A stretch of DNA of 64,000 bases from an uncultured Desulfospira sp. GTDB lineage: Bacteria > Desulfobacterota > Desulfobacteria > Desulfobacterales > Desulfobacteraceae. The notes beneath the pieces are model-generated. The model saw nothing but the letters and a program-made list of their open reading frames with translations, had not been told where the DNA came from and ran no database searches. Each line of letters opens with the position of its first letter. The stretch's first letter is position 1. Positions 1 to 64,000 of the stretch are shown one piece after another. The stretch lies in assembly GCA_963663165.1 (NCBI GenBank), contig OY760175.1, forward strand, positions 4,672,001 to 4,736,000. The letters run 5' to 3'. A program made the translations under genes and the position numbers.

Positions 1-473
1 TCAAGGGCGAGGTGGCCCTTGCGAAGTATCTGGTGGACGAAGTTCAGGAGGTCTACCGGTTGCAGGGGGTTCGGATCAATGACAAACACATAGAAGTTGT
101 CATCCGGCAGATGATGCGCCGGGTTAAGGTCACCAGCCCCGGAGACACGGAATTTATTCCGGATGAGCAGGTTGACCGGGTTATTTTTGAAGAAAGAAAC
201 CGTGAGGTTGCCATGAAGGGCGGTGAGCCGGCCAAGGGGGAACCATTAATCCTTGGGATTACAAAGGCTTCTCTTTCAACAGACAGTTTTCTGTCGGCTG
301 CATCATTTCAGGAAACCACAAAGGTGTTGACTCTGGCGGCCATTGAAGGAAAATACGACAGCCTCAAGGGATTAAAGGAAAACGTGGTGATGGGCCGGTT
401 GATTCCAGCCGGTACCGGATTCCCCGGTTACCACAACGTCGAGGTGGAAGCCGGGGAAGTACAGGAAGTATAA
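1..473 (+). CDS. rpoC: RNA polymerase beta' subunit, C-terminal part (5' truncated by window edge)
   Basis: Motifs [45 protein letters not shown]. Confidence 0.99.
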
Positions 474-487
474 AAAATTTAAAATGC

Positions 488-516
488 TTGACTTATAAAA
501 AAACAGAATGTAAAAT
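488..516 (+). promoter_or_regulatory. sigma-70 promoter of the str operon
   Basis: TTGACT (488-493), 17-bp spacer, TAAAAT (511-516), upstream of rpsL. Confidence 0.75.
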
Positions 517-573
517 TAAACATTTTGTCGTGTATGACAATGCATTATCTTGATAAGGAGCGTTGGGAAGACT

Positions 574-945
574 ATGCCGACCATAAATCAGTTGGTTAGA
601 AAAAGCAGGAAGAAAGCGGAAAAAAAGATTAGTACACCGGCCTTGAAAGGCGGTCCCCAGAAGAGAGGGGTATGTACCAGGGTATATACATCAACGCCGA
701 AAAAACCAAACTCTGCATTGAGAAAAGTCGCCAGGGTTCGGTTGACGACCGGTATGGAAGTGGCTGCATATATCCCCGGCATGGGGCATAATCTTCAGGA
801 GCACTCGGTTGTATTGGTCAGGGGCGGCAGGGTAAAGGACCTTCCCGGTGTCCGCTATCATATCGTCAGGGGGGCATTGGATACCCTCGGTGTAGATGAT
901 AGAAGACAGGGACGTTCTAAATACGGGGCCAAGAGACCCAAATAA
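574..945 (+). CDS. rpsL: 30S ribosomal protein S12
   Basis: [10 protein letters not shown] start; [11 protein letters not shown] and [13 protein letters not shown] motifs; ATG at 574 chosen over the upstream TTG. Confidence 0.99.
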
Positions 946-993
946 ACGGGACTCAAAAGGTTTACAATTTACACTATTTGGTGGACATGACAG

Positions 994-1461
994 ATGGCAG
1001 ATAAAGAAATCGTTATTGAGAATATTTCACGGGATGCCACCCAGGAACAGAAACTGGCGGCAAAATTTGTAAACTGTGTGATGAGGGACGGCAAGAAAAA
1101 TGCTGCCCGTAAGGTGGTGAGCAACGCCTTGTCCATTGCCGAAGATAGGATTGGTGAACCGGCTCTGGCGGTGTTTTCAAAGGCGGTTGATAATATCAAG
1201 CCGGCAGTGGAGGTAAAGTCCAGAAGAATCGGAGGGTCCACATATCAGGTCCCGACAGATGTTAAGCCGAGCCGGCAGACCGCCCTGGCTTTCAGGTGGC
1301 TGATTAACTTCAGCCGGAGCCGTTCGGAAAAAGGGTTTGCCAACAAACTCGCAGGTGAGTTGATGGATGCTTACAACAACAGGGGCGGCGCCATCAAAAA
1401 AAGAGAAGATACGCACAAAATGGCAGAGGCAAACAAGGCTTTTGCCCATTTCAGGTGGTAA
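994..1461 (+). CDS. rpsG: 30S ribosomal protein S7
   Basis: EVKSRRIGGSTYQVP, HKMAEANKAFAHFRW; atypical N-terminus. Confidence 0.98.
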   Translation: MADKEIVIENISRDATQEQKLAAKFVNCVMRDGKKNAARKVVSNALSIAEDRIGEPALAVFSKAVDNIKPAVEVKSRRIGGSTYQVPTDVKPSRQTALAFRWLINFSRSRSEKGFANKLAGELMDAYNNRGGAIKKREDTHKMAEANKAFAHFRW

Positions 1462-1508
1462 AATTTTTCAATATTGAGATTTAGATTCCACGGGAGGAAC
1501 ATTAGAAA

Positions 1509-2702
1509 ATGGCTAAGGAGAAATTTGAGCGGACCAAGCCGCATGTTAACATAGGAACGATTGGTCATATCGACCATGGGAAGACGACGCTTACCGCAGC
1601 AATCACAAAGCTTGCCGGGATGAAGGGTCACGCCGATTATGTTCCTTTTGACGAGATCGACAAGGCGCCTGAAGAAAGAGAACGTGGTATAACCATTGCA
1701 ACGGCTCATGTTGAATACGAGACCGATGCGCGTCACTATGCCCATGTGGATTGCCCGGGCCATGCCGACTACATTAAGAATATGATCACCGGTGCCGCTC
1801 AGATGGACGGTGCGATCCTGGTGGTCAGTGCTGATGACGGCCCCATGCCCCAGACCCGCGAACACATTCTTCTTGCCCGTCAGGTTGGTGTGCCCAAGAT
1901 CGTTGTTTTCTTGAACAAGTGCGATATGGTGGATGACGAGGAACTCATCGAACTGGTGGAAATGGAACTTCAGGAACTGCTGGACAGCTATGAATTCCCC
2001 GGAGATGAAACCCCGATAATCAGAGGATCCGCCCTTAAAGCCCTGGAAACAGAAGACGTAGACAGTGATGAAGCCAAGCCTATTTTCGAGCTTTTGGACA
2101 CACTGGACAGCTACGTTCCGGAGCCTGAAAGAGATACCGCCAAACCCTTCCTGATGCCCATCGAAGACGTGTTCTCCATTTCCGGCCGTGGTACGGTTGT
2201 TACCGGCAGGATTGAGAGAGGGATCATCAAGACCGGTGAGGAAATCGAAATTGTTGGTATCCGTGACACCGCCAAAACCGTCTGCACCGGCGTTGAGATG
2301 TTCAGAAAACTGCTGGATGAAGGCCAGGCCGGAGACAATGTGGGGTTGCTGCTTCGCGGCACCAAGCGGGACCAGGTGGAAAGAGGCCAGGTAGTATCCA
2401 AACCGGGGACCATTACCCCCCATACCAAGTTCAAAGCCGAGATGTATGCCTTGAGCAAGGAAGAAGGCGGGCGTCATACCCCGTTCTTTACCGGCTACCG
2501 TCCCCAGTTCTTTTTTAGAACCACGGATATTACAGGGGTTCTGACCCTTGAAGAGGGCGTTGAAATGATCATGCCCGGTGATAATGCAACCATCAATGTT
2601 GAGCTGATCAACCCCATTGCCATGGAAAAAGAACTTCGCTTTGCCATAAGGGAAGGCGGACGGACTGTTGGCGCCGGTGTTATCGGTGAAATTGTTGAAT
2701 AA
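1509..2702 (+). CDS. tuf: Elongation factor Tu
   Basis: [38 protein letters not shown]. Confidence 0.99.
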
Positions 2703-2726
2703 GGGGTCATAGGAAAGAACAATATC

Positions 2727-3035
2727 ATGTTGAAAACAAAAATCAGAATCAGGCTTAAGGCGTACGACCACAAACTGCTTGATCAGTCTTCAGTGGATAT
2801 TGTTGATACGGCAAGGAAAACCGGCGCAAGAGTTGTTGGGCCGGTTCCCCTTCCCACCCGTATTAATAAATTTACGGTTTTGCGCTCTCCCCATGTGAAT
2901 AAAAAGTCCAGGGAACAGTTTGAAATCAGAACTCACAAGAGAATGATGGATATCCTGGAGCCGAGCCAGCAGACCGTTGATGCACTGATGAAACTGGATC
3001 TTTCGCCGGGTGTTGATGTTGAAATTAAATTATAG
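2727..3035 (+). CDS. rpsJ: 30S ribosomal protein S10
   Basis: [24 protein letters not shown]. Confidence 0.99.
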
Positions 3036-3053
3036 GGGCGTCAGGGACAGATT

Positions 3054-3680
3054 ATGAGTGGAATATTAGGTAAAAAAATTGGGATGACCAACGTGTTTGC
3101 CTCAGACGGGGAGCTTGTTCCTGTTACCGTTGTTCAGGTGGGACCTTGTGTGGTAACCCAGATCAAAACCTTGGAAAAGGACGGGTATACGGCACTCCAG
3201 CTCGGATTTGATGAGCAGTCTGTTGACAAATTGAACAAACCGGCCGCCGGCCATCTGGCCAAGGCGGGAGACAAAGGATTCCGGGTACTCAGGGAATTTA
3301 GAACCGACTCGGTTGACGATGTTGAACTGGGTTCGGAAGTTAATGTCGGTATGTTCAACGTGGGTGAAAAGATATCCGTTTCAGGCATTACTAAAGGGCG
3401 CGGTTTTCAGGGAACCATTAAACGGCACGGATTCAGCCGGGGCCCTGAGAGCCACGGTAACCGTAACCATAGAAAGCCTGGCTCTATTGGTAACTCGGCC
3501 TGGCCGGCAAAGGTTATCAAAGGCAAAAGGCTGCCCGGACAGATGGGAACCAATAAAAAGACTACCAAGAATTTAACGATTGTCGATATTAAAGCCGAAG
3601 ACAATCTGTTACTGATAAAAGGAGCCGTTCCCGGTCCCAAAACAGGCATTATTGAAGTCTATAAAACCGAAAAAAAATAA
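3054..3680 (+). CDS. rplC: 50S ribosomal protein L3
   Basis: GKKIGMT, KGRGFQGTIKRHGF, KGAVPG. Confidence 0.99.
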   Translation: MSGILGKKIGMTNVFASDGELVPVTVVQVGPCVVTQIKTLEKDGYTALQLGFDEQSVDKLNKPAAGHLAKAGDKGFRVLREFRTDSVDDVELGSEVNVGMFNVGEKISVSGITKGRGFQGTIKRHGFSRGPESHGNRNHRKPGSIGNSAWPAKVIKGKRLPGQMGTNKKTTKNLTIVDIKAEDNLLLIKGAVPGPKTGIIEVYKTEKK

Positions 3681-3800
3681 AATTTTAACAGATTAATCTG
3701 TTCGGTTTAAAACTTAGCAAGTAGATTGTTAAACGCGGCTATGGGTATTGCATTTGAACTCGCAGTGATGCATAGCTGATCAAAATTTAAGAGGAAGAAT

Positions 3801-4421
3801 ATGGCTGCTGTAGATGTATTAAACAGTGCAGGCGAAAAAGTATCTGAAATTCAACTGCCTGATGAAATATTCAGCATACCGGTTAAGAAATCCGTTCTTC
3901 ATGAAGTTGTTCGGTCCCAGCTCGTATCAAAACGGGCAGGGACTGCTGCGTCTAAGACCAGGGGAATGGTTTCCGGTAGTACGAAAAAGCTTTTCAGACA
4001 AAAAGGGACCGGTAATGCCCGGGCCGGCAGCATTAAATCCCCGTTGCGCAAAGGCGGAGGGGTAATTTTTGGGCCGTCTCCAAGATCCTATGCATTTACC
4101 GTCCCTAAAAAGGTTCGAAAACTTGCTTTGAAAATGGCCTTGAGCAGCAAGCTCGAAGACAAAACACTGTTTGTCATTGACGAACTCAACCTCGAAGAAA
4201 TCAAGACCAAAGTTCTCGCAGATATCTTAAAGACGATGGATCTGAACGATCTTCTGATTGTCTCTGATACGGATGATATAAGCCTTGCATTATCCTCAAG
4301 GAATATTCCGGATGTTAAAGTTATCAAGACAGCAGGTCTGAATGTATACGATATTTTAAAATTCAAGAACCTTCTTCTGGTTCAGTCCAGCATCGAGAAT
4401 ATCCAAGGGAGGTTAAACTGA
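3801..4421 (+). CDS. rplD: 50S ribosomal protein L4
   Basis: [20 protein letters not shown]. Confidence 0.99.
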
Positions 4422-4423
4422 TC

Positions 4424-4711
4424 ATGAACGAATATGACATTATCAGAGGACCTGTTGTTACAGAAAAAACAACCCTTCAAAAAGAACTGAACAACCAGGT
4501 GACTTTAGTTGTAGATAAGAGAGCCAACCGGGTCGAAATTAAGAATGCCGTAGAAAAGGCGTTTGACACCAAAGTCAAGCAGGTTCGCACGGTGCAGGTA
4601 AAAGGAAAGGTTAAGCGACGCGGAAGGATTCTTGGCAAACGAAATGACTGGAAAAAGGCCATTGTAACGCTGATACCGGGACAACGAATTGATTTTTTTG
4701 AAGGTGTTTAA
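4424..4711 (+). CDS. rplW: 50S ribosomal protein L23
   Basis: [14 protein letters not shown]; operon position. Confidence 0.98.
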
Positions 4712-4723
4712 AGAGGTAACCAT

Positions 4724-5557
4724 ATGTCAACAATTATAAAGGCTAAACCGACATCTCCGGGAAGACGTGCACAGGAATACCTTTCTTTTGAAGAAATTAC
4801 CAAGACCAAACCGGAACGGCGGCTTACCAAAAATCTGAATAAGAAAAGCGGCCGGAATTCCTTTGGCCGAATTACCGCCAAGCACAGGGGCGGGGGAGCC
4901 AAGAAGAAATACCGTATTATAGATTTCAAACGAGATAAGGACGGTATTCCGGCAAAAGTTTCGGCTATTGAATATGACCCCAATAGAAGTGCCCGGATTG
5001 CCCTGCTGGTATATGCCGACGGCGAAAAAAGATACATCCTGGCACCCCTTGACGTAAAGGTGGGCGATATCCTGGAAACCGGACCAGATGCTGATATTAA
5101 ACCGGGAAATTGCATGCCCCTTGAGAATATTCCTACCGGTACCCGGATTCACAACATTGAGCTGAAACAGAACAAGGGCGGACAGATTGTCAGAAGTGCC
5201 GGTACTTATGCCCGGCTGATGGCCAAAGAAGGCAGCTACGCACAGGTGCTTTTACCTTCCGGCGAGGTCCGCATGGTTCATCTCAAGTGCAAGGCCACCG
5301 TGGGTAGAATTGGTAATGAAAAACACGGGGATGTCAGTATTGGAAAGGCCGGCCGGACCAGATGGATGGGAAAAAGACCTTCTGTCCGGGGGGTTGCCAT
5401 GAACCCGGTTGATCACCCCATGGGTGGTGGTGAAGGCAGGTCCTCAGGCGGACGTCAGCCTTGTACGCCTTGGGGTGTGCCCACAAAAGGCAAGCGGACC
5501 CGGAGCAATGCCAGAACAGATCAGTTTATTATCAAAAGAAGAGCTAAGAGAAGATAG
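4724..5557 (+). CDS. rplB: 50S ribosomal protein L2
   Basis: [30 protein letters not shown]. Confidence 0.99.
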
Positions 5558-5567
5558 GTGACCCATT

Positions 5568-5843
5568 ATGCCAAGATCATTAAAAAAAGGACCATATATC
5601 GCTCCTGAGCTTTTAAAGAAAGTTCTGGCGGCAAGTCAATCCAACAGCAATAAGGTTATCAAAACCTGGTCAAGGAGATCCACTATTCTTCCTGAAATGG
5701 TAGGGACTACTTTTGCCGTTCACAACGGCAAAAAGTTTATTCCTGTATTTGTCACGGAAAATATGGTGGGGCACAAACTTGGCGAGTTTTCACCGACCCG
5801 GACCTTCTGGGGGCACGCTGGGGATAAAAAGGCCAAACGGTAA
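5568..5843 (+). CDS. rpsS: 30S ribosomal protein S19
   Basis: [23 protein letters not shown]. Confidence 0.99.
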
Positions 5844-5869
5844 TTTCATAGGCAAAAGGAAATATAGAT

Positions 5870-6205
5870 ATGGAAGTCAAAGCAAAGACAAGGTACGCAA
5901 GAATTTCTCCTTTAAAGCTACGGTTGCCGATCAGTGAAGTCAAAGGAAAGAATGCTGAACAGGCCCTGATGCTGCTAAAATTCATGCCCCTTAAGGCGGC
6001 TGGGATTATTCACAAGACCCTTCAGTCGGCTGTTGCCAATGCAGAACACAATAACGAACTGGACGTGGATAAGCTGATCGTTAAAAATATTATTGTAGAC
6101 CAAGGCCCGTCCATGAAGCGGATTAGACCCCGAGCCCGGGGCAGAGCCGCCAGGATTTTGAAACGAACCAGTCATTTAACCGTAATCGTTGAACAGGTCG
6201 ATTAA
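5870..6205 (+). CDS. rplV: 50S ribosomal protein L22
   Basis: [25 protein letters not shown]. Confidence 0.98.
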
Positions 6206-6222
6206 AGAGGAGGAACAAAAGC

Positions 6223-6876
6223 TTGGGCCAGAAAGTACATCCTACTGGATTAAGATTAGGCATCATCAGGACATGGGACTCCAGATGGTACGCAGACAAA
6301 GAGTATGCCGAGTTTGTTGAAGAAGATTTCAAAGTTAGGAAATTTTTGAAAAAAAAGCTTTACCACGCCGGAATTTCAAAAATTGAAATCGAACGATTCT
6401 CCAAACAGATCCGTCTGAGGGTCTATGCGGCAAGGCCGGGTATCATCATCGGCAAAAAAGGGGCGGAGATCGCCCTGTTAAAACAAGAGCTGGAAAAATT
6501 GCTTGTTCCCGAAGTTCTGATTGACATCAAAGAGGTTAGAAGACCTGAAATAGATGCCCAGCTAGTTGCTGAAAATATTGCCCAGCAGCTTGAAAGAAGA
6601 ATTGCCTTTAGACGGGCCATGAAAAGAAGTGTTACGTCTGCCATGCGGTTTGGGGCAAAAGGGATTAAAATTATCTGTTCCGGCCGCCTGGGCGGAGCGG
6701 AAATGGCCAGAACCGAATGGTATAAAGAAGGGCGTATCCCTTTGCACACTCTCAGGGCTGATGTTGATTATGGCTTTATTGAGGCTAAAACAACTTACGG
6801 GACAATAGGCATAAAGACCTTTATTTTTAAAGGTGAGATTTTGAGTTCTGGTGAACAGGCCCTGGCTGGAAATTAA
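6223..6876 (+). CDS. rpsC: 30S ribosomal protein S3 (TTG start)
   Basis: [32 protein letters not shown]. Confidence 0.99.
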
Positions 6877-6922
6877 GACGTTAGACTTCAATTATACAGC
6901 AGGCTAGATAGGAGAAACGCAA

Positions 6923-7330
6923 ATGCTTAGTCCAAAAAATGTAAAATTCCGCAAACAGTTCCGGGGTCGGACCAAAGGATCCCCAACAAAAGGAAACACC
7001 TTGAGCTTTGGTGATTTCGGGCTCCAGGCGACGGAGTGCGGTTATATAAATGCACGGCAAATTGAGGCGGCCAGGGTCGCGATGACCAGATACGCTAAAA
7101 GAACGGGTAAAAGCTGGATTCGATTTTTCCCGGATCATCCCATAACCAAAAAACCTGCTGAAGTCAGGATGGGTAAAGGGAAAGGCGCTACTGAAGCCTG
7201 GGTAGCCAGGGTAAAACCCGGAAAAATTCTCTATGAAATGGAGGGGGTTTCCCGGGAAGTTGCCAAAGAAGCCTTAAGGCTTGCTGCAAGAAAACTTTGC
7301 CTGAAAACTCGTTTTGTGGAAAGGAGTTAA
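6923..7330 (+). CDS. rplP: 50S ribosomal protein L16
   Basis: [16 protein letters not shown]. Confidence 0.99.
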
Positions 7331-7333
7331 GTT

Positions 7334-7534
7334 ATGTTAAAGGCAAGTGAAATCAGGGAAATGGATGAAGGCCAGGTAAAGGAAAAACTGGTCGAGCTCA
7401 AAAAGGAACTGTTCAACCTTCGTTTCCAGAATGATGTCGGGCAGCTTGAAAATACGGCAACGCTTTCCATGGTCAGAAAAGACATCGCAAGACTCTATAC
7501 CATCTCCCGGCAAAAAGATTTTAACATTAGCTAA
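7334..7534 (+). CDS. rpmC: 50S ribosomal protein L29
   Basis: [19 protein letters not shown]. Confidence 0.97.
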
Positions 7535-7546
7535 AGAGTTATCGAT

Positions 7547-7804
7547 ATGGAAAATAAAAAAAATAAAAGAGAGATGATTGGGCTAATTGTATCCGACAAA
7601 ATGGATAAGTCAGTAGTTGTCCGGGTTGAACGGTTTGTACAGCACAAAGTGTATAAAAAATATATCAAACGGTACAAAAAATACCATGCCCATGATGCCA
7701 AGAACGAATGTCGGATTGGTGATGAAGTCAAGATCATTGAAACCCGTCCTTTGAGCAAATTGAAACGGTTCAGGGTTTCTGAGATCACCAAAAAAGCCGT
7801 TTAA
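7547..7804 (+). CDS. rpsQ: 30S ribosomal protein S17
   Basis: [19 protein letters not shown]. Confidence 0.98.
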
Positions 7805-7824
7805 GTAAAGGAGTTACAAAGAAA

Positions 7825-8193
7825 ATGATTCAGAGCGAAACCAGATTGACGGTCGCAGACAACTCCGGAGCAAAGGAACTTTATTGTATAAAGGTTCTGG
7901 GCGGATCCAAAAGAAAATACGCCGGTATCGGTGACATTATTATCACCAGTGTCAAAGAGGCCATCCCGAATTCCAAGGTGAGCAAGGGTGATATTGTACC
8001 GGCGGTGATCGTCAGAACCAAAAAGGAAATTCGCCGGCCGGACGGCTCTTCCATACGGTTTGATGACAATTCGGCAGTGGTATTGACCAAGAACAATGAT
8101 CCTGTCGGAACCCGTATATTCGGCCCGGTGGCAAGGGAGTTAAGGGCAAAAAGATTTATGAAAATCATCTCTTTGGCCCCTGACGTCCTTTAA
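7825..8193 (+). CDS. rplN: 50S ribosomal protein L14
   Basis: [29 protein letters not shown]. Confidence 0.99.
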
Positions 8194-8216
8194 GCTTAAG
8201 GATTGGAGAAAATAAC

Positions 8217-8546
8217 ATGCAGGCTGGAAAAATAAGAATAAAAAAAGATGACAAGGTAAAAGTGCTTACCGGCAAAGATAAAGGCAAAATCGGTAAAGTA
8301 CTCAAGGTGGTGAAAAAGACCAACCGGGCCGTTGTCGAAAACATCAATGTCGTCAAGGTTCATCAGCGGCCCACCCAGGCCAATCCCCAGGGTGGGATTA
8401 TAGACAAAGCCATGCCCATTGAACTGTCCAATTTGATGATCATGTGCAATTCCTGTGTAAAACCGACCCGGATCGGAATAAAACAGCTTGAAGACGGTAA
8501 GCGGGTTAGAATCTGCAAGAAATGCAATGAGCAGATCGACGCCTAG
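8217..8546 (+). CDS. rplX: 50S ribosomal protein L24
   Basis: KOW motif [15 protein letters not shown]; operon position. Confidence 0.98.
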
Positions 8547-8570
8547 GACCCTCACCCCCGGAGAAGAAAA

Positions 8571-9110
8571 ATGACCACGCTAAAAGAAAGATATTTAAAT
8601 GAAGTTGTTCCGGTACTAAAGGAGAGCTTCAACTATACCAACGAATTTCAGGTGCCCAAGTTTGAAAAGATTGTCCTGAATATGGGGCTTGGAGAAGCGG
8701 TCAGGAACCCGAAAATAATCGAATCAGCTGTTCAGGAGCTGACGCTTATCGCTGGACAAAAAGCCGTTGTTACCAGGGCAAAAAAACCCATTGCCAATTT
8801 CAAGCTCAGGGCCGACCTTCCCATTGGGTGCAAGGTGACCCTGCGCCGTGAAAAAATGTATGATTTTTTTGAACGGCTTATCAATATTGCACTTCCCCGT
8901 GTAAGAGACTTCAAGGGCGTATCAGGAAAAGGCTTTGACGGTCGCGGAAATTTTTCCATGGGGATCACAGAGCATATTATTTTCCCTGAAATTGATTATG
9001 ACAAGACCGACAGCATCAAAGGGTTTAATGTTACGGTTGTGACCACAGCCAAAACCGATGAAGAAGGCAAAAAATTCCTGAAAGAAATGGGAATGCCCTT
9101 TAAAAACTAA
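8571..9110 (+). CDS. rplE: 50S ribosomal protein L5
   Basis: [29 protein letters not shown]. Confidence 0.99.
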
Positions 9111-9129
9111 GGATCTTAAGGAGGAAAGC

Positions 9130-9315
9130 TTGGCTAGGACAGCTTTAATCGCAAAGGCCAATAGAAAACCTAAGTTTTCTGTACGTGCGTACAACAGGTG
9201 CCCGTTATGCGGTAGACCAAGAGGATTTATCAGAAAAGCTGGTATTTGCAGAATTTGTTTCAGGACCCTTGCTTCCGAAGGCAAGCTCCCGGGCGTTACC
9301 AAATCAAGCTGGTAG
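9130..9315 (+). CDS. rpsN: 30S ribosomal protein S14, short Zn-binding (type Z) form, TTG start
   Basis: RCPLCGRPR...ICRICFR...LPGVTKSSW, 61 aa. Confidence 0.98.
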
Positions 9316-9369
9316 ACCAGACAAATCCAACAATATTGAATTATCAGCTGAAAGTTAAGGAGACTTCAA

Positions 9370-9768
9370 ATGGCAGTTAGTGATCCAATTGCAGACATGC
9401 TGACCATCATTAGAAATGGCGGGAAGGCGGGGTTTGCCAACGTGGATATCCCCGGATCAAAGATTAAATTGGAAATGGTGCGGGTGCTAAAGGAACAAGG
9501 GTATATCAAGGATTTTAAGTTTCTTGAAAATGAGATTCAGGGAGTGATCCGGGTCTATCTTAAGTATGTGAAAGATGGGCAGCCCACCATATTCGGGATT
9601 AAACGGGTCAGCAAACCATCCTGCAGGGTATACAGCAAATCCAAACAGATTAAGCCGGTATTAAACGGCCTGGGTATTTCCATTGTATCCACCTCAAAAG
9701 GGGTTATGACGGATAAACAGGCTAAAGAAGCGAAGGTCGGCGGTGAAATTCTTTGTAACGTATGGTAA
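9370..9768 (+). CDS. rpsH: 30S ribosomal protein S8
   Basis: DPIADMLTIIRN, GLGISIVSTSKGVMTD. Confidence 0.99.
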   Translation: MAVSDPIADMLTIIRNGGKAGFANVDIPGSKIKLEMVRVLKEQGYIKDFKFLENEIQGVIRVYLKYVKDGQPTIFGIKRVSKPSCRVYSKSKQIKPVLNGLGISIVSTSKGVMTDKQAKEAKVGGEILCNVW

Positions 9769-9782
9769 GACAGGAGTAGAAT

Positions 9783-10325
9783 ATGTCGAGAATAGGAAAA
9801 AAGCCGGTTCAGCTTCCAGATAAGGTCCAGGTTACTTTGGATGCGGATGTCATCAAAGTCAAAGGACCCAAAGGCAATCTCGAACGTAAAGTTCATCCGG
9901 CGGTTAAGATTCAAATAGATGATGGTGAACTAAAGGTGAGTGCAGATTCTTCCAACCAGAAGGATGTTGCGCTACAGGGACTGTTCAGGTCTCTGATCGA
10001 CAATATGGTAACCGGTGTAACCAACGGGTATGAAAAGCAGCTGGTCCTTTCAGGGATTGGCTACCGGGCTGAAACCAAAGGGAAGAATCTCGTACTCAAC
10101 GTGGGGTACTCCAATCCGGTCGACTTTGAACTGCCTGAAGGCATCAGCGCTCAGGTTGAAAACAACACCAAGATTACGCTCAGCGGAATAGACAAAGAGA
10201 TTCTTGGCCAGGCAGCGGCGAATATCAGACGGGTCAGGCCCCCAGAGCCCTACAAGGGAAAGGGCATAATGTATGCCGATGAAAGAATCATCAGAAAAGC
10301 GGGCAAAACAGCCGGTAAAGATTAG
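9783..10325 (+). CDS. rplF: 50S ribosomal protein L6
   Basis: MSRIGKKP, RPPEPYKGKGI. Confidence 0.99.
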   Translation: MSRIGKKPVQLPDKVQVTLDADVIKVKGPKGNLERKVHPAVKIQIDDGELKVSADSSNQKDVALQGLFRSLIDNMVTGVTNGYEKQLVLSGIGYRAETKGKNLVLNVGYSNPVDFELPEGISAQVENNTKITLSGIDKEILGQAAANIRRVRPPEPYKGKGIMYADERIIRKAGKTAGKD

Positions 10326-10343
10326 AGCGGGAGTATAAATATC

Positions 10344-10712
10344 ATGGGAAAGACATCACCAAGGCTTGTATCCAGGCTTAAAAGAAAAAAGAGAATCAGA
10401 AAAAGTATCACCGGCAGTCAGGAACGTCCGAGACTGAGTGTGTTCAGAAGCTCCAAACATATTTATGCCCAGATCGTAGATGATACCCAAGGCCGGACCC
10501 TGGTTTCCGCATCCAGCCTGGACGGGGAATACAAAGACAGCCCCGCAGAGGGAAAAAAACGGGATGTAGCCAAGGCAATTGGGCTGCTTGTCGGGAAGAG
10601 GGCCATTGACAAAGGAATTACAAAAGTGGTTCTGGACAGAAATGGGTTTTTATATCATGGCCGCGTTAAAGCGCTCTCAGACGGTGCCCGTGAAGCCGGT
10701 CTGGATTTCTAA
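10344..10712 (+). CDS. rplR: 50S ribosomal protein L18
   Basis: [25 protein letters not shown]. Confidence 0.99.
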
Positions 10713-10728
10713 ATAAGGAGGAACACCC

Positions 10729-11235
10729 TTGGCAAGACAACAGGCAAGACAACAGATGGAAGACAGTGGGTTAATCGATAAAGTTGTCCGGATCAACCGC
10801 GTGGCAAAAGTAGTTAAAGGCGGCAGGAATTTCAGTTTTTCAGCCCTTGTGGTGGTTGGAGACGGTGAAGGCACCGTGGGGTACGGCCTTGGAAAAGCCA
10901 CTGAGGTTCCCGAAGCCATTCGAAAAGGCATGGAAAAGGCCAAGCGGAACATGGTCAAGGTCGCTATTTTGAACGGCACGGTTCCCTTTGAGGTTGTGGG
11001 GCGCGCCGGGGCCGGACAGGTTCTCCTCAAACCCGCATCCCCCGGTACCGGGCTGATTGCCGGTGGTGGTATCCGTGCAGTCCTTGAAGCAGCGGGCGTT
11101 ACGGATATCCTGACCAAATGCATTGGGACCCACAACACCCAGAACATTGTCAGAGCGACAATGGCAGGTCTTCAATCGCTGTGTACCAAAGAAGAGGTCG
11201 CCAAGCGCAGGGGCTTGCGGCCTGAAGATATTTAA
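10729..11235 (+). CDS. rpsE: 30S ribosomal protein S5
   Basis: [31 protein letters not shown] start behind an AGGAGG ribosome-binding site. Confidence 0.99.
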
Positions 11236-11246
11236 TGAGGTTAACA

Positions 11247-11429
11247 ATGGCAGATACATTGAGAATAACACAGATTAGAAGCACCATTGGACGGCCGGCA
11301 AAACAGGGGCGGATTGTCCGGTCCTTAGGGATCAAGCGGATGCACCATACCGTGGAGCATAAAAAAGATCCGGTTATCCTGGGACAGATTAAAAAGATTT
11401 CACACCTGTTGAAAGTAGAGGAGGTCTAA
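11247..11429 (+). CDS. rpmD: 50S ribosomal protein L30
   Basis: ITQIRSTIG...LGIKR; position between rpsE and rplO. Confidence 0.96.
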   Translation: MADTLRITQIRSTIGRPAKQGRIVRSLGIKRMHHTVEHKKDPVILGQIKKISHLLKVEEV

Positions 11430-11929
11430 TGGTACAGCTTCATGATCTGGCACCTGCTCCTGGCAGCAGAAAGAATAGAAAAAGAGTGGGCAGAGGCCCC
11501 GGGTCCGGGATGGGGAAAACCGCCACCAGGGGAAGCAAAGGCTTAAAGGCTCGGTCAGGCGGCAGCGTCAGGCCTGGATTTGAAGGCGGCCAGATGCCGA
11601 TTTACCGGCGTTTGCCCAAAAGGGGATTCCTCAATATTTTTAAAACCCATAATGTGGTTTTAAATGTTAAAGATCTTGACCGGTTTGAGAATGAGGCATT
11701 AATTGATGTCCAGTCTCTCAGGGATTCCGGGCTGGTAAAGGGAAAATTTGACGGGGTTAAGATTCTGGGAGACGGCGAGACCAGCAAAAAGTTTACATTA
11801 AAGGGATTGCTGGTTTCTAAGGCAGCCAGGACAAAGATTGAAGCCGCCGGCGGAACAATAGTAGAAGACGCCGCAGCGGCTCCGGAAGTCACAGAGGCTT
11901 TGGAAACCCCTGAGAGCCCGGAAGCTTAA
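11429..11929 (+). CDS. rplO: 50S ribosomal protein L15
   Basis: RVGRGPGSG, GFEGGQMPIYRRLPKRGF; acidic C-terminal tail. Confidence 0.99.
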   Translation: MVQLHDLAPAPGSRKNRKRVGRGPGSGMGKTATRGSKGLKARSGGSVRPGFEGGQMPIYRRLPKRGFLNIFKTHNVVLNVKDLDRFENEALIDVQSLRDSGLVKGKFDGVKILGDGETSKKFTLKGLLVSKAARTKIEAAGGTIVEDAAAAPEVTEALETPESPEA

Positions 11930-12002
11930 AACCAAAACGGGGCAGGTCTCAAATCAGACGATCAAAAATTGAAATTACAGGGGATGTAAGGAAATAACCA
12001 AA

Positions 12003-13319
12003 ATGATAGAGAACAGTTACCAGAATTTGTTCAAACTTCCGGAGTTGAAACGGAAGTTGCTCATCACGCTTGCGCTTCTCTTTGTATACCGGATCGGTAT
12101 TCATGTTCCGACGCCGGGGATTAACGGGGCAGCCCTTGCTTCATTTTTCCAGTCTGCGTCAGGGACCTTGTTTTCCATGTTCAACATGTTCTCCGGAGGG
12201 GCATTGGAGCGGCTTTCTATTTTTGCACTGGGGATTATGCCTTACATTTCCGCTTCCATTATTTTGGAGCTCATGACCGTGGTTGTCCCCTACCTTGACC
12301 AGCTGAAAAAGGAAGGGGATGCGGGCCGAAAGAAGAAAACTCAGTATACCCGGTACGGAACGGTAATTTTAAGTATTATTCAGGGTTTTGGCATTGCTGT
12401 TGGGCTTGAGTCCATGTCTTCCCCGGCAGGTGTTCCCATTGTGCCGTATCCCGGGTGGGGTTTCAGACTGATCACCATTATCACCCTGACGGCTGGAACG
12501 GCCTTTATCATGTGGCTGGGTGAGCAGATTACGGAAAGGGGTATCGGGAACGGGATTTCATTGATAATTTTTGCCGGTATCGTGGCCAATATGCCTTCAG
12601 CTGTGGGGAATACCGTCCGGTTGATGAGTACCGGTGAAATGGGGCTTTTTTCCATTCTGATCCTTTTGGTGCTGATGATCGGCGTGGTGGCCTGCATTAT
12701 CTATATGGAAATGGCTCAGCGAAGAATTCCGGTGCATTATGCCAAACGGGTAGTGGGCAGGAAAATGTACGGTGGACAGACATCCCATCTGCCCTTGAAG
12801 ATTAACACGGCCGGTGTTATTCCGCCGATTTTTGCATCTTCCATTATCATGTTCCCCACAACCCTGGCCCAGTTTACCAATCTGCCGGCCATGCAGACCA
12901 TTGCGGCTATGTTCAGCCCGGGGACCGTATGGTACTATCTGCTTTATATTGGGTTTATTATTTTCTTTTGCTTTTTTTATACAGCCGTTCAGTTCAATCC
13001 CGATGATGTCGCGGAAAACATGAAGAAGAACGGCGGGTACATCCCGGGCATCCGGCCGGGAAAACGGACTTCAGAATATATTGACAAAGTATTAACCAGA
13101 ATTACCCTTGGCGGTGCGATTTATGTGTCTGCTGTCTGTGTGCTGCCGACCATGCTCATGGACAAATTTAATGTTCCGTTTTATTTTGGCGGAACCGCCC
13201 TTCTCATTGTTGTGGGGGTGTCCATTGATACTATATCCCAGATAGAATCCCACTTGATCACAGGTAACTATGACGGGTTTCTGGGCCGGGGCGGCTCGAA
13301 AAGGATTAAGGGCAGGTGA
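12003..13319 (+). CDS. secY: Preprotein translocase subunit SecY
   Basis: SIFALGIMPYISASII, GIGNGISLIIFAGI, IPGIRPG, FGGTALLIVVGV. Confidence 0.99.
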   Translation: MIENSYQNLFKLPELKRKLLITLALLFVYRIGIHVPTPGINGAALASFFQSASGTLFSMFNMFSGGALERLSIFALGIMPYISASIILELMTVVVPYLDQLKKEGDAGRKKKTQYTRYGTVILSIIQGFGIAVGLESMSSPAGVPIVPYPGWGFRLITIITLTAGTAFIMWLGEQITERGIGNGISLIIFAGIVANMPSAVGNTVRLMSTGEMGLFSILILLVLMIGVVACIIYMEMAQRRIPVHYAKRVVGRKMYGGQTSHLPLKINTAGVIPPIFASSIIMFPTTLAQFTNLPAMQTIAAMFSPGTVWYYLLYIGFIIFFCFFYTAVQFNPDDVAENMKKNGGYIPGIRPGKRTSEYIDKVLTRITLGGAIYVSAVCVLPTMLMDKFNVPFYFGGTALLIVVGVSIDTISQIESHLITGNYDGFLGRGGSKRIKGR

Positions 13320-13359
13320 TTGGTTGGATACCGGATCGATAAGGAGATAAAGTAAAATT

Positions 13360-13578
13360 ATGGCAAAAGAAGAACCCATCAAAGTGGACGGGAAGGTGCT
13401 GGAAACGTTGCCCAATGCCATGTTCAAAGTTGAACTTGAAAACGGACATGTTCTTTTGGCCCATATTTCCGGAAAAATGAGAATGCATTTTATTAAAATA
13501 TTGCCCGGGGACAAAGTGACTGTTGAAATATCACCCTATGATTTGAGCCGTGGCAGAATTACATATCGTTATAAATAG
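13360..13578 (+). CDS. infA: Translation initiation factor IF-1
   Basis: [27 protein letters not shown]. Confidence 0.99.
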
Positions 13579-13606
13579 AAAAATCTCAAGTTTAGGAGTA
13601 AGATAG

Positions 13607-13720
13607 ATGAAAGTTAGAGCATCTGTTAAAAAAATCTGTAGAGATTGTAAAGTAATAAAGAGACGGGGTGTCATCAGAGTTATTTGCATTAACAAACGCC
13701 ATAAACAGAGGCAGGGATAG
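13607..13720 (+). CDS. rpmJ: 50S ribosomal protein L36 (not in the ORF track, 37 aa)
   Basis: Translated by hand: [37 protein letters not shown], with AGGAG upstream. Confidence 0.98.
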
Positions 13721-13731
13721 GGAGAAAGAAT

Positions 13732-14100
13732 TTGGCACGTATTGCAGGAGTAGATTTACCAAGAGATAAGCATGCATGGATTGCTTTGACCTATATTTAT
13801 GGTATAGGCCGCAGCAGGTCAAAAATGATTCTTGAAAAAACCGGTATTGAGCCTACCACCAAAGCAAACGACTTGACCGAAGAACAGGTGAACGAAATCA
13901 GAAAAGTCATTGATGCCGAGTTTAAGGTTGAAGGTGAGCTCAGGTCTGAAGTATCCATGAATATTAAACGGCTCATGGATCTGGGGTGCTACAGGGGACT
14001 TCGCCACAGGAAAGGGCTCCCATGTCACGGCCAGAGAACCAGTACCAATGCCAGAACCCGGAAAGGCCCCAAACGGGCTGCTGTTAAAAAGAAAAAGTAG
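13732..14100 (+). CDS. rpsM: 30S ribosomal protein S13 (TTG start)
   Basis: [26 protein letters not shown]. Confidence 0.99.
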
Positions 14101-14123
14101 GTTAAATTAAAAGGTGTCAATTT

Positions 14124-14519
14124 ATGGCAAAAAAGTCTAAAAAAACTGTAGCAAAGAAACGGGTTAAAAAGAATATCTCTACGGGCATCGTTCATATTCA
14201 ATCCACGTTTAACAATACCATTGTCACCATAGCTGATGAAAATGGAAACACTATTTCATGGTCCAGTGCCGGGATGCAGGGGTTTAAAGGCTCCAGAAAA
14301 AGCACTCCCTTTGCAGCCAAATTGGTTGCCGAAGATGCCGGTGCAAAGGCCATGGAACACGGGATGAAAAATGTCGGTGTTTATGTTAAAGGCCCGGGAC
14401 CCGGTCGGGAATCCGCTTTACGGGCGTTGCACGCCCTTGGATTCAATATCTCCATGATCAAGGATGTAACCCCGGTTCCTCACAATGGATGCCGCCCGCC
14501 CAAAAGAAGAAGAGTTTAA
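14124..14519 (+). CDS. rpsK: 30S ribosomal protein S11
   Basis: [37 protein letters not shown]. Confidence 0.99.
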
Positions 14520-14548
14520 GCTTATCGGATTGATAAAGGAGGAAAACG

Positions 14549-15175
14549 TTGTCACGTTACAGAGGATCAGTCTGCCGTCAGTGCAGACGGGAAAATATGA
14601 AGCTTTTTCTGAAAGGCGATCGGTGCTTTTCGGATAAATGCAGTTTTGACAGAAGGGGATATCCCCCCGGAGAACACGGCCAGAAAAGAGGCAAGCAGTC
14701 TGATTATGGGATGCAGCTCCGGGAAAAACAGAAAGTACGCCGGATTTACGGTATTTCCGAAAAACAGTTCCGGATTTTTTTCAGAGAGGCGGATCGCCGC
14801 AAAGGGATTACAGGTACCAATCTGTTAAGCCTTCTTGAAACCCGGCTGGATAATACGGTCTTCCGGATGGGGTTCGTGAACTCCAGAAACCAGGGAAGAC
14901 ATTTCGTCCGGCACAACCATTTCGTTGTTAATGGCAAAAAAGTTAACATCCCTTCTTATCAGGTCAAAAAAGGTGATGTAATTGAACTTCGCGAAAAAAG
15001 CAGAAATATTCAAGCCATTTCCGACTCGTTAGATGCCATTGTCAGAAGAGGCATTCCCCAGTGGCTTGAAATTGAAAAAGATAAATTCAAAGGCCAGGTT
15101 GTCGGTATTCCAGTAAGAGAAGATATTACCCTGCCCATTCAGGAACAATTGATCGTAGAGCTGTATTCAAAATAG
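14549..15175 (+). CDS. rpsD: 30S ribosomal protein S4 (TTG start, Cys-containing form)
   Basis: CRQCRRE, QLREKQK, LETRLDN, EQLIVELYSK. Confidence 0.99.
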   Translation: MSRYRGSVCRQCRRENMKLFLKGDRCFSDKCSFDRRGYPPGEHGQKRGKQSDYGMQLREKQKVRRIYGISEKQFRIFFREADRRKGITGTNLLSLLETRLDNTVFRMGFVNSRNQGRHFVRHNHFVVNGKKVNIPSYQVKKGDVIELREKSRNIQAISDSLDAIVRRGIPQWLEIEKDKFKGQVVGIPVREDITLPIQEQLIVELYSK

Positions 15176-15227
15176 GGAAAGCCGGTCAATCCTGTGGTTT
15201 TTCCACATATTCATTCAGGAGATTTAA

Positions 15228-16253
15228 ATGTCATCTGAAAAATTAGCATATTTAAACTGGCGAGAAATGATCAAGCCGGAGAAGCTCGATGTTACCACGA
15301 CATCCACTTACGGAGAATTCGTGTGTGAACCTCTGGAAAGGGGATATGGCATCACCATTGGGAACTCTCTGAGGCGGATCATTCTTTCATCCATATACGG
15401 CGCTGCCATTGTATCAGTAAAATTTGAAAACGCTCTTCATGAATACAGTGTCATCCCTGATGTACGGGAAGACGTTTCCGAGATCATTCTTAACCTGAAA
15501 GAGCTTAAACTCAAGGTTGACAATGCCGATGATAAAATCCTTACCCTGAACATAAAAGGGGAAACCAAGGTTACCGGGGCCGATATTGTCAGTGCTGACG
15601 GAAAGGTTGAGATCCTTAACCCTGAACAGCACATTGCCACCTTGTCCAAAAACGGTGAACTCAATATGGTCATGGTTGTCAAAACCGGCAAAGGGTATGC
15701 CCTTGCATCAGCCAATAAAGACGATGATGCCCCTATCGGGACGATTCCTATTGATTCAGTTTTTTCCCCCATTAAACGGGTAAAATATGTCGTTGGAACT
15801 TCTCGAATCGGCCAGAAAACCGATTATGACAAGCTCACCCTGGAAATTTGGACGGATGGCAGTGTCAGGCCTGAGGATGCCGTGGCCTACGGCGCTAAAA
15901 TTCTAAAAGAACAAATGAATCCCTTTATCAATTTTGATGAAGAGATGGAGCCCGATCATCTTGAAGAGGGCGGCGAGGAATCCGAAAAAGGATTTAATGA
16001 AAATATCTATCGCTCAGTTGATGAGCTTGAACTTTCCGTCAGGAGTTCAAATTGCCTGAAAAACGCCAGAATTCATACCATCTACCAGCTGGTTCAAAAG
16101 ACAGACAGTGAAATGCTGAAAACAAAGAATTTCGGCAGAAAATCCTTGAACGAGATCAAGGAAGTATTATCTTCCATGGATCTGTCACTGGGCATGGATC
16201 TTGAGGGGTTTGAACCACCGGAAGAAGAGACGACCATTCAGGAAGGAGAATAA
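15228..16253 (+). CDS. rpoA: RNA polymerase alpha subunit
   Basis: [40 protein letters not shown]. Confidence 0.99.
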
Positions 16254-16257
16254 TCCC

Positions 16258-16614
16258 ATGAAACATAGAAAATCCGTATTAAAATTAAATAGGACATCCA
16301 GTCATCGAAAGGCTATGTTTAGGAACATGGTCACCTCCCTGTTCAAACACAGCCGCATCCGAACCACTGAAGCCAAGGCCAAAGGCTTAAGGCAAATCGC
16401 TGATAAAATGGTTACCCTGGCCAAGCGGGGGGATCTTCATGCCAGACGTCAGGCATTAGCGGTTATCCGTGAAAAAGATGTGGTCCATACCCTTTTTAAC
16501 GAGGTATCTGAAAAATTCAGCTCCAGACAGGGCGGGTACACCAGAATTACCAAGCTGGGCCCAAGAAAAGGGGATGTCGCGCCCATGGTGCAGATCGAAC
16601 TGATTCTCGACTAA
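16258..16614 (+). CDS. rplQ: 50S ribosomal protein L17
   Basis: MKHRK...[22 protein letters not shown] at 16258. Confidence 0.99.
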
Positions 16615-16736
16615 CGGCCACGGGGGCCGTCTTGGTTATCCAACCAAGAACCGGCCACAACAAATAATGAAGGTCTTCCCAAGATGTTAGTGAGACTTTC
16701 ATATAAAGACATTATCTGGATTAGAAACAAAAATTT

Positions 16737-16773
16737 TCCCCGGCAGGAACTCGGTCCTGCCGGGGATTTTTTT
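16737..16773 (+). terminator. Intrinsic terminator of the alpha operon
   Basis: 12-bp stem TCCCCGGCAGGA / TCCTGCCGGGGA followed by T7. Confidence 0.9.
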
Positions 16774-16781
16774 GTACAGAC

Positions 16782-19520
16782 TCAGCGGTTATCCAAAACA
16801 TTCCTGATTTCCGCCAGGAGCTCCATATTGTTGATGGGCTTGTTCAGGAATTTCTTTACCCCTAATGTTTGTTTCTCATGATCTGAAATTTTACTGCTGT
16901 ACCCCGTGCAAAGGATGATGGGAATGCTATTTTTGATTTCGATCAGCCTCTGGCACAGCTCGTCCCCACTCATTTTGGGCATGGTCAGATCTGTAATCAC
17001 CAGGTCAAACATGTCCGGATTGTTCTTGAATTCGGCCAGGCATTCCGCCCCGTTGGCGTAGGTAAATACCCGGTACCCGAAATCTTCAAGCAGTTCTTCG
17101 GTCATCTGGCGGATCGCCGATTCATCGTCCACGACGACAATGGTTTCATCCCCTTTTCTGGGGGCAATGGGGTCTCGGGGCGCCTGGGGGCTGCCCTGTT
17201 CTTGGGCCTTAGGCAGGTAAACGGTTATGGTGGTGCCAATTCCTACCTCACTTTCAGCATGGACAATTCCCTGGTGTTCTTCCACAATGGCCTGGACAAG
17301 GGCCAGCCCGAACCCGGTACCTTTACCGATTTCCTTAGTTGTAAAATAGGGATCAAACGCCTTTTCAAGGGTGGATTGGTCCATGCCGTGCCCGGTATCC
17401 TTTATCGACAGGACCAGGTATTCTCCAGGTAAAAGCATTTTGAGGCCGATGGCTTTCAAATCGGTATAGGTTACCTCATCCAATATTGCCGTAAGGGTCC
17501 CACCCCTTTCCTCCATGGCCTGGTAAGAGTTGGTACAAAGGTTCATGATCACCTGATGCATTTTGGTGGCATCAGCCATAACCATGGCCTTGCTGTTGAT
17601 AATGGTTTCCATTTCAATGGTGGTGGGAATAGAGGATCTGAGCAGCTTTAAGGCCTCGTTTAGGATGAGATGAATATTTAAGGGTTGCTTTTTGAACTCG
17701 GTCTTCCGGCTGAAGGTCAGAATTTGCTGGACTAGAGAGGCGGCCCGCTGGGCTCCTTTGAGAATTTGGCCCAGGTGCTTTTTGGTAGCTTCAGGCGTAT
17801 CCAGGCTCATTTCAGCCAGCTGGGTATACCCGAAAATACTGGATAAAATATTGTTGAAATCGTGGGCTATACCGCCGGCCAAAGTGCCTATGGCTTCGAT
17901 TTTATGCACCTTTTCAAGCTGGACAGCCATCTGCCGTTTTTCCTGCTCGATTTGTTTTAAAATAGTGATATCCCGCCCTTCCAGGATCATAAATTCAATT
18001 TTACCTGAATTATTCAGAACAGGCTTAATGGAAATATCGCAATGGCTTTGTTTCCCTTTGGCCAGGGGAACAATAATTTGGAAGCGAGACAGCCGGCCCC
18101 CCATGGCTGATTCAACCCCTTGTTTTATCTGAAGCCGGGAATCAGAATGATTGGCCCACCACAAGGTTTCCCATACCGGTTTAAACAGCAGGTCTTCTTC
18201 TCTCAAACCAGAAAATTTAACGGCGCTCTGATTGATTTCCTCAAGGGTTCCCAAAGGCGATAAGATGCCGATAAATTGAAAGGCCTGATTAAACAGCCCC
18301 CTGAGTTTTAAATCATTTTCCACCAGTGCAGCCTGAGCTTTCTGGGTTTTGGCCATCTCGGAATTCAATTGTTTGTGCATGGATTCCAAACGATCCATGA
18401 ACTGGTCAAAATGGGTGGATAAGGTGCCGAGTTCATCCGGCGCATGATAGTTCATCCGAACGGAAAAATCCCCTTTGGCATCGGTTTCAAGTTTCTTAAT
18501 CAGGGATGCCAGAGGGGAGGTCAGGGTGCTGCTCACAAAATATGTTAGAAAATAGCTGATGACCAGGATAATCACGACAGCTGAAAAAAACATCAGTTTA
18601 AAGGAAGCTAACGGCGCATAAATTTCATCCAGAAAGCCTGAAGTACAGATAATCCAGTCATATCGGGGTAGGTGCTTGAAAAAAACCACCTTTTTTCGGG
18701 GGGCCTTATCTGACGGGCCTTTCCAGAGGTGTTCAAGCTCTCCGCTGTCCTTTTCAAGGATTTGGCTGATAAAAGTTGGCGGCAAATCTTTTCTCAGGGA
18801 AAAATTGGTCCCCTCAATTTGGGGATCAGGGTGGATCAGGGCGACGCCCTGCTTGTTCAGAAAATAGGCGTACCCGGACTGGCCCGCCTTGATGGTGGGA
18901 ACAATATCCCTGAAATCATCTAAGTTGACCAGATGTTTGAATTCTTCCTGGTAAGTTGAAACAGAAATGATCCAGTCCAATGGGTGGTAATAGCGCATGT
19001 AAATGGCTTTGGTTTTTTTTTCTTGGTCACCGGGATTTTGCCATTCATATTCTAAATATCCTTCTTTTGATTGCATCTGATGTTTTACAAATTCATATTC
19101 TGAAATATTGGTCCCTTTAACTTCATTTTTGGGGTGAATAATGAGGTCCCCGTCAGAGTTAACACAGTAAATATACCCGTTAATGCCGATGTCCTGGCTT
19201 AAAAAGATCTCTTCAATGGTTTGGATGGCTTGTTCTTTGCTCAAGGCCCCGGACAAAACTTTCTGGTAATAGTGGTCTGCAATGGCGTAATTTTTTTGGG
19301 CAATGGCCGACAAATGGGTTTTAATAGCCACCTGTGCTGTGGTTTCAATAATCCTGTGCAAAGCGGAAAGGTTCTGGTTGAGTTCGTTTTCGATTCTGGT
19401 TTCAAGAAATTGTTTGATTTTATAGTAGGCAATGGCACCGCCAATCGCAAACATAGGGATGAAAACGATCAAGAAGGAGACAATCAGTTTATTTTTAAAA
19501 TTAAGGTTTTTAAATATCAT
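16782..19520 (-). CDS. Membrane hybrid sensor histidine kinase (Cache-type periplasmic domains, HAMP, PAS, HisKA, HATPase, receiver)
   Basis: Two TM segments; H-box LAGGIAHDFNNIL; DTGHGM and KGTGFGL; receiver VVDDE...DLTMP...KP; start taken at MIFKNLNF (19520). Confidence 0.93.
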   Translation of the reverse strand: MIFKNLNFKNKLIVSFLIVFIPMFAIGGAIAYYKIKQFLETRIENELNQNLSALHRIIETTAQVAIKTHLSAIAQKNYAIADHYYQKVLSGALSKEQAIQTIEEIFLSQDIGINGYIYCVNSDGDLIIHPKNEVKGTNISEYEFVKHQMQSKEGYLEYEWQNPGDQEKKTKAIYMRYYHPLDWIISVSTYQEEFKHLVNLDDFRDIVPTIKAGQSGYAYFLNKQGVALIHPDPQIEGTNFSLRKDLPPTFISQILEKDSGELEHLWKGPSDKAPRKKVVFFKHLPRYDWIICTSGFLDEIYAPLASFKLMFFSAVVIILVISYFLTYFVSSTLTSPLASLIKKLETDAKGDFSVRMNYHAPDELGTLSTHFDQFMDRLESMHKQLNSEMAKTQKAQAALVENDLKLRGLFNQAFQFIGILSPLGTLEEINQSAVKFSGLREEDLLFKPVWETLWWANHSDSRLQIKQGVESAMGGRLSRFQIIVPLAKGKQSHCDISIKPVLNNSGKIEFMILEGRDITILKQIEQEKRQMAVQLEKVHKIEAIGTLAGGIAHDFNNILSSIFGYTQLAEMSLDTPEATKKHLGQILKGAQRAASLVQQILTFSRKTEFKKQPLNIHLILNEALKLLRSSIPTTIEMETIINSKAMVMADATKMHQVIMNLCTNSYQAMEERGGTLTAILDEVTYTDLKAIGLKMLLPGEYLVLSIKDTGHGMDQSTLEKAFDPYFTTKEIGKGTGFGLALVQAIVEEHQGIVHAESEVGIGTTITVYLPKAQEQGSPQAPRDPIAPRKGDETIVVVDDESAIRQMTEELLEDFGYRVFTYANGAECLAEFKNNPDMFDLVITDLTMPKMSGDELCQRLIEIKNSIPIILCTGYSSKISDHEKQTLGVKKFLNKPINNMELLAEIRNVLDNR

Positions 19521-19615
19521 ATTACCTAAGCAGGCGCTAAGGCGCGGTGGTTGCGTGTCTTGGGCTTTAGCTGATGTTTGCCCCAAGCGTACACCATTAC
19601 AAGGCAAGATCAAAG

Positions 19616-20683
19616 CTATTTCCCAGCTGATTTGAGAGCGTTTTTCTTCTTTTTTGCCTCGTATAATTCTTTATCAGCTTGTTTGAGCAGATCATTTGGA
19701 GAATCCGGAATATTTTCCTTTCCGGCCGATGGGCAGATGGAGGAAATGCCATGGCTGAGCCGGACGTGAATGGCCGGCCCCCCGGGGAAATTTGATTTTA
19801 CCGGCAACGGGGTCCGGGAGAGTTTGGTCTTAACCCGGTCCATATACAATTGCGCCTTTGACCGGGGCGTCGAGGGCAGAATGGCCACATATTCATCTCC
19901 GGCAAACCGGGCAATGACATCAGACTCCCGTTTCAGTTCGGTCAGGCAGTTGGCCACATGGCACAGGGCAAGGTCCCCGATGTCATGGCCATGGGTGTCA
20001 TTGATGGATTTGAAATCGTCAAGGTCCATAAAAATGACACTCAGGTCCTGGCCGTACCGGGCAGACCGGTGAAACTCCCGGTCCAGCACACGTTCCATAA
20101 CCCCCCGGTTCAGCAGCCGGGTCAATGGATCGTGAAAGGCCAGAAATTGCAACTGCTCATGGGCGGCCACATTGGAAAGGCAAAGGGAAACCTTTAAGGC
20201 CAGCTGCTCAAGAAGGGATGCGTCCATTCCAGGCTCAAACCGCTGCCTGTCGTAATCGGCCTGGTTAATGGAACCGACGATTTCTCCATCCAAGGTGATG
20301 GGAGCGATGGAGATGGAACCGATTTCCATTAAAAGGCGTTGCGGCACCAGGGAAACATACCGGTCAAGGCTGGTGTTGGCCAGAATTGGGGCCACCCGGT
20401 TGCCGGTGATGGCCAGAAAATCCTGCCTTGTGACGAATGTGGTGGACGCTTTAAGAAGGTCAGAATGGTTGCTTTCCTTTAACTGGCGGGCCAGGCGGCT
20501 TTCTTCTATGATGGAGATCCAGGTGTAGGGAATATTGAATTTTTCACTGATTTCTCTTAGCAGCCTTTCCAGAAAATCCTGGAAATTTAAAATGGTTAAA
20601 ATGCCCGCTTCGATCGCATTAAATTTTTTTGCAATTTCTTCATTCTTTTTGAGGCGATCAAGAATGTAGTGGGGAATGTCCAT
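19616..20683 (-). CDS. GAF/DUF484-like sensor plus GGDEF-family domain
   Basis: DPLTRLLNR, DLDDFKSINDTHGHDIGD, RESD...AGDEY, ADKELYEAK. Confidence 0.9.
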   Translation of the reverse strand: MDIPHYILDRLKKNEEIAKKFNAIEAGILTILNFQDFLERLLREISEKFNIPYTWISIIEESRLARQLKESNHSDLLKASTTFVTRQDFLAITGNRVAPILANTSLDRYVSLVPQRLLMEIGSISIAPITLDGEIVGSINQADYDRQRFEPGMDASLLEQLALKVSLCLSNVAAHEQLQFLAFHDPLTRLLNRGVMERVLDREFHRSARYGQDLSVIFMDLDDFKSINDTHGHDIGDLALCHVANCLTELKRESDVIARFAGDEYVAILPSTPRSKAQLYMDRVKTKLSRTPLPVKSNFPGGPAIHVRLSHGISSICPSAGKENIPDSPNDLLKQADKELYEAKKKKNALKSAGK

Positions 20684-20707
20684 GGCTGTTCACTCGTTTT
20701 GTATAAA

Positions 20708-20737
20708 AGCTGTTAGCTGTCAGCTCTTAGCTGTTAG
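20708..20737 (+). repeat. Heptamer tandem array (AGCNNTT)
   Basis: AGCTGTT AGCTGTC AGCTCTT AGCTGTT. Confidence 0.8.
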
Positions 20738-20842
20738 GCGCCTGAAACGCCGCACACGCTAAAGGCTAAACGATGACAAAACACTTTAATATTGGTTACA
20801 TGCCGGACCTGATTGGATTACCATCCGGTAGGCATGTGGCCG

Positions 20843-21907
20843 TTAATGCGGCTTGACTTCGGGCAGCACATCTTTAAAGACCACGCCGTAAATTTCCCAG
20901 ATGGTGACGAACAGGGCCGCAACAATGGGGCCGATGATAATGCCGATAATACCGAACATGGTAATCCCGCCCAGGGTGGAAAACAGAATCAGCAGGTCAT
21001 GCATTTCCGTATCTTTGCCCACCAGCCTGGGCCTGAGAAGATTGTCAACACTTCCCACCACCAGGCCGCAGAAAGCCACCAGGCAAACCGCTTTGATCCA
21101 TTGCCCCTGAACCCCGAGCCAGAATGCTGCCGGCAGCCAGATCAACGCCGTTCCAATGCCCGGAATAATGGACAATACTGTCATCACGGCACCCCAGAAA
21201 ACAGAAGAGTGGATGCCGGCCACGGCAAAGGCAATTCCTGATGCCCCTCCCTGAATGATGCCGATGATAACGGTTCCCTTGATGGTGGCCCGGGTAACCG
21301 AGGTGAATTTTGCAAGCAGTCTTCGTTCATCGTCATCATCAAGGGGCATGTAAAATAAAATTTTATCCAGCAGCTTATCACCGTCCATGAGAAAAAAGAA
21401 CATGGCATACAGTAGAATGGACACCGTAAATATGAAGTTCATCGTGCCCATGGTCGCTGCCTGAAGGCCGTTGACAAAAAACTGGGTGACTGCCCCCACC
21501 AGTTCCCCGGCTTTTTTATAAATGGTTTCCCGGTAAGGTTCAACCTGTTCATAAAAGGGGAGCCCCTCCAGCCATTGGGAAATGGCGACCGGCGAGGATA
21601 ACTGCTTTTGCACCCAGGGGGTGGCGGTCTGCCCGACCTTGATGGCCTGGGAGGTCACAATGCCCAAAAGGCCGCTTAAGGGCAGCAGGACAATCAGGAT
21701 AATGATCAGAATCGTTATCCCGGATGCCGCCGCTTTTTTGCCTTTCAGCCAGAGGGTTAATTTCCGGTACATCGGGTAAGCCAGGGCCGAAAAAATACCG
21801 GCCAGCAAAATAGCCATGAGAAAGGATTTGATCATGACCAGAAAAATGGCTGAGATAAACGATACGAGCAGCAGCAGAAAGGTCGGGTGGATAAGGTCTC
21901 GCTTCAT
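20843..21907 (-). CDS. AI-2E family (PerM-like) transporter
   Basis: Multi-TM protein with FFFLMDG, VDNLLRPRLVG, GIIIGPIV. Confidence 0.9.
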   Translation of the reverse strand: MKRDLIHPTFLLLLVSFISAIFLVMIKSFLMAILLAGIFSALAYPMYRKLTLWLKGKKAAASGITILIIILIVLLPLSGLLGIVTSQAIKVGQTATPWVQKQLSSPVAISQWLEGLPFYEQVEPYRETIYKKAGELVGAVTQFFVNGLQAATMGTMNFIFTVSILLYAMFFFLMDGDKLLDKILFYMPLDDDDERRLLAKFTSVTRATIKGTVIIGIIQGGASGIAFAVAGIHSSVFWGAVMTVLSIIPGIGTALIWLPAAFWLGVQGQWIKAVCLVAFCGLVVGSVDNLLRPRLVGKDTEMHDLLILFSTLGGITMFGIIGIIIGPIVAALFVTIWEIYGVVFKDVLPEVKPH

Positions 21908-21952
21908 GGTCAAGGGTCTCCAGTAGGGCAAATTGATTGTAGTTTACATCAT

Positions 21953-22894
21953 TTAATTTAGGACTTCAAGGACCCCGGCCGCAATCAGGGGGATGAGAAT
22001 CTCATGGTGCCCGATAATGGCGTATCCTTTCCCTTTCCCCTGGGTGGGGCGGTTGACGACATTGGTCATGGGCCGGTAATGGCGGATAAAATCCAGATTA
22101 ACCGTGGTAAAATCGTTTACCGGGTGGCCCAGGTTCCGAACCAGGGTCAAGGCCTTGAGAAAGACCTCGGGCAGGATCACGGCTGACCCTGCATTGATAA
22201 ATACCCCGTGTTCGAGTTTGGAAATCACGGCGCAGAAAATTTTAAAATCATCATGGCTGGCTTTGCCGCAGGCCCCGGCATCAAAGCCCGGGTGCATGTG
22301 GATGATGTCGGTGCCCATGGCCACATGGACGGTAACAGGGATATCTAAGCGGGCGCCGGCGGCATTGATGCTCAGGTGGCGATAATCAAGGTTTTCTTCA
22401 AGAATCAGTTCCCCCACGGCCCGGCCCAGCCCCATGGATTTTTCTTTGGCCCGTTCAATGGCCTGGTTTAAAAACTCAGAGGTTTCCTTGGCCATGCCGA
22501 AACTGCCGTCGGTGAGGGACATGGCCACATCCTCCGAGGTGCTTCCGTTCATGGCCACTTCAAGGTCATGGATGATCCCGGCCCCGTTCATGGAAATCAT
22601 GGACAATACCCCTTTGTCCATCAGATCCGTGATCACGGGGTTCATCCCGGTTTTGATCACATGGCCGCCCATGGCCACGCAGACCGGTTTTTGATTTTGG
22701 ACGGCCAACGCCACGGCGCTGATCACTTCCCTTAAATCCCGGCCGGCCAGGATCCCGGGAAGGGAATCCAGGAAATCGGACAGAGAGCCGCCTTTTTTCC
22801 AGGGGCGGGTAAAATCGTCCTTGGACACCAGGCTTTTTCGGTTTTTAACCGAATAGGTGGTGACCCGGGAAAAATCAAGATCAGGAAGGGTCAC
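21953..22894 (-). CDS. Conserved hypothetical protein, possibly deoxyhypusine-synthase-like fold
   Basis: Long ORF overlapping the gmhA end; MGGHVIKTG, MNGAGIIHDLE, GSAVILPEVFLKA, GHHEILIP; fold assignment is inference. Confidence 0.6.
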   Translation of the reverse strand: MTLPDLDFSRVTTYSVKNRKSLVSKDDFTRPWKKGGSLSDFLDSLPGILAGRDLREVISAVALAVQNQKPVCVAMGGHVIKTGMNPVITDLMDKGVLSMISMNGAGIIHDLEVAMNGSTSEDVAMSLTDGSFGMAKETSEFLNQAIERAKEKSMGLGRAVGELILEENLDYRHLSINAAGARLDIPVTVHVAMGTDIIHMHPGFDAGACGKASHDDFKIFCAVISKLEHGVFINAGSAVILPEVFLKALTLVRNLGHPVNDFTTVNLDFIRHYRPMTNVVNRPTQGKGKGYAIIGHHEILIPLIAAGVLEVLN

Positions 22895-23456
22895 TGAACA
22901 AGCTCCTTTCCACCAGGTCGCAGAGAATATGGGCCAGAAGGATGTGAACTTCCTGTATCCTGGCAGTGACCGGAGAATCTACGCAAAAAGCAATGTCGCT
23001 GATCGCTTTGAGCCGGCCCTTATTTCCGGAAAAACCGATAACGAAAAGTCCCATTTTTTTTGCCTGTTCCGCCGCCTTGATCACATTGGGGGAGTTCCCG
23101 GATGTGGAGATCCCCAGGGCAATGTCATCTTTCTGCCCTAAGGCCTGCACCTGCTTGATGAAAATATCCTCATAAGCATAATCGTTGCCGATGCTGGTGA
23201 TGATGGATGTATCACAGGTCAGGGCAATGGCGGGAAGGGGGCGACGTTCCATCTGGAACCGGTTAACCAGTTCGGCCGCGATATGCTGGCAGTCGGCCGC
23301 ACTCCCCCCATTGCCGAAAAGCAGCAGTTTTTTGCCCTGGGACAGCCGCTGGGCCAGAACCTGGGCACATTGTTCAATTTTGGGGCCATGGGAATCGAAA
23401 AAAGACTGCTTGGCCTCAATGCTTTCCCTGACGCTGGTTTCTATAATTGGGTTCAT
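22881..23456 (-). CDS. gmhA: D-sedoheptulose-7-phosphate isomerase
   Basis: GNGGSAADCQHIAAE, GISTSGNS, ARIQEVH. Confidence 0.96.
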   Translation of the reverse strand: MNPIIETSVRESIEAKQSFFDSHGPKIEQCAQVLAQRLSQGKKLLLFGNGGSAADCQHIAAELVNRFQMERRPLPAIALTCDTSIITSIGNDYAYEDIFIKQVQALGQKDDIALGISTSGNSPNVIKAAEQAKKMGLFVIGFSGNKGRLKAISDIAFCVDSPVTARIQEVHILLAHILCDLVERSLFSDPS

Positions 23457-23471
23457 AATTTTTTTTATATA

Positions 23472-24731
23472 TCAGGCGGATTTAATGTTGGGCGCCTTGT
23501 TCTGCTCAGCCTGCTCACAGGCTGACGATACCGCTGCCGCGCGTTGTTTAAAGACCTCATTGTCCGGGTCAAGCCCTAAGGCTTTTTGGGCAAAAGTCAG
23601 TGCGATTTTAAGGTTTTTCCCCTGTTCAAGCATGGCCTGGGCATATCCGGACAGGGCCGCCCCATCGGAAGGGATCAGCTTAACCGCCTTGTTGAATTCA
23701 ACACCGGCCCGGTCCGGGTCTTTTAATTCAAGAAAAATTTCGGCCATTGTTCTGACGGCAATGCCGGATTCCGGATTCAATTGGCAGGCCGCTTCAATGT
23801 AGGGCAGGGCCTGGCCGGGTTTGCCCGTTTTTAACAGCAGCTGCCCCAGGGTCAGCTCCACCTCAAACAGGTCAGGGTTAACGGCATGGGCTTTTTTAAA
23901 GTAGACCAGGGCTTTATCGTCGGCCTCCCGGATCTGGTGAATCAGACCGATATTGTAAATGACCATGATTTCCGCAGAAGACAAGGCCAGGGCCTTTTTA
24001 AAGGTGTCCATGGCCAGGTTCAGTTCCCCTGAGACCCCGAAGCAGACCCCTAAACTGTTGAGCAGGTTGATATTGCCTGGATTAAGTTCGAGCCCGGTCT
24101 GGTATTCCTGGATGGCCGCTTCATAAAGACCATGCTGGTAGAGCCGGTCCCCGCTGATGTTTAAGGAAACCGCATCAAAATAGACGGTATGCCCGGGGCC
24201 GAAAAAAGCCGCATGGTCGATGGCTTTCAGGGCATTGGCCGGGACCTGGGTCCGCCTGAATTCAGCAAAGGGAAACCAGGCCGCCCCCATCAAAACGTCG
24301 GTTTTAAGATCTTTGGATATTTTTTCTTTCAAGGCGTTGAGAAGATCTGAGGCCGTATCCGTCTGATTGTAGTCCCAAAAGGCAAGAATAAAGGCTGTTT
24401 CATCCAAATTTTCCCATATGCCCCGGATATGGGCGGTGGCGCCCCCGGATACGGGCTTGTCCAGAAGGGATTGAAAACAGGCCTCAAAGATCTGGCTGGA
24501 TTTTTCCAGCTCTTCTTCAGCCAGATCAAAGGGGACCTTAAGGACGGCGCAAAGAAATTTGTCGTCGGGAATGTCTGCCTCTCCCAGCCGCTGCATAAAA
24601 TTTTCAAGGGGAACACTGGGCGAAACCGCCAGGTCCGAAAAATAAAATTCAGGCGGGCCGGCCAGATCCTGGTCTGATTCGGTTCTCAAAAAATGGATTT
24701 CTTTTGAAGAAAATTTAAGACTCATTTTCAT
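23472..24731 (-). CDS. Tetratricopeptide-repeat protein, probably with a degenerate GGDEF-like N-terminal region
   Basis: Repeated TPR patterns (YEAAIQEYQTGLELNP, ALVYFKKAHAVNP, FNKAVKLIP, AQKALGLDP). Confidence 0.8.
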   Translation of the reverse strand: MKMSLKFSSKEIHFLRTESDQDLAGPPEFYFSDLAVSPSVPLENFMQRLGEADIPDDKFLCAVLKVPFDLAEEELEKSSQIFEACFQSLLDKPVSGGATAHIRGIWENLDETAFILAFWDYNQTDTASDLLNALKEKISKDLKTDVLMGAAWFPFAEFRRTQVPANALKAIDHAAFFGPGHTVYFDAVSLNISGDRLYQHGLYEAAIQEYQTGLELNPGNINLLNSLGVCFGVSGELNLAMDTFKKALALSSAEIMVIYNIGLIHQIREADDKALVYFKKAHAVNPDLFEVELTLGQLLLKTGKPGQALPYIEAACQLNPESGIAVRTMAEIFLELKDPDRAGVEFNKAVKLIPSDGAALSGYAQAMLEQGKNLKIALTFAQKALGLDPDNEVFKQRAAAVSSACEQAEQNKAPNIKSA

Positions 24732-26133
24732 TTAATATCCTGGATAGGGTGTTGGCAATAAGGTCTTCCTGTCCCGGCTGAAGGGTCCTGGGGTCAAGAA
24801 TGAACCGGTCATCTTCTATCCGTCCCATAACGGGTGGCGATGCGGCGCGCATCTGTCTTTCCAGGCCGGCCGCCGAGATGGACAGGGGCTTTATTGTCAC
24901 GCACCGGGTGGGCAGCATCAGTTCTGGAAATGATCCCCCCCCGGGCCGGGACTGTAAGTCAGCGGTTTCAACCACGACCAAAGCCCCGGTTTTGTCCTGG
25001 ATGGCCGCAAGCAGAACCTGTGCTTTTTGGCAGGTTTCTTCAAAGGGCATGGTCATCATTCTTAAGGTGGGGATTTCTTTTACGGCATTGGCTTTATCCC
25101 TGTAAAGCCGCAAGGTGGCTTCCAGGGCCGCCAGAGTGAGTTTGTCGATCCGCAGGGCCCGGGTCATGGGATTGGCTTTGATTTTGTCGATAAACTCTTT
25201 TTTCCCGGCAATGATACCGGCCTGGGGGCCGCCGAGAAGTTTGTCCCCGCTAAAGGTGACAATGTCCGCTCCGGAACTGATCTGGTCTGAAACCATGGGT
25301 TCTTTGGGCATTTGATATTCGGAAAAATCAATCAGGGTGCCTGAGCCCAGGTCTTCCATGACCGGAATGCCCTTTTCCCGCCCCAGTTCCACCAGAACGC
25401 CAAGGGGGACGCTGGCCGTGAATCCCTGAATTTTATAGTTGGAGGTATGAACTTTCAGAAAAAGCCCGGTGGCCTCTGACACGGCATCGGCATAGTCCCT
25501 TAAATGGGTCCGGTTGGTGGTCCCGACTTCTTTTAGGATACACCCGCTTTTGGCCATGACATCCGGTACCCTGAAAGAGCCCCCGATTTCCACAAGTTCT
25601 CCTCTGGATACCACCACTTCGGTGCCCTGGGCCATGGTATTCAGGGCCAGGAACACGGCCCCGGCATTGTTGTTGACGGCCATGGCGCCCTCGGCCCCGG
25701 TCAGTTCGCATAACAGGTCTTCCACGGCGGCATACCGGATCCCCCGCTTGCCTGTGGCCAGGTTAAGTTCAAGGTTTGAATACCCTCGGGCAATGGCCGT
25801 TATATTGTCCAGTGCCTGCTGGCAGAGCAGGGCACGGCCCAGGTTGGTATGAAGCACCACCCCGGTGGCGTTGATCAGGGGAACCAGATTGGGTTTTGTC
25901 TTTTCCCGGGCCAGGGCAGCCACCTGGCTTAGGATCAGTTCATCTTTGAGGTCAAATGATTTGCCGTTCAATATGTCCTGCCGGAACATGTCAAGGGTTG
26001 AGCGGATGGATTCCAGGATAACAGAGCGGGGCATGCCGGAAAACCGGTCATCCTGCCCGGCCTTTTCCAGCACGATATCTACCCCCGGGAGGGCTTTGAG
26101 CATCTCAATGGGTTGTTTCATTTTTTGTTTCAT
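24715..26133 (-). CDS. selA: L-seryl-tRNA(Sec) selenium transferase
   Basis: INATGVVLHTNLGRA, VNNNAGA, RGELVEIGGSFR, FSGDKLLGGPQAG. Confidence 0.98.
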   Translation of the reverse strand: MKQKMKQPIEMLKALPGVDIVLEKAGQDDRFSGMPRSVILESIRSTLDMFRQDILNGKSFDLKDELILSQVAALAREKTKPNLVPLINATGVVLHTNLGRALLCQQALDNITAIARGYSNLELNLATGKRGIRYAAVEDLLCELTGAEGAMAVNNNAGAVFLALNTMAQGTEVVVSRGELVEIGGSFRVPDVMAKSGCILKEVGTTNRTHLRDYADAVSEATGLFLKVHTSNYKIQGFTASVPLGVLVELGREKGIPVMEDLGSGTLIDFSEYQMPKEPMVSDQISSGADIVTFSGDKLLGGPQAGIIAGKKEFIDKIKANPMTRALRIDKLTLAALEATLRLYRDKANAVKEIPTLRMMTMPFEETCQKAQVLLAAIQDKTGALVVVETADLQSRPGGGSFPELMLPTRCVTIKPLSISAAGLERQMRAASPPVMGRIEDDRFILDPRTLQPGQEDLIANTLSRILNENES

Positions 26134-26149
26134 AAACCTGCGTAAATGG

Positions 26150-27490
26150 CTATGGGTTGAGGGTGATATCTCCTAAGGGAACGTCATCAATGATGACCGG
26201 GATATCGGACAAGGAGAGCCCTAAGCGGTCCAGGACTGGCTCTAAGCTTTCGGTCTGCATCTTCTGAATGCCGATTCCCTTCTGGAACCGTTCCATCAGC
26301 AGGTCTGCCAGATAGACAATGGAAACCAGATCCTGGTGTTCAGATGCCTGTTCGGGGTAATGGTGAAAGGCAATGGTCTCGTAAAGGGCCTTGGAAAGCT
26401 TCCATTTTTTGGCCAGAAACGCCCCGGTTTCGCAATGGGTAATGCCTAAGATCTTTTTTTCCGATTCCAGAAAACTTACTTTTTTTTCCGTTAAGTTCCG
26501 GAACAGCAGGGGCATGGAATCCGCCACATGCTGGTCTAGGACCACCTTGCCGATGTCATGGAGCAGGCCCGCCGTATAGGCATTGGTTCCGGCCACCTTT
26601 CCGCATTTCTGGGCCAGTTTTTCCGAAGTGGCGGCCACCCCCACGGCATGAAAAAACAGCCCGCCTTTGCGCAGGGAATACCCTGAGCCGGCCACCTGTC
26701 CGTAATAGGAGTCAATGGCCGCCACGATAACAGACTGCATCAACAGGTCTTCTCCCAACAGGATGACGGCGTCCTTGAGGGTTTCTATGGGAATGTTTCC
26801 GGCAAACAGGGCTGAATTGCATATTTTCAGGGTTTGGCCGCTAAGGACCTGGTCCTGGGCGAGTTCTTTGGTGACCTCTTCGATGTCAACCCGGTTTCCC
26901 TGGAACATTCTTAAAATTTTAAGGGCGGTCTGGGGGATGGGCTTTAAGTTCTCCACCGTATCCTGAATATCCTGGATGCTGGGTTTGGAAAAGGCGGTTT
27001 CAGGCCTGAATTCTTCTTCCTGGGGGCCTTTGATCCGGGCATTGCCCGTGGCCATGTCCAGCTCTAAAGTGGAACTGGACAGTCCGCCGGTTTCAGACTT
27101 GACAATGGTAATGCCGGCATTTTTAAGGAGCCTGACCGCAATTTCAGCTGACCGGCCGCCGATGTCAAGGTTGATGTCCTGCCGGTTAACCGGCCCGATC
27201 AGCCCTCCCCCGGCCATAACAGCTTTCAGGTTTTGGGGCTTGCATCCGAGCTTTTCAAGTTCTTTAATCATCATGTAAATGCCGGTGGATGCGTACTTTT
27301 CCGGATACGCATCCCACCCGGATCCGGGGGGTTCGGGCAGCAGAATATGGATCAGCCCGCCCGTACCGGTGGTGTGATCATACAGGGCCACGCCAAGGCA
27401 GGTGCCCAGAAAAGCCTGATAGACAGTGTTCGAACTCCGGGCCACTTTAAAACTGCCCGCAGGAATATGTTCAAAAGTGTGGTAAACCAT
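26150..27490 (-). CDS. CheD-like deamidase fused to an HDOD domain
   Basis: N-terminal LGTCLGVALYD...GGLIHILLP, DIGGRS; C-terminal HDOD with AGLLHDIGK and FHHYP. Confidence 0.88.
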   Translation of the reverse strand: MVYHTFEHIPAGSFKVARSSNTVYQAFLGTCLGVALYDHTTGTGGLIHILLPEPPGSGWDAYPEKYASTGIYMMIKELEKLGCKPQNLKAVMAGGGLIGPVNRQDINLDIGGRSAEIAVRLLKNAGITIVKSETGGLSSSTLELDMATGNARIKGPQEEEFRPETAFSKPSIQDIQDTVENLKPIPQTALKILRMFQGNRVDIEEVTKELAQDQVLSGQTLKICNSALFAGNIPIETLKDAVILLGEDLLMQSVIVAAIDSYYGQVAGSGYSLRKGGLFFHAVGVAATSEKLAQKCGKVAGTNAYTAGLLHDIGKVVLDQHVADSMPLLFRNLTEKKVSFLESEKKILGITHCETGAFLAKKWKLSKALYETIAFHHYPEQASEHQDLVSIVYLADLLMERFQKGIGIQKMQTESLEPVLDRLGLSLSDIPVIIDDVPLGDITLNP

Positions 27491-27586
27491 GATCAATGTT
27501 TAGAGGGAATTTCCTTATTTGGCTTTGAATTACTTTAAATACCATTAAATTTCCTGGACTTTCAATATTTTCTTTTGCCTTTCCCG

Positions 27587-27614
27587 TCAAGTTTTTTAAA
27601 AAAAATGCCGATCT
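27587..27614 (+). promoter_or_regulatory. Candidate sigma-28 (FliA) promoter
   Basis: TCAA-N16-GCCGATCT resembles TAAA-N15-GCCGATAA; 26 bp upstream of the 27641 ATG. Confidence 0.6.
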
Positions 27615-27640
27615 GATTCCATATTACAAAGAGGTGGCCT

Positions 27641-29053
27641 ATGAGAATTGCATCATCCGATATAATGATGTCGTCCAGTCATACCCTGGAGCAGACGGAT
27701 ATCACTTCAAGTCAGATATCCAGCCTTAAACAGGTATCCAGATCCGGGGATTCAAACCAGACAGCGGATACCGGTGCCCCCCTTGCCCTGGTGGACCGGG
27801 TCAGTATTTCCTTTTGGGAAGAAAGTCAGGCCTTGTCCGGTTATGCGTCAACCTTACGGGCCGCATCCACGGTCAGTACCGGCGACACAGAAGACAGCAC
27901 CACAGCGGATTACCGCGAAACAGTGGAAAAGCTGGTGGGGGCGGTAATTGACAAAAAGGTGGTGGCCGGTGCGGTTGCGCAGACCGGGGCCAGCCTGTCC
28001 AAAGACCTGGCCGCCGGCGATTTAAGTTCCCTGACCGAAAACACGGAAGAATCAGCCCTAGGGGTCACCCAGCAGTGGCTGATCAGCCAGGCCCAGGTTG
28101 AATATGAAAAGGAGCAGGCCAATTTTTCAGCCGCCGGAACCGTGACCACCCAGGACGGGAGGAACATTGATTTTTCCCTTGAGTTTTCCATGGAAAGAAC
28201 CCTTTTATCTGAAACCGAACAGGAAACCCTGATTCAGGTAAGCCGGGAAATCCTGGTGGATCCGCTGGTTATCAGCCTGGACAAAGGGGTCCCCGCGCTA
28301 TCGGATGTGACCTTTGATTTTGACCTGGACAGTGACGGCGAAATGGACACGGTTCATTTCGCCTCATCCGGGTCCGGATTTCTCAGCCTGGACAAAAATA
28401 ATGACGGCATCATCAACAACGGGTCCGAGTTGTTTGGGACAAAAACCGGGGACGGGTTCGGGGAACTTTCAGCCTATGATGACGACGGCAATGGCTGGAT
28501 TGATGAAAGCGACGCCGTGTTTGAACAACTTCAGGTCTGGACCCGGGACGACACCGGCACTGACCACCTGATTTCCCTGAAAGATGCCGGGATCGGTGCC
28601 ATTTTTCTGGGCAGTACGGCCACAGAACTGAGCCTCACCGGGGAGGATAACCACCTGGCCGGCCAGGTAAGGGCTTCTGGCCTGTTTTTGTATGAAACCG
28701 GGGAGGTGGGCTCAATCCAGCAGATTGACCTTGCCAAACAGCAGGAAACGGTTCAGGATAACACCCTGTCCGCCAGTGGAACCGCGTTTATAACTGAGGG
28801 CTTTTTTCAGAATTCAACGGTGCTTGAAACCGGCACCCTGATCCAGGGCTTTGAATGGATTGCCGACAATCCGGCCGGCCTGCCGGAACAGCCGGAAAAT
28901 CCCCTTGAACAGCTTAAGGAGAGAGTCAAAGAACTCAAGCAGCAGTTGAAAAGTTTGCTCAGGCCCACGGGAAGCCTCTCATCATCTTTGTATGGAAAAA
29001 ACCGGGTATCCGCCTTCCGGCTCTACCAGATGACCCGGCCGGATCTCCTTTGA
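27641..29053 (+). CDS. Conserved hypothetical protein with DxDxDG Ca-binding-like motifs
   Basis: 470-aa ORF with GAGG RBS; FDLDSDG, LDKNNDGIINNGSELFG, YDDDGNGWIDESD. Confidence 0.8.
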   Translation: MRIASSDIMMSSSHTLEQTDITSSQISSLKQVSRSGDSNQTADTGAPLALVDRVSISFWEESQALSGYASTLRAASTVSTGDTEDSTTADYRETVEKLVGAVIDKKVVAGAVAQTGASLSKDLAAGDLSSLTENTEESALGVTQQWLISQAQVEYEKEQANFSAAGTVTTQDGRNIDFSLEFSMERTLLSETEQETLIQVSREILVDPLVISLDKGVPALSDVTFDFDLDSDGEMDTVHFASSGSGFLSLDKNNDGIINNGSELFGTKTGDGFGELSAYDDDGNGWIDESDAVFEQLQVWTRDDTGTDHLISLKDAGIGAIFLGSTATELSLTGEDNHLAGQVRASGLFLYETGEVGSIQQIDLAKQQETVQDNTLSASGTAFITEGFFQNSTVLETGTLIQGFEWIADNPAGLPEQPENPLEQLKERVKELKQQLKSLLRPTGSLSSSLYGKNRVSAFRLYQMTRPDLL

Positions 29054-29087
29054 GCGGTTGGCAATGAGCGGTTAGCCGTTAGCTGTA
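29053..29087 (+). repeat. Heptamer tandem array (AGCNNTT)
   Basis: AGCGGTT GGCAATG AGCGGTT AGCCGTT AGCTGTA. Confidence 0.7.
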
Positions 29088-29105
29088 TAGTTACAATTCA
29101 GGACT

Positions 29106-29224
29106 CAATGTCATTAACTTAAGCAGTGACGGGCAGGGTCAGGTATTGGGAGCTGTGCTCTTCATGATGTTAACAAGAGCCGTCCTAACTTTTAGTGATG
29201 AAAACTCTTAAGTTAATGACATTG
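29106..29224. mobile_element. 119-bp MITE (IS4-family-like ends) with 10-bp target-site duplication
   Basis: Perfect 18-bp inverted ends CAATGTCATTAACTTAAG / CTTAAGTTAATGACATTG, flanked by direct repeat ATTCAGGACT at 29096-29105 and 29225-29234. Confidence 0.92.
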
Positions 29225-29226
29225 AT

Positions 29227-29712
29227 TCAGGACTCTTTGTAAAGGGCCAGGATGCCGGACCGGGCCAGTTTTTTAATGCCAAAGGGTTCAAGCTGTTCCA
29301 GCATAAGGTCCACACAGTCTTCATCCCCGGTGACCTCAAAAATAAAATACTCTCCACCCTCATCCAGCATTCGGCCCTGAAACGGTGCAATAATTTCTCT
29401 TATTTTTTCCTGATTTTCCGGCCGGGCCCGAACGCAGATCAGGGCCATTTCCCGCTTGATGGCCTTTTCCCCGGTCATATCCCTTAATTTGATGACATTG
29501 ACCAGCCGTTTGATCTGCTTCATGCACTGTTCAAGCAAATGGGGACTGGTCAGGGTGGTGATGGTGATCCTGGACATTCTCGGGTTGGCCGTGGGCGCCC
29601 CGCAGATGGTTTCTATGTTATATCCCCTGCCGGCAAAAAGGCCGGTGATTCTGGCGGTCACACCGGGCTCGTTTTCCACCAGCATGGTCAGGGTGTATTT
29701 TTGTTCCCCCAT
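29227..29712 (-). CDS. ilvN: Acetolactate synthase regulatory (small) subunit
   Basis: ACT domain LVENEPGVTARITGLFAGRGYNIE, SRITI, REMALICV, LARSG. Confidence 0.9.
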   Translation of the reverse strand: MGEQKYTLTMLVENEPGVTARITGLFAGRGYNIETICGAPTANPRMSRITITTLTSPHLLEQCMKQIKRLVNVIKLRDMTGEKAIKREMALICVRARPENQEKIREIIAPFQGRMLDEGGEYFIFEVTGDEDCVDLMLEQLEPFGIKKLARSGILALYKES

Positions 29713-29790
29713 GGGTGATCTGGTTCCTTAAGCTTCAGTTCAGGGTAAGCGGTTATGGTTGTTTACAGGATAATGACGCCCGGTGAGATT

Positions 29791-30831
29791 TTAATCAAGC
29801 TTTTCTTCGGTGATGGTCTGGTTCCTGCCATGTTCCTTTGCAAAATAAAGCCCTTTATCGGCCCTCTCAACAAGGGTCTCTACCGTCTCTCCAAGCCGGT
29901 ACTGGGCAATTCCTATGGAAATGGTGATGGAGCCCAGGTTTTTTTTGGTGTCCCGGGCGATCCATTTCATTTTCTCCAGTTTTTTTCGAATCTGTTCACA
30001 CAACACCCATGCCCCTTTAAGCTGCGTATCGGGAAGAACAATGAGAAATTCTTCGCCACCGTACCGTGCCGCCGTATCCTTTCCTTTGATGTGGTCTTTT
30101 AAAACCGTGGCCAGCATTTTCAGCACATTGTCTCCGATCAGGTGTCCGTGGGTGTCGTTGACCTTTTTAAAATGGTCGATATCAATAATGGCCACGCACA
30201 TGGATGAGTTATTGCTCTGGACATGCTCAAAGACCCTGGCCATTATTTCTTCAAGCCCCCGCCGGTTCAACAGCCCGGTCAGCACATCTGTGACAGCTGA
30301 TTGTTTGATCCCCTGCATTTCGGAGCGAAGGGTCTGGACTTCCTTTTTTGTGGCTTCAAGCTGGGTTTTAAGATGCCGGGTGGATTCAATGACTTCCCGG
30401 GTCTCTTCCAGGATTTTGGCGGCAATCTCCGTAATGCTTTCCATGGTTGTGGCCTGGCCTAACCTCTGGGCATAGACCTGAAAAGAGCTGTCATGGGCAT
30501 CAAGCTCTCCGCCGGAGTCTCCGAGCTGTTTGGCAATTTCAGACAGGATTTCATGGAATTTTCTCAGGGTGGTCTCTGTGCTTAGAAGCTGCTCCTCGGC
30601 GATGTATTTCCGGAAAAGGTCAATCACCTGGTCGTTATCGAGACCCTTTTCCATGCGCTTTTGCATCTCAAGGGAGAGTTTTTTGTTCCTGCCGGCCGCG
30701 TATTCATACCACACCGCATAGGCAATGGGATTGAAGGGCAGTTTTTGATTTGAGATATGCTGGAGGACCAACCGGAGAATATTGCCAGACTGTTCCACCG
30801 ATTCATTGTAAAAATCTTTTAACATAATCAA
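29791..30831 (-). CDS. Cytoplasmic diguanylate cyclase
   Basis: DVLTGLLNRR, DIDHFKKVNDTHGH, intact RYGGEEF; coiled-coil N-terminal half. Confidence 0.93.
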   Translation of the reverse strand: MIMLKDFYNESVEQSGNILRLVLQHISNQKLPFNPIAYAVWYEYAAGRNKKLSLEMQKRMEKGLDNDQVIDLFRKYIAEEQLLSTETTLRKFHEILSEIAKQLGDSGGELDAHDSSFQVYAQRLGQATTMESITEIAAKILEETREVIESTRHLKTQLEATKKEVQTLRSEMQGIKQSAVTDVLTGLLNRRGLEEIMARVFEHVQSNNSSMCVAIIDIDHFKKVNDTHGHLIGDNVLKMLATVLKDHIKGKDTAARYGGEEFLIVLPDTQLKGAWVLCEQIRKKLEKMKWIARDTKKNLGSITISIGIAQYRLGETVETLVERADKGLYFAKEHGRNQTITEEKLD

Positions 30832-31181
30832 ACTCTGTACAAAAAAATCTTTTGTTGAAAGTATAAAAACGGCCAGGTTTTTTATTATTTCCCCATAGAT
30901 AAACGGGTTATCCGGTGCTCATCGGCCTGAAATTCGATCCTTATACCCTGCCATGAATGGCCTTGGAATGTCAATATGAATTCCAAGTCTTCCAAAGGGC
31001 AATCGCATGTAAAAAAGCAAGCCATTCCGGAATGAAAGATAAGGATAACGCCAATATTCCTTATTTTCAGAATCCCCTGTTTAAACAGGCGTACCGCTCG
31101 ATTTCGATAACGATTTCGATTTCGACTGTCCAGGGCGGAATATACATTGGTTATCACAAAGAATTTTAATTCTAATTACAT

Positions 31182-31215
31182 CGGGCCTGCCCGGATCAGC
31201 GTCCGGGCAGGCCCG
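31182..31215 (-). terminator. Strong hairpin, probable terminator of the cohesin/dockerin operon
   Basis: 14-bp stem CGGGCCTGCCCGGA / TCCGGGCAGGCCCG just past the 31242 stop; no clean U tract. Confidence 0.6.
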
Positions 31216-31241
31216 TGGTTGTCTATAAAACGACTTGCTGT

Positions 31242-34200
31242 TTAATTGGTGAAAAGGAGGATCACTTTCCGGGCATCCCGTACCGTGATGGTGCCGTCGC
31301 CGTCCAGGTCACAGGCCGGGCATGCGGAGGCATCCTGTCTTAAGTGGCTTCTGGCCACAGCAACGTCGGCCCGGTCCACATCACCGTCCCCGTCCAGATC
31401 GCCTTGAAGGGGCACGTCGATTTCAAATACGGCCACGGTGCCGCCCACTTCGCAGGCCATGAGCACCAGAGGTTTTCCTGTGGGGCTGTCTGCCGCCGGG
31501 ATGAAATCCAGACCCTCGGGGGCGGAGTCCAGAAAGGAGCCGTCAAAGGGCCGGGTGTTGATGTAGTTGACAAAAAAGGCGTTTGCAGGGTCTGTGATGT
31601 CGTAGGTCATCATGCCGCCGATACGTTCCAGGCCCACAAAGGCAAAGATTCTGCCGTTGATTTCACCCACTTCAATGCCTTCGGGTTCCGGGCCTTTTTT
31701 GGGGCTGCGCTTGTCCATTTTCTTGGTTTTGTAATGGTCGTTGTCAATATTAAAATAATCGGGCAGACGCTGGGCCGTAATCACCTCAAAGTCGTTGCCG
31801 CTGTCATAGACCTGGACCATGGTGTCTGCATCCCAGATGGAAAAGGAGCGTGCCCCGAAAAGATACACTTCGTCGGTATTGCCCATATCCCTGGCGCAAT
31901 TGAAAAAATAGACCTCATCCTGGGTTCCGCTGGGCACCTGGACATCGGTGGTGTAGAAAAAACCGGCTGCCTCGTCGCCTGTGAGGTACGGGACTATGGA
32001 CTGGATCAGTGCGTTGTTTGGATAAAATTCTGCAAAATCACCTTCGTTGGCGGTCAGGATATAGGTTTTGCCGTCAACACTGAAGCTTGCCACGGCATCA
32101 GGCATGTACATGCCGAATGCGGGAATATTTTCAAGGGTGATGTTCGAGTCTTCAATTACGTCCAGAGAATTTTCCGGCTGTCTTAAATCCTTGAAACCAA
32201 GGCTCTTGACTGAAACCAGCGTCTTTGCCGCCACGTCAATAATAGCAATGGCGTTGTTTTCCTGGAGAGACACATAGGCTTTTCCGCAGTCTTCGGACAG
32301 GGTGATGAACTCGGGTTCAAAGTCCGTAACCGCATCGGTTTTATCACGCGGTACCATAAAATAGCTGTCTTCCTGAGCTTCAACTCCTCGGACATGTACG
32401 TCATCATCAATCTTTGATACATCGTCAAAATAGACATGGGTGACGGTGTCATCGTCCGTGCCGGATGTGCCCATGGTGTCCACAATGGTTACGGAACCTT
32501 TGGGGTATAGGGAGATGTCGGACTGGGCGGCCCCTCTGGGTTCAGCCTCGTCAGCCGTGAGGATGTACCGTCCGTTTTGAGAGGCAACAACCATGTCCGG
32601 ACCGAATCCTGCCTCATAGTGGTGGACATAGTTGCCGTCATAATCAAGAACCAGAACAATACCTTTTTTGCTGATGTAATCGTCTTCCTGTACTGACAAA
32701 TAAATCCGGTCGTTAACGGTGCTGACGGACACGCAGCTCAGGTCGCCGTATGTAAAATCTGAAACGTTAGTTGCAAGAAGGCTTTCAATATTGATGGTTG
32801 TTTTACTGGTAAGGTTTAAATAGCCGCTTGACGGATACCCGGTAGCCTGCAGGGTGACAATATCCAGGGTGGCGGGGCTTGTGGCACCGTTGACGATATA
32901 GAATTTGCCGTTCTCCTTATTAAACTCAACCATCTCAGCCACGCCGCCGTCCGTATCCACGGTGCCGGCGCTGTATCCGGCGATTTTTCTGACGGTAATC
33001 ACATCCTCGGTATCCGGTCCCGGAGACTGGGTGGTGATGCCGCCTGAATAGACAGCCTCGCCTGATCCCACCGAATTCACCGCAGCAAGGGCAAAGTAAT
33101 AGGTGGTTCCGGAGTCAAGACCGTTGGCATAGCAATAGTCCGTCTTGCCGGAAAGAATCCGGGGCTCGGATGACAACAGGTTTGTTTTCGACTCACTCTG
33201 GTAAAAATAGTATTCATCGGCATCACCCGCACAGGTCCAGGTGAAGAGTACGGAAGATGTACCCGCCTCAACCGGCTGGGCTTCTGCTGTAAAGTCTTCA
33301 GGGGGTGTGGGGAACCCGCCGATCTCGATTTCTAGGATCTCACTGGTATTGCCCTGAAAATCCACGCCTGCAATGTAGACGTTGAGGGCATCCGGCTCAA
33401 GATCCGTCAGGGTAATGGTATTTCCTGCCACGCCATGTCGGCACTGGTGCCTGCCATGACGGTCTCTATGAACGGTGTTTCATCTCCTGCCTCATACACC
33501 ACGTAATAGAAGGTTCCTCCTTAATTTGCGGTAAACGTGACAGTGGCTTCGGTATAGCTGGTCCGGCTCCAGGAAGCATCTGAAAGCACTGGCGGTGTAA
33601 TATCATCGTATTCATGAATTTCCATAACCAGAATCGTGCTGACCATGTCGTCGGCATCCTTGGCGACAATGTAGACGTCCTTGGCACCGCTTGTGAGATC
33701 GGTAACGGTGAAGGCCACTTCGCCTGCCGTGCAGGCCGTGCCATCGACCGTGGTATCCAGTTCCGGCTGGTCAGCTCCGTCTTCCACCACGGCATAGTAG
33801 TACTCACACACCTCATTGGTAGTGAAGGTCACGACAGCTTGTTCCAGGCTGGTGCGTTCTGATGTTCCTGCGGTCAGAATGGGCGGCATCTCATCAATGC
33901 CCACAGCTTCAAAGTCGATGCCGGCTGTTGTGGCGAACTCCTCGGCTACCGAGCCGGGAACGCCGCGGATTAAAAGTGCGGTATTATGATTGTTGAACGC
34001 ATAACTGTTAATACATGTCACACTGTAGGGAATCGTGATTTCGGTCAGTTTTTCACAATTTTGAAATGCCCGGTTGTTGATCGTGGTCAGGCTGTTGGGA
34101 AGGTTGACCTCTCTTAGGTTGGTGCAATCGGAAAATGTATATTCATCAAGCAGAGTTACCCCGTATGGGATGGTAATGGATGTTAAGCCCGAACAATATT

Positions 34201-34741
34201 GGAATGCACTTTCTCCCATAACTTCAAGACCGTCCGGGAGGGTGATTCCCGTCAGGCCGATGCATTGGTAGAATGCATCCTCTCCGAGGGTTGTCACACC
34301 GGAGGAGATTTCGTAGATGCCGCTTCGGCCTTGGGGAAAAGAGACCAAGGTTGTCCCCGCTTTGTCGAACAATACGCCGTCCTGACTCATGAAAATCGTA
34401 TTTTCGCTGTCAACAATGATTTCCGTCAAGGACGTGCAAAAAGTAAATAAACGGTTAGTAAAATCTGTTATAGAGGCCGGTATTGTAATGGATGTTACGG
34501 TTGACCCGCTTGAAGAAAAAATAAATTTGTAATTGAGTTTTGTCACGGGCAGCCCGTCGATTTCGGCGGGGATTTCTACGGCACCACCTTCACCCTGGTA
34601 TTTTGTGAGGTAAATGTATGTACCGTAATTGTAGTAAGTCCAATCGCCGTCTTCCGTGGTATCAGCCAGGGCTGTCCCCGGAACAAGGCCCAAAAGTGCA
34701 AAAAGCACCAACATCATTGGTATCAATTTCAATTTTTTCAT
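31242..34741 (-). pseudogene. Interrupted gene for a ~1166-aa secreted protein: signal peptide, BspA-type LRR, two Ig-like repeats, FN3, choice-of-anchor I domain, C-terminal dockerin-like domain
   Basis: ORFs 33521-34741 and 31242-33431 join across an in-frame TAA (33521-33523) and a frameshift near 33430-33450; LRR pattern AFxxCxxLTxITIP; EPEFITLS...QENNAIA and KGPEPEG...GLERIGG; GDLDGDGDVDRAD...DLDGDGTITVRD. Confidence 0.85.
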
Positions 34742-34861
34742 CAGTTCCTCTTTTTTAATTTTATTTTTCTGTCATGTGCAGTTCTGCTTTCCCATGGCAC
34801 TGCCCCTGGAAAGCCAGCCTGATGCTTCAATAGTTTGCATCGGTTAAGCCGGGCAGCCTGA

Positions 34862-35401
34862 CTAGCAGCTCCTGCGGCCCCGTCTTAAACCCGCCAGCCC
34901 CGCAAGGCCCGCGCCCAGCAGCAAGAGGGTGCCGGGAACCGGAACGGCGCTGATGTGGGTGCCGTTAACGGTAAAGGCGATGGCATTGCCGTCAACATCG
35001 GACAGGATAATGTTGGAAAGACTGATGCCGGAAAGGGCAGACTCATCCCCTGAAAAGGAGATGGTGGCCAGGGTGAAAGAGGCGGATTGAGTGCTGAAAT
35101 CCGCTGAATCGGTCAGGTAGGAAACAACCGCCAGATAAGCGGTTCCGGTTGCATATTCCTTATCACTCCTGTCTTCAGCATCATAAGAGTCAAAGCTGCC
35201 GAGTTCTTCAGTCAGGCTGTACTCATCAAAGGTGAGCAGAGTGCCATCATAGTTCACATCAAATTCAAACCCTGCCAGGTCCAGGTTTTCCAACCCGGAA
35301 ATGGTAATGTTAACTTCATAGGCGGTAGCAGATGTTGCCCCCATCACCACCAGACCAAAACAAAACATGATTGCTGCAATCAACTTCTTTGATAAAATCA
35401 T
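34862..35401 (-). CDS. Secreted cohesin-like protein with PEP-CTERM/VPLPA-CTERM-type sorting signal
   Basis: Signal peptide ending ATA; cohesin-like LAGFEFDVNYDGTLL.F, LATISF, ISLSNIILSDVDG; tail VPVPG + hydrophobic helix + RRGRR. Confidence 0.85.
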   Translation of the reverse strand: MILSKKLIAAIMFCFGLVVMGATSATAYEVNITISGLENLDLAGFEFDVNYDGTLLTFDEYSLTEELGSFDSYDAEDRSDKEYATGTAYLAVVSYLTDSADFSTQSASFTLATISFSGDESALSGISLSNIILSDVDGNAIAFTVNGTHISAVPVPGTLLLLGAGLAGLAGLRRGRRSC

Positions 35402-35795
35402 GTGTCTTCTCCTTTTTTACGCTGTATTAAAATTATGCCCCGGACCTTTTGCCGGGGGCAGAAACCTAATAACACAGGTAAAAAAAATGATTGCCGCTGG
35501 ATTTTCAAAACCTGGCCCGAGATTTCCACTTTTAACATTTTAATCAAATTTTAACAAAAATACGGGGCTTTCCCGGGGCTCAAATTTCCGGGAAAACCCG
35601 CTAAGGACTGGGATGGCGTGGAAAATGCCGGGTCATTGGCCAAGGCAGGAAAGGATTCATTTGAAACGCTGACTTATCACATATTCAAAATCCCAGGTTT
35701 GACCCGAATATTTCAAGTTTTACTCTTGAATTTGAGTAAGGCGTGAACTAATATTTATAAAAGTGAAACATAAAGAAATAATTTGGAGATGAAAA

Positions 35796-36062
35796 ATGGA
35801 AAAAATGAAGTCAATTACTGTTCACGGTATTGAACCACCCCTGGCTGAGCTGATCAAATCCAGGGCGTTTTCAGAAGGATTGAGCATAAACAAGACCGTA
35901 AAAAAAATTCTTGAAGAAGCGCTGGGTATAAAACCTGCCAATTCAGATCGCCATCGGGATGATTTTAAAGCCTTTTGCGGTGTATGGACCAGGGCCGATC
36001 AAAAGGAATTTGAAAGCAACACTCAGTCCCTCAATGCCGTGGATCAAGAGGATTGGCAATGA
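35796..36062 (+). CDS. Ribbon-helix-helix antitoxin (FitA/VapB-like)
   Basis: SITVHGI...IKSRA..EGLSINKTVKKILEEALG; ATGA overlap with the PIN gene; TTGAAT-17-TAATAT promoter at 35726-35754. Confidence 0.8.
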   Translation: MEKMKSITVHGIEPPLAELIKSRAFSEGLSINKTVKKILEEALGIKPANSDRHRDDFKAFCGVWTRADQKEFESNTQSLNAVDQEDWQ

Positions 36063-36451
36063 AAAACGTCCTGCTTGATACCAATGCATATGTAAGCCTT
36101 TTAAGTGGGGATGAAGCGGTGTTAAATGTCCTTGCCAATGCATCCTGCTGCTATATGTCGATTTTTGTTATTGGTGAACTTTATGCCGGTTTTGCCGGTG
36201 GCCGAAAAGAGAGGCAAAACCGGGAATTGTTAGGCCGCTTTCTAAACCGATCTACCGTTAAAATTCTTAATGCCACCATGGAAACTTCAGATCTGTTTGG
36301 ACACATTAAAAACAGCTTGAAAAAAAAGGGCCGGCCCATCCCCATTAATGATGTCTGGATTGCCGCCCATACTATGGAAACAGGCTCTACCATCATCACT
36401 TACGATCGCCATTTCATGGAAGTCGACGGCCTTCGCGTTTTTCAACAATAG
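36059..36451 (+). CDS. vapC: PIN-domain toxin, VapC family
   Basis: LLDTN, IGELYAG, KGRPIPINDVWIAA, TYDRHF. Confidence 0.92.
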   Translation: MKNVLLDTNAYVSLLSGDEAVLNVLANASCCYMSIFVIGELYAGFAGGRKERQNRELLGRFLNRSTVKILNATMETSDLFGHIKNSLKKKGRPIPINDVWIAAHTMETGSTIITYDRHFMEVDGLRVFQQ

Positions 36452-36524
36452 CCATTTGGGGCAGGGTAAGGATATTCTCCAAAATAGTTGAATCTTGGAT
36501 TTTTATATTACATGTGATGACGGT

Positions 36525-36552
36525 GTAGGGGCGATTCATGAATCGCCCCTAC
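36525..36552. repeat. REP-like perfect 28-bp palindrome
   Basis: GTAGGGGCGATTCA / TGAATCGCCCCTAC, starts with GTAG. Confidence 0.85.
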
Positions 36553-36609
36553 GGCCGACCCAACAGCACCGCCTCATCCGGTTTCCCGTCTCCTTTCTAT
36601 ACATTATTA

Positions 36610-37571
36610 TTATCCCTTCCGGCCCATACGCATCAGGTATTGTTTGGGGGAATATCCGGTATGGGCCCGGAACGCTTTGCCAAAATGGCTCAGGTTGGTG
36701 TAGCCCACAGCGCAGGCGGCCTGGGTGGCTGTCATTTCGTTCTGGTCAAGAAGTCTTTGGGCCGTTTCCATTCGTTTGTGTTTCAGATAATCAAAGGGGG
36801 TTACCCCGTATACCGCTTTAAAGCTTCGGTACAGGCCGCTTGGACTCATTCCGGCCTGGCCGGCCAGTTCCGGAATGCTGGGCGGGGCCTCCAGATGCTG
36901 TGCCAGCAGCTGCCCGGCGTGCCTGGCCTTGTCAATATTCTCAGCTTTAATGGCAAGCCGTTTGCCAGGGCGGGGCTTCCCGGCATTCAGCTGGTCCACT
37001 TTATAGACCATCAACTCCAGAATTTTGCTTTCCAGGAAAAATTCACGCACCGTTCCTTCATAAGGGCAGTTGATGATTTGCATGAGTACGCTGCGCATGT
37101 CCGGTGTCAGGCTATCCAGAAAAAGCTTGGAACGGGACCGGTGTTGAAGGGGGACCAGCCGGTTTTCCCAGGTTTCTCCCATCAGGGCCTGAAATTCCCG
37201 GGGTGCCATTATGAGGATAATCCGGCTCGTCCGTTGCGGGCCGTATAGGTCACGGATGGTTTGTTCCTGAAAATGGTAGGTGGCGCTCAGGTTTGGGCCA
37301 ACCATATCAGCTTTTTTTTCCCGTTGATGAAAAGGTCGGCCGTGCCGTGCAGAAAAAAGGCAAACCCAAAGGCCGGGGGGAAGTCTGTGTAATCGAAGTG
37401 GGTTGGCGCATTAAGGGTGAAATCCGACACTTTCACATGTACACCTGAGCGAAGGCACATAAATTTGATGGTTCCCCGGCCGATACAGCCCGGAAGGTTG
37501 ATCTGACTCTCGGCCCCGGGCCGGACCGCCGGGTAGGCAATTTTCTGGGCTGCATTCAGTTTCTTAACCAT
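36610..37571 (-). pseudogene. AraC-family (PchR/YbtA-like) regulator split by a frameshift in an A8 tract
   Basis: ORFs 37287-37616 and 36610-37305 join if the A8 at 37312-37319 is A9; FLESKILEL, FKAVYGVTP, VGYTNLSHFGKAF. Confidence 0.85.
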
Positions 37572-37659
37572 CTCTGCCTGCTTCGAATAGTTGAAAAGCA
37601 CATTGCTTGAAAACAACCTTGCATTCTATCCCAAGCTATTAACCCATAAAAATTAAAGC

Positions 37660-37817
37660 TTAATTAGTGTTTGAACGAAAAGTCACCCATCTGCTGTGTT
37701 GCAGGAAAAGTTGCAATCCTCACAACCCCATGGTTGCTCCGGTTGCAACTTTTCCTGCGCCTTGCACCTGGGCAACTTTTCGTCCAAACACGGGGTTTTC
37801 GTTCAGGCACTAATTAA
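37660..37817. mobile_element. 158-bp palindromic MITE-like element
   Basis: Terminal inverted repeats TTAATTAGTGTTTGAACGAAAA / TTTTCGTTCAGGCACTAATTAA (20/22) and internal inverted repeat GCAGGAAAAGTTGCAA / TTGCAACTTTTCCTGC. Confidence 0.75.
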
Positions 37818-37930
37818 AGACAGATTAGCTGTCCGTTAAACTGTGTGGTGATTGTGAATGCTTTGTGGTTGGTAAACAAAGCGTTAATGTGGTAAAAATA
37901 GGCTATCAATAATGAACAGGCAAAGACCAT

Positions 37931-39937
37931 ATGGGGTTGTTCGAGCTAAAATCATCTTTTTTACCCACCGGAGACCAGCCGGCGGCCATTGAGTATCTGT
38001 CCAAGGGCGTTCAAAAGGGTGAGCCCCACCAGGTCCTTTTGGGCGTGACCGGGTCGGGCAAGACTTTTACCATGGCCAATATCATTGCCCGCATGGAACG
38101 GCCGAGCCTGATCATTGCCCCCAACAAAACCCTGGCGGCCCAGCTTTATAATGAGTTCAAGGCCCTGTTCCCGGAAAACTGTGTGGAATATTTTGTCTCA
38201 TATTACGATTATTACCAGCCCGAGGCCTATATCCCCTCCAGCGACACCTATATTCAAAAAGACTCTTCCATCAACGAGGTCATTGATAAAATGCGCCACT
38301 CCGCCACCCGGTCGGTGCTGTCCCGGCGGGACGTCATTGTGGTGGCGTCGGTCTCCTGTATTTACGGTCTGGGGGCCCCTGAAGATTATCTGGATCTGCG
38401 GGTGACGTTGGAAAAGGACATGGAAATTTCCCGGGAGGAGGTCATCGCCAGGCTGGTGGATATCCAGTATACAAGAAATGATACGGATTTTCACCGGGGG
38501 GTGTTCCGGGTCCGGGGAGACCGTTTGGAGGTCTTTCCGGCCTATGAGGAGGACCGGGCCGTCCGCATTGATTTTTTCGGGGATATGATTGAAGAGATCA
38601 GTGAGATTGATCCGCTGAAGGGGGATGTCCTTAAACGCTTTGACCGGATGGCGGTTTATCCGGCCTCCCACTATGTGACCAAACAGCAGACCCGGCAGAA
38701 AGCGGTTAAATCTATCATCAAAGAACTTAAAGAGAGGTTGGCCTGGTTCCGGGAAAACGACCGGCTTCTGGAGGCCCAGCGCCTTGAGGAACGGACCCAG
38801 TATGATATTGAGATGCTCAATGAGATCGGGTACTGCAACGGGATTGAAAATTATTCCCGGCACCTCACCGGCCGCTCGCCGGGCCAGCCGCCGCCCACCC
38901 TTTTAGACTATATTGACGAAGATTTTTTATTATTTTTTGACGAAAGCCACATCTCCGTATCCCAGCTCGGGGCCATGTACAAGGCGGACCGGTCCCGAAA
39001 GGAGACCCTGGTGAAACACGGGTTCAGGCTGCCCTCCGCCGTGGACAACCGGCCTTTGAAATTTGAAGAGTTTCAGGAGCGGGTCCGCCAGATCATTTAC
39101 GTGTCCGCCACCCCGGCCGACTATGAAATGGAAAAGGCAGGGGGCCGGGTGGCTGAGCAGATTGTCAGGCCCACCGGGCTGCTGGATCCGGGCCTGGATG
39201 TCCGGGATGCCAAAAACCAGGTGGATGACCTTTATGAGGAGATCATCAAACGGGTGGAAGCCAATGAACGGGTCCTGGTCACCACCCTGACCAAGCGCAT
39301 GGCCGAGGATTTGACCGAATATTATGCGGACCTGGGCGTCAAGGTCAAATACCTCCATTCGGATATCGGCACCGTGGAGCGCATTGACATCATCCAGGAC
39401 CTTCGCCGGGGCCTGTTTGATGTCCTTGTCGGCATTAACCTGCTCCGGGAAGGGCTGGATATCCCCGAGGTCTCCCTGGTGGCCATCCTGGATGCTGATA
39501 AGGAAGGTTTTTTGCGCTCTTACCGCTCCTTTATCCAGATATTCGGCCGGGCCGCCAGAAATGCGTACGGCCGGGTGATCATGTATGCGGAAAACCAGAC
39601 CGGTTCCATGAAAAAGGCCATGGCCGAAACTTTGAGAAGAAGGGAGATCCAGAAGGAGTACAACAAGGCCCGCGGGATAGTGCCCTCTACCATCCAGAAA
39701 ACCATTAATTCGTTTGATTATACCATGAGCGATCTGCCGGGACGGAACCCGGCCGCAGCCGTAGATGAGGAGATTCAGGCCTATGAAGCCGAGGAACTGG
39801 AACTGGATGACCTCATCCGGGATCTGACAGACCGGATGAACCTTGCCGCAGAACAGCTTGAATTTGAAAAGGCGGCCCGGTTCAGGGATAAAATAAGAGA
39901 GCTGCAGAAGATCTCAACGGTTCAGGATAAGGTCTAA
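37931..39937 (+). CDS. uvrB: Excinuclease ABC subunit B
   Basis: [49 protein letters not shown]. Confidence 0.99.
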
Positions 39938-39942
39938 CCGGC

Positions 39943-41820
39943 ATGGATCAGGCTTTAAAGGGGCGCCAGACCAGAGAAAAGATCATGGAAAAGTACCGGC
40001 AGGCCCCGGCAGGCCCCGGGGTTTACCTGATGAAGGATGCCAAAAACAGGATCATCTATGTGGGAAAGGCCAAGAACCTTAAAAAACGGCTCTCTTCCTA
40101 TTTTGTCAAAAAGCAGCACCATGATCCCAAAACCGCTGTTCTCATTGATATGATCAAGGATTTTGACCTGGTGATTACCGGCTCGGATCATGAGGCATTC
40201 ATCCTTGAGTCCAATCTGATCAAGGAACACCGGCCTAAATACAATGTCATTCTCAAAGACGGGAAAAACTATCCCCTGCTGCGCATTGACATGAGCCAGG
40301 ATTATCCGTCCATCCAGCGGGTCCGGAATGTTAAATCGGACCATGCCCTCTATTTCGGCCCCTATTCATCATCCCGGAGTGTGAACCAGACCTTAAAGCA
40401 GATCCAGAAGATTTTCAAGTTAAGGCGGTGCCGGGATACCCAGTTTAAAAACCGGTCCAGGCCCTGTCTGAACTATCAGATTAAAGCCTGTTTAGGGCTG
40501 TGCTGCATGCCGGTTCCCAGTGAAGAATACAAGGCGCGGGTCAAGGATGCGGTCCTGTTTTTAAAGGGCAAATCCGGCCAGGTCCTCAAAAAGCTCAAGA
40601 CTGAAATGAAAGGGTATGCGGCGGCAACTCAGTTTGAAAAGGCAGCCCAGGTCAGGGATACGATTTTTGCCATTGAAAATGTCATGGAAAAACAGGTGGT
40701 GGTCTGTCCGGACATGCAGGACCGGGACGTGTTTGCCCTTTCCTGCGACCGGGGCCGGGCCATTGTCACCGTGATGATGATCCGGTCGGGCAGGCTCATT
40801 GATACGGCCCATTATCCGGCCGACTTAGGATTTAAGGACGAGGATGAAATTTTGTCCGCCTTTCTGGACCAGTACTATGAGAAAACCTCGTTCCTGCCGC
40901 CCCTGGTTTTGTTGAGCCGGGGCATTGAAAACCGGGACACCCTGGCACAGGAACTGTCAGAGCGAAAAGAAAAAAAAACCGCCCTTCATGTGCCGGTCCG
41001 GGGCGAAAAAAAGCAGCTGGTAGACATGGCCATGACCAACGCGGCCCGGGAGCTTGAAAAACAGCTGGGAAAAGAAGAGGAGGAACAGGCGGCCATGGAC
41101 ATGCTCCAGTCGCTTTTGGGATTAAAAAACCTGCCCCGGCGCATTGAGTGCTTTGACAACTCCAATTTGTCAGGCCGGGACCCGGTATCGTCCATGGCCG
41201 TGTTTACCAACGGCCGGGCCGATAAAAGCGCCTACCGAAAATATATTATAAAGGATATCCCTTTTCAGGATGATTACGCCTACATGTTTCAGGTCCTGGA
41301 GCGACGGTTTTCAGGGTCGGGAAAATCCGACCCTCACCCCGACCTTCTGGTGGTGGACGGGGGCAAGGGGCAGCTGGGCATGGCCCTGGCCGTGTTAAAG
41401 GAACTGGGCCTTGAGGGACGGTTTGCCCTGGCAGGCCTGGCCAAGAAAGACCAGGCCAAAGGAGAGGTCAGGGACAAGATCTATATCCCGGGCCGGTCCA
41501 ACCCCCTGAACACGGGCCAGGCCCCAAAGGCCCTTTATCTTTTAGAGCAGGTCCGGGATGAAGCCCACCGGTTTGCCGTAAGCTTTCAGCGAAAGCGGCG
41601 GGAAAAACGGGGCGGATTGTCGGTTCTCGATTCCATTGCCGGGATCGGGCCCAAAAGAAAAAAAATGCTCTTGACCCGTTACAAGGGAATCGGGAAAATG
41701 AAGCAGGCCGGCCTTGAAGAACTCAGCCGGCTGCCGGGAATGAATGCCGCAGTCGCAGCAGCACTTCTGGATGGTTTGAATGGTGAAGAAAAGGTAGAAA
41801 CTTCAAATTCAAAGGACTGA
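39943..41820 (+). CDS. uvrC: Excinuclease ABC subunit C
   Basis: GIY-YIG PGVYLMK...IIYVGKAKNL, RIECFDNS, VDGGKGQL, RDEAHRFA, HhH. Confidence 0.99.
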   Translation: MDQALKGRQTREKIMEKYRQAPAGPGVYLMKDAKNRIIYVGKAKNLKKRLSSYFVKKQHHDPKTAVLIDMIKDFDLVITGSDHEAFILESNLIKEHRPKYNVILKDGKNYPLLRIDMSQDYPSIQRVRNVKSDHALYFGPYSSSRSVNQTLKQIQKIFKLRRCRDTQFKNRSRPCLNYQIKACLGLCCMPVPSEEYKARVKDAVLFLKGKSGQVLKKLKTEMKGYAAATQFEKAAQVRDTIFAIENVMEKQVVVCPDMQDRDVFALSCDRGRAIVTVMMIRSGRLIDTAHYPADLGFKDEDEILSAFLDQYYEKTSFLPPLVLLSRGIENRDTLAQELSERKEKKTALHVPVRGEKKQLVDMAMTNAARELEKQLGKEEEEQAAMDMLQSLLGLKNLPRRIECFDNSNLSGRDPVSSMAVFTNGRADKSAYRKYIIKDIPFQDDYAYMFQVLERRFSGSGKSDPHPDLLVVDGGKGQLGMALAVLKELGLEGRFALAGLAKKDQAKGEVRDKIYIPGRSNPLNTGQAPKALYLLEQVRDEAHRFAVSFQRKRREKRGGLSVLDSIAGIGPKRKKMLLTRYKGIGKMKQAGLEELSRLPGMNAAVAAALLDGLNGEEKVETSNSKD

Positions 41821-41952
41821 GTTTGAGAATGAATGTTTTTTTCCTTTACAGCTGGGACGTTAACGTATAGTACCTATCATCTGTATTGGCTGTTTAAGCG
41901 ATAACGGCAAAAAGGGACAACAACAACCCAAATGGGCATATGGAGAGGACCA

Positions 41953-43401
41953 ATGTCAGATAAACCGGATCAGGATGACACCATGGAGGAGATGAGCTTT
42001 GAACAGCTTTTTGAATCCTATGATGAAAAATTAAACCGGGACCTGAAACAGGGGGATATGGTGGAAGGAAAAATTATTTCCATCGGCAAATCCTCTGTTT
42101 ACGTGGATACCGGGACCAAAAGCGACGGGGTGGTGGAAAAGGTTGAGCTTTTGGATGAAAACGGCGAATTCCCCTTTCAGGCCGGTGATGTCCTTAAATT
42201 GTATGTTGTGTCCATGAGCGAAAGTGAGATTATCCTGTCCAGGGCCATTTCCGGTGCGGGCAAAGCCGCCATGCTCCTGGAAGCATACCAGGCCGGGACC
42301 CCGGTGGAGGGAAAGGTGACCGGCCAGGTCAAGGGCGGGTTCAGTGTGGACCTTCTGGGAAAACGCGGCTTTTGTCCGGTGAGCCAGATGGATGTCCGGT
42401 ATGTGGAAACCGGCGAGGATTATGTGGGGCAGACCCACACCTTCCTAATTACCAAATACGAGGAAAAAGGCCGGAATATTGTGGTTTCCAGAAAAGAGCT
42501 GCTTCTTGAACAGATCCGGGAAGAGCAGGAGGCCTTTCTGGCCCGGGTGGCTGCGGGCGACACGGTTCAGGGAACCGTCACCAAGATGATGTCCTTTGGG
42601 GCCTTTATCGAGCTTGCCCCCGGTGTGGAAGGCATGGCCCATATTTCCGAACTGAGCTGGTCCCGGGTGGAAAAACCCGAAGAGGTCCTCAGTGTGGGAG
42701 AACCGGTCACGGCAAAAATATTGAAAATCGACCACCAGGAGCAGGGGCCTCCCAAAATTTCCCTTTCCCTTAAGCAGACCCTGGGCAATCCCTGGGACAA
42801 TATGCAGGATTCCTTTCATGTGGGGGATCAGGTGAGTGGAACAGTGGTCCGGCTGGCCCCCTTTGGTGCGTTTGTCGAGCTGGCCCCGGGTGTGGATGGC
42901 CTGGTTCACATCAGTGAGATGAGCCATATCAAGCGGGTTCTCAGACCCGAAGACGTGGTGGAACAGGGGCAGACCGTTCAGGTGGTGATCAAGGCCATTG
43001 ATCTTGAGAGCAAACGGATTTCCCTGAGCATGAAAGATGCCTTGGGGGATCCCTGGACCGGTGCCAGTGCCAAGTACCCGGCGGGAACGGTCCTTGAGGG
43101 CCGCCTGGAAAAACGGGAGACATTCGGCCTGTTTGTCGTGCTTGAGCCTGGGGTGACCGGGCTGATGCCCATGTCCGGGATAAAAAATTCCCCTTCAGCA
43201 TCGGATTATGATAAACTCAAACCCGGCGACCCGGTGAATGCCCTGGTCCAGGAAGTAGACGAGGAAAAACGCAGAATCACCCTGGCACCGCCGGACCAGA
43301 AAGATCCGGATAATTGGAAACAGTTTGCCAAATCTGAAAAAACAAAGCCCATGGGTACGTTGGAAAGTGTGTTCCGGGAAGCCCTTAAAAAACAAAAATA
43401 A
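41953..43401 (+). CDS. rpsA: 30S ribosomal protein S1 (five S1 domains)
   Basis: Repeated S1 motifs (FGAFIELAPGVEGMAHISE, FGAFVELAPGVDGLVHISE); ATG at 41953 behind GGAGAGG. Confidence 0.9.
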   Translation: MSDKPDQDDTMEEMSFEQLFESYDEKLNRDLKQGDMVEGKIISIGKSSVYVDTGTKSDGVVEKVELLDENGEFPFQAGDVLKLYVVSMSESEIILSRAISGAGKAAMLLEAYQAGTPVEGKVTGQVKGGFSVDLLGKRGFCPVSQMDVRYVETGEDYVGQTHTFLITKYEEKGRNIVVSRKELLLEQIREEQEAFLARVAAGDTVQGTVTKMMSFGAFIELAPGVEGMAHISELSWSRVEKPEEVLSVGEPVTAKILKIDHQEQGPPKISLSLKQTLGNPWDNMQDSFHVGDQVSGTVVRLAPFGAFVELAPGVDGLVHISEMSHIKRVLRPEDVVEQGQTVQVVIKAIDLESKRISLSMKDALGDPWTGASAKYPAGTVLEGRLEKRETFGLFVVLEPGVTGLMPMSGIKNSPSASDYDKLKPGDPVNALVQEVDEEKRRITLAPPDQKDPDNWKQFAKSEKTKPMGTLESVFREALKKQK

Positions 43402-43413
43402 GCTTACCTTGTT

Positions 43414-43824
43414 ATGGAAACGGATATGAATGCCGGCCGGCCTGAAAAAGAGAACGCAAACCGCATCCTGTTGGTGGACGACGAGTCTTATATTTCTTCA
43501 GTGATCAGGGAGATGCTGGAGGACTATGGGTACGAGGTGGATATCATGAGCGATTCCGCCCAGGCCTTTGTGCATTTTAATGAAAACGGGGCCGACTATG
43601 GGATGGTGATCACCGATTATGCCATGTCCGGCATCAAAGGAGATGAGCTGATCCGGAAAATCCAGGAGATCCGGCCTGGTTTGCCCGCGGTTCTGTGCAG
43701 CGGCGTTCCCCTTCCCGTTCCAGTTACCCGTCAGATTACAACGGCCAGCATTTTGATTAAACCCTTTGATCTTGAAGAGCTTCTGGACCTTGTCCGTGAG
43801 TCGGTGACCCCTTCAATACCGTGA
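43414..43824 (+). CDS. Single-domain response regulator
   Basis: ILLVDDE, ITDYAM, CSG, KPF. Confidence 0.88.
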   Translation: METDMNAGRPEKENANRILLVDDESYISSVIREMLEDYGYEVDIMSDSAQAFVHFNENGADYGMVITDYAMSGIKGDELIRKIQEIRPGLPAVLCSGVPLPVPVTRQITTASILIKPFDLEELLDLVRESVTPSIP

Positions 43825-43853
43825 ATTTCCGGTCCGGCAGACCCGTGAGCGCT

Positions 43854-44705
43854 ATGGGAAAAAAACTGTTTGTTACGGATCTGGACGGGACCCTGTTTAA
43901 TGACGCAAGAACCATATCCGACCGGGACCGGCGCACCCTTGAAAAATTGCGAAAAAAAGGGGTGGCCACGGCCATTGCAACGGGAAGAAGCCTTTGGTCC
44001 CTTGTCCGGGCACTGGCGCATATCGGGATGGATTTAGAATCAATTCCCATTGATTACCTGGTGTTTGCCACCGGGGCCGGAACCATGGCGCTGCCGGGCA
44101 GACAGCTTTTAGAACAGCATGATATCCCCGAACCGGAAGTTGCGCAGCTCTGTGCCTATTTTACTGGTAAGGAAATGGATTTCATGGTCCATCGGGCCAT
44201 CCCCGATACCCATTATTTCTTATATAAACAGCATGGTCGAAAGAACCCGGATTTCTGGGAACGGGTGGCACTTTACCGGGAGTTTGCCGCGCCTCTGGAT
44301 GATCATGGGGCAATGGCCGGATCTGCCACAGAAGTGCTGGCGGTGCTGCCCGGGAAACCGGACCGGTCATGCCTGGAACAGATAAAAATTGATCTGGCCG
44401 GTTTCAGTGTAATCCATGCCACATCTCCTGTGGACCATGCGTCTTTGTGGGTGGAGGTGTTTCACCCTAAGGTTTCAAAGCGCCGTGCCATTCAACGGCT
44501 GGCCATGCGCCTGGACATCGGCCGGGAGCATGTCATTGCCGTGGGAAACGATTACAATGACCAGGATCTTCTTTCCTGGGCCGGCAGGGGATTTATCACG
44601 GCCAACGGCGCCGGGGATTTGCTGGATCGTTTTGAAAATACGGCATCCAATAATGACAGCGGGGTCAGCGAAGCCGCGCAGCTGGCCGGGTTAATAAAAA
44701 GGTAA
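43854..44705 (+). CDS. Cof-type HAD hydrolase
   Basis: TDLDGTL, IATGRS, VSK, VGNDYNDQDL. Confidence 0.9.
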   Translation: MGKKLFVTDLDGTLFNDARTISDRDRRTLEKLRKKGVATAIATGRSLWSLVRALAHIGMDLESIPIDYLVFATGAGTMALPGRQLLEQHDIPEPEVAQLCAYFTGKEMDFMVHRAIPDTHYFLYKQHGRKNPDFWERVALYREFAAPLDDHGAMAGSATEVLAVLPGKPDRSCLEQIKIDLAGFSVIHATSPVDHASLWVEVFHPKVSKRRAIQRLAMRLDIGREHVIAVGNDYNDQDLLSWAGRGFITANGAGDLLDRFENTASNNDSGVSEAAQLAGLIKR

Positions 44706-44797
44706 TTAGGCTGAAGGTGGTTAGACTGAAGGCTGTGCAACCCTAAACTACTTCAGCCTAAATCCCCTACATTTTAGCGGTTTTTGATCCCCATTTG

Positions 44798-45796
44798 TTA
44801 ATAATCCGTCTCATCTTCTTCTGTCAGCGAAATGTTCAGATGGGGGTAAAGCTTGTTGGAGCAGGCCGGGCAGATCCCGTGGGAAAAGGTGATGTCATCG
44901 AGAAATTCTTCTATGGGAATCCACCCTTTCCGGTTATCCCGGATACTTTTGCAATTGGCACAGATGATTTTGATGTCGCTGGAGTGGCGGGTCTGTTCTT
45001 CCATAAATCTGCGGTAGTTTTCCCGAAGTTCGATTTGTCGTGAGATGTCCCTGACAACGGCAATGGCGCCGCTATACTGGTTTTTTTCATCAAATAAGGG
45101 GCTGCATGCCAGCTCGGTATGGACCGGATCTCCGCTGTGGTTGATCATCTGGATTTCGTACCGGCTGCTCTTGCCCTGGCGGCGGATCTGGGTCTGTTTT
45201 TTTATAATTTCGAAGCTTTCTGGGGTGGTCAGCTTCTTGATGTTCTGGTTGAGCAGGGAATCTTTTGGGTATCCGAGCATTTTATAAAAGGCCGGGTTGG
45301 CAAAGGTTAAAACTTCATTTTCATCTGCCGTTAATACGCCCTCAACGATTTGCTCGGTAATGGTTCTGTACCGGGCCTCGCTTTTCTCGAGGCGATCCCT
45401 GTACCGCTGGTTTTCCTCCACCAGGTATTTATTTTCCAGCACTTTTCGGATGACATGATGGATCATGTCAAGGTCTTCAATGGGCTTGGTGATATAATCT
45501 TTTGCCCCCATGCGCAGGGCCGCAATGATATCTTTTTTCTCTCCGTATCCGGAGATAACGATCATCGGGGTTTCAGGGCTTTGGGTGCTGATTTCTTCCA
45601 TGACCTGGATGCCGGTTTTTTCAGGCATTTTCAGATCGGTGATGACCACATCAACCTTGTTGTTAAAAAAGAAATGCAAACCGGCCTTTCCGTTTTTCGC
45701 CTTCAGGACCTGGTACCCCTCATCGGTAAGAAAGGAGGCCAGGCTTTCCCTTATCGAAGATTCATCATCTATAATTAATATGGTTTCCTGGCGCAT
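44798..45796 (-). CDS. Response regulator with PAS domain and C-terminal Cys-rich domain
   Basis: IIDDE...DLKMP...KP; PAS/PAC; CANCKSIR...SHGICPAC. Confidence 0.9.
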   Translation of the reverse strand: MRQETILIIDDESSIRESLASFLTDEGYQVLKAKNGKAGLHFFFNNKVDVVITDLKMPEKTGIQVMEEISTQSPETPMIVISGYGEKKDIIAALRMGAKDYITKPIEDLDMIHHVIRKVLENKYLVEENQRYRDRLEKSEARYRTITEQIVEGVLTADENEVLTFANPAFYKMLGYPKDSLLNQNIKKLTTPESFEIIKKQTQIRRQGKSSRYEIQMINHSGDPVHTELACSPLFDEKNQYSGAIAVVRDISRQIELRENYRRFMEEQTRHSSDIKIICANCKSIRDNRKGWIPIEEFLDDITFSHGICPACSNKLYPHLNISLTEEDETDY

Positions 45797-45829
45797 GGTG
45801 TGATCCGCATTCGTTTTTTCTGTATCTGG

Positions 45830-46549
45830 CTATAGCGTTTCAATGAGTTGTTTCATGTCCCGTACGGCCCGGTCTATCCCTGTGAGAACCGCCCGTGAGA
45901 TGATGCTGTGGCCAATGCTGTATTCGGTGATTTCTTCAAGCCCTTTAAAGGCTTTGACGGTGTTGTAACAGATCCCGTGTCCGGCATGGACCCCTAACCT
46001 GAGTTTGCTCCCCATTTTAGCGGCGTCCGTAATTCTTAAAAACTCCATCTGCCGGCGGGATTCGGACCGGGCATCGCAAAAGGCGCCGGTATGGATCTCA
46101 ATGGCGTTCGCATCAATTCGATGGGCAATTCTGATCTGGTCCAGGTCGGGATCAATAAAAATGCAGGCCTTGATTCCGGCATTTTTCAGGGTAGACACGG
46201 CTTCATGGATGTGGTCCTGGTGGGTGATCAGGTCAAGTCCCCCTTCGGTGGTCAGCTCCTGCCGTTTTTCCGGCACCAGGGTAACGGTGTCCGGCTTGAT
46301 GTCCAGGGCAATACCCAACATTTCACTGGTGGCGGCCATTTCCAGGATGAGCCGGGTCTGAACCACCTGGCGCAGAAGCCGGACGTCCCTTTCCTGGATA
46401 TGCCTTCGGTCTTCTCGCAAATGAACCACGATGGCATCGGCCCCAGCGGCTTCAGCTGTTAGTGCGGCCGCTACCGGGTCCGGGTAGCGGGCACCCCTGG
46501 CCTGCCTTAATGTGGCCACATGGTCTACGTTTACGGCCAGTTCTGCCAT
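45830..46549 (-). CDS. pdxJ: Pyridoxine 5'-phosphate synthase
   Basis: VNVDHVATLRQAR, HLREDRRHI, ELTTEGGLD, AGHG, IGHSII. Confidence 0.98.
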   Translation of the reverse strand: MAELAVNVDHVATLRQARGARYPDPVAAALTAEAAGADAIVVHLREDRRHIQERDVRLLRQVVQTRLILEMAATSEMLGIALDIKPDTVTLVPEKRQELTTEGGLDLITHQDHIHEAVSTLKNAGIKACIFIDPDLDQIRIAHRIDANAIEIHTGAFCDARSESRRQMEFLRITDAAKMGSKLRLGVHAGHGICYNTVKAFKGLEEITEYSIGHSIISRAVLTGIDRAVRDMKQLIETL

Positions 46550-46568
46550 TTTTTCTCCTTGTTATGAA

Positions 46569-46600
46569 AGTGGTTAGCTATTAGCCGTTAGCGGTTAGCC
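46569..46600 (+). repeat. Heptamer tandem array (AGCNNTT)
   Basis: AGTGGTT AGCTATT AGCCGTT AGCGGTT AGCC. Confidence 0.8.
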
Positions 46601-46651
46601 TTCAACCGTCGTGGGTATTCACACCCTGCCGGGGCCGGTTTTGCCCTGCTG

Positions 46652-47116
46652 TTAAAATGCGGTTAGATCCGGGTTGTTTTCTATCAGCCGCAGCAGTTCT
46701 ATGCTTTTTTTCTCCATGAGATCGGCCTCCCGGCCCCCTTTTTCATGGTCAAATCCGATCAGGTGAAGGACCCCGTGGACGAGCAGCTGGGACATTCTTT
46801 CTTCTAAGGTGATGCCAGCTTCACCGGCCTCCCTGACAGCGGTCTGGGCGGATATGACCACATCCCCTAAAAGCCCGGGGGTGATGTCGCCGAACTGCCC
46901 TTCCTGCATGGCAAAAGACAGCACATTGGTGGGTTTTGCAATCCCCCGGTAGGTCCGGTTAAGGTCTTCAATGCCTTGGTCATCCATGATGACCAGTGAG
47001 AGTTCATGGGCGTTAAAGCCCAAGGCGTTTAAGATCTGTTCGGTCTTTTTGTACAGGGGCGGGGTTGGGATTTTCGTTTCTTGCCGGTTGTCGATCAGGA
47101 TCTTTGGGGAGGCCAT
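46652..47116 (-). CDS. ybeY: rRNA maturation endoribonuclease YbeY
   Basis: LNRTYRG...TNVLSF, LGDVVIS, HGVLHLIGFDH. Confidence 0.96.
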   Translation of the reverse strand: MASPKILIDNRQETKIPTPPLYKKTEQILNALGFNAHELSLVIMDDQGIEDLNRTYRGIAKPTNVLSFAMQEGQFGDITPGLLGDVVISAQTAVREAGEAGITLEERMSQLLVHGVLHLIGFDHEKGGREADLMEKKSIELLRLIENNPDLTAF

Positions 47117-49421
47117 TTTTCTCTTTTTTCTTTTCCTGGGGTTTTTCGATATACTCAATCCGGTTATGGTAGATGCTGGTCAGTATGGTATTAAAGCTTT
47201 TTGCGATCTCATGAAGGTCCTTTAAGGTCAGTTCACACTCTTCTAACTGGCCGTCGGCAAAAATGTCATTGATCAGCTCTTTTACCCGGCCTTTGATCCT
47301 GGCTGGCGTGGGCCGCTCCAGGGCCCTGACTGCCGCTTCCACCACATCGGCCAGCATGACAATACCGGCTTCCCGGGTCTGGGGCCTGGGGCCCGGGTAC
47401 CTGAAATCTTCTTCATTGATATTCTCATTGCCTGATTTCAGGCTCTTGTTGTAAAAATATTTGATCAAAGAGGTGCCGTGATGCTGGGCAATCCCTTCAA
47501 TGACCTCGCTTCCCAGTTTGTATTTTTTGGCCAGTTCCGCCCCTTTTTTAACATGCTGGATCAGGATCAGGGCGGACATGGACGGCGACAGCTTGTCATG
47601 CCGGTTTTTTCCGTCTGCCTGGTTTTCAATGAAATACATGGGCTTGTCCAGCTTGCCGATATCGTGGTAATACCCCATGACCTTTGCCTTGAGGCCCGAA
47701 GCGCTGATGGCCGATGCGGCCGCCTCGGCCAGTGTGGCCACAATCAGGCTGTGGTTATAAGTCCCGGGGGCCTCAATCATCAGTTTTTTAATCAGGGGCT
47801 GGTCCAGGTGGGAAAATTCCAGCAGCTTGGTTTCTGTGGTGTAGTCGAACAACAGTTCAATCAGGGGGGTAAACCCGATGGTCAGGGTGGCGGCCAGAAG
47901 TCCCCCGCAAAAGGCCAGCATCACCTCTTTGGCCAGCAGCAGTAGTTCGGTCTGGCTTTGGGTGTAAAACCCCAGGGTGATGGCCAGAACCGCATTGATA
48001 ATGGCCAGTTTAAATCCGGCCAGAATGAAGTTTTTGCGTTCCTGCCGTTCCCGGATCCAATAGGCGGCCGTGATGCTGCTTAAAAAGAAAAACAGGAAAA
48101 TCTGGAAATTGCCGCCAAAGGAGAGGCTGGCCAGGATGGACAGCACAATGGTAAAATAAAGGGCAATGTCAAACCCGAGAAACAGGCAGGCAATCATGGC
48201 TGCCCCGGGAACCGGAATGATCATGTAAAAGGATGAGGTGGCCACTTCCCAGGTGGTTTCCGGGTTGGCTGACTGGGCAAGGTAAATGGCGGTCTGGACA
48301 AAGCCAAGGTATAACATCAGCCCTAGCGCCAGGAACAGCATATGTTTGTTGTGGCTTTTCTGAAGCGCCTTGTGGGTTTTTAAAAACAGAAAGTAGACAA
48401 TCAGAATCAGGGAAAAGGTGGTCATGGCAACACCGGTTACGGCCATGGTCACATCCACCGTTTTTTCCTCGGTCTGCTCCTCAAGGGCATTGAGTTTCAT
48501 CAGCCTGAGTTTGTCCACCACATCCCCTTCCCTGAGAATGATTTCCCCTGACTTGATCTGGTACATCACCGGTTTAATGGTGGACTGGACATTCAGTATC
48601 CGTTTTTCGGTTTCATTTTTGTTCAAGGTGATGTTGGGCACAAGCAGGGCCTGGCAGATATCCACAATCAGGTTGGACAGGTTGTAATTTTCCTTTTTCA
48701 GGATAGGCTCGCCTTCGATCCTGACCATGGCCTTGGCCTGGTCAGGCCCGTAAAAGACTTTGAGGTTGGTGACGACCTTTTCTTCGTTGGTCTGGATGGT
48801 CCTTAAAATGATTCCCTTGCTTTCTTCTTTGAGCAGGATGTCTTTATTGGCCACAACACCGTTGGTCAGGATCTTTTCCACAATGGCTTTGATTTTGTCG
48901 CTGATATCCTGGGAGAATTTGTATTTATAAAGAATGTTGTAAGCCCCCTTGCTCAGTTCAATGCCGAGTTTCTCTTCAAAGGCCGGCTTGGTTTCCAGAA
49001 CCTGGGCAAAGGTCGGTTCTAAGGGGGCAAGACCCTGGGGATCCGCGGTAATGTCCGGGGAAGTAATGAACAGCTTCTGGCCAAGCGCCATTGCCTCATC
49101 TACATTGGACGAGATTTCCGTTAACAGCCCGGCATCAAAATCATAGACGATTTTTACTGATTCTCTGATCTCATTTTTTCGTTTCCGGGTGACCTCCTTA
49201 TCTTCAATAAAGAAGTCTTTGTGGGCCTTGACGTCTCGTTTTGCCACATCCCCGATCTGGTAGGAAAAGGTGATCTGTTTTTTTTCAGGCGGCACCTGGG
49301 ACAGGGTAAACAGGGCCGTCACTGTAAACAGCATGACCCACAAGGGGAAGGGTGAGGAAGATAAAAATTTGCCGGCCTGTTTGGTCCAGGCCTCATTTTT
49401 TGTTTTTTTCATAGGCCTCAA
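47013..49421 (-). CDS. 7TM-HD family phosphohydrolase (PgpH-like)
   Basis: Extracytoplasmic domain, 7 TM, EAPGTYNHS, YYHDIGK, QHHGT, FRYPGPRPQTRE, MLAD. Confidence 0.93.
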   Translation of the reverse strand: MRPMKKTKNEAWTKQAGKFLSSSPFPLWVMLFTVTALFTLSQVPPEKKQITFSYQIGDVAKRDVKAHKDFFIEDKEVTRKRKNEIRESVKIVYDFDAGLLTEISSNVDEAMALGQKLFITSPDITADPQGLAPLEPTFAQVLETKPAFEEKLGIELSKGAYNILYKYKFSQDISDKIKAIVEKILTNGVVANKDILLKEESKGIILRTIQTNEEKVVTNLKVFYGPDQAKAMVRIEGEPILKKENYNLSNLIVDICQALLVPNITLNKNETEKRILNVQSTIKPVMYQIKSGEIILREGDVVDKLRLMKLNALEEQTEEKTVDVTMAVTGVAMTTFSLILIVYFLFLKTHKALQKSHNKHMLFLALGLMLYLGFVQTAIYLAQSANPETTWEVATSSFYMIIPVPGAAMIACLFLGFDIALYFTIVLSILASLSFGGNFQIFLFFFLSSITAAYWIRERQERKNFILAGFKLAIINAVLAITLGFYTQSQTELLLLAKEVMLAFCGGLLAATLTIGFTPLIELLFDYTTETKLLEFSHLDQPLIKKLMIEAPGTYNHSLIVATLAEAAASAISASGLKAKVMGYYHDIGKLDKPMYFIENQADGKNRHDKLSPSMSALILIQHVKKGAELAKKYKLGSEVIEGIAQHHGTSLIKYFYNKSLKSGNENINEEDFRYPGPRPQTREAGIVMLADVVEAAVRALERPTPARIKGRVKELINDIFADGQLEECELTLKDLHEIAKSFNTILTSIYHNRIEYIEKPQEKKKEKNGLPKDPDRQPARNENPNPAPVQKDRTDLKRLGL

Positions 49422-50337
49422 TAATATCGGAAACCAAGCGGTGTCTTACCACATCATCCTTTGAAAAATACAGAAAATCAATACCGTTTATCCGTGTCAA
49501 TATATTGCGCGCTTCAATCAGGCCGGACCGTTTCTTGTCCGGCAGGTCGATCTGGGTAATATCCCCGGTTACAATGGCCTTTGACCCGTAGCCAAGTCTG
49601 GTCAGAAACATCTTCATCTGCTGGGGCGTGGTGTTCTGGGCCTCGTCCAGGATGATAAAGGCGTTGTTTAAGGTTCTGCCCCGCATAAATGCCAGGGGGG
49701 CAATCTCAATGGCCTCCTGCTCAATATAGGCCCTGGCCTTTTCAAAATCAAGCATATCATACAGGGCATCATACAAAGGCCGAAGGTAGGGATTGATTTT
49801 ATCGGCCAGATCCCCTGGAAGAAAGCCCAATGCCTCACCGGCTTCAACGGCCGGGCGGGTCAGGATAATCTTTTTAACATCGCCATTGGTGAAAGCGGCC
49901 ACGGCCATGGCCATGGCCAGATATGTCTTTCCAGTGCCGGCCGGTCCGATGGCAAACAAAATATCATTGGTTTTAATGGCATTGACATAGGCGTTCTGGG
50001 CTGGATTTCTCGGGGCAACGGCCCGGTTTTTGGCCGTAACAAACACGGTGTTTAAAAAGATAGGCCGCAAGGATGCGTGGTTGTTTTTTTTGATGACGGC
50101 TGCGGCGGCATCCACGTCCTGGGGGGTCAGGTCAAAATTTTCTTTGAGCAGTCCGTAGAGCTCGCCAAGCAGGCGGGCCACCCGGTCGGCATCTTCCGGG
50201 TTTCCGGAAATGGTCAGTTCGTTTCCCCTGGAGTTGATATCCAGGTTAAACTGCCGTGACAATTTTTTTAGGTGAATATTATGAAATCCGAACAGCTTCC
50301 TGGCCAGGCCGGGGTTTTTAAACTCAAGGGTCTTCAT
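49393..50337 (-). CDS. phoH: PhoH family ATPase
   Basis: GPAGTGKTYLA, RPAVEAGE.LGFLPG, FMRGRTL, DEAQN, GDITQIDL. Confidence 0.96.
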   Translation of the reverse strand: MKTLEFKNPGLARKLFGFHNIHLKKLSRQFNLDINSRGNELTISGNPEDADRVARLLGELYGLLKENFDLTPQDVDAAAAVIKKNNHASLRPIFLNTVFVTAKNRAVAPRNPAQNAYVNAIKTNDILFAIGPAGTGKTYLAMAMAVAAFTNGDVKKIILTRPAVEAGEALGFLPGDLADKINPYLRPLYDALYDMLDFEKARAYIEQEAIEIAPLAFMRGRTLNNAFIILDEAQNTTPQQMKMFLTRLGYGSKAIVTGDITQIDLPDKKRSGLIEARNILTRINGIDFLYFSKDDVVRHRLVSDIIEAYEKNKK

Positions 50338-50415
50338 GGGCTATAAGGTGCAACTTATTTAATAAAAGGTCAATAAAAATCTTGACTGAAAAATTGCTCC
50401 CCTGGTAATTATGGA

Positions 50416-50464
50416 AGCTGTTGGCTTTTAGCTTTTAGCCGTTAGCATTTAGCTGTTAGCCTTT
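50416..50464 (+). repeat. Heptamer tandem array (AGCNNTT), seven units
   Basis: AGCTGTT GGCTTTT AGCTTTT AGCCGTT AGCATTT AGCTGTT AGCCTTT. Confidence 0.85.
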
Positions 50465-50558
50465 GGATGATAGCTGATGCGCTTTGTTTTGGGGGTACTC
50501 TTGGTTCGGGCCTGGAACCGTTTTAAAAATGATTCAGTTGAATGGATAAAAAAAGGGC

Positions 50559-51086
50559 GTGTCAATGAACGGATTTGATTTGCTGGTCCTGATGGTGCTG
50601 GGCGTCTGCCTGGTGTTGGGTTTTTTTAAAGGATTGATCCGTGAAGCGTCGGGGATTATCGGGGTGATTGCCGGGTTTTACGGGGCAAACACCTATTTTG
50701 GGCGGCTGATTCCTTATCTGGACCCGCTGATGGATTCTTTATGGCTGAAAAAACTGATCTGTTTTTTTGCCGTTTTTTGTGCGGTTCTCATAGTGGTGGC
50801 CTTGATTGCGGCCCTGATTCGAAAATTCCTCCATCTGGTGTTTTTAGGCTGGGTTGATCGGACCTTCGGGCTGGTATTCGGGGCGGCCAAGGGGCTGTTG
50901 ATCGTGTCGGTTCTCTTTATCATGGCCACCGTGTTTATCCCCAACAGCAGTGGATACCTGGCCGAATCCAGGACCGCCCCGTACATTGCCGCTGTCTCAA
51001 ATGCCATGGGGATTTTTGTTTCCCAGAATATTAAATCCGATTTTATAAAACAGATAAAAGGAATGAAACTCAATTGGAATCAATAG
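50559..51086 (+). CDS. cvpA: CvpA family membrane protein
   Basis: MNGFD...GFFKGLIRE, LGWVDRTFGLVFGAAKG. Confidence 0.9.
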   Translation: MSMNGFDLLVLMVLGVCLVLGFFKGLIREASGIIGVIAGFYGANTYFGRLIPYLDPLMDSLWLKKLICFFAVFCAVLIVVALIAALIRKFLHLVFLGWVDRTFGLVFGAAKGLLIVSVLFIMATVFIPNSSGYLAESRTAPYIAAVSNAMGIFVSQNIKSDFIKQIKGMKLNWNQ

Positions 51087-51913
51087 CCCCCATCCTGGAC
51101 ATTATCAGGACCCTCAGAGGAAAAAACGGCTGTTCCTGGGACCAGAAGCAGACGGCGCTGACCATGTGGCGTTGTCTGGCCGAAGAATTGTATGAGCTGG
51201 AAGAAGGCCTGGTAAAAGAAGATACGGCCAATATTTGTGAAGAACTCGGGGATGTTCTGTTCCAGGTCCTGTTTATCATGGAAATTTTCCATGATGCAGG
51301 GCAGATCCCCTTTGATCAGGTGGTTGAGGCGGTGGCCCAAAAAATGATCCGGCGCCATCCCCACGTTTACGGTGAAGCTATGGTAAACAGTGATGAAGAA
51401 CTTCACCGGCAATGGGACCGGATAAAGGTGCTTGAAAAGGCGGATCAGAAAAAAACTTCCGGACAGGGGCAGAAAGTGCCGCCAAAATCCGCCCTGGATT
51501 CCGTTCCCAAGGGAATGCCCGGTCTTTTAAGAACCATGAAAGTGTCCAAATGCGCGGTTAAGCAAGGGTTTGACTGGGACAGTATGGCCGGGGTTGTAGA
51601 TAAGGTAAAAGAAGAAATTCGTGAATTTGAGACCGCCGTGGCGGAAAATGATTCAGATAACGCCATGGTGGAGTTTGGTGATATTTTGTTTTCTCTGGTC
51701 AATGTGGCCCGGTTTGCCGGCTTTCACCCGGAAACGGCCCTGGGAAGGTCAACGGCCAAGTTTGAGGCCCGGTTCAGAACCATGGAGACCCTTCTGGAAA
51801 AAGACGGTCAGGTGCTGAAGACGCTTTCACCTCAGGCAAAAGATGAATACTGGAACCGGGCCAAACAGCTGACAGGCAGGCAGATTACAGATAATCCCCC
51901 CGCTGGAATTTAA
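51074..51913 (+). CDS. mazG: Nucleoside triphosphate pyrophosphohydrolase MazG
   Basis: GCSWDQKQT, EELGDVLFQV, KMIRRHPHVY, GFDW, EFGDILF. Confidence 0.96.
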   Translation: MESIAPILDIIRTLRGKNGCSWDQKQTALTMWRCLAEELYELEEGLVKEDTANICEELGDVLFQVLFIMEIFHDAGQIPFDQVVEAVAQKMIRRHPHVYGEAMVNSDEELHRQWDRIKVLEKADQKKTSGQGQKVPPKSALDSVPKGMPGLLRTMKVSKCAVKQGFDWDSMAGVVDKVKEEIREFETAVAENDSDNAMVEFGDILFSLVNVARFAGFHPETALGRSTAKFEARFRTMETLLEKDGQVLKTLSPQAKDEYWNRAKQLTGRQITDNPPAGI

Positions 51914-52078
51914 AATACTTCTCTTTTGCCATTGGAATCCAAGCTTTTGGTATTGTGATGGCTTCAAGCCCCTCCCTTGGAGTTGGGGCGATAACCAGCC
52001 GCAGTTTTCATCACTGGCCTGCAATGGATCCCGCCCTTTGATCTGCCGGACTGGCGGGTCCGGCAAAGATGCCGGCCG

Positions 52079-54178
52079 TTAAAACCGGAAAACGATATTG
52101 GCGCCGATGGTCCTGGGGCTGCCCACCATATATGAATTTCTGATGGTGCTGGTAAAGATACTGGAGAAATATTCCTCGTCAAATAAATTTTTAGCGTAAA
52201 CATAAAAATCCCAGTGGGAAAGCTCCATGCCCAGTTTCAAATTAACAACCGCATAAGGGTCACGCAATGAAGTGTCCCCGTTGGATTCGTTAAAATAGGT
52301 TTTCCCGTATCCCTGAACGTCTATGCCGGTGTAGACGCCGGACGAATGGCGGTATTGAACGCCGGCATTGATGGAGTATTCCGGGGTGTTTTTCAGTTTG
52401 TTTCCGGCATAGTCCTCCCCGCCATATCCCATATATTCATCATATTCGCCCTGGATCAACCCCAGGCCCGTATACAGAACAAGCCCCGGAAGCGGCCTGA
52501 ATTTAACCTCCAGTTCCCCTCCGTAGCTGTGTGCCTTGCCGGCATTGGAGGCCACCATGACATACGCTGAAGGATATTCGGTTACCTGCATATCCTTTAT
52601 GTCCATATAAAACAGGGAAAGGTTGCAGGCCAGGCGGTTGTTGAGCCAGGTGGTTTTGGCCCCCCATTCATAACTGGTTGAGGTCTGGGGATCATAGGCA
52701 GTGGCATCAGGGTCATCAATGGTGTTGTTGAATCCCCCGGAAAGATATCCCCGGGACACGCTCACATAGGTCATGATGTTATCTGAGATCCGGTAATCCA
52801 GAGCGGCTTTTGGCGTGAAACTGTCCCAGTCGTCCTCAATGGTATAGTCTGCTGTGCTGATAACGGTGCCGGTGTCCAGATTGGTGGTGGTTCGGTAATA
52901 ATCCATTTCCTTATTGACGGTTTCATACCGGGCGCCGATAGTGAATTTAAAGGCGTTAAAAAACGGGACGGACGCCTGTGCAAATACGGCTGTGGTTTTA
53001 CCGGTTGTGGTGCAGGGCCAGTCGGTTTTTCGGTTAAAGTTCATCATGACCGAAGGAAGGTACTGCATGGACATCTCATTGTCCTTGTCCTGGTCGTATT
53101 CAAAGTAACCACCGGCAATCCAGGCAATGCCTCCCTGTTCGTCAGGGGACTGAAGACGAAGTTCCTGGGAAAAGGTGGTGTTTTCGTAATCCAGAATACC
53201 GTGGGTAACCGAACGGCTGCCGTATGAATAATCCACATCATAGTCTTCGGTCGCTTTCTTATACGTGGTGGTTGATACAATATCGAATTTTTTGGTGTGG
53301 AAACGGGCATGAAGGGCATTGTTAAAATTGTCTGCATCTACATTATCATCCGGGTTTTTATATTCATGAAATCGGATTTGCGAGTCCCCGATCATGGGAC
53401 CGTCCCCTCCCTGCCGGACCTCTTTGCCTGAAAATAAATTGATCTCCAATTGTTCGGAAGGCACCCAGCGCAGCCGTCCCCTGATATTGAGAATATCCCT
53501 GTCATCGTAGTAGTCCTGGTCCGGATGGTCATTTTCCATATAGCCCCGGGTCTGATATTCAGAGGCCCAAAGACCGAAAAACAGGGTGTCTTTTTTAATT
53601 GGACCGCTGACGGCGGCCTTTAAAAAATAGGTTTCGTATTCTGAAATATCCAGGGACACCCGGCCGTCCAAATCATTGGATGGTGCTTTGGTGGTTATGT
53701 TCATGACACCGCCCATGGCATTTTTGCCGTAAAGGGTTCCCTGGGGACCTCTGAGAACTTCAATGGATTCTACATTGGTGAAGTCGGCCGTGTATCCGGC
53801 GATGTTATTAAAAGGGACCCCGTCCACATACATGACAAAGGGATTTCGACGATTCAACATATTGGGGCTGACACCCCGGCATCCCACATAAGTTACATTC
53901 TGGTTCTGGGAGCTTACAGACAGGTTGGGTATAAGATTGAACAAGTCTCTGACATCCCTGACATCCCGGTCCTGAATCTCAAGGTCGTTGATGACGGTGA
54001 CGGAAACCGGAACTTCTTTTAAGGCTTGTTTGCGCTTTTCCGCTGTGACCAATACCTCGTCTATAATTTCAGCATGTTCGGTTAGGGATTGGGCAAGTCC
54101 GGACCGGGCCATTGACAGTACGAGCAGTAACATTGCGGTGATCACAAGGTGAAAATCCGGGCGGTTCAATGTTTTCAT
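52079..54178 (-). CDS. TonB-dependent outer-membrane receptor (siderophore/metallophore type)
   Basis: Signal peptide, EVLVTAEKR, IEVLRGPQGTLYG, KNLFDEEY, C-terminal F. Confidence 0.95.
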   Translation of the reverse strand: MKTLNRPDFHLVITAMLLLVLSMARSGLAQSLTEHAEIIDEVLVTAEKRKQALKEVPVSVTVINDLEIQDRDVRDVRDLFNLIPNLSVSSQNQNVTYVGCRGVSPNMLNRRNPFVMYVDGVPFNNIAGYTADFTNVESIEVLRGPQGTLYGKNAMGGVMNITTKAPSNDLDGRVSLDISEYETYFLKAAVSGPIKKDTLFFGLWASEYQTRGYMENDHPDQDYYDDRDILNIRGRLRWVPSEQLEINLFSGKEVRQGGDGPMIGDSQIRFHEYKNPDDNVDADNFNNALHARFHTKKFDIVSTTTYKKATEDYDVDYSYGSRSVTHGILDYENTTFSQELRLQSPDEQGGIAWIAGGYFEYDQDKDNEMSMQYLPSVMMNFNRKTDWPCTTTGKTTAVFAQASVPFFNAFKFTIGARYETVNKEMDYYRTTTNLDTGTVISTADYTIEDDWDSFTPKAALDYRISDNIMTYVSVSRGYLSGGFNNTIDDPDATAYDPQTSTSYEWGAKTTWLNNRLACNLSLFYMDIKDMQVTEYPSAYVMVASNAGKAHSYGGELEVKFRPLPGLVLYTGLGLIQGEYDEYMGYGGEDYAGNKLKNTPEYSINAGVQYRHSSGVYTGIDVQGYGKTYFNESNGDTSLRDPYAVVNLKLGMELSHWDFYVYAKNLFDEEYFSSIFTSTIRNSYMVGSPRTIGANIVFRF

Positions 54179-54184
54179 GTTGTT

Positions 54185-54229
54185 TTAAATCTCCTTTATT
54201 TTTTGGGCTGACACCAGGGTGTTGTTTAA
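54185..54229 (-). pseudogene. Detached native 3' end of the methyltransferase gene
   Basis: Removing the IS and one TTAA restores the frame ...GTHLNNTLVSAQKIKEI*, which overlaps the AAGGAG RBS of the receptor gene. Confidence 0.85.
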
Positions 54230-55768
54230 CCCTACAACGTGACTTATATTTAATATTATTGTTTTAGGTAACATAATCTGCTACACTCCGCAATATAACT
54301 TTTATATAGGAGGTAGAGTATGTTGCCTGAAATCCGAAAAGATGAGTACCTTTATCCTATCCCCAAATTTGATATCTGTGAAGGGGATGTAAAAAATTTT
54401 TTCAATGAACTTAAAGGGTTTCATGAAATTTTCCACGACTGTTTTCATCGTTCTGAGTCAAGGGAACATTTTTTCAGGTATATGGCTGGGCAATTTAGTG
54501 ACCTGGAAAGAAAATCAATTGAACCCATTGCTCTGGCCGTTGAAGATGGCAATGTTAGGGCAATGCAGCGTTTTATTAGCGATGCTGAATGGAATGACGC
54601 CAATATTATGGCCAAGTATCGTAATCTCATAAATGAAGATATGGGGACACCTGATGGCGTTCTTATTTTTGATGAAAGCGGTTTTGTTAAAAAAGGCAAT
54701 GAATCCATCGGTGTTGCCAGACAATATTGCGGGAATGTCGGCAAGGTTGAAAACAGCCAAGTGGGTGTTTTTGCAGCCTATGCTTCCCCAAAGGGCTACG
54801 GATTGATTGATAAACGACTGTTTATACCTGAACTATGGTTTAAAGACGATCACAAACAGGGAAGAAAAAAGTGCAAACTGCCTGAGTCTGTTTCGTTTAA
54901 GACAAAACCGCAATTGGCTTCCGAAATGTTGAACGAACTCGCAGAAGAAGCCATCGTGCCGTTTAAGTATGTTACCGCGGATTCATTGTATGGCAACAGT
55001 GATGATTTTATTGAAGCTGTTGAGCAACATCCGGATTTGACCTATTTTGTAGAAGTTCCTTGTAATACTCAATGCTGGTTTAACAGACCTATTACCGTTG
55101 AAAAAACTTACAAATACAAAGGAGAGCAGCGTACAAAAATAGTTGTTGAAAAATCCTCCAAAAAGCCGGTCGATGTCAAAACTATCGCAAAAAATATAAA
55201 TGATTTTTTCTGGTACCGCCGGAAAGTATCTGAAGGTACCAAAGGACCTATTGAATATGAATTTACCAAAAGACGAGTGGTACTTTCCAAAGGAAACACG
55301 CCTACAAAATCGGTGTGGCTGATCATGAGGCGAACCCTTGGGAAATCCCCGGATTATAAATTTTTCCTTAGCAATGCCGGGGTTAGTGCCAGATTAAAGC
55401 TTTTTGTATGGCTTAGTGGTATTCGTTGGGCAATTGAACAGTGTTTTGAGGAAACCAAGACTGAACTTGGCATGGATCATTATGAGGTCCGTAAATACCC
55501 AGGCTGGAATCATCATATAATAACGTGCATGCTTGCACATTTTTTCTTGTGGCACCTGAAAATCAGGATGGGAAAAAAAAGCTCCATCTATTACAGTGTC
55601 GCAGCTTAGAATACTAATGGAGGTGGTTTTGCCATTGAGACCTTGTCATTTTCATACCGTTATACAATCGGTTTTGTATTACCAAAGGCGCAATCACGCT
55701 GCATATCTATCGCATCGAAAAAGGAGGCTTCTTGATAGAAAGAATACACCCTAAGTTACGTTGTAGGG
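54230..55768 (+). mobile_element. Complete IS701-family insertion sequence, 1539 bp
   Basis: Inverted ends CCCTACAACGTGACTTA / TAAGTTACGTTGTAGGG (16/17); TTAA duplicated at 54226-54229 and 55769-55772. Confidence 0.95.
54320..55609 (+). CDS. IS701-family DDE transposase (probably extended to 55754 by a frameshift)
   Basis: RKSIEPIA, FDESGFVKKG..SIGVARQYCG..GKVENSQVGV, ADSLYG, RWAIEQCFEETKTELGMDHYEVR. Confidence 0.95.
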   Translation: MLPEIRKDEYLYPIPKFDICEGDVKNFFNELKGFHEIFHDCFHRSESREHFFRYMAGQFSDLERKSIEPIALAVEDGNVRAMQRFISDAEWNDANIMAKYRNLINEDMGTPDGVLIFDESGFVKKGNESIGVARQYCGNVGKVENSQVGVFAAYASPKGYGLIDKRLFIPELWFKDDHKQGRKKCKLPESVSFKTKPQLASEMLNELAEEAIVPFKYVTADSLYGNSDDFIEAVEQHPDLTYFVEVPCNTQCWFNRPITVEKTYKYKGEQRTKIVVEKSSKKPVDVKTIAKNINDFFWYRRKVSEGTKGPIEYEFTKRRVVLSKGNTPTKSVWLIMRRTLGKSPDYKFFLSNAGVSARLKLFVWLSGIRWAIEQCFEETKTELGMDHYEVRKYPGWNHHIITCMLAHFFLWHLKIRMGKKSSIYYSVAA

Positions 55769-56753
55769 TTAAATGGGTTCCGTCTTTGGCCGGCCGGACC
55801 CTGAACTCTGAGAAACCGGCCAGAGAAAGCGCCTGTTTTAATGTTGATTCATCCAGTGTGAGGGTGGGATACCCCTGGGTTCTGGCTAAAAGCTCAATGA
55901 TTGACTGGGTAGTATGGTCCTGGCCTTTGGCGGCATTGCCCAGATGGTTGGATACAAAGACCCCCCCCGGGCGCATGGCCCGGTTTACCTTTTTAAAAAA
56001 CCGGGACAGATGGCCTGCCGCTGCCCAGTGGTACAGAAAATGGGAAACAAAAAACAGATCATACCCCTGACCGAGATCCGGACAGGTGTCCATGTCGACC
56101 CCAACGAACTCCATGCGGTCCCCGGTTTCCCTGTCACCTGCCGTCTGTTCGGCAAGGGCGGTTACCCCGGGCATGTCATATATCCTTGATCTAAGGTTTG
56201 GATTTTTATTCAGCAACTCCCGGGAGTAGTACCCGGAACTTCCGGCAAAATCGCACATGAGCTTAAAAGATGCGAACCGGGGGAAGGCACAGATAAAATC
56301 CACCACCTCCTGTATCTGTCCGCCCCGGGCCCTTTGTTCAAGATCCACAAGGGCCTCCTTGCTGGCAAAAATGGCAGGATCCAACTGAGGCGCACCGTTT
56401 TTTAACCGGCCGGGCAGGTCGTCAAAAGGCCCGGGTTTCATGCAGAACGCCTGAATTTCCCTGATTTGGGCGGCAGGTGCGGATGCAAGAAGAAAGTGCC
56501 GGGCAGACCGGCTTAAGTGATACCGGCAATCCCTGTCACAGGCCAGAATCCCTACAGAGGCAAGGACCTCCAGAACGGCTGGAAGAATGCCGGGGTCTGC
56601 ATCAAGCTTTTTGGCTAAGGTGCTGGCATGTGCGCTTTCTTTTTCCAGGGCTTCAAAAATGCCGGCCTGTTGCGCACCGTTGACAATGGCGGGCAGATAC
56701 CCCAGGGTCAATTGATTGTAAATGGGTTTGAATTTAGGGGGCAATGATCTCAA
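55769..56753 (-). pseudogene. SAM-dependent O-methyltransferase (dimerisation plus Methyltransf_2 type), C-terminus replaced by IS sequence
   Basis: N-terminal GIFEAL...LAKKL...LASVGIL, DFAGSSGYY, YDLFFVSHFLY, MRPGG; the ORF reads into the IS to 55707. Confidence 0.85.
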
Positions 56754-56754
56754 A

Positions 56755-58053
56755 TTATTTACCTTTCTTGTTGGCAGTGAAAAATTTGGGGGGGTGGAAA
56801 TCGGGCTTAAAAATAGTTCTTAATTCTTTTTTCCCTGAATCCGGTGGAGCGGCATATATGGAAACCGCCATGGCAAGCCCGGTAATGGTGCTGGCGGCAG
56901 ACATTACGGCAAGGTAACTTGTCCGTCCGGCCAAAGCGGTGCCGGACACGGCGGCCAGGAACATGACGAAGGCATATACACTGTATTGAAGGGTGAAATC
57001 AGTGGCGGGGCTTTTTAATGAGGCATGGTCCATCATCAGGGTATTCATCAGGGCAAACAGTGCCCCCCGGCTCAGAAAATAAAGACCTGCTGCGCCATAA
57101 ACCCGGAAGGGTGTGCAGGGGCCTGTTAACAGCCATGCCATAGCCGAAAGCCCCAGAATCTGGGCCGCAGCCGTGCCGGTTGTCACGGCAAACCGGGTAT
57201 GGTCCCGCAAGAACCGGCCGGTTAAAAGCGCGGCCAGTACGCTTAAGGTTGCCCCCAGCATATTGACCAGCATGCCGATACGCGCCATGGGCCAGCCGGC
57301 ATCCACCAGTATGGGGGTGATCAAGGCATATCCCAGGGTATTGCCCACCGGGAAGATCAGGATCACCATCAGCCATTGTTTGTGCCCGGGGATCCGCCAG
57401 AAACTGTGGAGACGGCTCAAGAACACCTTGTTATTCGAGGTGTCCACAGGATGAGACGGTTCCCTGAAGCAGGCCACTTGAATCAGGGAGACCAGCGTGC
57501 CGGCTGCCAGTATCCCCATGCAGCCGGCCCAGCCCAGATAGGGATAGGCCATGATTATGGCCCCGCCTCCCAGCATGTTGCCGGCCATGCCGGCGGCCGC
57601 CTGGATTCCGTTGCCCATGCCCCGTTCCTTTTTTGACAGCAGGCAGCAGGAAAGCCCGTCAACGGCAATATCCTGGGTGGAAGACAGAAAGGCCAAGCCC
57701 ACACATCCTGAAAAAATTGCCTGAAACTGGGTTGCAATGTCAAAGAAAGCAATAAGAACAAGACAGGCCACCATGCCGGTTTGGGTAAACAGCAGCCAGG
57801 TTCGGTAATGGCCAAGCCGTTTAATGCTGAAGCGGTCAACCAGAGGGGCCCATAAAAATTTAACCACCCAGAACAGTGTGAGAGAATAAATGATCCCCAG
57901 TTTTTCAAGTGCAAGGCCCTGCTGCCGCATAATGACCACAAGGGCGATCCAGAAAAATCCCAGGCCCAGATACTGGGTCATATAGAGGCTGCCCAGAAGC
58001 AGCCAGGTGCTTAACGGTTTGCGCATTTCCTGTACGGTTGTTTCCATCTTCAT
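56755..58053 (-). CDS. MFS transporter, AmpG/RhtX/FptX (siderophore permease) type
   Basis: LYMTQYLGLGF, KFLWAPLVDRF, SSTQDIAVDG, ATDFTLQ. Confidence 0.9.
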   Translation of the reverse strand: MKMETTVQEMRKPLSTWLLLGSLYMTQYLGLGFFWIALVVIMRQQGLALEKLGIIYSLTLFWVVKFLWAPLVDRFSIKRLGHYRTWLLFTQTGMVACLVLIAFFDIATQFQAIFSGCVGLAFLSSTQDIAVDGLSCCLLSKKERGMGNGIQAAAGMAGNMLGGGAIIMAYPYLGWAGCMGILAAGTLVSLIQVACFREPSHPVDTSNNKVFLSRLHSFWRIPGHKQWLMVILIFPVGNTLGYALITPILVDAGWPMARIGMLVNMLGATLSVLAALLTGRFLRDHTRFAVTTGTAAAQILGLSAMAWLLTGPCTPFRVYGAAGLYFLSRGALFALMNTLMMDHASLKSPATDFTLQYSVYAFVMFLAAVSGTALAGRTSYLAVMSAASTITGLAMAVSIYAAPPDSGKKELRTIFKPDFHPPKFFTANKKGK

Positions 58054-58188
58054 CCCAAGGTTTGGTAAATGCCTGTGAGCTATCCGGGACAGATGTATAA
58101 GATTCCGGGATTTATTTCTAACGAACCCATCCCTTTTTTGAATGATTCCGTAATGGAACGGGGAAAAACAGATTTTTGGGGAAAAAAC

Positions 58189-59184
58189 TCAGACGCTTTT
58201 ATTCAGCTGGTATTGCTTTGGTGAAATGCCGTACTTTTTCTTAAAGGCTTTGGCAAAGTGGCTTAAGGATGCATAGCCCACATCCATGGCTACCTGGGTT
58301 ACATTGCCGGTCTTTGATTTGAGAAGGGTCCGGGATTTTTCAAGCCTCAGATCCCTGAGAAGGGCAAAGGGGGTGGTGCCGTAAACAGTCTGGAAGCCAG
58401 TGGAAAGGCGGTTGTGGGGCATCCCCACCATCCCGGCAAGGGTCAAAAAGGTCGGAGGGGTATCAATATACCGGACAAGGATTTCCCTGGCTGCCCGGAT
58501 TTTGTCGCGTTCCTCGCCGGAAAGCTTAGCCGGCGGCGGGGATGGCATAAGGTTGTGGAGCTGACAGGCGGCAAGCTCCAATGCCTTGCCTTCCAGAAAA
58601 GCTTTTTTCAGGCTTCCATGAAAAGCGCAGTTAAAGATGTCCAAAGCGGCGGTCTCCATGGCGGGGGTATTGGGACAAATATGGTAAAACGCCTTGTTCA
58701 ACGCCGGAACGGGCAGTTTTGAAAGCAGCCCGAAAGGGATGTCTTGAAACAGGGAAAGGAAAAAGGATGGGGCCATGGTGATGATCACAACTTTAACCTT
58801 GTCCCTTGAAATGCATTGGCCGGACCCTCTGGAAACGGGGAAAAATGAAAACCGGTTAAGCCCTCCGGCCATGACCATTTCCTGGTTGACGGCACAGTTC
58901 TGATATTTCATTTTTCCTGAAATAAAGAATTTGAATCCGAACCCGGCATTCCGGATCGAAGCATTCATGGTGAATCCTGGCCCGGGATCCCAGTCCATGA
59001 TGTAAATGGCGAGCCCGGGCTTTAAGCGGATTTTTTTCAGGTAGCCGTCTGCCATGGGCCAGCAGGATTCAAAGGAGGTGTCCATTTCATGGGCGCAGGG
59101 GCTCTCCCGGACAATCTCACACCGGTTGCTTGAGTCCCATAATTCAATATGAATATTGTTTTTCATCACGATCACACACAACAA
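58189..59184 (-). CDS. AraC-family regulator (PchR/YbtA-like)
   Basis: FLEGKALEL, GFQTVYGTTP, VGYASLSHFAKAFKKKYGISP. Confidence 0.93.
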   Translation of the reverse strand: MLCVIVMKNNIHIELWDSSNRCEIVRESPCAHEMDTSFESCWPMADGYLKKIRLKPGLAIYIMDWDPGPGFTMNASIRNAGFGFKFFISGKMKYQNCAVNQEMVMAGGLNRFSFFPVSRGSGQCISRDKVKVVIITMAPSFFLSLFQDIPFGLLSKLPVPALNKAFYHICPNTPAMETAALDIFNCAFHGSLKKAFLEGKALELAACQLHNLMPSPPPAKLSGEERDKIRAAREILVRYIDTPPTFLTLAGMVGMPHNRLSTGFQTVYGTTPFALLRDLRLEKSRTLLKSKTGNVTQVAMDVGYASLSHFAKAFKKKYGISPKQYQLNKSV

Positions 59185-59417
59185 TAGAGGGTATGTCTCT
59201 TAAAATGAAAGCATACCCGATCATTGTTTTTGGATCAAGATTTTTTAAAATTGTATAAAAAATTATGTTTGACTTACCTGTTGAGGCTTGCAAATGGGGC
59301 CGGGTCTGTTTTCGGCCCGGCTTAAACTGTGGGAAGGGTGCCAGAAAAAGATATGGTCGGCTTTGGATAGGATTTCACCTGAAACAGAGGGGGAATACCG
59401 GGGCCTGGCCAGGCAGA

Positions 59418-59876
59418 TTACAGATAATCTCCCCGCTGAAATTTAAGATACTCCCCTTTGATGGTGGCCGCAGTCTGGGTGGCGATATCCTTGAGGCCTT
59501 CATCTTCCTGGGTCAGGGAGTGGGTTTCCGTTAACAGGGAAGAGGCATCGGTGTTCATCTGTTCAATGACTTCAGACAGGTTCTTTAATGACACCTCAGG
59601 GTCCTCAAGCTGGGCAATATAGGTCTCTAAAAGATCAAGCAGTTCACCGGTCTTTTCTGAAACCACCAGGGACGAGTCCTGGATCTGGACGTAGCTGGAC
59701 GCTATTTCTTCAAGAGCGTTGACCGCATCAGTTCCTTCAGCTGTCTCGCCGGACTGTCCAATGGCCCGGGAAAGGGCATTTTCAAAACCCCCGGCCTGGT
59801 CGTCAGACGTTGAAGCCTTTGAGGTTGCCGTCCCAAGGGACTGTATGGATTCATTAATTTGATTGATATTAACCAT
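59418..59876 (-). CDS. Hypothetical helical protein, flagellar-regulon associated
   Basis: 152-aa ORF with AAGGAG RBS and sigma-54 promoter, downstream of flgM; ends KFQRGDYL. Confidence 0.75.
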   Translation of the reverse strand: MVNINQINESIQSLGTATSKASTSDDQAGGFENALSRAIGQSGETAEGTDAVNALEEIASSYVQIQDSSLVVSEKTGELLDLLETYIAQLEDPEVSLKNLSEVIEQMNTDASSLLTETHSLTQEDEGLKDIATQTAATIKGEYLKFQRGDYL

Positions 59877-59908
59877 GTTGATCTCCTTTATATCTTAACA
59901 GAAGATAA

Positions 59909-59924
59909 AGCAAGAGATATGCCA
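59909..59924 (-). promoter_or_regulatory. sigma-54 (-24/-12) promoter
   Basis: Minus strand TGGCAT-ATCTC-TTGCT against consensus TGGCAC-N5-TTGCW. Confidence 0.85.
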
Positions 59925-59978
59925 GTGGGCTGCTGTTGTGAAGGGTATATGAAATGACTTTAAAAAACAAGTCGTTAT

Positions 59979-60016
59979 AAAAAAAAGGCAGGCAGCCTGA
60001 TTCAGGTCTGCCTGCC
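59979..60016 (-). terminator. Intrinsic terminator of flgM
   Basis: Stem GGCAGGCAG / CTGCCTGCC followed by T8 on the minus strand. Confidence 0.88.
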
Positions 60017-60037
60017 AAGTGGGAAAATATTGCTCCC

Positions 60038-60346
60038 TTATCCCAGTTCGTTCATGATAGAGCCGATCATTTTTTCCGCTATCTGCTCAGCATTGATGTT
60101 GTATTGTCCGGCCTGGATCTGGTCTTTGATTTCCTGGAGCCGTTCGGTTCTTTCTTCAGGGTCAGTTTCCATTGCCTGACTGATTTTCTGGAGATCCCGG
60201 GTGGTTTCAGATAAATTGATACTGTCCGTTTTGGTTTCAGCAGCATCAGATTCAACAGCCGGTTTCTCTACCTTGGTCTGGGCATTGGCCACCTGATTGG
60301 TATAGGTCTGATTGATATAATCAGGGGTTGAATTTGATATTTGCAT
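60038..60346 (-). CDS. flgM: Anti-sigma-28 factor FlgM
   Basis: DSINLS...RTERLQEIKDQIQAGQYNINAEQIAEKMI. Confidence 0.92.
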   Translation of the reverse strand: MQISNSTPDYINQTYTNQVANAQTKVEKPAVESDAAETKTDSINLSETTRDLQKISQAMETDPEERTERLQEIKDQIQAGQYNINAEQIAEKMIGSIMNELG

Positions 60347-60360
60347 GAGTTTGTCCTCCC

Positions 60361-60783
60361 TTAAGATTCCATATTGTTGTCGGCAACCTGCCGGGCCAGT
60401 TCCGTCATTCTCTTTAATACAAACTGGGAATCTTCAACGGAAAGGGTTTTGGTTACTTTGTTGTTGTCCTTATCAACGGAAGTGTAAGTGAACTGGTTTT
60501 TGTCCTTGGTAAAATTAATTTTTTTGCCAAGCTCCTTTTCAATTTGATCCGTTATCTGCTCTTCGTTTTCTTCTCTGGGACCTTCGGTAACAATCCGGTC
60601 AACAATATTTGAGGCAACCTTATCAATAATGGTCTGGCGCTTTCCCTCCGAGGAGATGGTGACACTGTCTGCAGACGTGCTTTGATCAGCGCTGAGTCTG
60701 TTCCGGCTGAGCATCTTGCCCTGGCTTAACTGCCTGGAATAGACTTTCATGACATTCTGTATTTGATAAGAGGGTATCTGCAT
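60361..60783 (-). CDS. FlgM-associated conserved protein (DVU0524-like)
   Basis: MQIPSYQIQNVMKVYSRQL, DSVTISSEGKRQ; directly upstream of flgM. Confidence 0.75.
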   Translation of the reverse strand: MQIPSYQIQNVMKVYSRQLSQGKMLSRNRLSADQSTSADSVTISSEGKRQTIIDKVASNIVDRIVTEGPREENEEQITDQIEKELGKKINFTKDKNQFTYTSVDKDNNKVTKTLSVEDSQFVLKRMTELARQVADNNMES

Positions 60784-60804
60784 TTAATTTTCTCCTTAAA
60801 CACT

Positions 60805-60832
60805 TTATCGGTAGGGGAAAATTAAAACTTTA
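60805..60832 (-). promoter_or_regulatory. sigma-28 (FliA) promoter of the flgM operon
   Basis: Minus strand TAAA-N16-ACCGATAA, with the extended TAAAGTTT. Confidence 0.8.
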
Positions 60833-60873
60833 GCGTTTTTTAATGTTTTTTTAGTGAATTTCTTTTTCATTCC

Positions 60874-62166
60874 TTAATCGTCGAAATTCCCTTCAGGTCC
60901 TTTGTCTGAGTTTATCTTTGCGGCGTTTTCAATGATTTTTTCTTTGGTCCAATCTTCTTTGGCTTCGATCTGGGTCCCTTTGGCCCCCGGGGTATGGGAT
61001 TTTGAATTTAGAATTTCTTCAATGACAATATCGGCGGTATCTTTGGCATTAAATACGTCTGTCAGAAGGGTGTAAACAAAGTCCTCGACGTCTTTGGCCA
61101 TCCGGTCCCTGATCTTTTTGGGTTGGGCTACCAGGCTGTTTTCAAAGGGAAGGTTGAGTTTTTTAAAGTTCCCGCCTTTCAACCCATTGGCCTTGGCATA
61201 ATCCAGCATTTTGGCCCAAATTTCTTTAGAGGCCCCTTTGGTATCCTCTTTAATAAAGTTTCCGTCATCATCCTGAATGGCATTCCCATAATCATTGACC
61301 TGAAGTCCCCAGGAAATCATCTGGAGGGCCGTGGCCACGTTGGCCTTTGTGGTCCGGGTTTTGGAAGCAATTTCCCGGAGCCTGTCAGAGTTGTTTCCTG
61401 ATGTGCCGTGCTGGGCACCTGAGACATGGTAAGGGGAAAGGGCCTCATGGATCTGAGCAGTCAACGGCACGCTGATTCCGGTGCCGCTTTGTTCAATACC
61501 GTGGGTGGTGCCGTTGTTCAGGGCAATCCAGTCGGGGAAAATGCCGTGGGCATTCAGTCCCTGGATCAGAAACAGGGCTTCCTGGGCCGTGGAAAGGCCA
61601 AGCTTTCCTTTAATTTCACCTACCTCTGTTTCAAGGCCGGCCCAGTCGGGAACATAGGGGTTTAGCTCAAGGTTGGCCAGCAGGTTCTGGTCGTCGGGCA
61701 GGTGCGAGGCATCAATGGCGATGGAGGTCATGCCGGCATCAAAAATAGACGTAATCTCATTTTTGGCCGGTTCAATATCATCCACGGACTTGATGCCGAA
61801 ATGGTCAGCATGAATGGCAACGGGGATGGTAATGTTCATCTCGTTCATGAAGGCATCGGTAATTCTGGCAATGTTCCAGAAATTGACCGCACAATAGGCA
61901 CCGGTGCCGCCCTCGGAGCGTGCGATTTCAATGATAATGGCGGCATTGGCCCTCTGGGCTGCGGCCAAAGCCCCCCGAATGCAAAAAGAGTTTCGCCCGT
62001 TGGCGGCAATGGTCATGCAGTTCCCCTTTTTTAACATGGCCTGATCAATGTATTTTCCACTGACAATCAGGGCTTTGGAGTTGGGAAACAGCGCTTTCAC
62101 CGTGGGAGGTCTGCCAAAATCAAGGGCGTGTTGAAAATTTTCTGAATATGTGGCGGTTGAAGTCAT
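60874..62166 (-). CDS. fba: Class II fructose-bisphosphate aldolase family protein
   Basis: VAIHADH, SIAIDASH, ETEVGEI, NGTTHG, AQHGTSG, KANVAT. Confidence 0.9.
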   Translation of the reverse strand: MTSTATYSENFQHALDFGRPPTVKALFPNSKALIVSGKYIDQAMLKKGNCMTIAANGRNSFCIRGALAAAQRANAAIIIEIARSEGGTGAYCAVNFWNIARITDAFMNEMNITIPVAIHADHFGIKSVDDIEPAKNEITSIFDAGMTSIAIDASHLPDDQNLLANLELNPYVPDWAGLETEVGEIKGKLGLSTAQEALFLIQGLNAHGIFPDWIALNNGTTHGIEQSGTGISVPLTAQIHEALSPYHVSGAQHGTSGNNSDRLREIASKTRTTKANVATALQMISWGLQVNDYGNAIQDDDGNFIKEDTKGASKEIWAKMLDYAKANGLKGGNFKKLNLPFENSLVAQPKKIRDRMAKDVEDFVYTLLTDVFNAKDTADIVIEEILNSKSHTPGAKGTQIEAKEDWTKEKIIENAAKINSDKGPEGNFDD

Positions 62167-62416
62167 TCTATCCTCCTTTCAAATTGTAGGTTTGGGTTGG
62201 TCCGGTATGTTTCTTTGCATGAAATCCGCTTGAAATCAAGGAGAATCCATTTATGAATATACATTCATGTTGCCTTTTGGGGATAAAACTTAAAAATTAA
62301 TTTGCCCGTCGTTCTGGATGTTTGTTTTAACGATCTAAAAATATTGAATTATGGGTAGTAAGCAGGGATATTGTTAGAGGTATATTGGACTTGACAACTG
62401 CAAAAATTTTCTGGTA

Positions 62417-62444
62417 GATAATGAATGATTATTCATTCATTATC
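62417..62444. promoter_or_regulatory. TetR/FadR-type operator overlapping a sigma-70 promoter
   Basis: Perfect 12-bp arms GATAATGAATGA-TTAT-TCATTCATTATC; TTGACA at 62391-62396. Confidence 0.85.
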
Positions 62445-62449
62445 GCAGG

Positions 62450-63088
62450 GTGACTGAACCTAAGGTTCGAGCCAGGAAAGGTTATAGGAGATTGCAGAAA
62501 AATAAAACAGAAAAATATCATAAAATCCTGAACAGTGCGGGCAGCGTGTTTGCGGAATTCGGCTTTCACAAGGCAACCATATCCCAGATTGCCAGCAGGG
62601 CCGGCGTGGCCGACGGAACCTTGTATCTGTACTTTAAAAATAAGGATGACATTTTATATCAATTCGTCAGCTTTAAAACAAAAATTGTTTTCCAGAAGAT
62701 GAATGAGGCCGTTAAATCGGGCCGGAATGCAGAGGAAAAGTTGCGGAATCTGATTCGGTGCCATCTTCAGGAATTCCAGAACGACAAGAACATGGCCATT
62801 ATTTTTCAGTCTGAAGTCCGGTATCTGCGGGATATTGAATCCCAGATCAAACATATCTCAAAGATGTATCTGGATTTGTTATCCGATATTATCGAGCTTG
62901 GCCAGATTGAAGGGACCATGCGCCAGGATCTTTTCGTGGGCCTGGTAAAACGGTTTATTCTCGGGGCCGTTGAGGGGGTGATCAACACCTGGGTCACGGC
63001 GGAGGGCCGGTATGACCTGCTGGCCATGGCGGATCCCCTGGTCGATCTTTACATGAACGGGGTTCGGGGCAGAATAAATAACAATTAG
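62450..63088 (+). CDS. TetR/AcrR-family regulator (FadR/YsiA-like)
   Basis: GFHKATISQIASRAGVADGTLYLYFKNKDDIL; exact start uncertain. Confidence 0.92.
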   Translation: MTEPKVRARKGYRRLQKNKTEKYHKILNSAGSVFAEFGFHKATISQIASRAGVADGTLYLYFKNKDDILYQFVSFKTKIVFQKMNEAVKSGRNAEEKLRNLIRCHLQEFQNDKNMAIIFQSEVRYLRDIESQIKHISKMYLDLLSDIIELGQIEGTMRQDLFVGLVKRFILGAVEGVINTWVTAEGRYDLLAMADPLVDLYMNGVRGRINNN

Positions 63089-63230
63089 TATATAAATCCA
63101 ACAATAATATATGAATTGGGTAAATTCGGTGAATTTGGCTTTTCCCTTGACTGAAACCATCATGTTTATTAAAGCAATTTGAACTCGAGGTTATTAACTC
63201 TTAGGCAAAATCATTTTGGAGGTGTAACGC

Positions 63231-64000
63231 ATGGAAGCAATCATTGGTCCGGCAAGTTTTAAATTGTTCGGTTTTTTCCCAACAATTATTCTGTCTGTAA
63301 TTATTCCCATTATCGGTGTGGGTTATTTTGCCTATATCATGGCAAGACGGATCGCCCCTCTGGTCAGGGCCGCACCGGACAACCGGTTTGATCATCTGGC
63401 CTTGCGCATTAAAAATTTAATTGTGGTCTGGCTGGGTCAGATCCGGCAGCCGCGGTATATGCTGGCCGGTGTGCTGCATATTGTGATCTTTGCCGGCTTT
63501 TTAATTTTGTCCATCCGCTCCACCTCCCTGGTGATCATTGGTATATCCGACGGGTTTGTGCTGCCCGGTTTTGGCGGCGGTCTCGGGGCGGTGTATAACT
63601 TTATTAAGGATTACGCAGCCACCTTTGTTCTGATCGCCTGTATTATCGCCGCCATCCGCCGGGGATACTATAAACCCAAACGGTATGCGGTACCGGCCAA
63701 ATACGGAAAAGATCACACGGCCGAGGCCGTATTTGTTTTAGGGATTATTTCAACCCTGATGCTGTCAGAGAGTCTATTTGAGGCATCTGAAATCGCCTAT
63801 GCCGCCACCATAGATGCCGGGCATACCCACTTTCTGGCCCCGTTGTCTTTGGTATGGATTTTCAGCAAAATACTTAAGATGTTCACCCCTGAATCCCTCC
63901 AGGGGATTCACATCGTCATGTATTATGTCCATGATCTGTCCTTTTTCTTTTTCTTATGCTTTCTGCCCATGGGCAAGCATTTTCATGTTATCACATCGAT
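63231..64000 (+). CDS. Membrane part of a FadF-like Fe-S oxidoreductase (3' truncated by window edge, not in the ORF track)
   Basis: Translated by hand from the ATG behind GGAGG: MEAIIGPAS...QPRYMLAGVLHIVIFAGFLILSIRS...FLPMGKHFHVITS; His residues in TM helices; follows a FadR-like regulator. Confidence 0.8.
   Translation, partial: MEAIIGPASFKLFGFFPTIILSVIIPIIGVGYFAYIMARRIAPLVRAAPDNRFDHLALRIKNLIVVWLGQIRQPRYMLAGVLHIVIFAGFLILSIRSTSLVIIGISDGFVLPGFGGGLGAVYNFIKDYAATFVLIACIIAAIRRGYYKPKRYAVPAKYGKDHTAEAVFVLGIISTLMLSESLFEASEIAYAATIDAGHTHFLAPLSLVWIFSKILKMFTPESLQGIHIVMYYVHDLSFFFFLCFLPMGKHFHVITS

Follow-up and report, generated by a model that had tools for sequence, protein, structure and literature searches.

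How does a diderm bacterium keep hold of the proteins that it secretes? The window analysed here, a stretch of 64,000 nucleotides from an uncultured Desulfospira sp. (contig OY760175.1), raises this question at a locus where a small protein with a cohesin-like domain and a PEP-CTERM-type tail is encoded near a protein that ends in a dockerin. An earlier note on this DNA had read the two genes as adjacent halves of an anchor for non-cellulolytic cargo in a sulfate reducer, in which an exosortase would process the small protein, and knew of no characterised example. We find that the pair is a degraded instance of a cohesin-dockerin arrangement, and that it probably represents a means, common among diderms but apparently not yet described, of holding secreted proteins, often phosphatases, at the envelope.

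The cohesin side of the pair comprises the following features:

34862-35401, minus strand: gene for a 179-aa cohesin-PEP-CTERM protein ("socket"), from the ORF, Pfam and NCBIfam matches, AF2 and Foldseek.
35321-35401, minus strand: predicted Sec signal peptide, aa 1-27 (...GATSATA/YEV), from reading of the sequence.
34952-35320, minus strand: cohesin-fold domain, aa 28-150, from AF2, Foldseek and a family profile.
34865-34948, minus strand: PEP-CTERM-type sorting tail (VPVPG, hydrophobic helix, RRGRR), from PF07589 and TIGR02595.

All the motifs quoted in the earlier note were found in the translation of this ORF. Is its central domain a cohesin? The Pfam Cohesin model (PF00963) scores 19.8 bits (E 1e-3), under a gathering cut-off of 24.1 that is an operational threshold and no structural definition; a paralog at 5634930-5635625 of the genome clears that cut-off (29.9 bits), and the genome holds 5 clear cohesins of the same subfamily (reported as five paralogs). 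The AF2 model of the 179-aa protein has a mean pLDDT of 81, with a core above 90 and values of 88-96 across aa 31-140, and places the signal peptide region in an N-terminal helix (aa 2-20). Eight beta-strands of at least three residues (DSSP) form the core, which on the predicted structure agrees with the nine-stranded beta-sandwich (jelly-roll) of cohesins. Foldseek searches of the PDB returned 39 matches at E<=1e-3; those listed are all cohesins, led by 6kge_A (E 4e-6) and including OlpA (3ul4_A) and OlpC (4dh2_C) at ranks 27 and 31, the C. perfringens modules 2jh2 and 2vo8, and the A. fulgidus non-cellulosomal cohesin 2xdh. In these alignments, the protein is only 12-19% identical in sequence to cohesins of solved structure. 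The cohesin fold on which the reading of the earlier note depended is thus supported by the model.

Profile searches also point to a relationship with canonical cohesins at the family level. The family profile, built from alignment A1, retrieved 10,730 cluster representatives at E<=1e-3, showing that the architecture is common in sequence databases; the top matches are mostly ~190 aa long and aligned over their full length. Among 80 short top matches, Pfam (E<=0.01) called Cohesin together with PEP-CTERM in 37, Cohesin only in 18, PEP-CTERM only in 17 and neither in 8, that is, a Cohesin match in 55/80. Ten of the 11 long matches scanned are multi-cohesin proteins (Pfam E 1e-33 to 1e-55), and the sole PDB sequence match is the ScaC cohesin 5lxv_A (E 5e-4). 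The tail, for its part, exceeds both applicable cut-offs (PF07589 PEP-CTERM in Pfam, 22.8 bits against 20.7; TIGR02595 PEP_CTERM in NCBIfam, 21.3 bits against 16), in keeping with its earlier assignment; its Pro-rich motif is VPVPG, not PEP, followed by a hydrophobic helix and a basic cluster at the extreme C-terminus. Thus, the 179-aa protein combines a cohesin fold with a signal peptide and a PEP-CTERM tail.

As the earlier note had supposed, the genome encodes exosortases. XrtD, the VPLPA-CTERM-specific type, scores 601.3 bits (cut-off 400), a second exosortase matches TIGR02602 (196.6 against 105.6) and a third gene of the family is weak and XrtH-like. The genome contains 64 PEP-CTERM matches, with VPVP as the dominant tail motif (56/83 tails). 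It also carries the GspD secretin of type II secretion (507 bits against 351) and dsrA, whose presence indicates an organism of the sulfate/sulfite-reducer type, again as supposed.

The cargo side of the pair is more complex:

33521-34741, minus strand: proximal fragment of the cargo gene, with signal peptide, BspA-type LRR and two Ig-like repeats, from LRR_5 and ortholog continuity.
33521-33523, minus strand: premature TAA stop (GAA in the ortholog), from DNA alignment to the ortholog L027.
33432-33433, minus strand: frameshifting 1-nt deletion (CATGG-CGTGG against CATGGCCATGG), from a tblastn frame change and a blastn gap.
31242-33431, minus strand: distal fragment, a 729-aa ORF from GTG with fn3-like, choice-of-anchor I and dockerin domains, from the ORF, Pfam and NCBIfam.
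31419-32939, minus strand: choice-of-anchor I domain, aa 165-671 of the 729-aa ORF, from NF038117 and PF22494.
31245-31403, minus strand: dockerin module, aa 677-729, two Ca-loop/helix repeats, from PF00404, a PDB profile and AF2/Foldseek.

Two statements of the earlier note have to be corrected here. The genes that it took to be adjacent are separated by a 406-aa ORF that it had missed (33521-34741, signal peptide and LRR_5, 125.8 bits in Pfam), and the 729-aa ORF is not the complete secreted protein that it described, because it starts at GTG and lacks a signal peptide. Both ORFs are continuous as one gene in the ortholog L027:5859-8963, which is 85-90% identical to the window cargo gene, and we read them from this continuity as the proximal and distal pieces of one gene, ~1,160 aa when intact. 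The premature stop is a G to T substitution that puts an in-frame TAA in place of GAA (blastn against L027), and the deletion lies within 90 bp of it. The cargo gene beside the cohesin is thus inactivated by a nonsense codon and a frameshift. Directly downstream of it lies a diguanylate cyclase gene (29791-30831). The choice-of-anchor I domain of the 729-aa ORF scores 395.5 bits with NF038117 (cut-off 300; model positions 1-458 of 458) and 258.5 bits with the Pfam model PF22494 (choice_anch_I); PMC11878542 describes this family as an MSP130-like seven-bladed propeller.

Is the C-terminal module a dockerin or a plain EF-hand? The quoted repeats GDLDGDGDVDRAD...CPACDLDGDGTITVRD are confirmed in the 729-aa ORF, and the 12-residue Ca-binding loop is duplicated, as DLDGDGDVDRAD and DLDGDGTITVRD, each followed by a helix. 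Dockerin_1 (PF00404, Pfam) scores 27.1 bits (gathering score 22.9), whereas the EF-hand models of Pfam stay under their cut-offs (13.5 and 11.8 bits), and the best PDB profile matches are dockerins (2y3n_B, E 6.5e-10). The AF2 model (66 aa, pLDDT 86) has helices at 24-32 and 54-62. Its Foldseek matches listed at ranks 1-29 are all dockerins, the best being 2y3n_B (TM 0.72, rmsd 1.9 A, 33% identity, E 6e-3), and 2ozn_B of C. perfringens is among the structural matches, whereas calmodulin-type proteins align at TM 0.24-0.29 and an rmsd of ~10 A. No Foldseek match of this model reached E<=1e-3, as expected because the domain is so small. Taken together, Pfam scores, PDB profile matches and fold matches rule out a plain EF-hand, and the earlier assignment to the dockerins stands.

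How might the two modules work together? We consider it fairly probable that the 179-aa mono-cohesin is retained at the envelope by an exosortase and binds the C-terminal dockerins of secreted proteins. The genome's exosortase (XrtD type) would process the protein and retain it at the cell envelope, cargo would cross the outer membrane via the type II secretion secretin, and the envelope-held cohesin would capture its C-terminal dockerin, probably in a Ca-dependent manner. To our knowledge, it is not generally settled where exosortase substrates finally go, and surface display is for this reason something that we infer.

Consistent with such a partnership, cohesin-PEP-CTERM and dockerin genes co-occur strongly in this genome and in others, an expectation already raised by the earlier note. 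A PEP-CTERM match lies within 5 kb of 10/19 dockerin loci of the genome, against 1.8 expected (maximum 7 in 2,000 shuffles). Four of the five subtype-A dockerins are <=6 kb from a subtype-A cohesin, against 0/14 of the remaining dockerins; 2/5 subtype-A cohesins and 1/5 subtype-A dockerins have no nearby partner. Four further proteins of the genome carry the same dockerin subtype as the window cargo.

The neighbourhood survey of other DNA used a narrower alignment (A2) and covers the closer cohesin subfamily only. Among six genome-contig loci (a Desulfospira MAG, Desulfosarcina variabilis, a delta MAG and three gamma MAGs), the cohesin-PEP-CTERM gene adjoins a gene ending in the same dockerin subtype in five, the sixth being cut by the contig end; Pfam called the dockerin (E<=0.01) in 3/6, and the other two rest on the subtype alignment. 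In metagenomes, the two genes are directly side by side at 9/10 loci, which brings same-strand adjacency of cohesin and dockerin subtype to 14/16 loci overall. Distribution within the order is patchy: cohesin-core matches occur in 9 of 60 other genomes, and the single further genome from this family has none. Where the core HMM confirmed a fetched locus, a dockerin was also present in 5/7 cases; the candidate cohesin-PEP-CTERM ORFs at two loci of the order-level sample (L033 and L034) were unconfirmed by the core-only HMM.

What does the system hold? Recurrent cargo domains are Metallophos, the purple acid phosphatase N-terminal domain, 5'-nucleotidase, Exo_endo_phos and PhoD, frequently in fusion with choice-of-anchor I. 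Phosphoesterases make up most of the cargo in the closest cohesin subfamily, and more distant pairs have cadherin/Ig-rich or VWA7-like cargo. Because the partners of this cohesin subfamily in close relatives are mainly phosphoesterases with a dockerin tag, the most likely role of the system is to hold phosphate-releasing enzymes, together with adhesin-like proteins, near the cell. A broader proposal, which we make tentatively, is that exosortase-sorted mono-cohesins are general plug-in holders of dockerin-tagged proteins in diderms of several phyla, and that the closest subfamily in Desulfobacterales makes up a "phosphatasome", in which phosphoesterases of the PhoD, purple-acid, calcineurin-like and nuclease types stay at the cell surface and serve to scavenge phosphorus.

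Pfam found no GH or CBM domain in the cargo of the window or in the subtype-A cargo of its own genome, and the Pfam domains of related-locus cargo likewise bear out the non-cellulolytic character supposed earlier; one CBM96 match occurs in the D. variabilis cargo protein. We found one cohesin per protein and not the multi-cohesin scaffoldin, CBM and dockerin-bearing glycoside hydrolases by which a cellulosome is recognised. The local cargo, devoid of GH and CBM domains, rules out a cellulosome: in its working, the system resembles the end by which a cellulosome is anchored, yet it is none.

Could the proteins serve adhesion instead? In this reading, which we regard as unlikely, the job of both protein types, cohesin-PEP-CTERM and dockerin, is adhesion or matrix formation in cell-cell aggregation or biofilm building; the cohesin would cross-link the matrix or partner cells and would be no anchor for enzyme display. 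The combination of LRR (BspA-type), Ig-like, fn3 and propeller domains in the window cargo is adhesin-like, the cadherin/Ig-rich and VWA7-like cargo of distant pairs and the diguanylate cyclase gene beside the cassette point the same way, and Murali et al. 2023 (PMC10553843) name cohesin/dockerin proteins as putative adhesins in syntrophic SRB. Against this, phosphoesterases and not adhesins prevail among the cargo proteins of the closest subfamily. Moreover, the adhesion reading differs in purpose and not in mechanism, because cohesin-dockerin binding would still be required.

Less probable again is that the dockerin-like module is a Ca-dependent stabilising or carbohydrate/matrix-binding tail rather than a cohesin ligand, and the small PEP-CTERM protein one of many co-regulated exports. 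Binding at the window pair is predicted from sequence, the genome has ~19 dockerin loci for only 5 clear cohesins of the subfamily, and the small PEP-CTERM proteins encoded after several dockerin genes cannot be recognised as cohesins. For those at 807170, 3552752, 6103508, 6110947 and others, the core HMM gives E>0.01, so that sequence does not support a cohesin identity; the 3628671/5284077 pair (E 2e-3 and 1.5e-4) is the exception, and the protein at 720521 reaches E 0.014. Against such a tail stand the same-strand adjacency in other DNA and the subtype matching in this genome, which is hard to account for unless the modules interact specifically; both modules also have the folds of solved interacting pairs.

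How does the proposed cohesin anchor compare with known systems? The single-cohesin surface proteins of Gram-positive cellulosome producers include OlpA and OlpC of C. thermocellum (PDB 3ul4, 4dh2), which are SLH-anchored, and ScaE of Ruminococcus flavefaciens, anchored through sortase and LPXTG. Like these, the window protein has one cohesin followed by a C-terminal envelope-anchoring device and would take single dockerin-bearing proteins; unlike them, it comes from a diderm and ends in a PEP-CTERM-type tail of the kind that exosortases process, and window-type cargo is not carbohydrate-active. Unlike in cellulosome producers, no several-cohesin scaffoldin is present at the window locus. Cohesin and dockerin modules outside cellulosomes were reportedly treated by Peer et al. 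2009 (FEMS Microbiol Lett), and the Archaeoglobus fulgidus cohesin (2xdh) and the C. perfringens NagH/NagJ pair (2ozn, 2jh2) are examples. The window pair likewise stands outside cellulose degradation, with 2xdh, 2jh2 and 2ozn_B among its structural matches; as far as literature searches show, it differs from these reports in the PEP-CTERM/exosortase anchor on the cohesin and in the conserved two-gene cassette with phosphoesterase cargo.

PEP-CTERM/exosortase protein sorting is said to have been described by Haft et al. The window protein resembles substrates of XrtD/VPLPA-CTERM sorting in its N-terminal signal peptide, its C-terminal Pro-rich motif, TM helix and Arg cluster, the many such proteins per genome and the cognate exosortase. 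Known PEP-CTERM families, however, are defined mostly by the tail, with passengers of unknown role, whereas the passenger here is a protein-protein docking module with an identifiable ligand next door. The choice-of-anchor I family takes its name from the exchangeable anchors at the C-termini of its members. The window cargo holds a full-length domain of this family, but unlike members with their own sorting signal it has a dockerin as its "anchor", which would act as a non-covalent tag recognised by an anchor protein from another gene. No description turned up in literature searches that combined cohesin or dockerin with PEP-CTERM or exosortase, in agreement with the earlier note; PMC5244752 cites both Peer et al. 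2009 on non-cellulosomal modules and Haft et al. (J Bacteriol 2012;194:36) on PEP-CTERM sorting.

Two old questions meet at this locus, the role of non-cellulosomal cohesin-dockerin pairs and the destination and purpose of exosortase substrates, and a PEP-CTERM cohesin with an identifiable ligand next door is a simple experimental handle on both. If the plug-in reading is true, the destination and purpose of at least one PEP-CTERM class could be traced with dockerin-fused reporters. Phosphatases held at the surface of anaerobic sediment bacteria, to which the cargo of the closest subfamily points, would have a bearing on phosphorus cycling.

Is the window cassette itself still active? That its breaks are assembly or sequencing errors in an intact gene is very improbable: the lesions are only <90 bp apart and the related-MAG ortholog has a split of its own at another place, perhaps through long-read indel errors, but one lesion is a substitution and not an indel, and independently assembled contigs from three public runs of two studies (depths 157, 221 and 6.3; two of the runs, X1 and X2, possibly from the genome's own source sample) are identical to the window over 33300-33700 (0 differences, 0 gaps, both lesions present), which rules out sequencing error. 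With the sequence as it stands, secretion of the LRR part would take place with no dockerin attached, and the dockerin-bearing part would lack an export signal because the gene is broken. The neighbouring gene for an AraC-type regulator is frameshifted relative to its ortholog; with a pseudogene as cargo gene, the cassette may therefore be decaying and idle. In a scan of 30800-35900, predicted promoters and terminators were no more numerous than in shuffled sequence (7 against 6.1 and 6 against 5.6). Should the window cohesin still be functional, its clients would be other proteins with the same dockerin subtype, and a candidate is the intact Metallophos, choice-of-anchor I and dockerin protein at 2751648-2754779 of the genome, which has no cohesin neighbour of its own. 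The window being a degraded copy, the intact cassettes at 1302745-1306719 and 5961996-5967774 of the same genome are better subjects.

The window holds a degraded copy of a cohesin-PEP-CTERM/dockerin pair. Three minus-strand ORFs lie one after another, in this order:

34862-35401, minus strand, cohesin-PEP-CTERM ORF, 179 aa
33521-34741, minus strand, middle ORF, 406 aa; signal peptide and BspA-type leucine-rich repeat (LRR_5, 125.8 bits, Pfam)
31242-33431, minus strand, distal ORF, 729 aa, GTG start; fn3 (weak), choice-of-anchor I, Dockerin_1

The earlier note had described two genes, the 179-aa and 729-aa ORFs, and overlooked the 406-aa ORF between them; the motifs it quoted for the 179-aa product are all present in that ORF. 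The N-terminus of this product resembles a signal peptide, and its C-terminal end consists of VPVPG, then a hydrophobic helix, then RRGRRSC. It passes the cut-offs of Pfam PEP-CTERM (22.8 bits versus 20.7) and NCBIfam TIGR02595 (21.3 bits versus 16) and stays under that of Pfam Cohesin (19.8 bits, E 1e-3, cut-off 24.1). The 729-aa ORF contains a full choice-of-anchor I domain (NF038117, 395.5 bits versus 300), a Dockerin_1 domain (Pfam, 27.1 bits versus 22.9) and a weak fn3 match, and EF-hand models score far under their cut-offs on it. We recognised no catalytic domain in the window cargo, whose parts are LRR, Ig-like repeats, fn3 and choice-of-anchor I. A paper on MSP130 proteins (PMC11878542) places the choice-of-anchor I domain inside a seven-bladed barrel that has predicted Ca sites.

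Does the 179-aa protein belong to the cohesins? Its AF2 model, for which 19 sequences were aligned, was all-beta, with a mean pLDDT of 81 and values of 88–96 over residues 31-140. Foldseek against the PDB gave 39 matches at E<=1e-3 and, among the matches listed, all were cohesins, in agreement with the fold proposed in the earlier note. Among them are cellulosomal cohesins of types I and II, the OlpA and OlpC anchoring proteins, cohesin-like modules of C. perfringens and a non-cellulosomal cohesin of A. fulgidus, at sequence identities of 12–19%. A profile of this protein's family, run against 1.84 billion cluster representatives, retrieved 10,730 proteins at E<=1e-3, of which 2,784 reached E<=1e-10 and 111 reached E<=1e-30; the top matches were mostly ~190 aa long and aligned from signal peptide to tail. 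A Pfam scan (E<=0.01) covered 80 short top matches and 11 long ones: 37 of the short proteins had both Cohesin and PEP-CTERM, 18 Cohesin only, 17 PEP-CTERM only and 8 neither, and 10 of the 11 long ones were multi-cohesin proteins (Pfam E down to 1e-55). Because fold and family-level sequence agree, the 179-aa protein is, as judged from model and profile, a member of the cohesin superfamily, though alone it falls under the Pfam threshold.

The C-terminal module of the 729-aa ORF contains two copies of a canonical 12-residue Ca loop with a helix after it. With a profile of 12 dockerin modules, solved dockerins ranked first (2y3n_B, E 6.5e-10) and calmodulin-like proteins were far weaker. The AF2 model of the module (pLDDT 86) superposed best on dockerins (TM 0.72, rmsd 1.9 Å), versus TM ~0.25 and rmsd ~10 Å for EF-hand proteins; Foldseek with this model returned no match at E<=1e-3, as is common for a domain this small (55 residues). 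Pfam, profile and superposition thus dismiss a plain EF-hand, and the dockerin call of the earlier note holds. A short Cys-rich tail (e.g., CTCxxCxCP, CTRxRCxxE) follows many dockerins of the window dockerin's subtype, at the C-termini of numbered loci L017:3999-4214 (~5.96 Mb in the source genome), L020:6561-6776, L028, L030, L032 and L042-L047. The window dockerin lacks this tail and has CPAC between its two Ca loops.

Pairing of the two modules extends beyond the window. The genome, a single contig of 6.74 Mb, contains 37 Dockerin_1 matches; those over the cut-off collapse to 19 loci, one per ORF, and 10 of the 19 have a PEP-CTERM match within 5 kb, versus a mean of 1.8 and a maximum of 7 for randomised positions (2,000 trials). 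The window cohesin has four paralogs in the genome. We call subtype A the dockerin subtype of the window cargo (...DxDGDGxITVRDARK...) and the cohesin subfamily of the 179-aa protein. Five of the 19 dockerins belong to it, scoring 59–98 bits on a subtype HMM built with four of these five, so that the fifth is independent of it; the other 14 score <=35 bits. A subtype-A cohesin lies within 6 kb of four of the five subtype-A dockerins and of none of the 14 others. Two cohesins and one dockerin of subtype A have no nearby partner. A second, weakly related cohesin-like pair (genome positions 3628671 and 5284077) directly follows a second dockerin subtype.

The same adjacency was found in other DNA, in a survey of the kind that the earlier note had proposed. 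A genome-contig scan yielded six loci, from a Desulfospira MAG, Desulfosarcina variabilis, a deltaproteobacterial MAG, two gammaproteobacterial MAGs and a Methylococcaceae MAG. Five of them have the cohesin-PEP-CTERM gene immediately beside a same-strand gene whose 3' end encodes the same dockerin subtype; the sixth contig ends 0.9 kb past the cohesin gene. The dockerin was called by Pfam (E<=0.01) in three of the six and by alignment to the subtype in the other two. G14, D15, D23, D26, D45, D49, G50 and D56 are common to all 12 aligned dockerin modules. Nine of 10 metagenome loci, some of them near-duplicates of one another, have a subtype-dockerin neighbour (subtype HMM i-E 2e-33 to 7e-15), and the tenth is a 1.7-kb contig. 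The distribution is much patchier in a sample of 60 further genomes from the order, with each family represented once: cohesin-core matches occurred in nine, seven of them confirmed by a core-only HMM, and for five of these seven the same protein or locus also contained dockerins. The window's own family is represented in this sample by one other genome, which had no cohesin-core match.

What do the dockerins carry? In the closest relatives and at the subtype-A loci of this genome, phosphoesterases make up most of the tagged proteins (calcineurin-like Metallophos, purple acid phosphatase N-terminal domain, 5'-nucleotidase, Exo_endo_phos and PhoD), often with choice-of-anchor I in the same chain; this bears out the non-cellulolytic cargo anticipated earlier. 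In more distant pairs the cargo is VWA7-like or rich in cadherin/Ig domains. The system is not a cellulosome, as it includes neither a multi-cohesin scaffoldin nor glycoside hydrolases as cargo. C-terminal fusions of choice-of-anchor I occur with two unrelated phosphatase domains, Metallophos and PhoD (L020:3648-6779, L028:10538-13546, L042:8669-12067, L045:559-3984), which hints that the propeller works with phosphate-ester hydrolysis. At three further genome loci (806–808 kb, L024; 3552–3556 kb, L026; 6103–6115 kb, L025), a small PEP-CTERM protein (~190–220 aa) follows each dockerin-tagged protein, here subtilases, a Kelch propeller and Ig-rich proteins. Small PEP-CTERM proteins after several further dockerin genes, those at the three loci among them, are not recognisable as cohesins by sequence; the ones at the three loci may be further 'socket' families.

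The exosortase expected by the earlier note is present: the genome has three exosortase-family genes, one of them the VPLPA-CTERM-specific XrtD (601 bits versus 400). It also has 64 PEP-CTERM matches and, by a simple pattern, 83 ORFs with a PEP-CTERM-like tail (VPVP in 56, VPEP in 7), together with dsrA (603 bits versus 393) and a type II secretion secretin (507 bits versus 351). What the data show is a cohesin fold between a signal peptide and a PEP-CTERM-type tail, genes for exosortases, a dockerin on the neighbouring secreted-protein gene and conserved subtype-matched adjacency. The cohesin protein and its cargo would be exported by Sec; XrtD would process the VPVPG tail and the cohesin would be retained at the envelope; the cargo would cross the outer membrane, possibly by type II secretion, and its dockerin would dock Ca-dependently onto the cohesin. 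Sequence and models suggest that cohesin-dockerin anchoring has here been transferred to the exosortase system of diderm bacteria, with predicted binding and location.

The nearest analogues are OlpA and OlpC of Gram-positive cellulosome producers, which likewise combine a single cohesin with an envelope anchor but differ in the anchor (SLH versus a PEP-CTERM-type tail), in envelope type and in cargo. ScaE, a sortase-anchored single-cohesin protein of Gram-positive cellulosome producers, belongs with these analogues and follows the same logic; its anchor chemistry, envelope type and cargo differ. In ~8.4 million full texts we found neither cohesin, dockerin and PEP-CTERM together nor 'cohesin domain' with PEP-CTERM. 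Only one of these texts names both dockerin and exosortase: Timmers et al. 2017 (PMC5244752), who treat the two in separate, unlinked sections on ANME archaea. The passages of Murali et al. 2023 (PMC10553843) that place cohesin/dockerin proteins among putative adhesins of syntrophic sulfate reducers mention neither PEP-CTERM nor exosortase. The pairing is abundant in sequence data and, as far as these full-text searches show, apparently undescribed.

In the window itself, the 406-aa and 729-aa ORFs are one broken cargo gene. They lie in different frames, and one repeat unit spans the gap between them. The ortholog at L027, a syntenic 20.5-kb locus of a Desulfospira MAG (OY761554.1), is 1,034 aa long (84% identity proximally, 90% distally), and its alignment reads through the stop codon in one frame, then switches frame. 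At the DNA level, the window has a premature TAA at 33521-33523 (GAA in L027) and lacks one base at ~33432/33433. We take both lesions as real because contigs from three public runs (two studies), two of which may derive from the genome's own source sample, match the window there, with 0 differences over 33300-33700 (depths 157, 221 and 6.3). As encoded, the proximal product would comprise signal peptide and LRR part and lack the dockerin, and the propeller and dockerin part would lack an export signal. Overall, what the earlier note observed is partly confirmed and its interpretation partly supported. The local cargo gene is dead in the source strain. If the cohesin serves anything there, it would be other proteins with a subtype-A dockerin.

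On the far side of the cohesin gene, an AraC-family regulator (36610-37616, minus strand) is split into overlapping ORFs of 109 and 231 aa, the latter with HTH_18. The orthologous protein of the Desulfospira MAG has 317 aa, and its alignment to the window uses two different frames, making this the second frameshifted gene of a cassette that may be decaying in the source strain. Between the AraC and cohesin genes lies a VapBC-type toxin-antitoxin-like pair (35796-36451, plus strand), made up of a small ORF and, after it, one with a PIN domain (PF01850, 56 bits); ~35616-36613 has no match in L027. Over 5201-14262 and 14921-16245, that locus carries two tandem cohesin-cargo cassettes, the second with a cargo gene also split (1,007 + 174 aa), and additional dockerin-coding fragments downstream. 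The window cassette looks chimeric, its cohesin and first ~200 nt of cargo resembling cassette 2 and its cargo body cassette 1. Directly downstream of the cargo gene, and syntenic in L027, a GGDEF diguanylate cyclase (29791-30831, minus strand; TIGR00254, 164 bits) may tie the cassette to biofilm regulation. Further on, a 470-aa ORF (27641-29053, plus strand) with no Pfam or NCBIfam match contains several Asp-rich Ca-loop-like motifs (DLDSDGEMD, DKNNDGIIN, DDDGNGWIDESD) and has 90% DNA identity to its counterpart in the relative.
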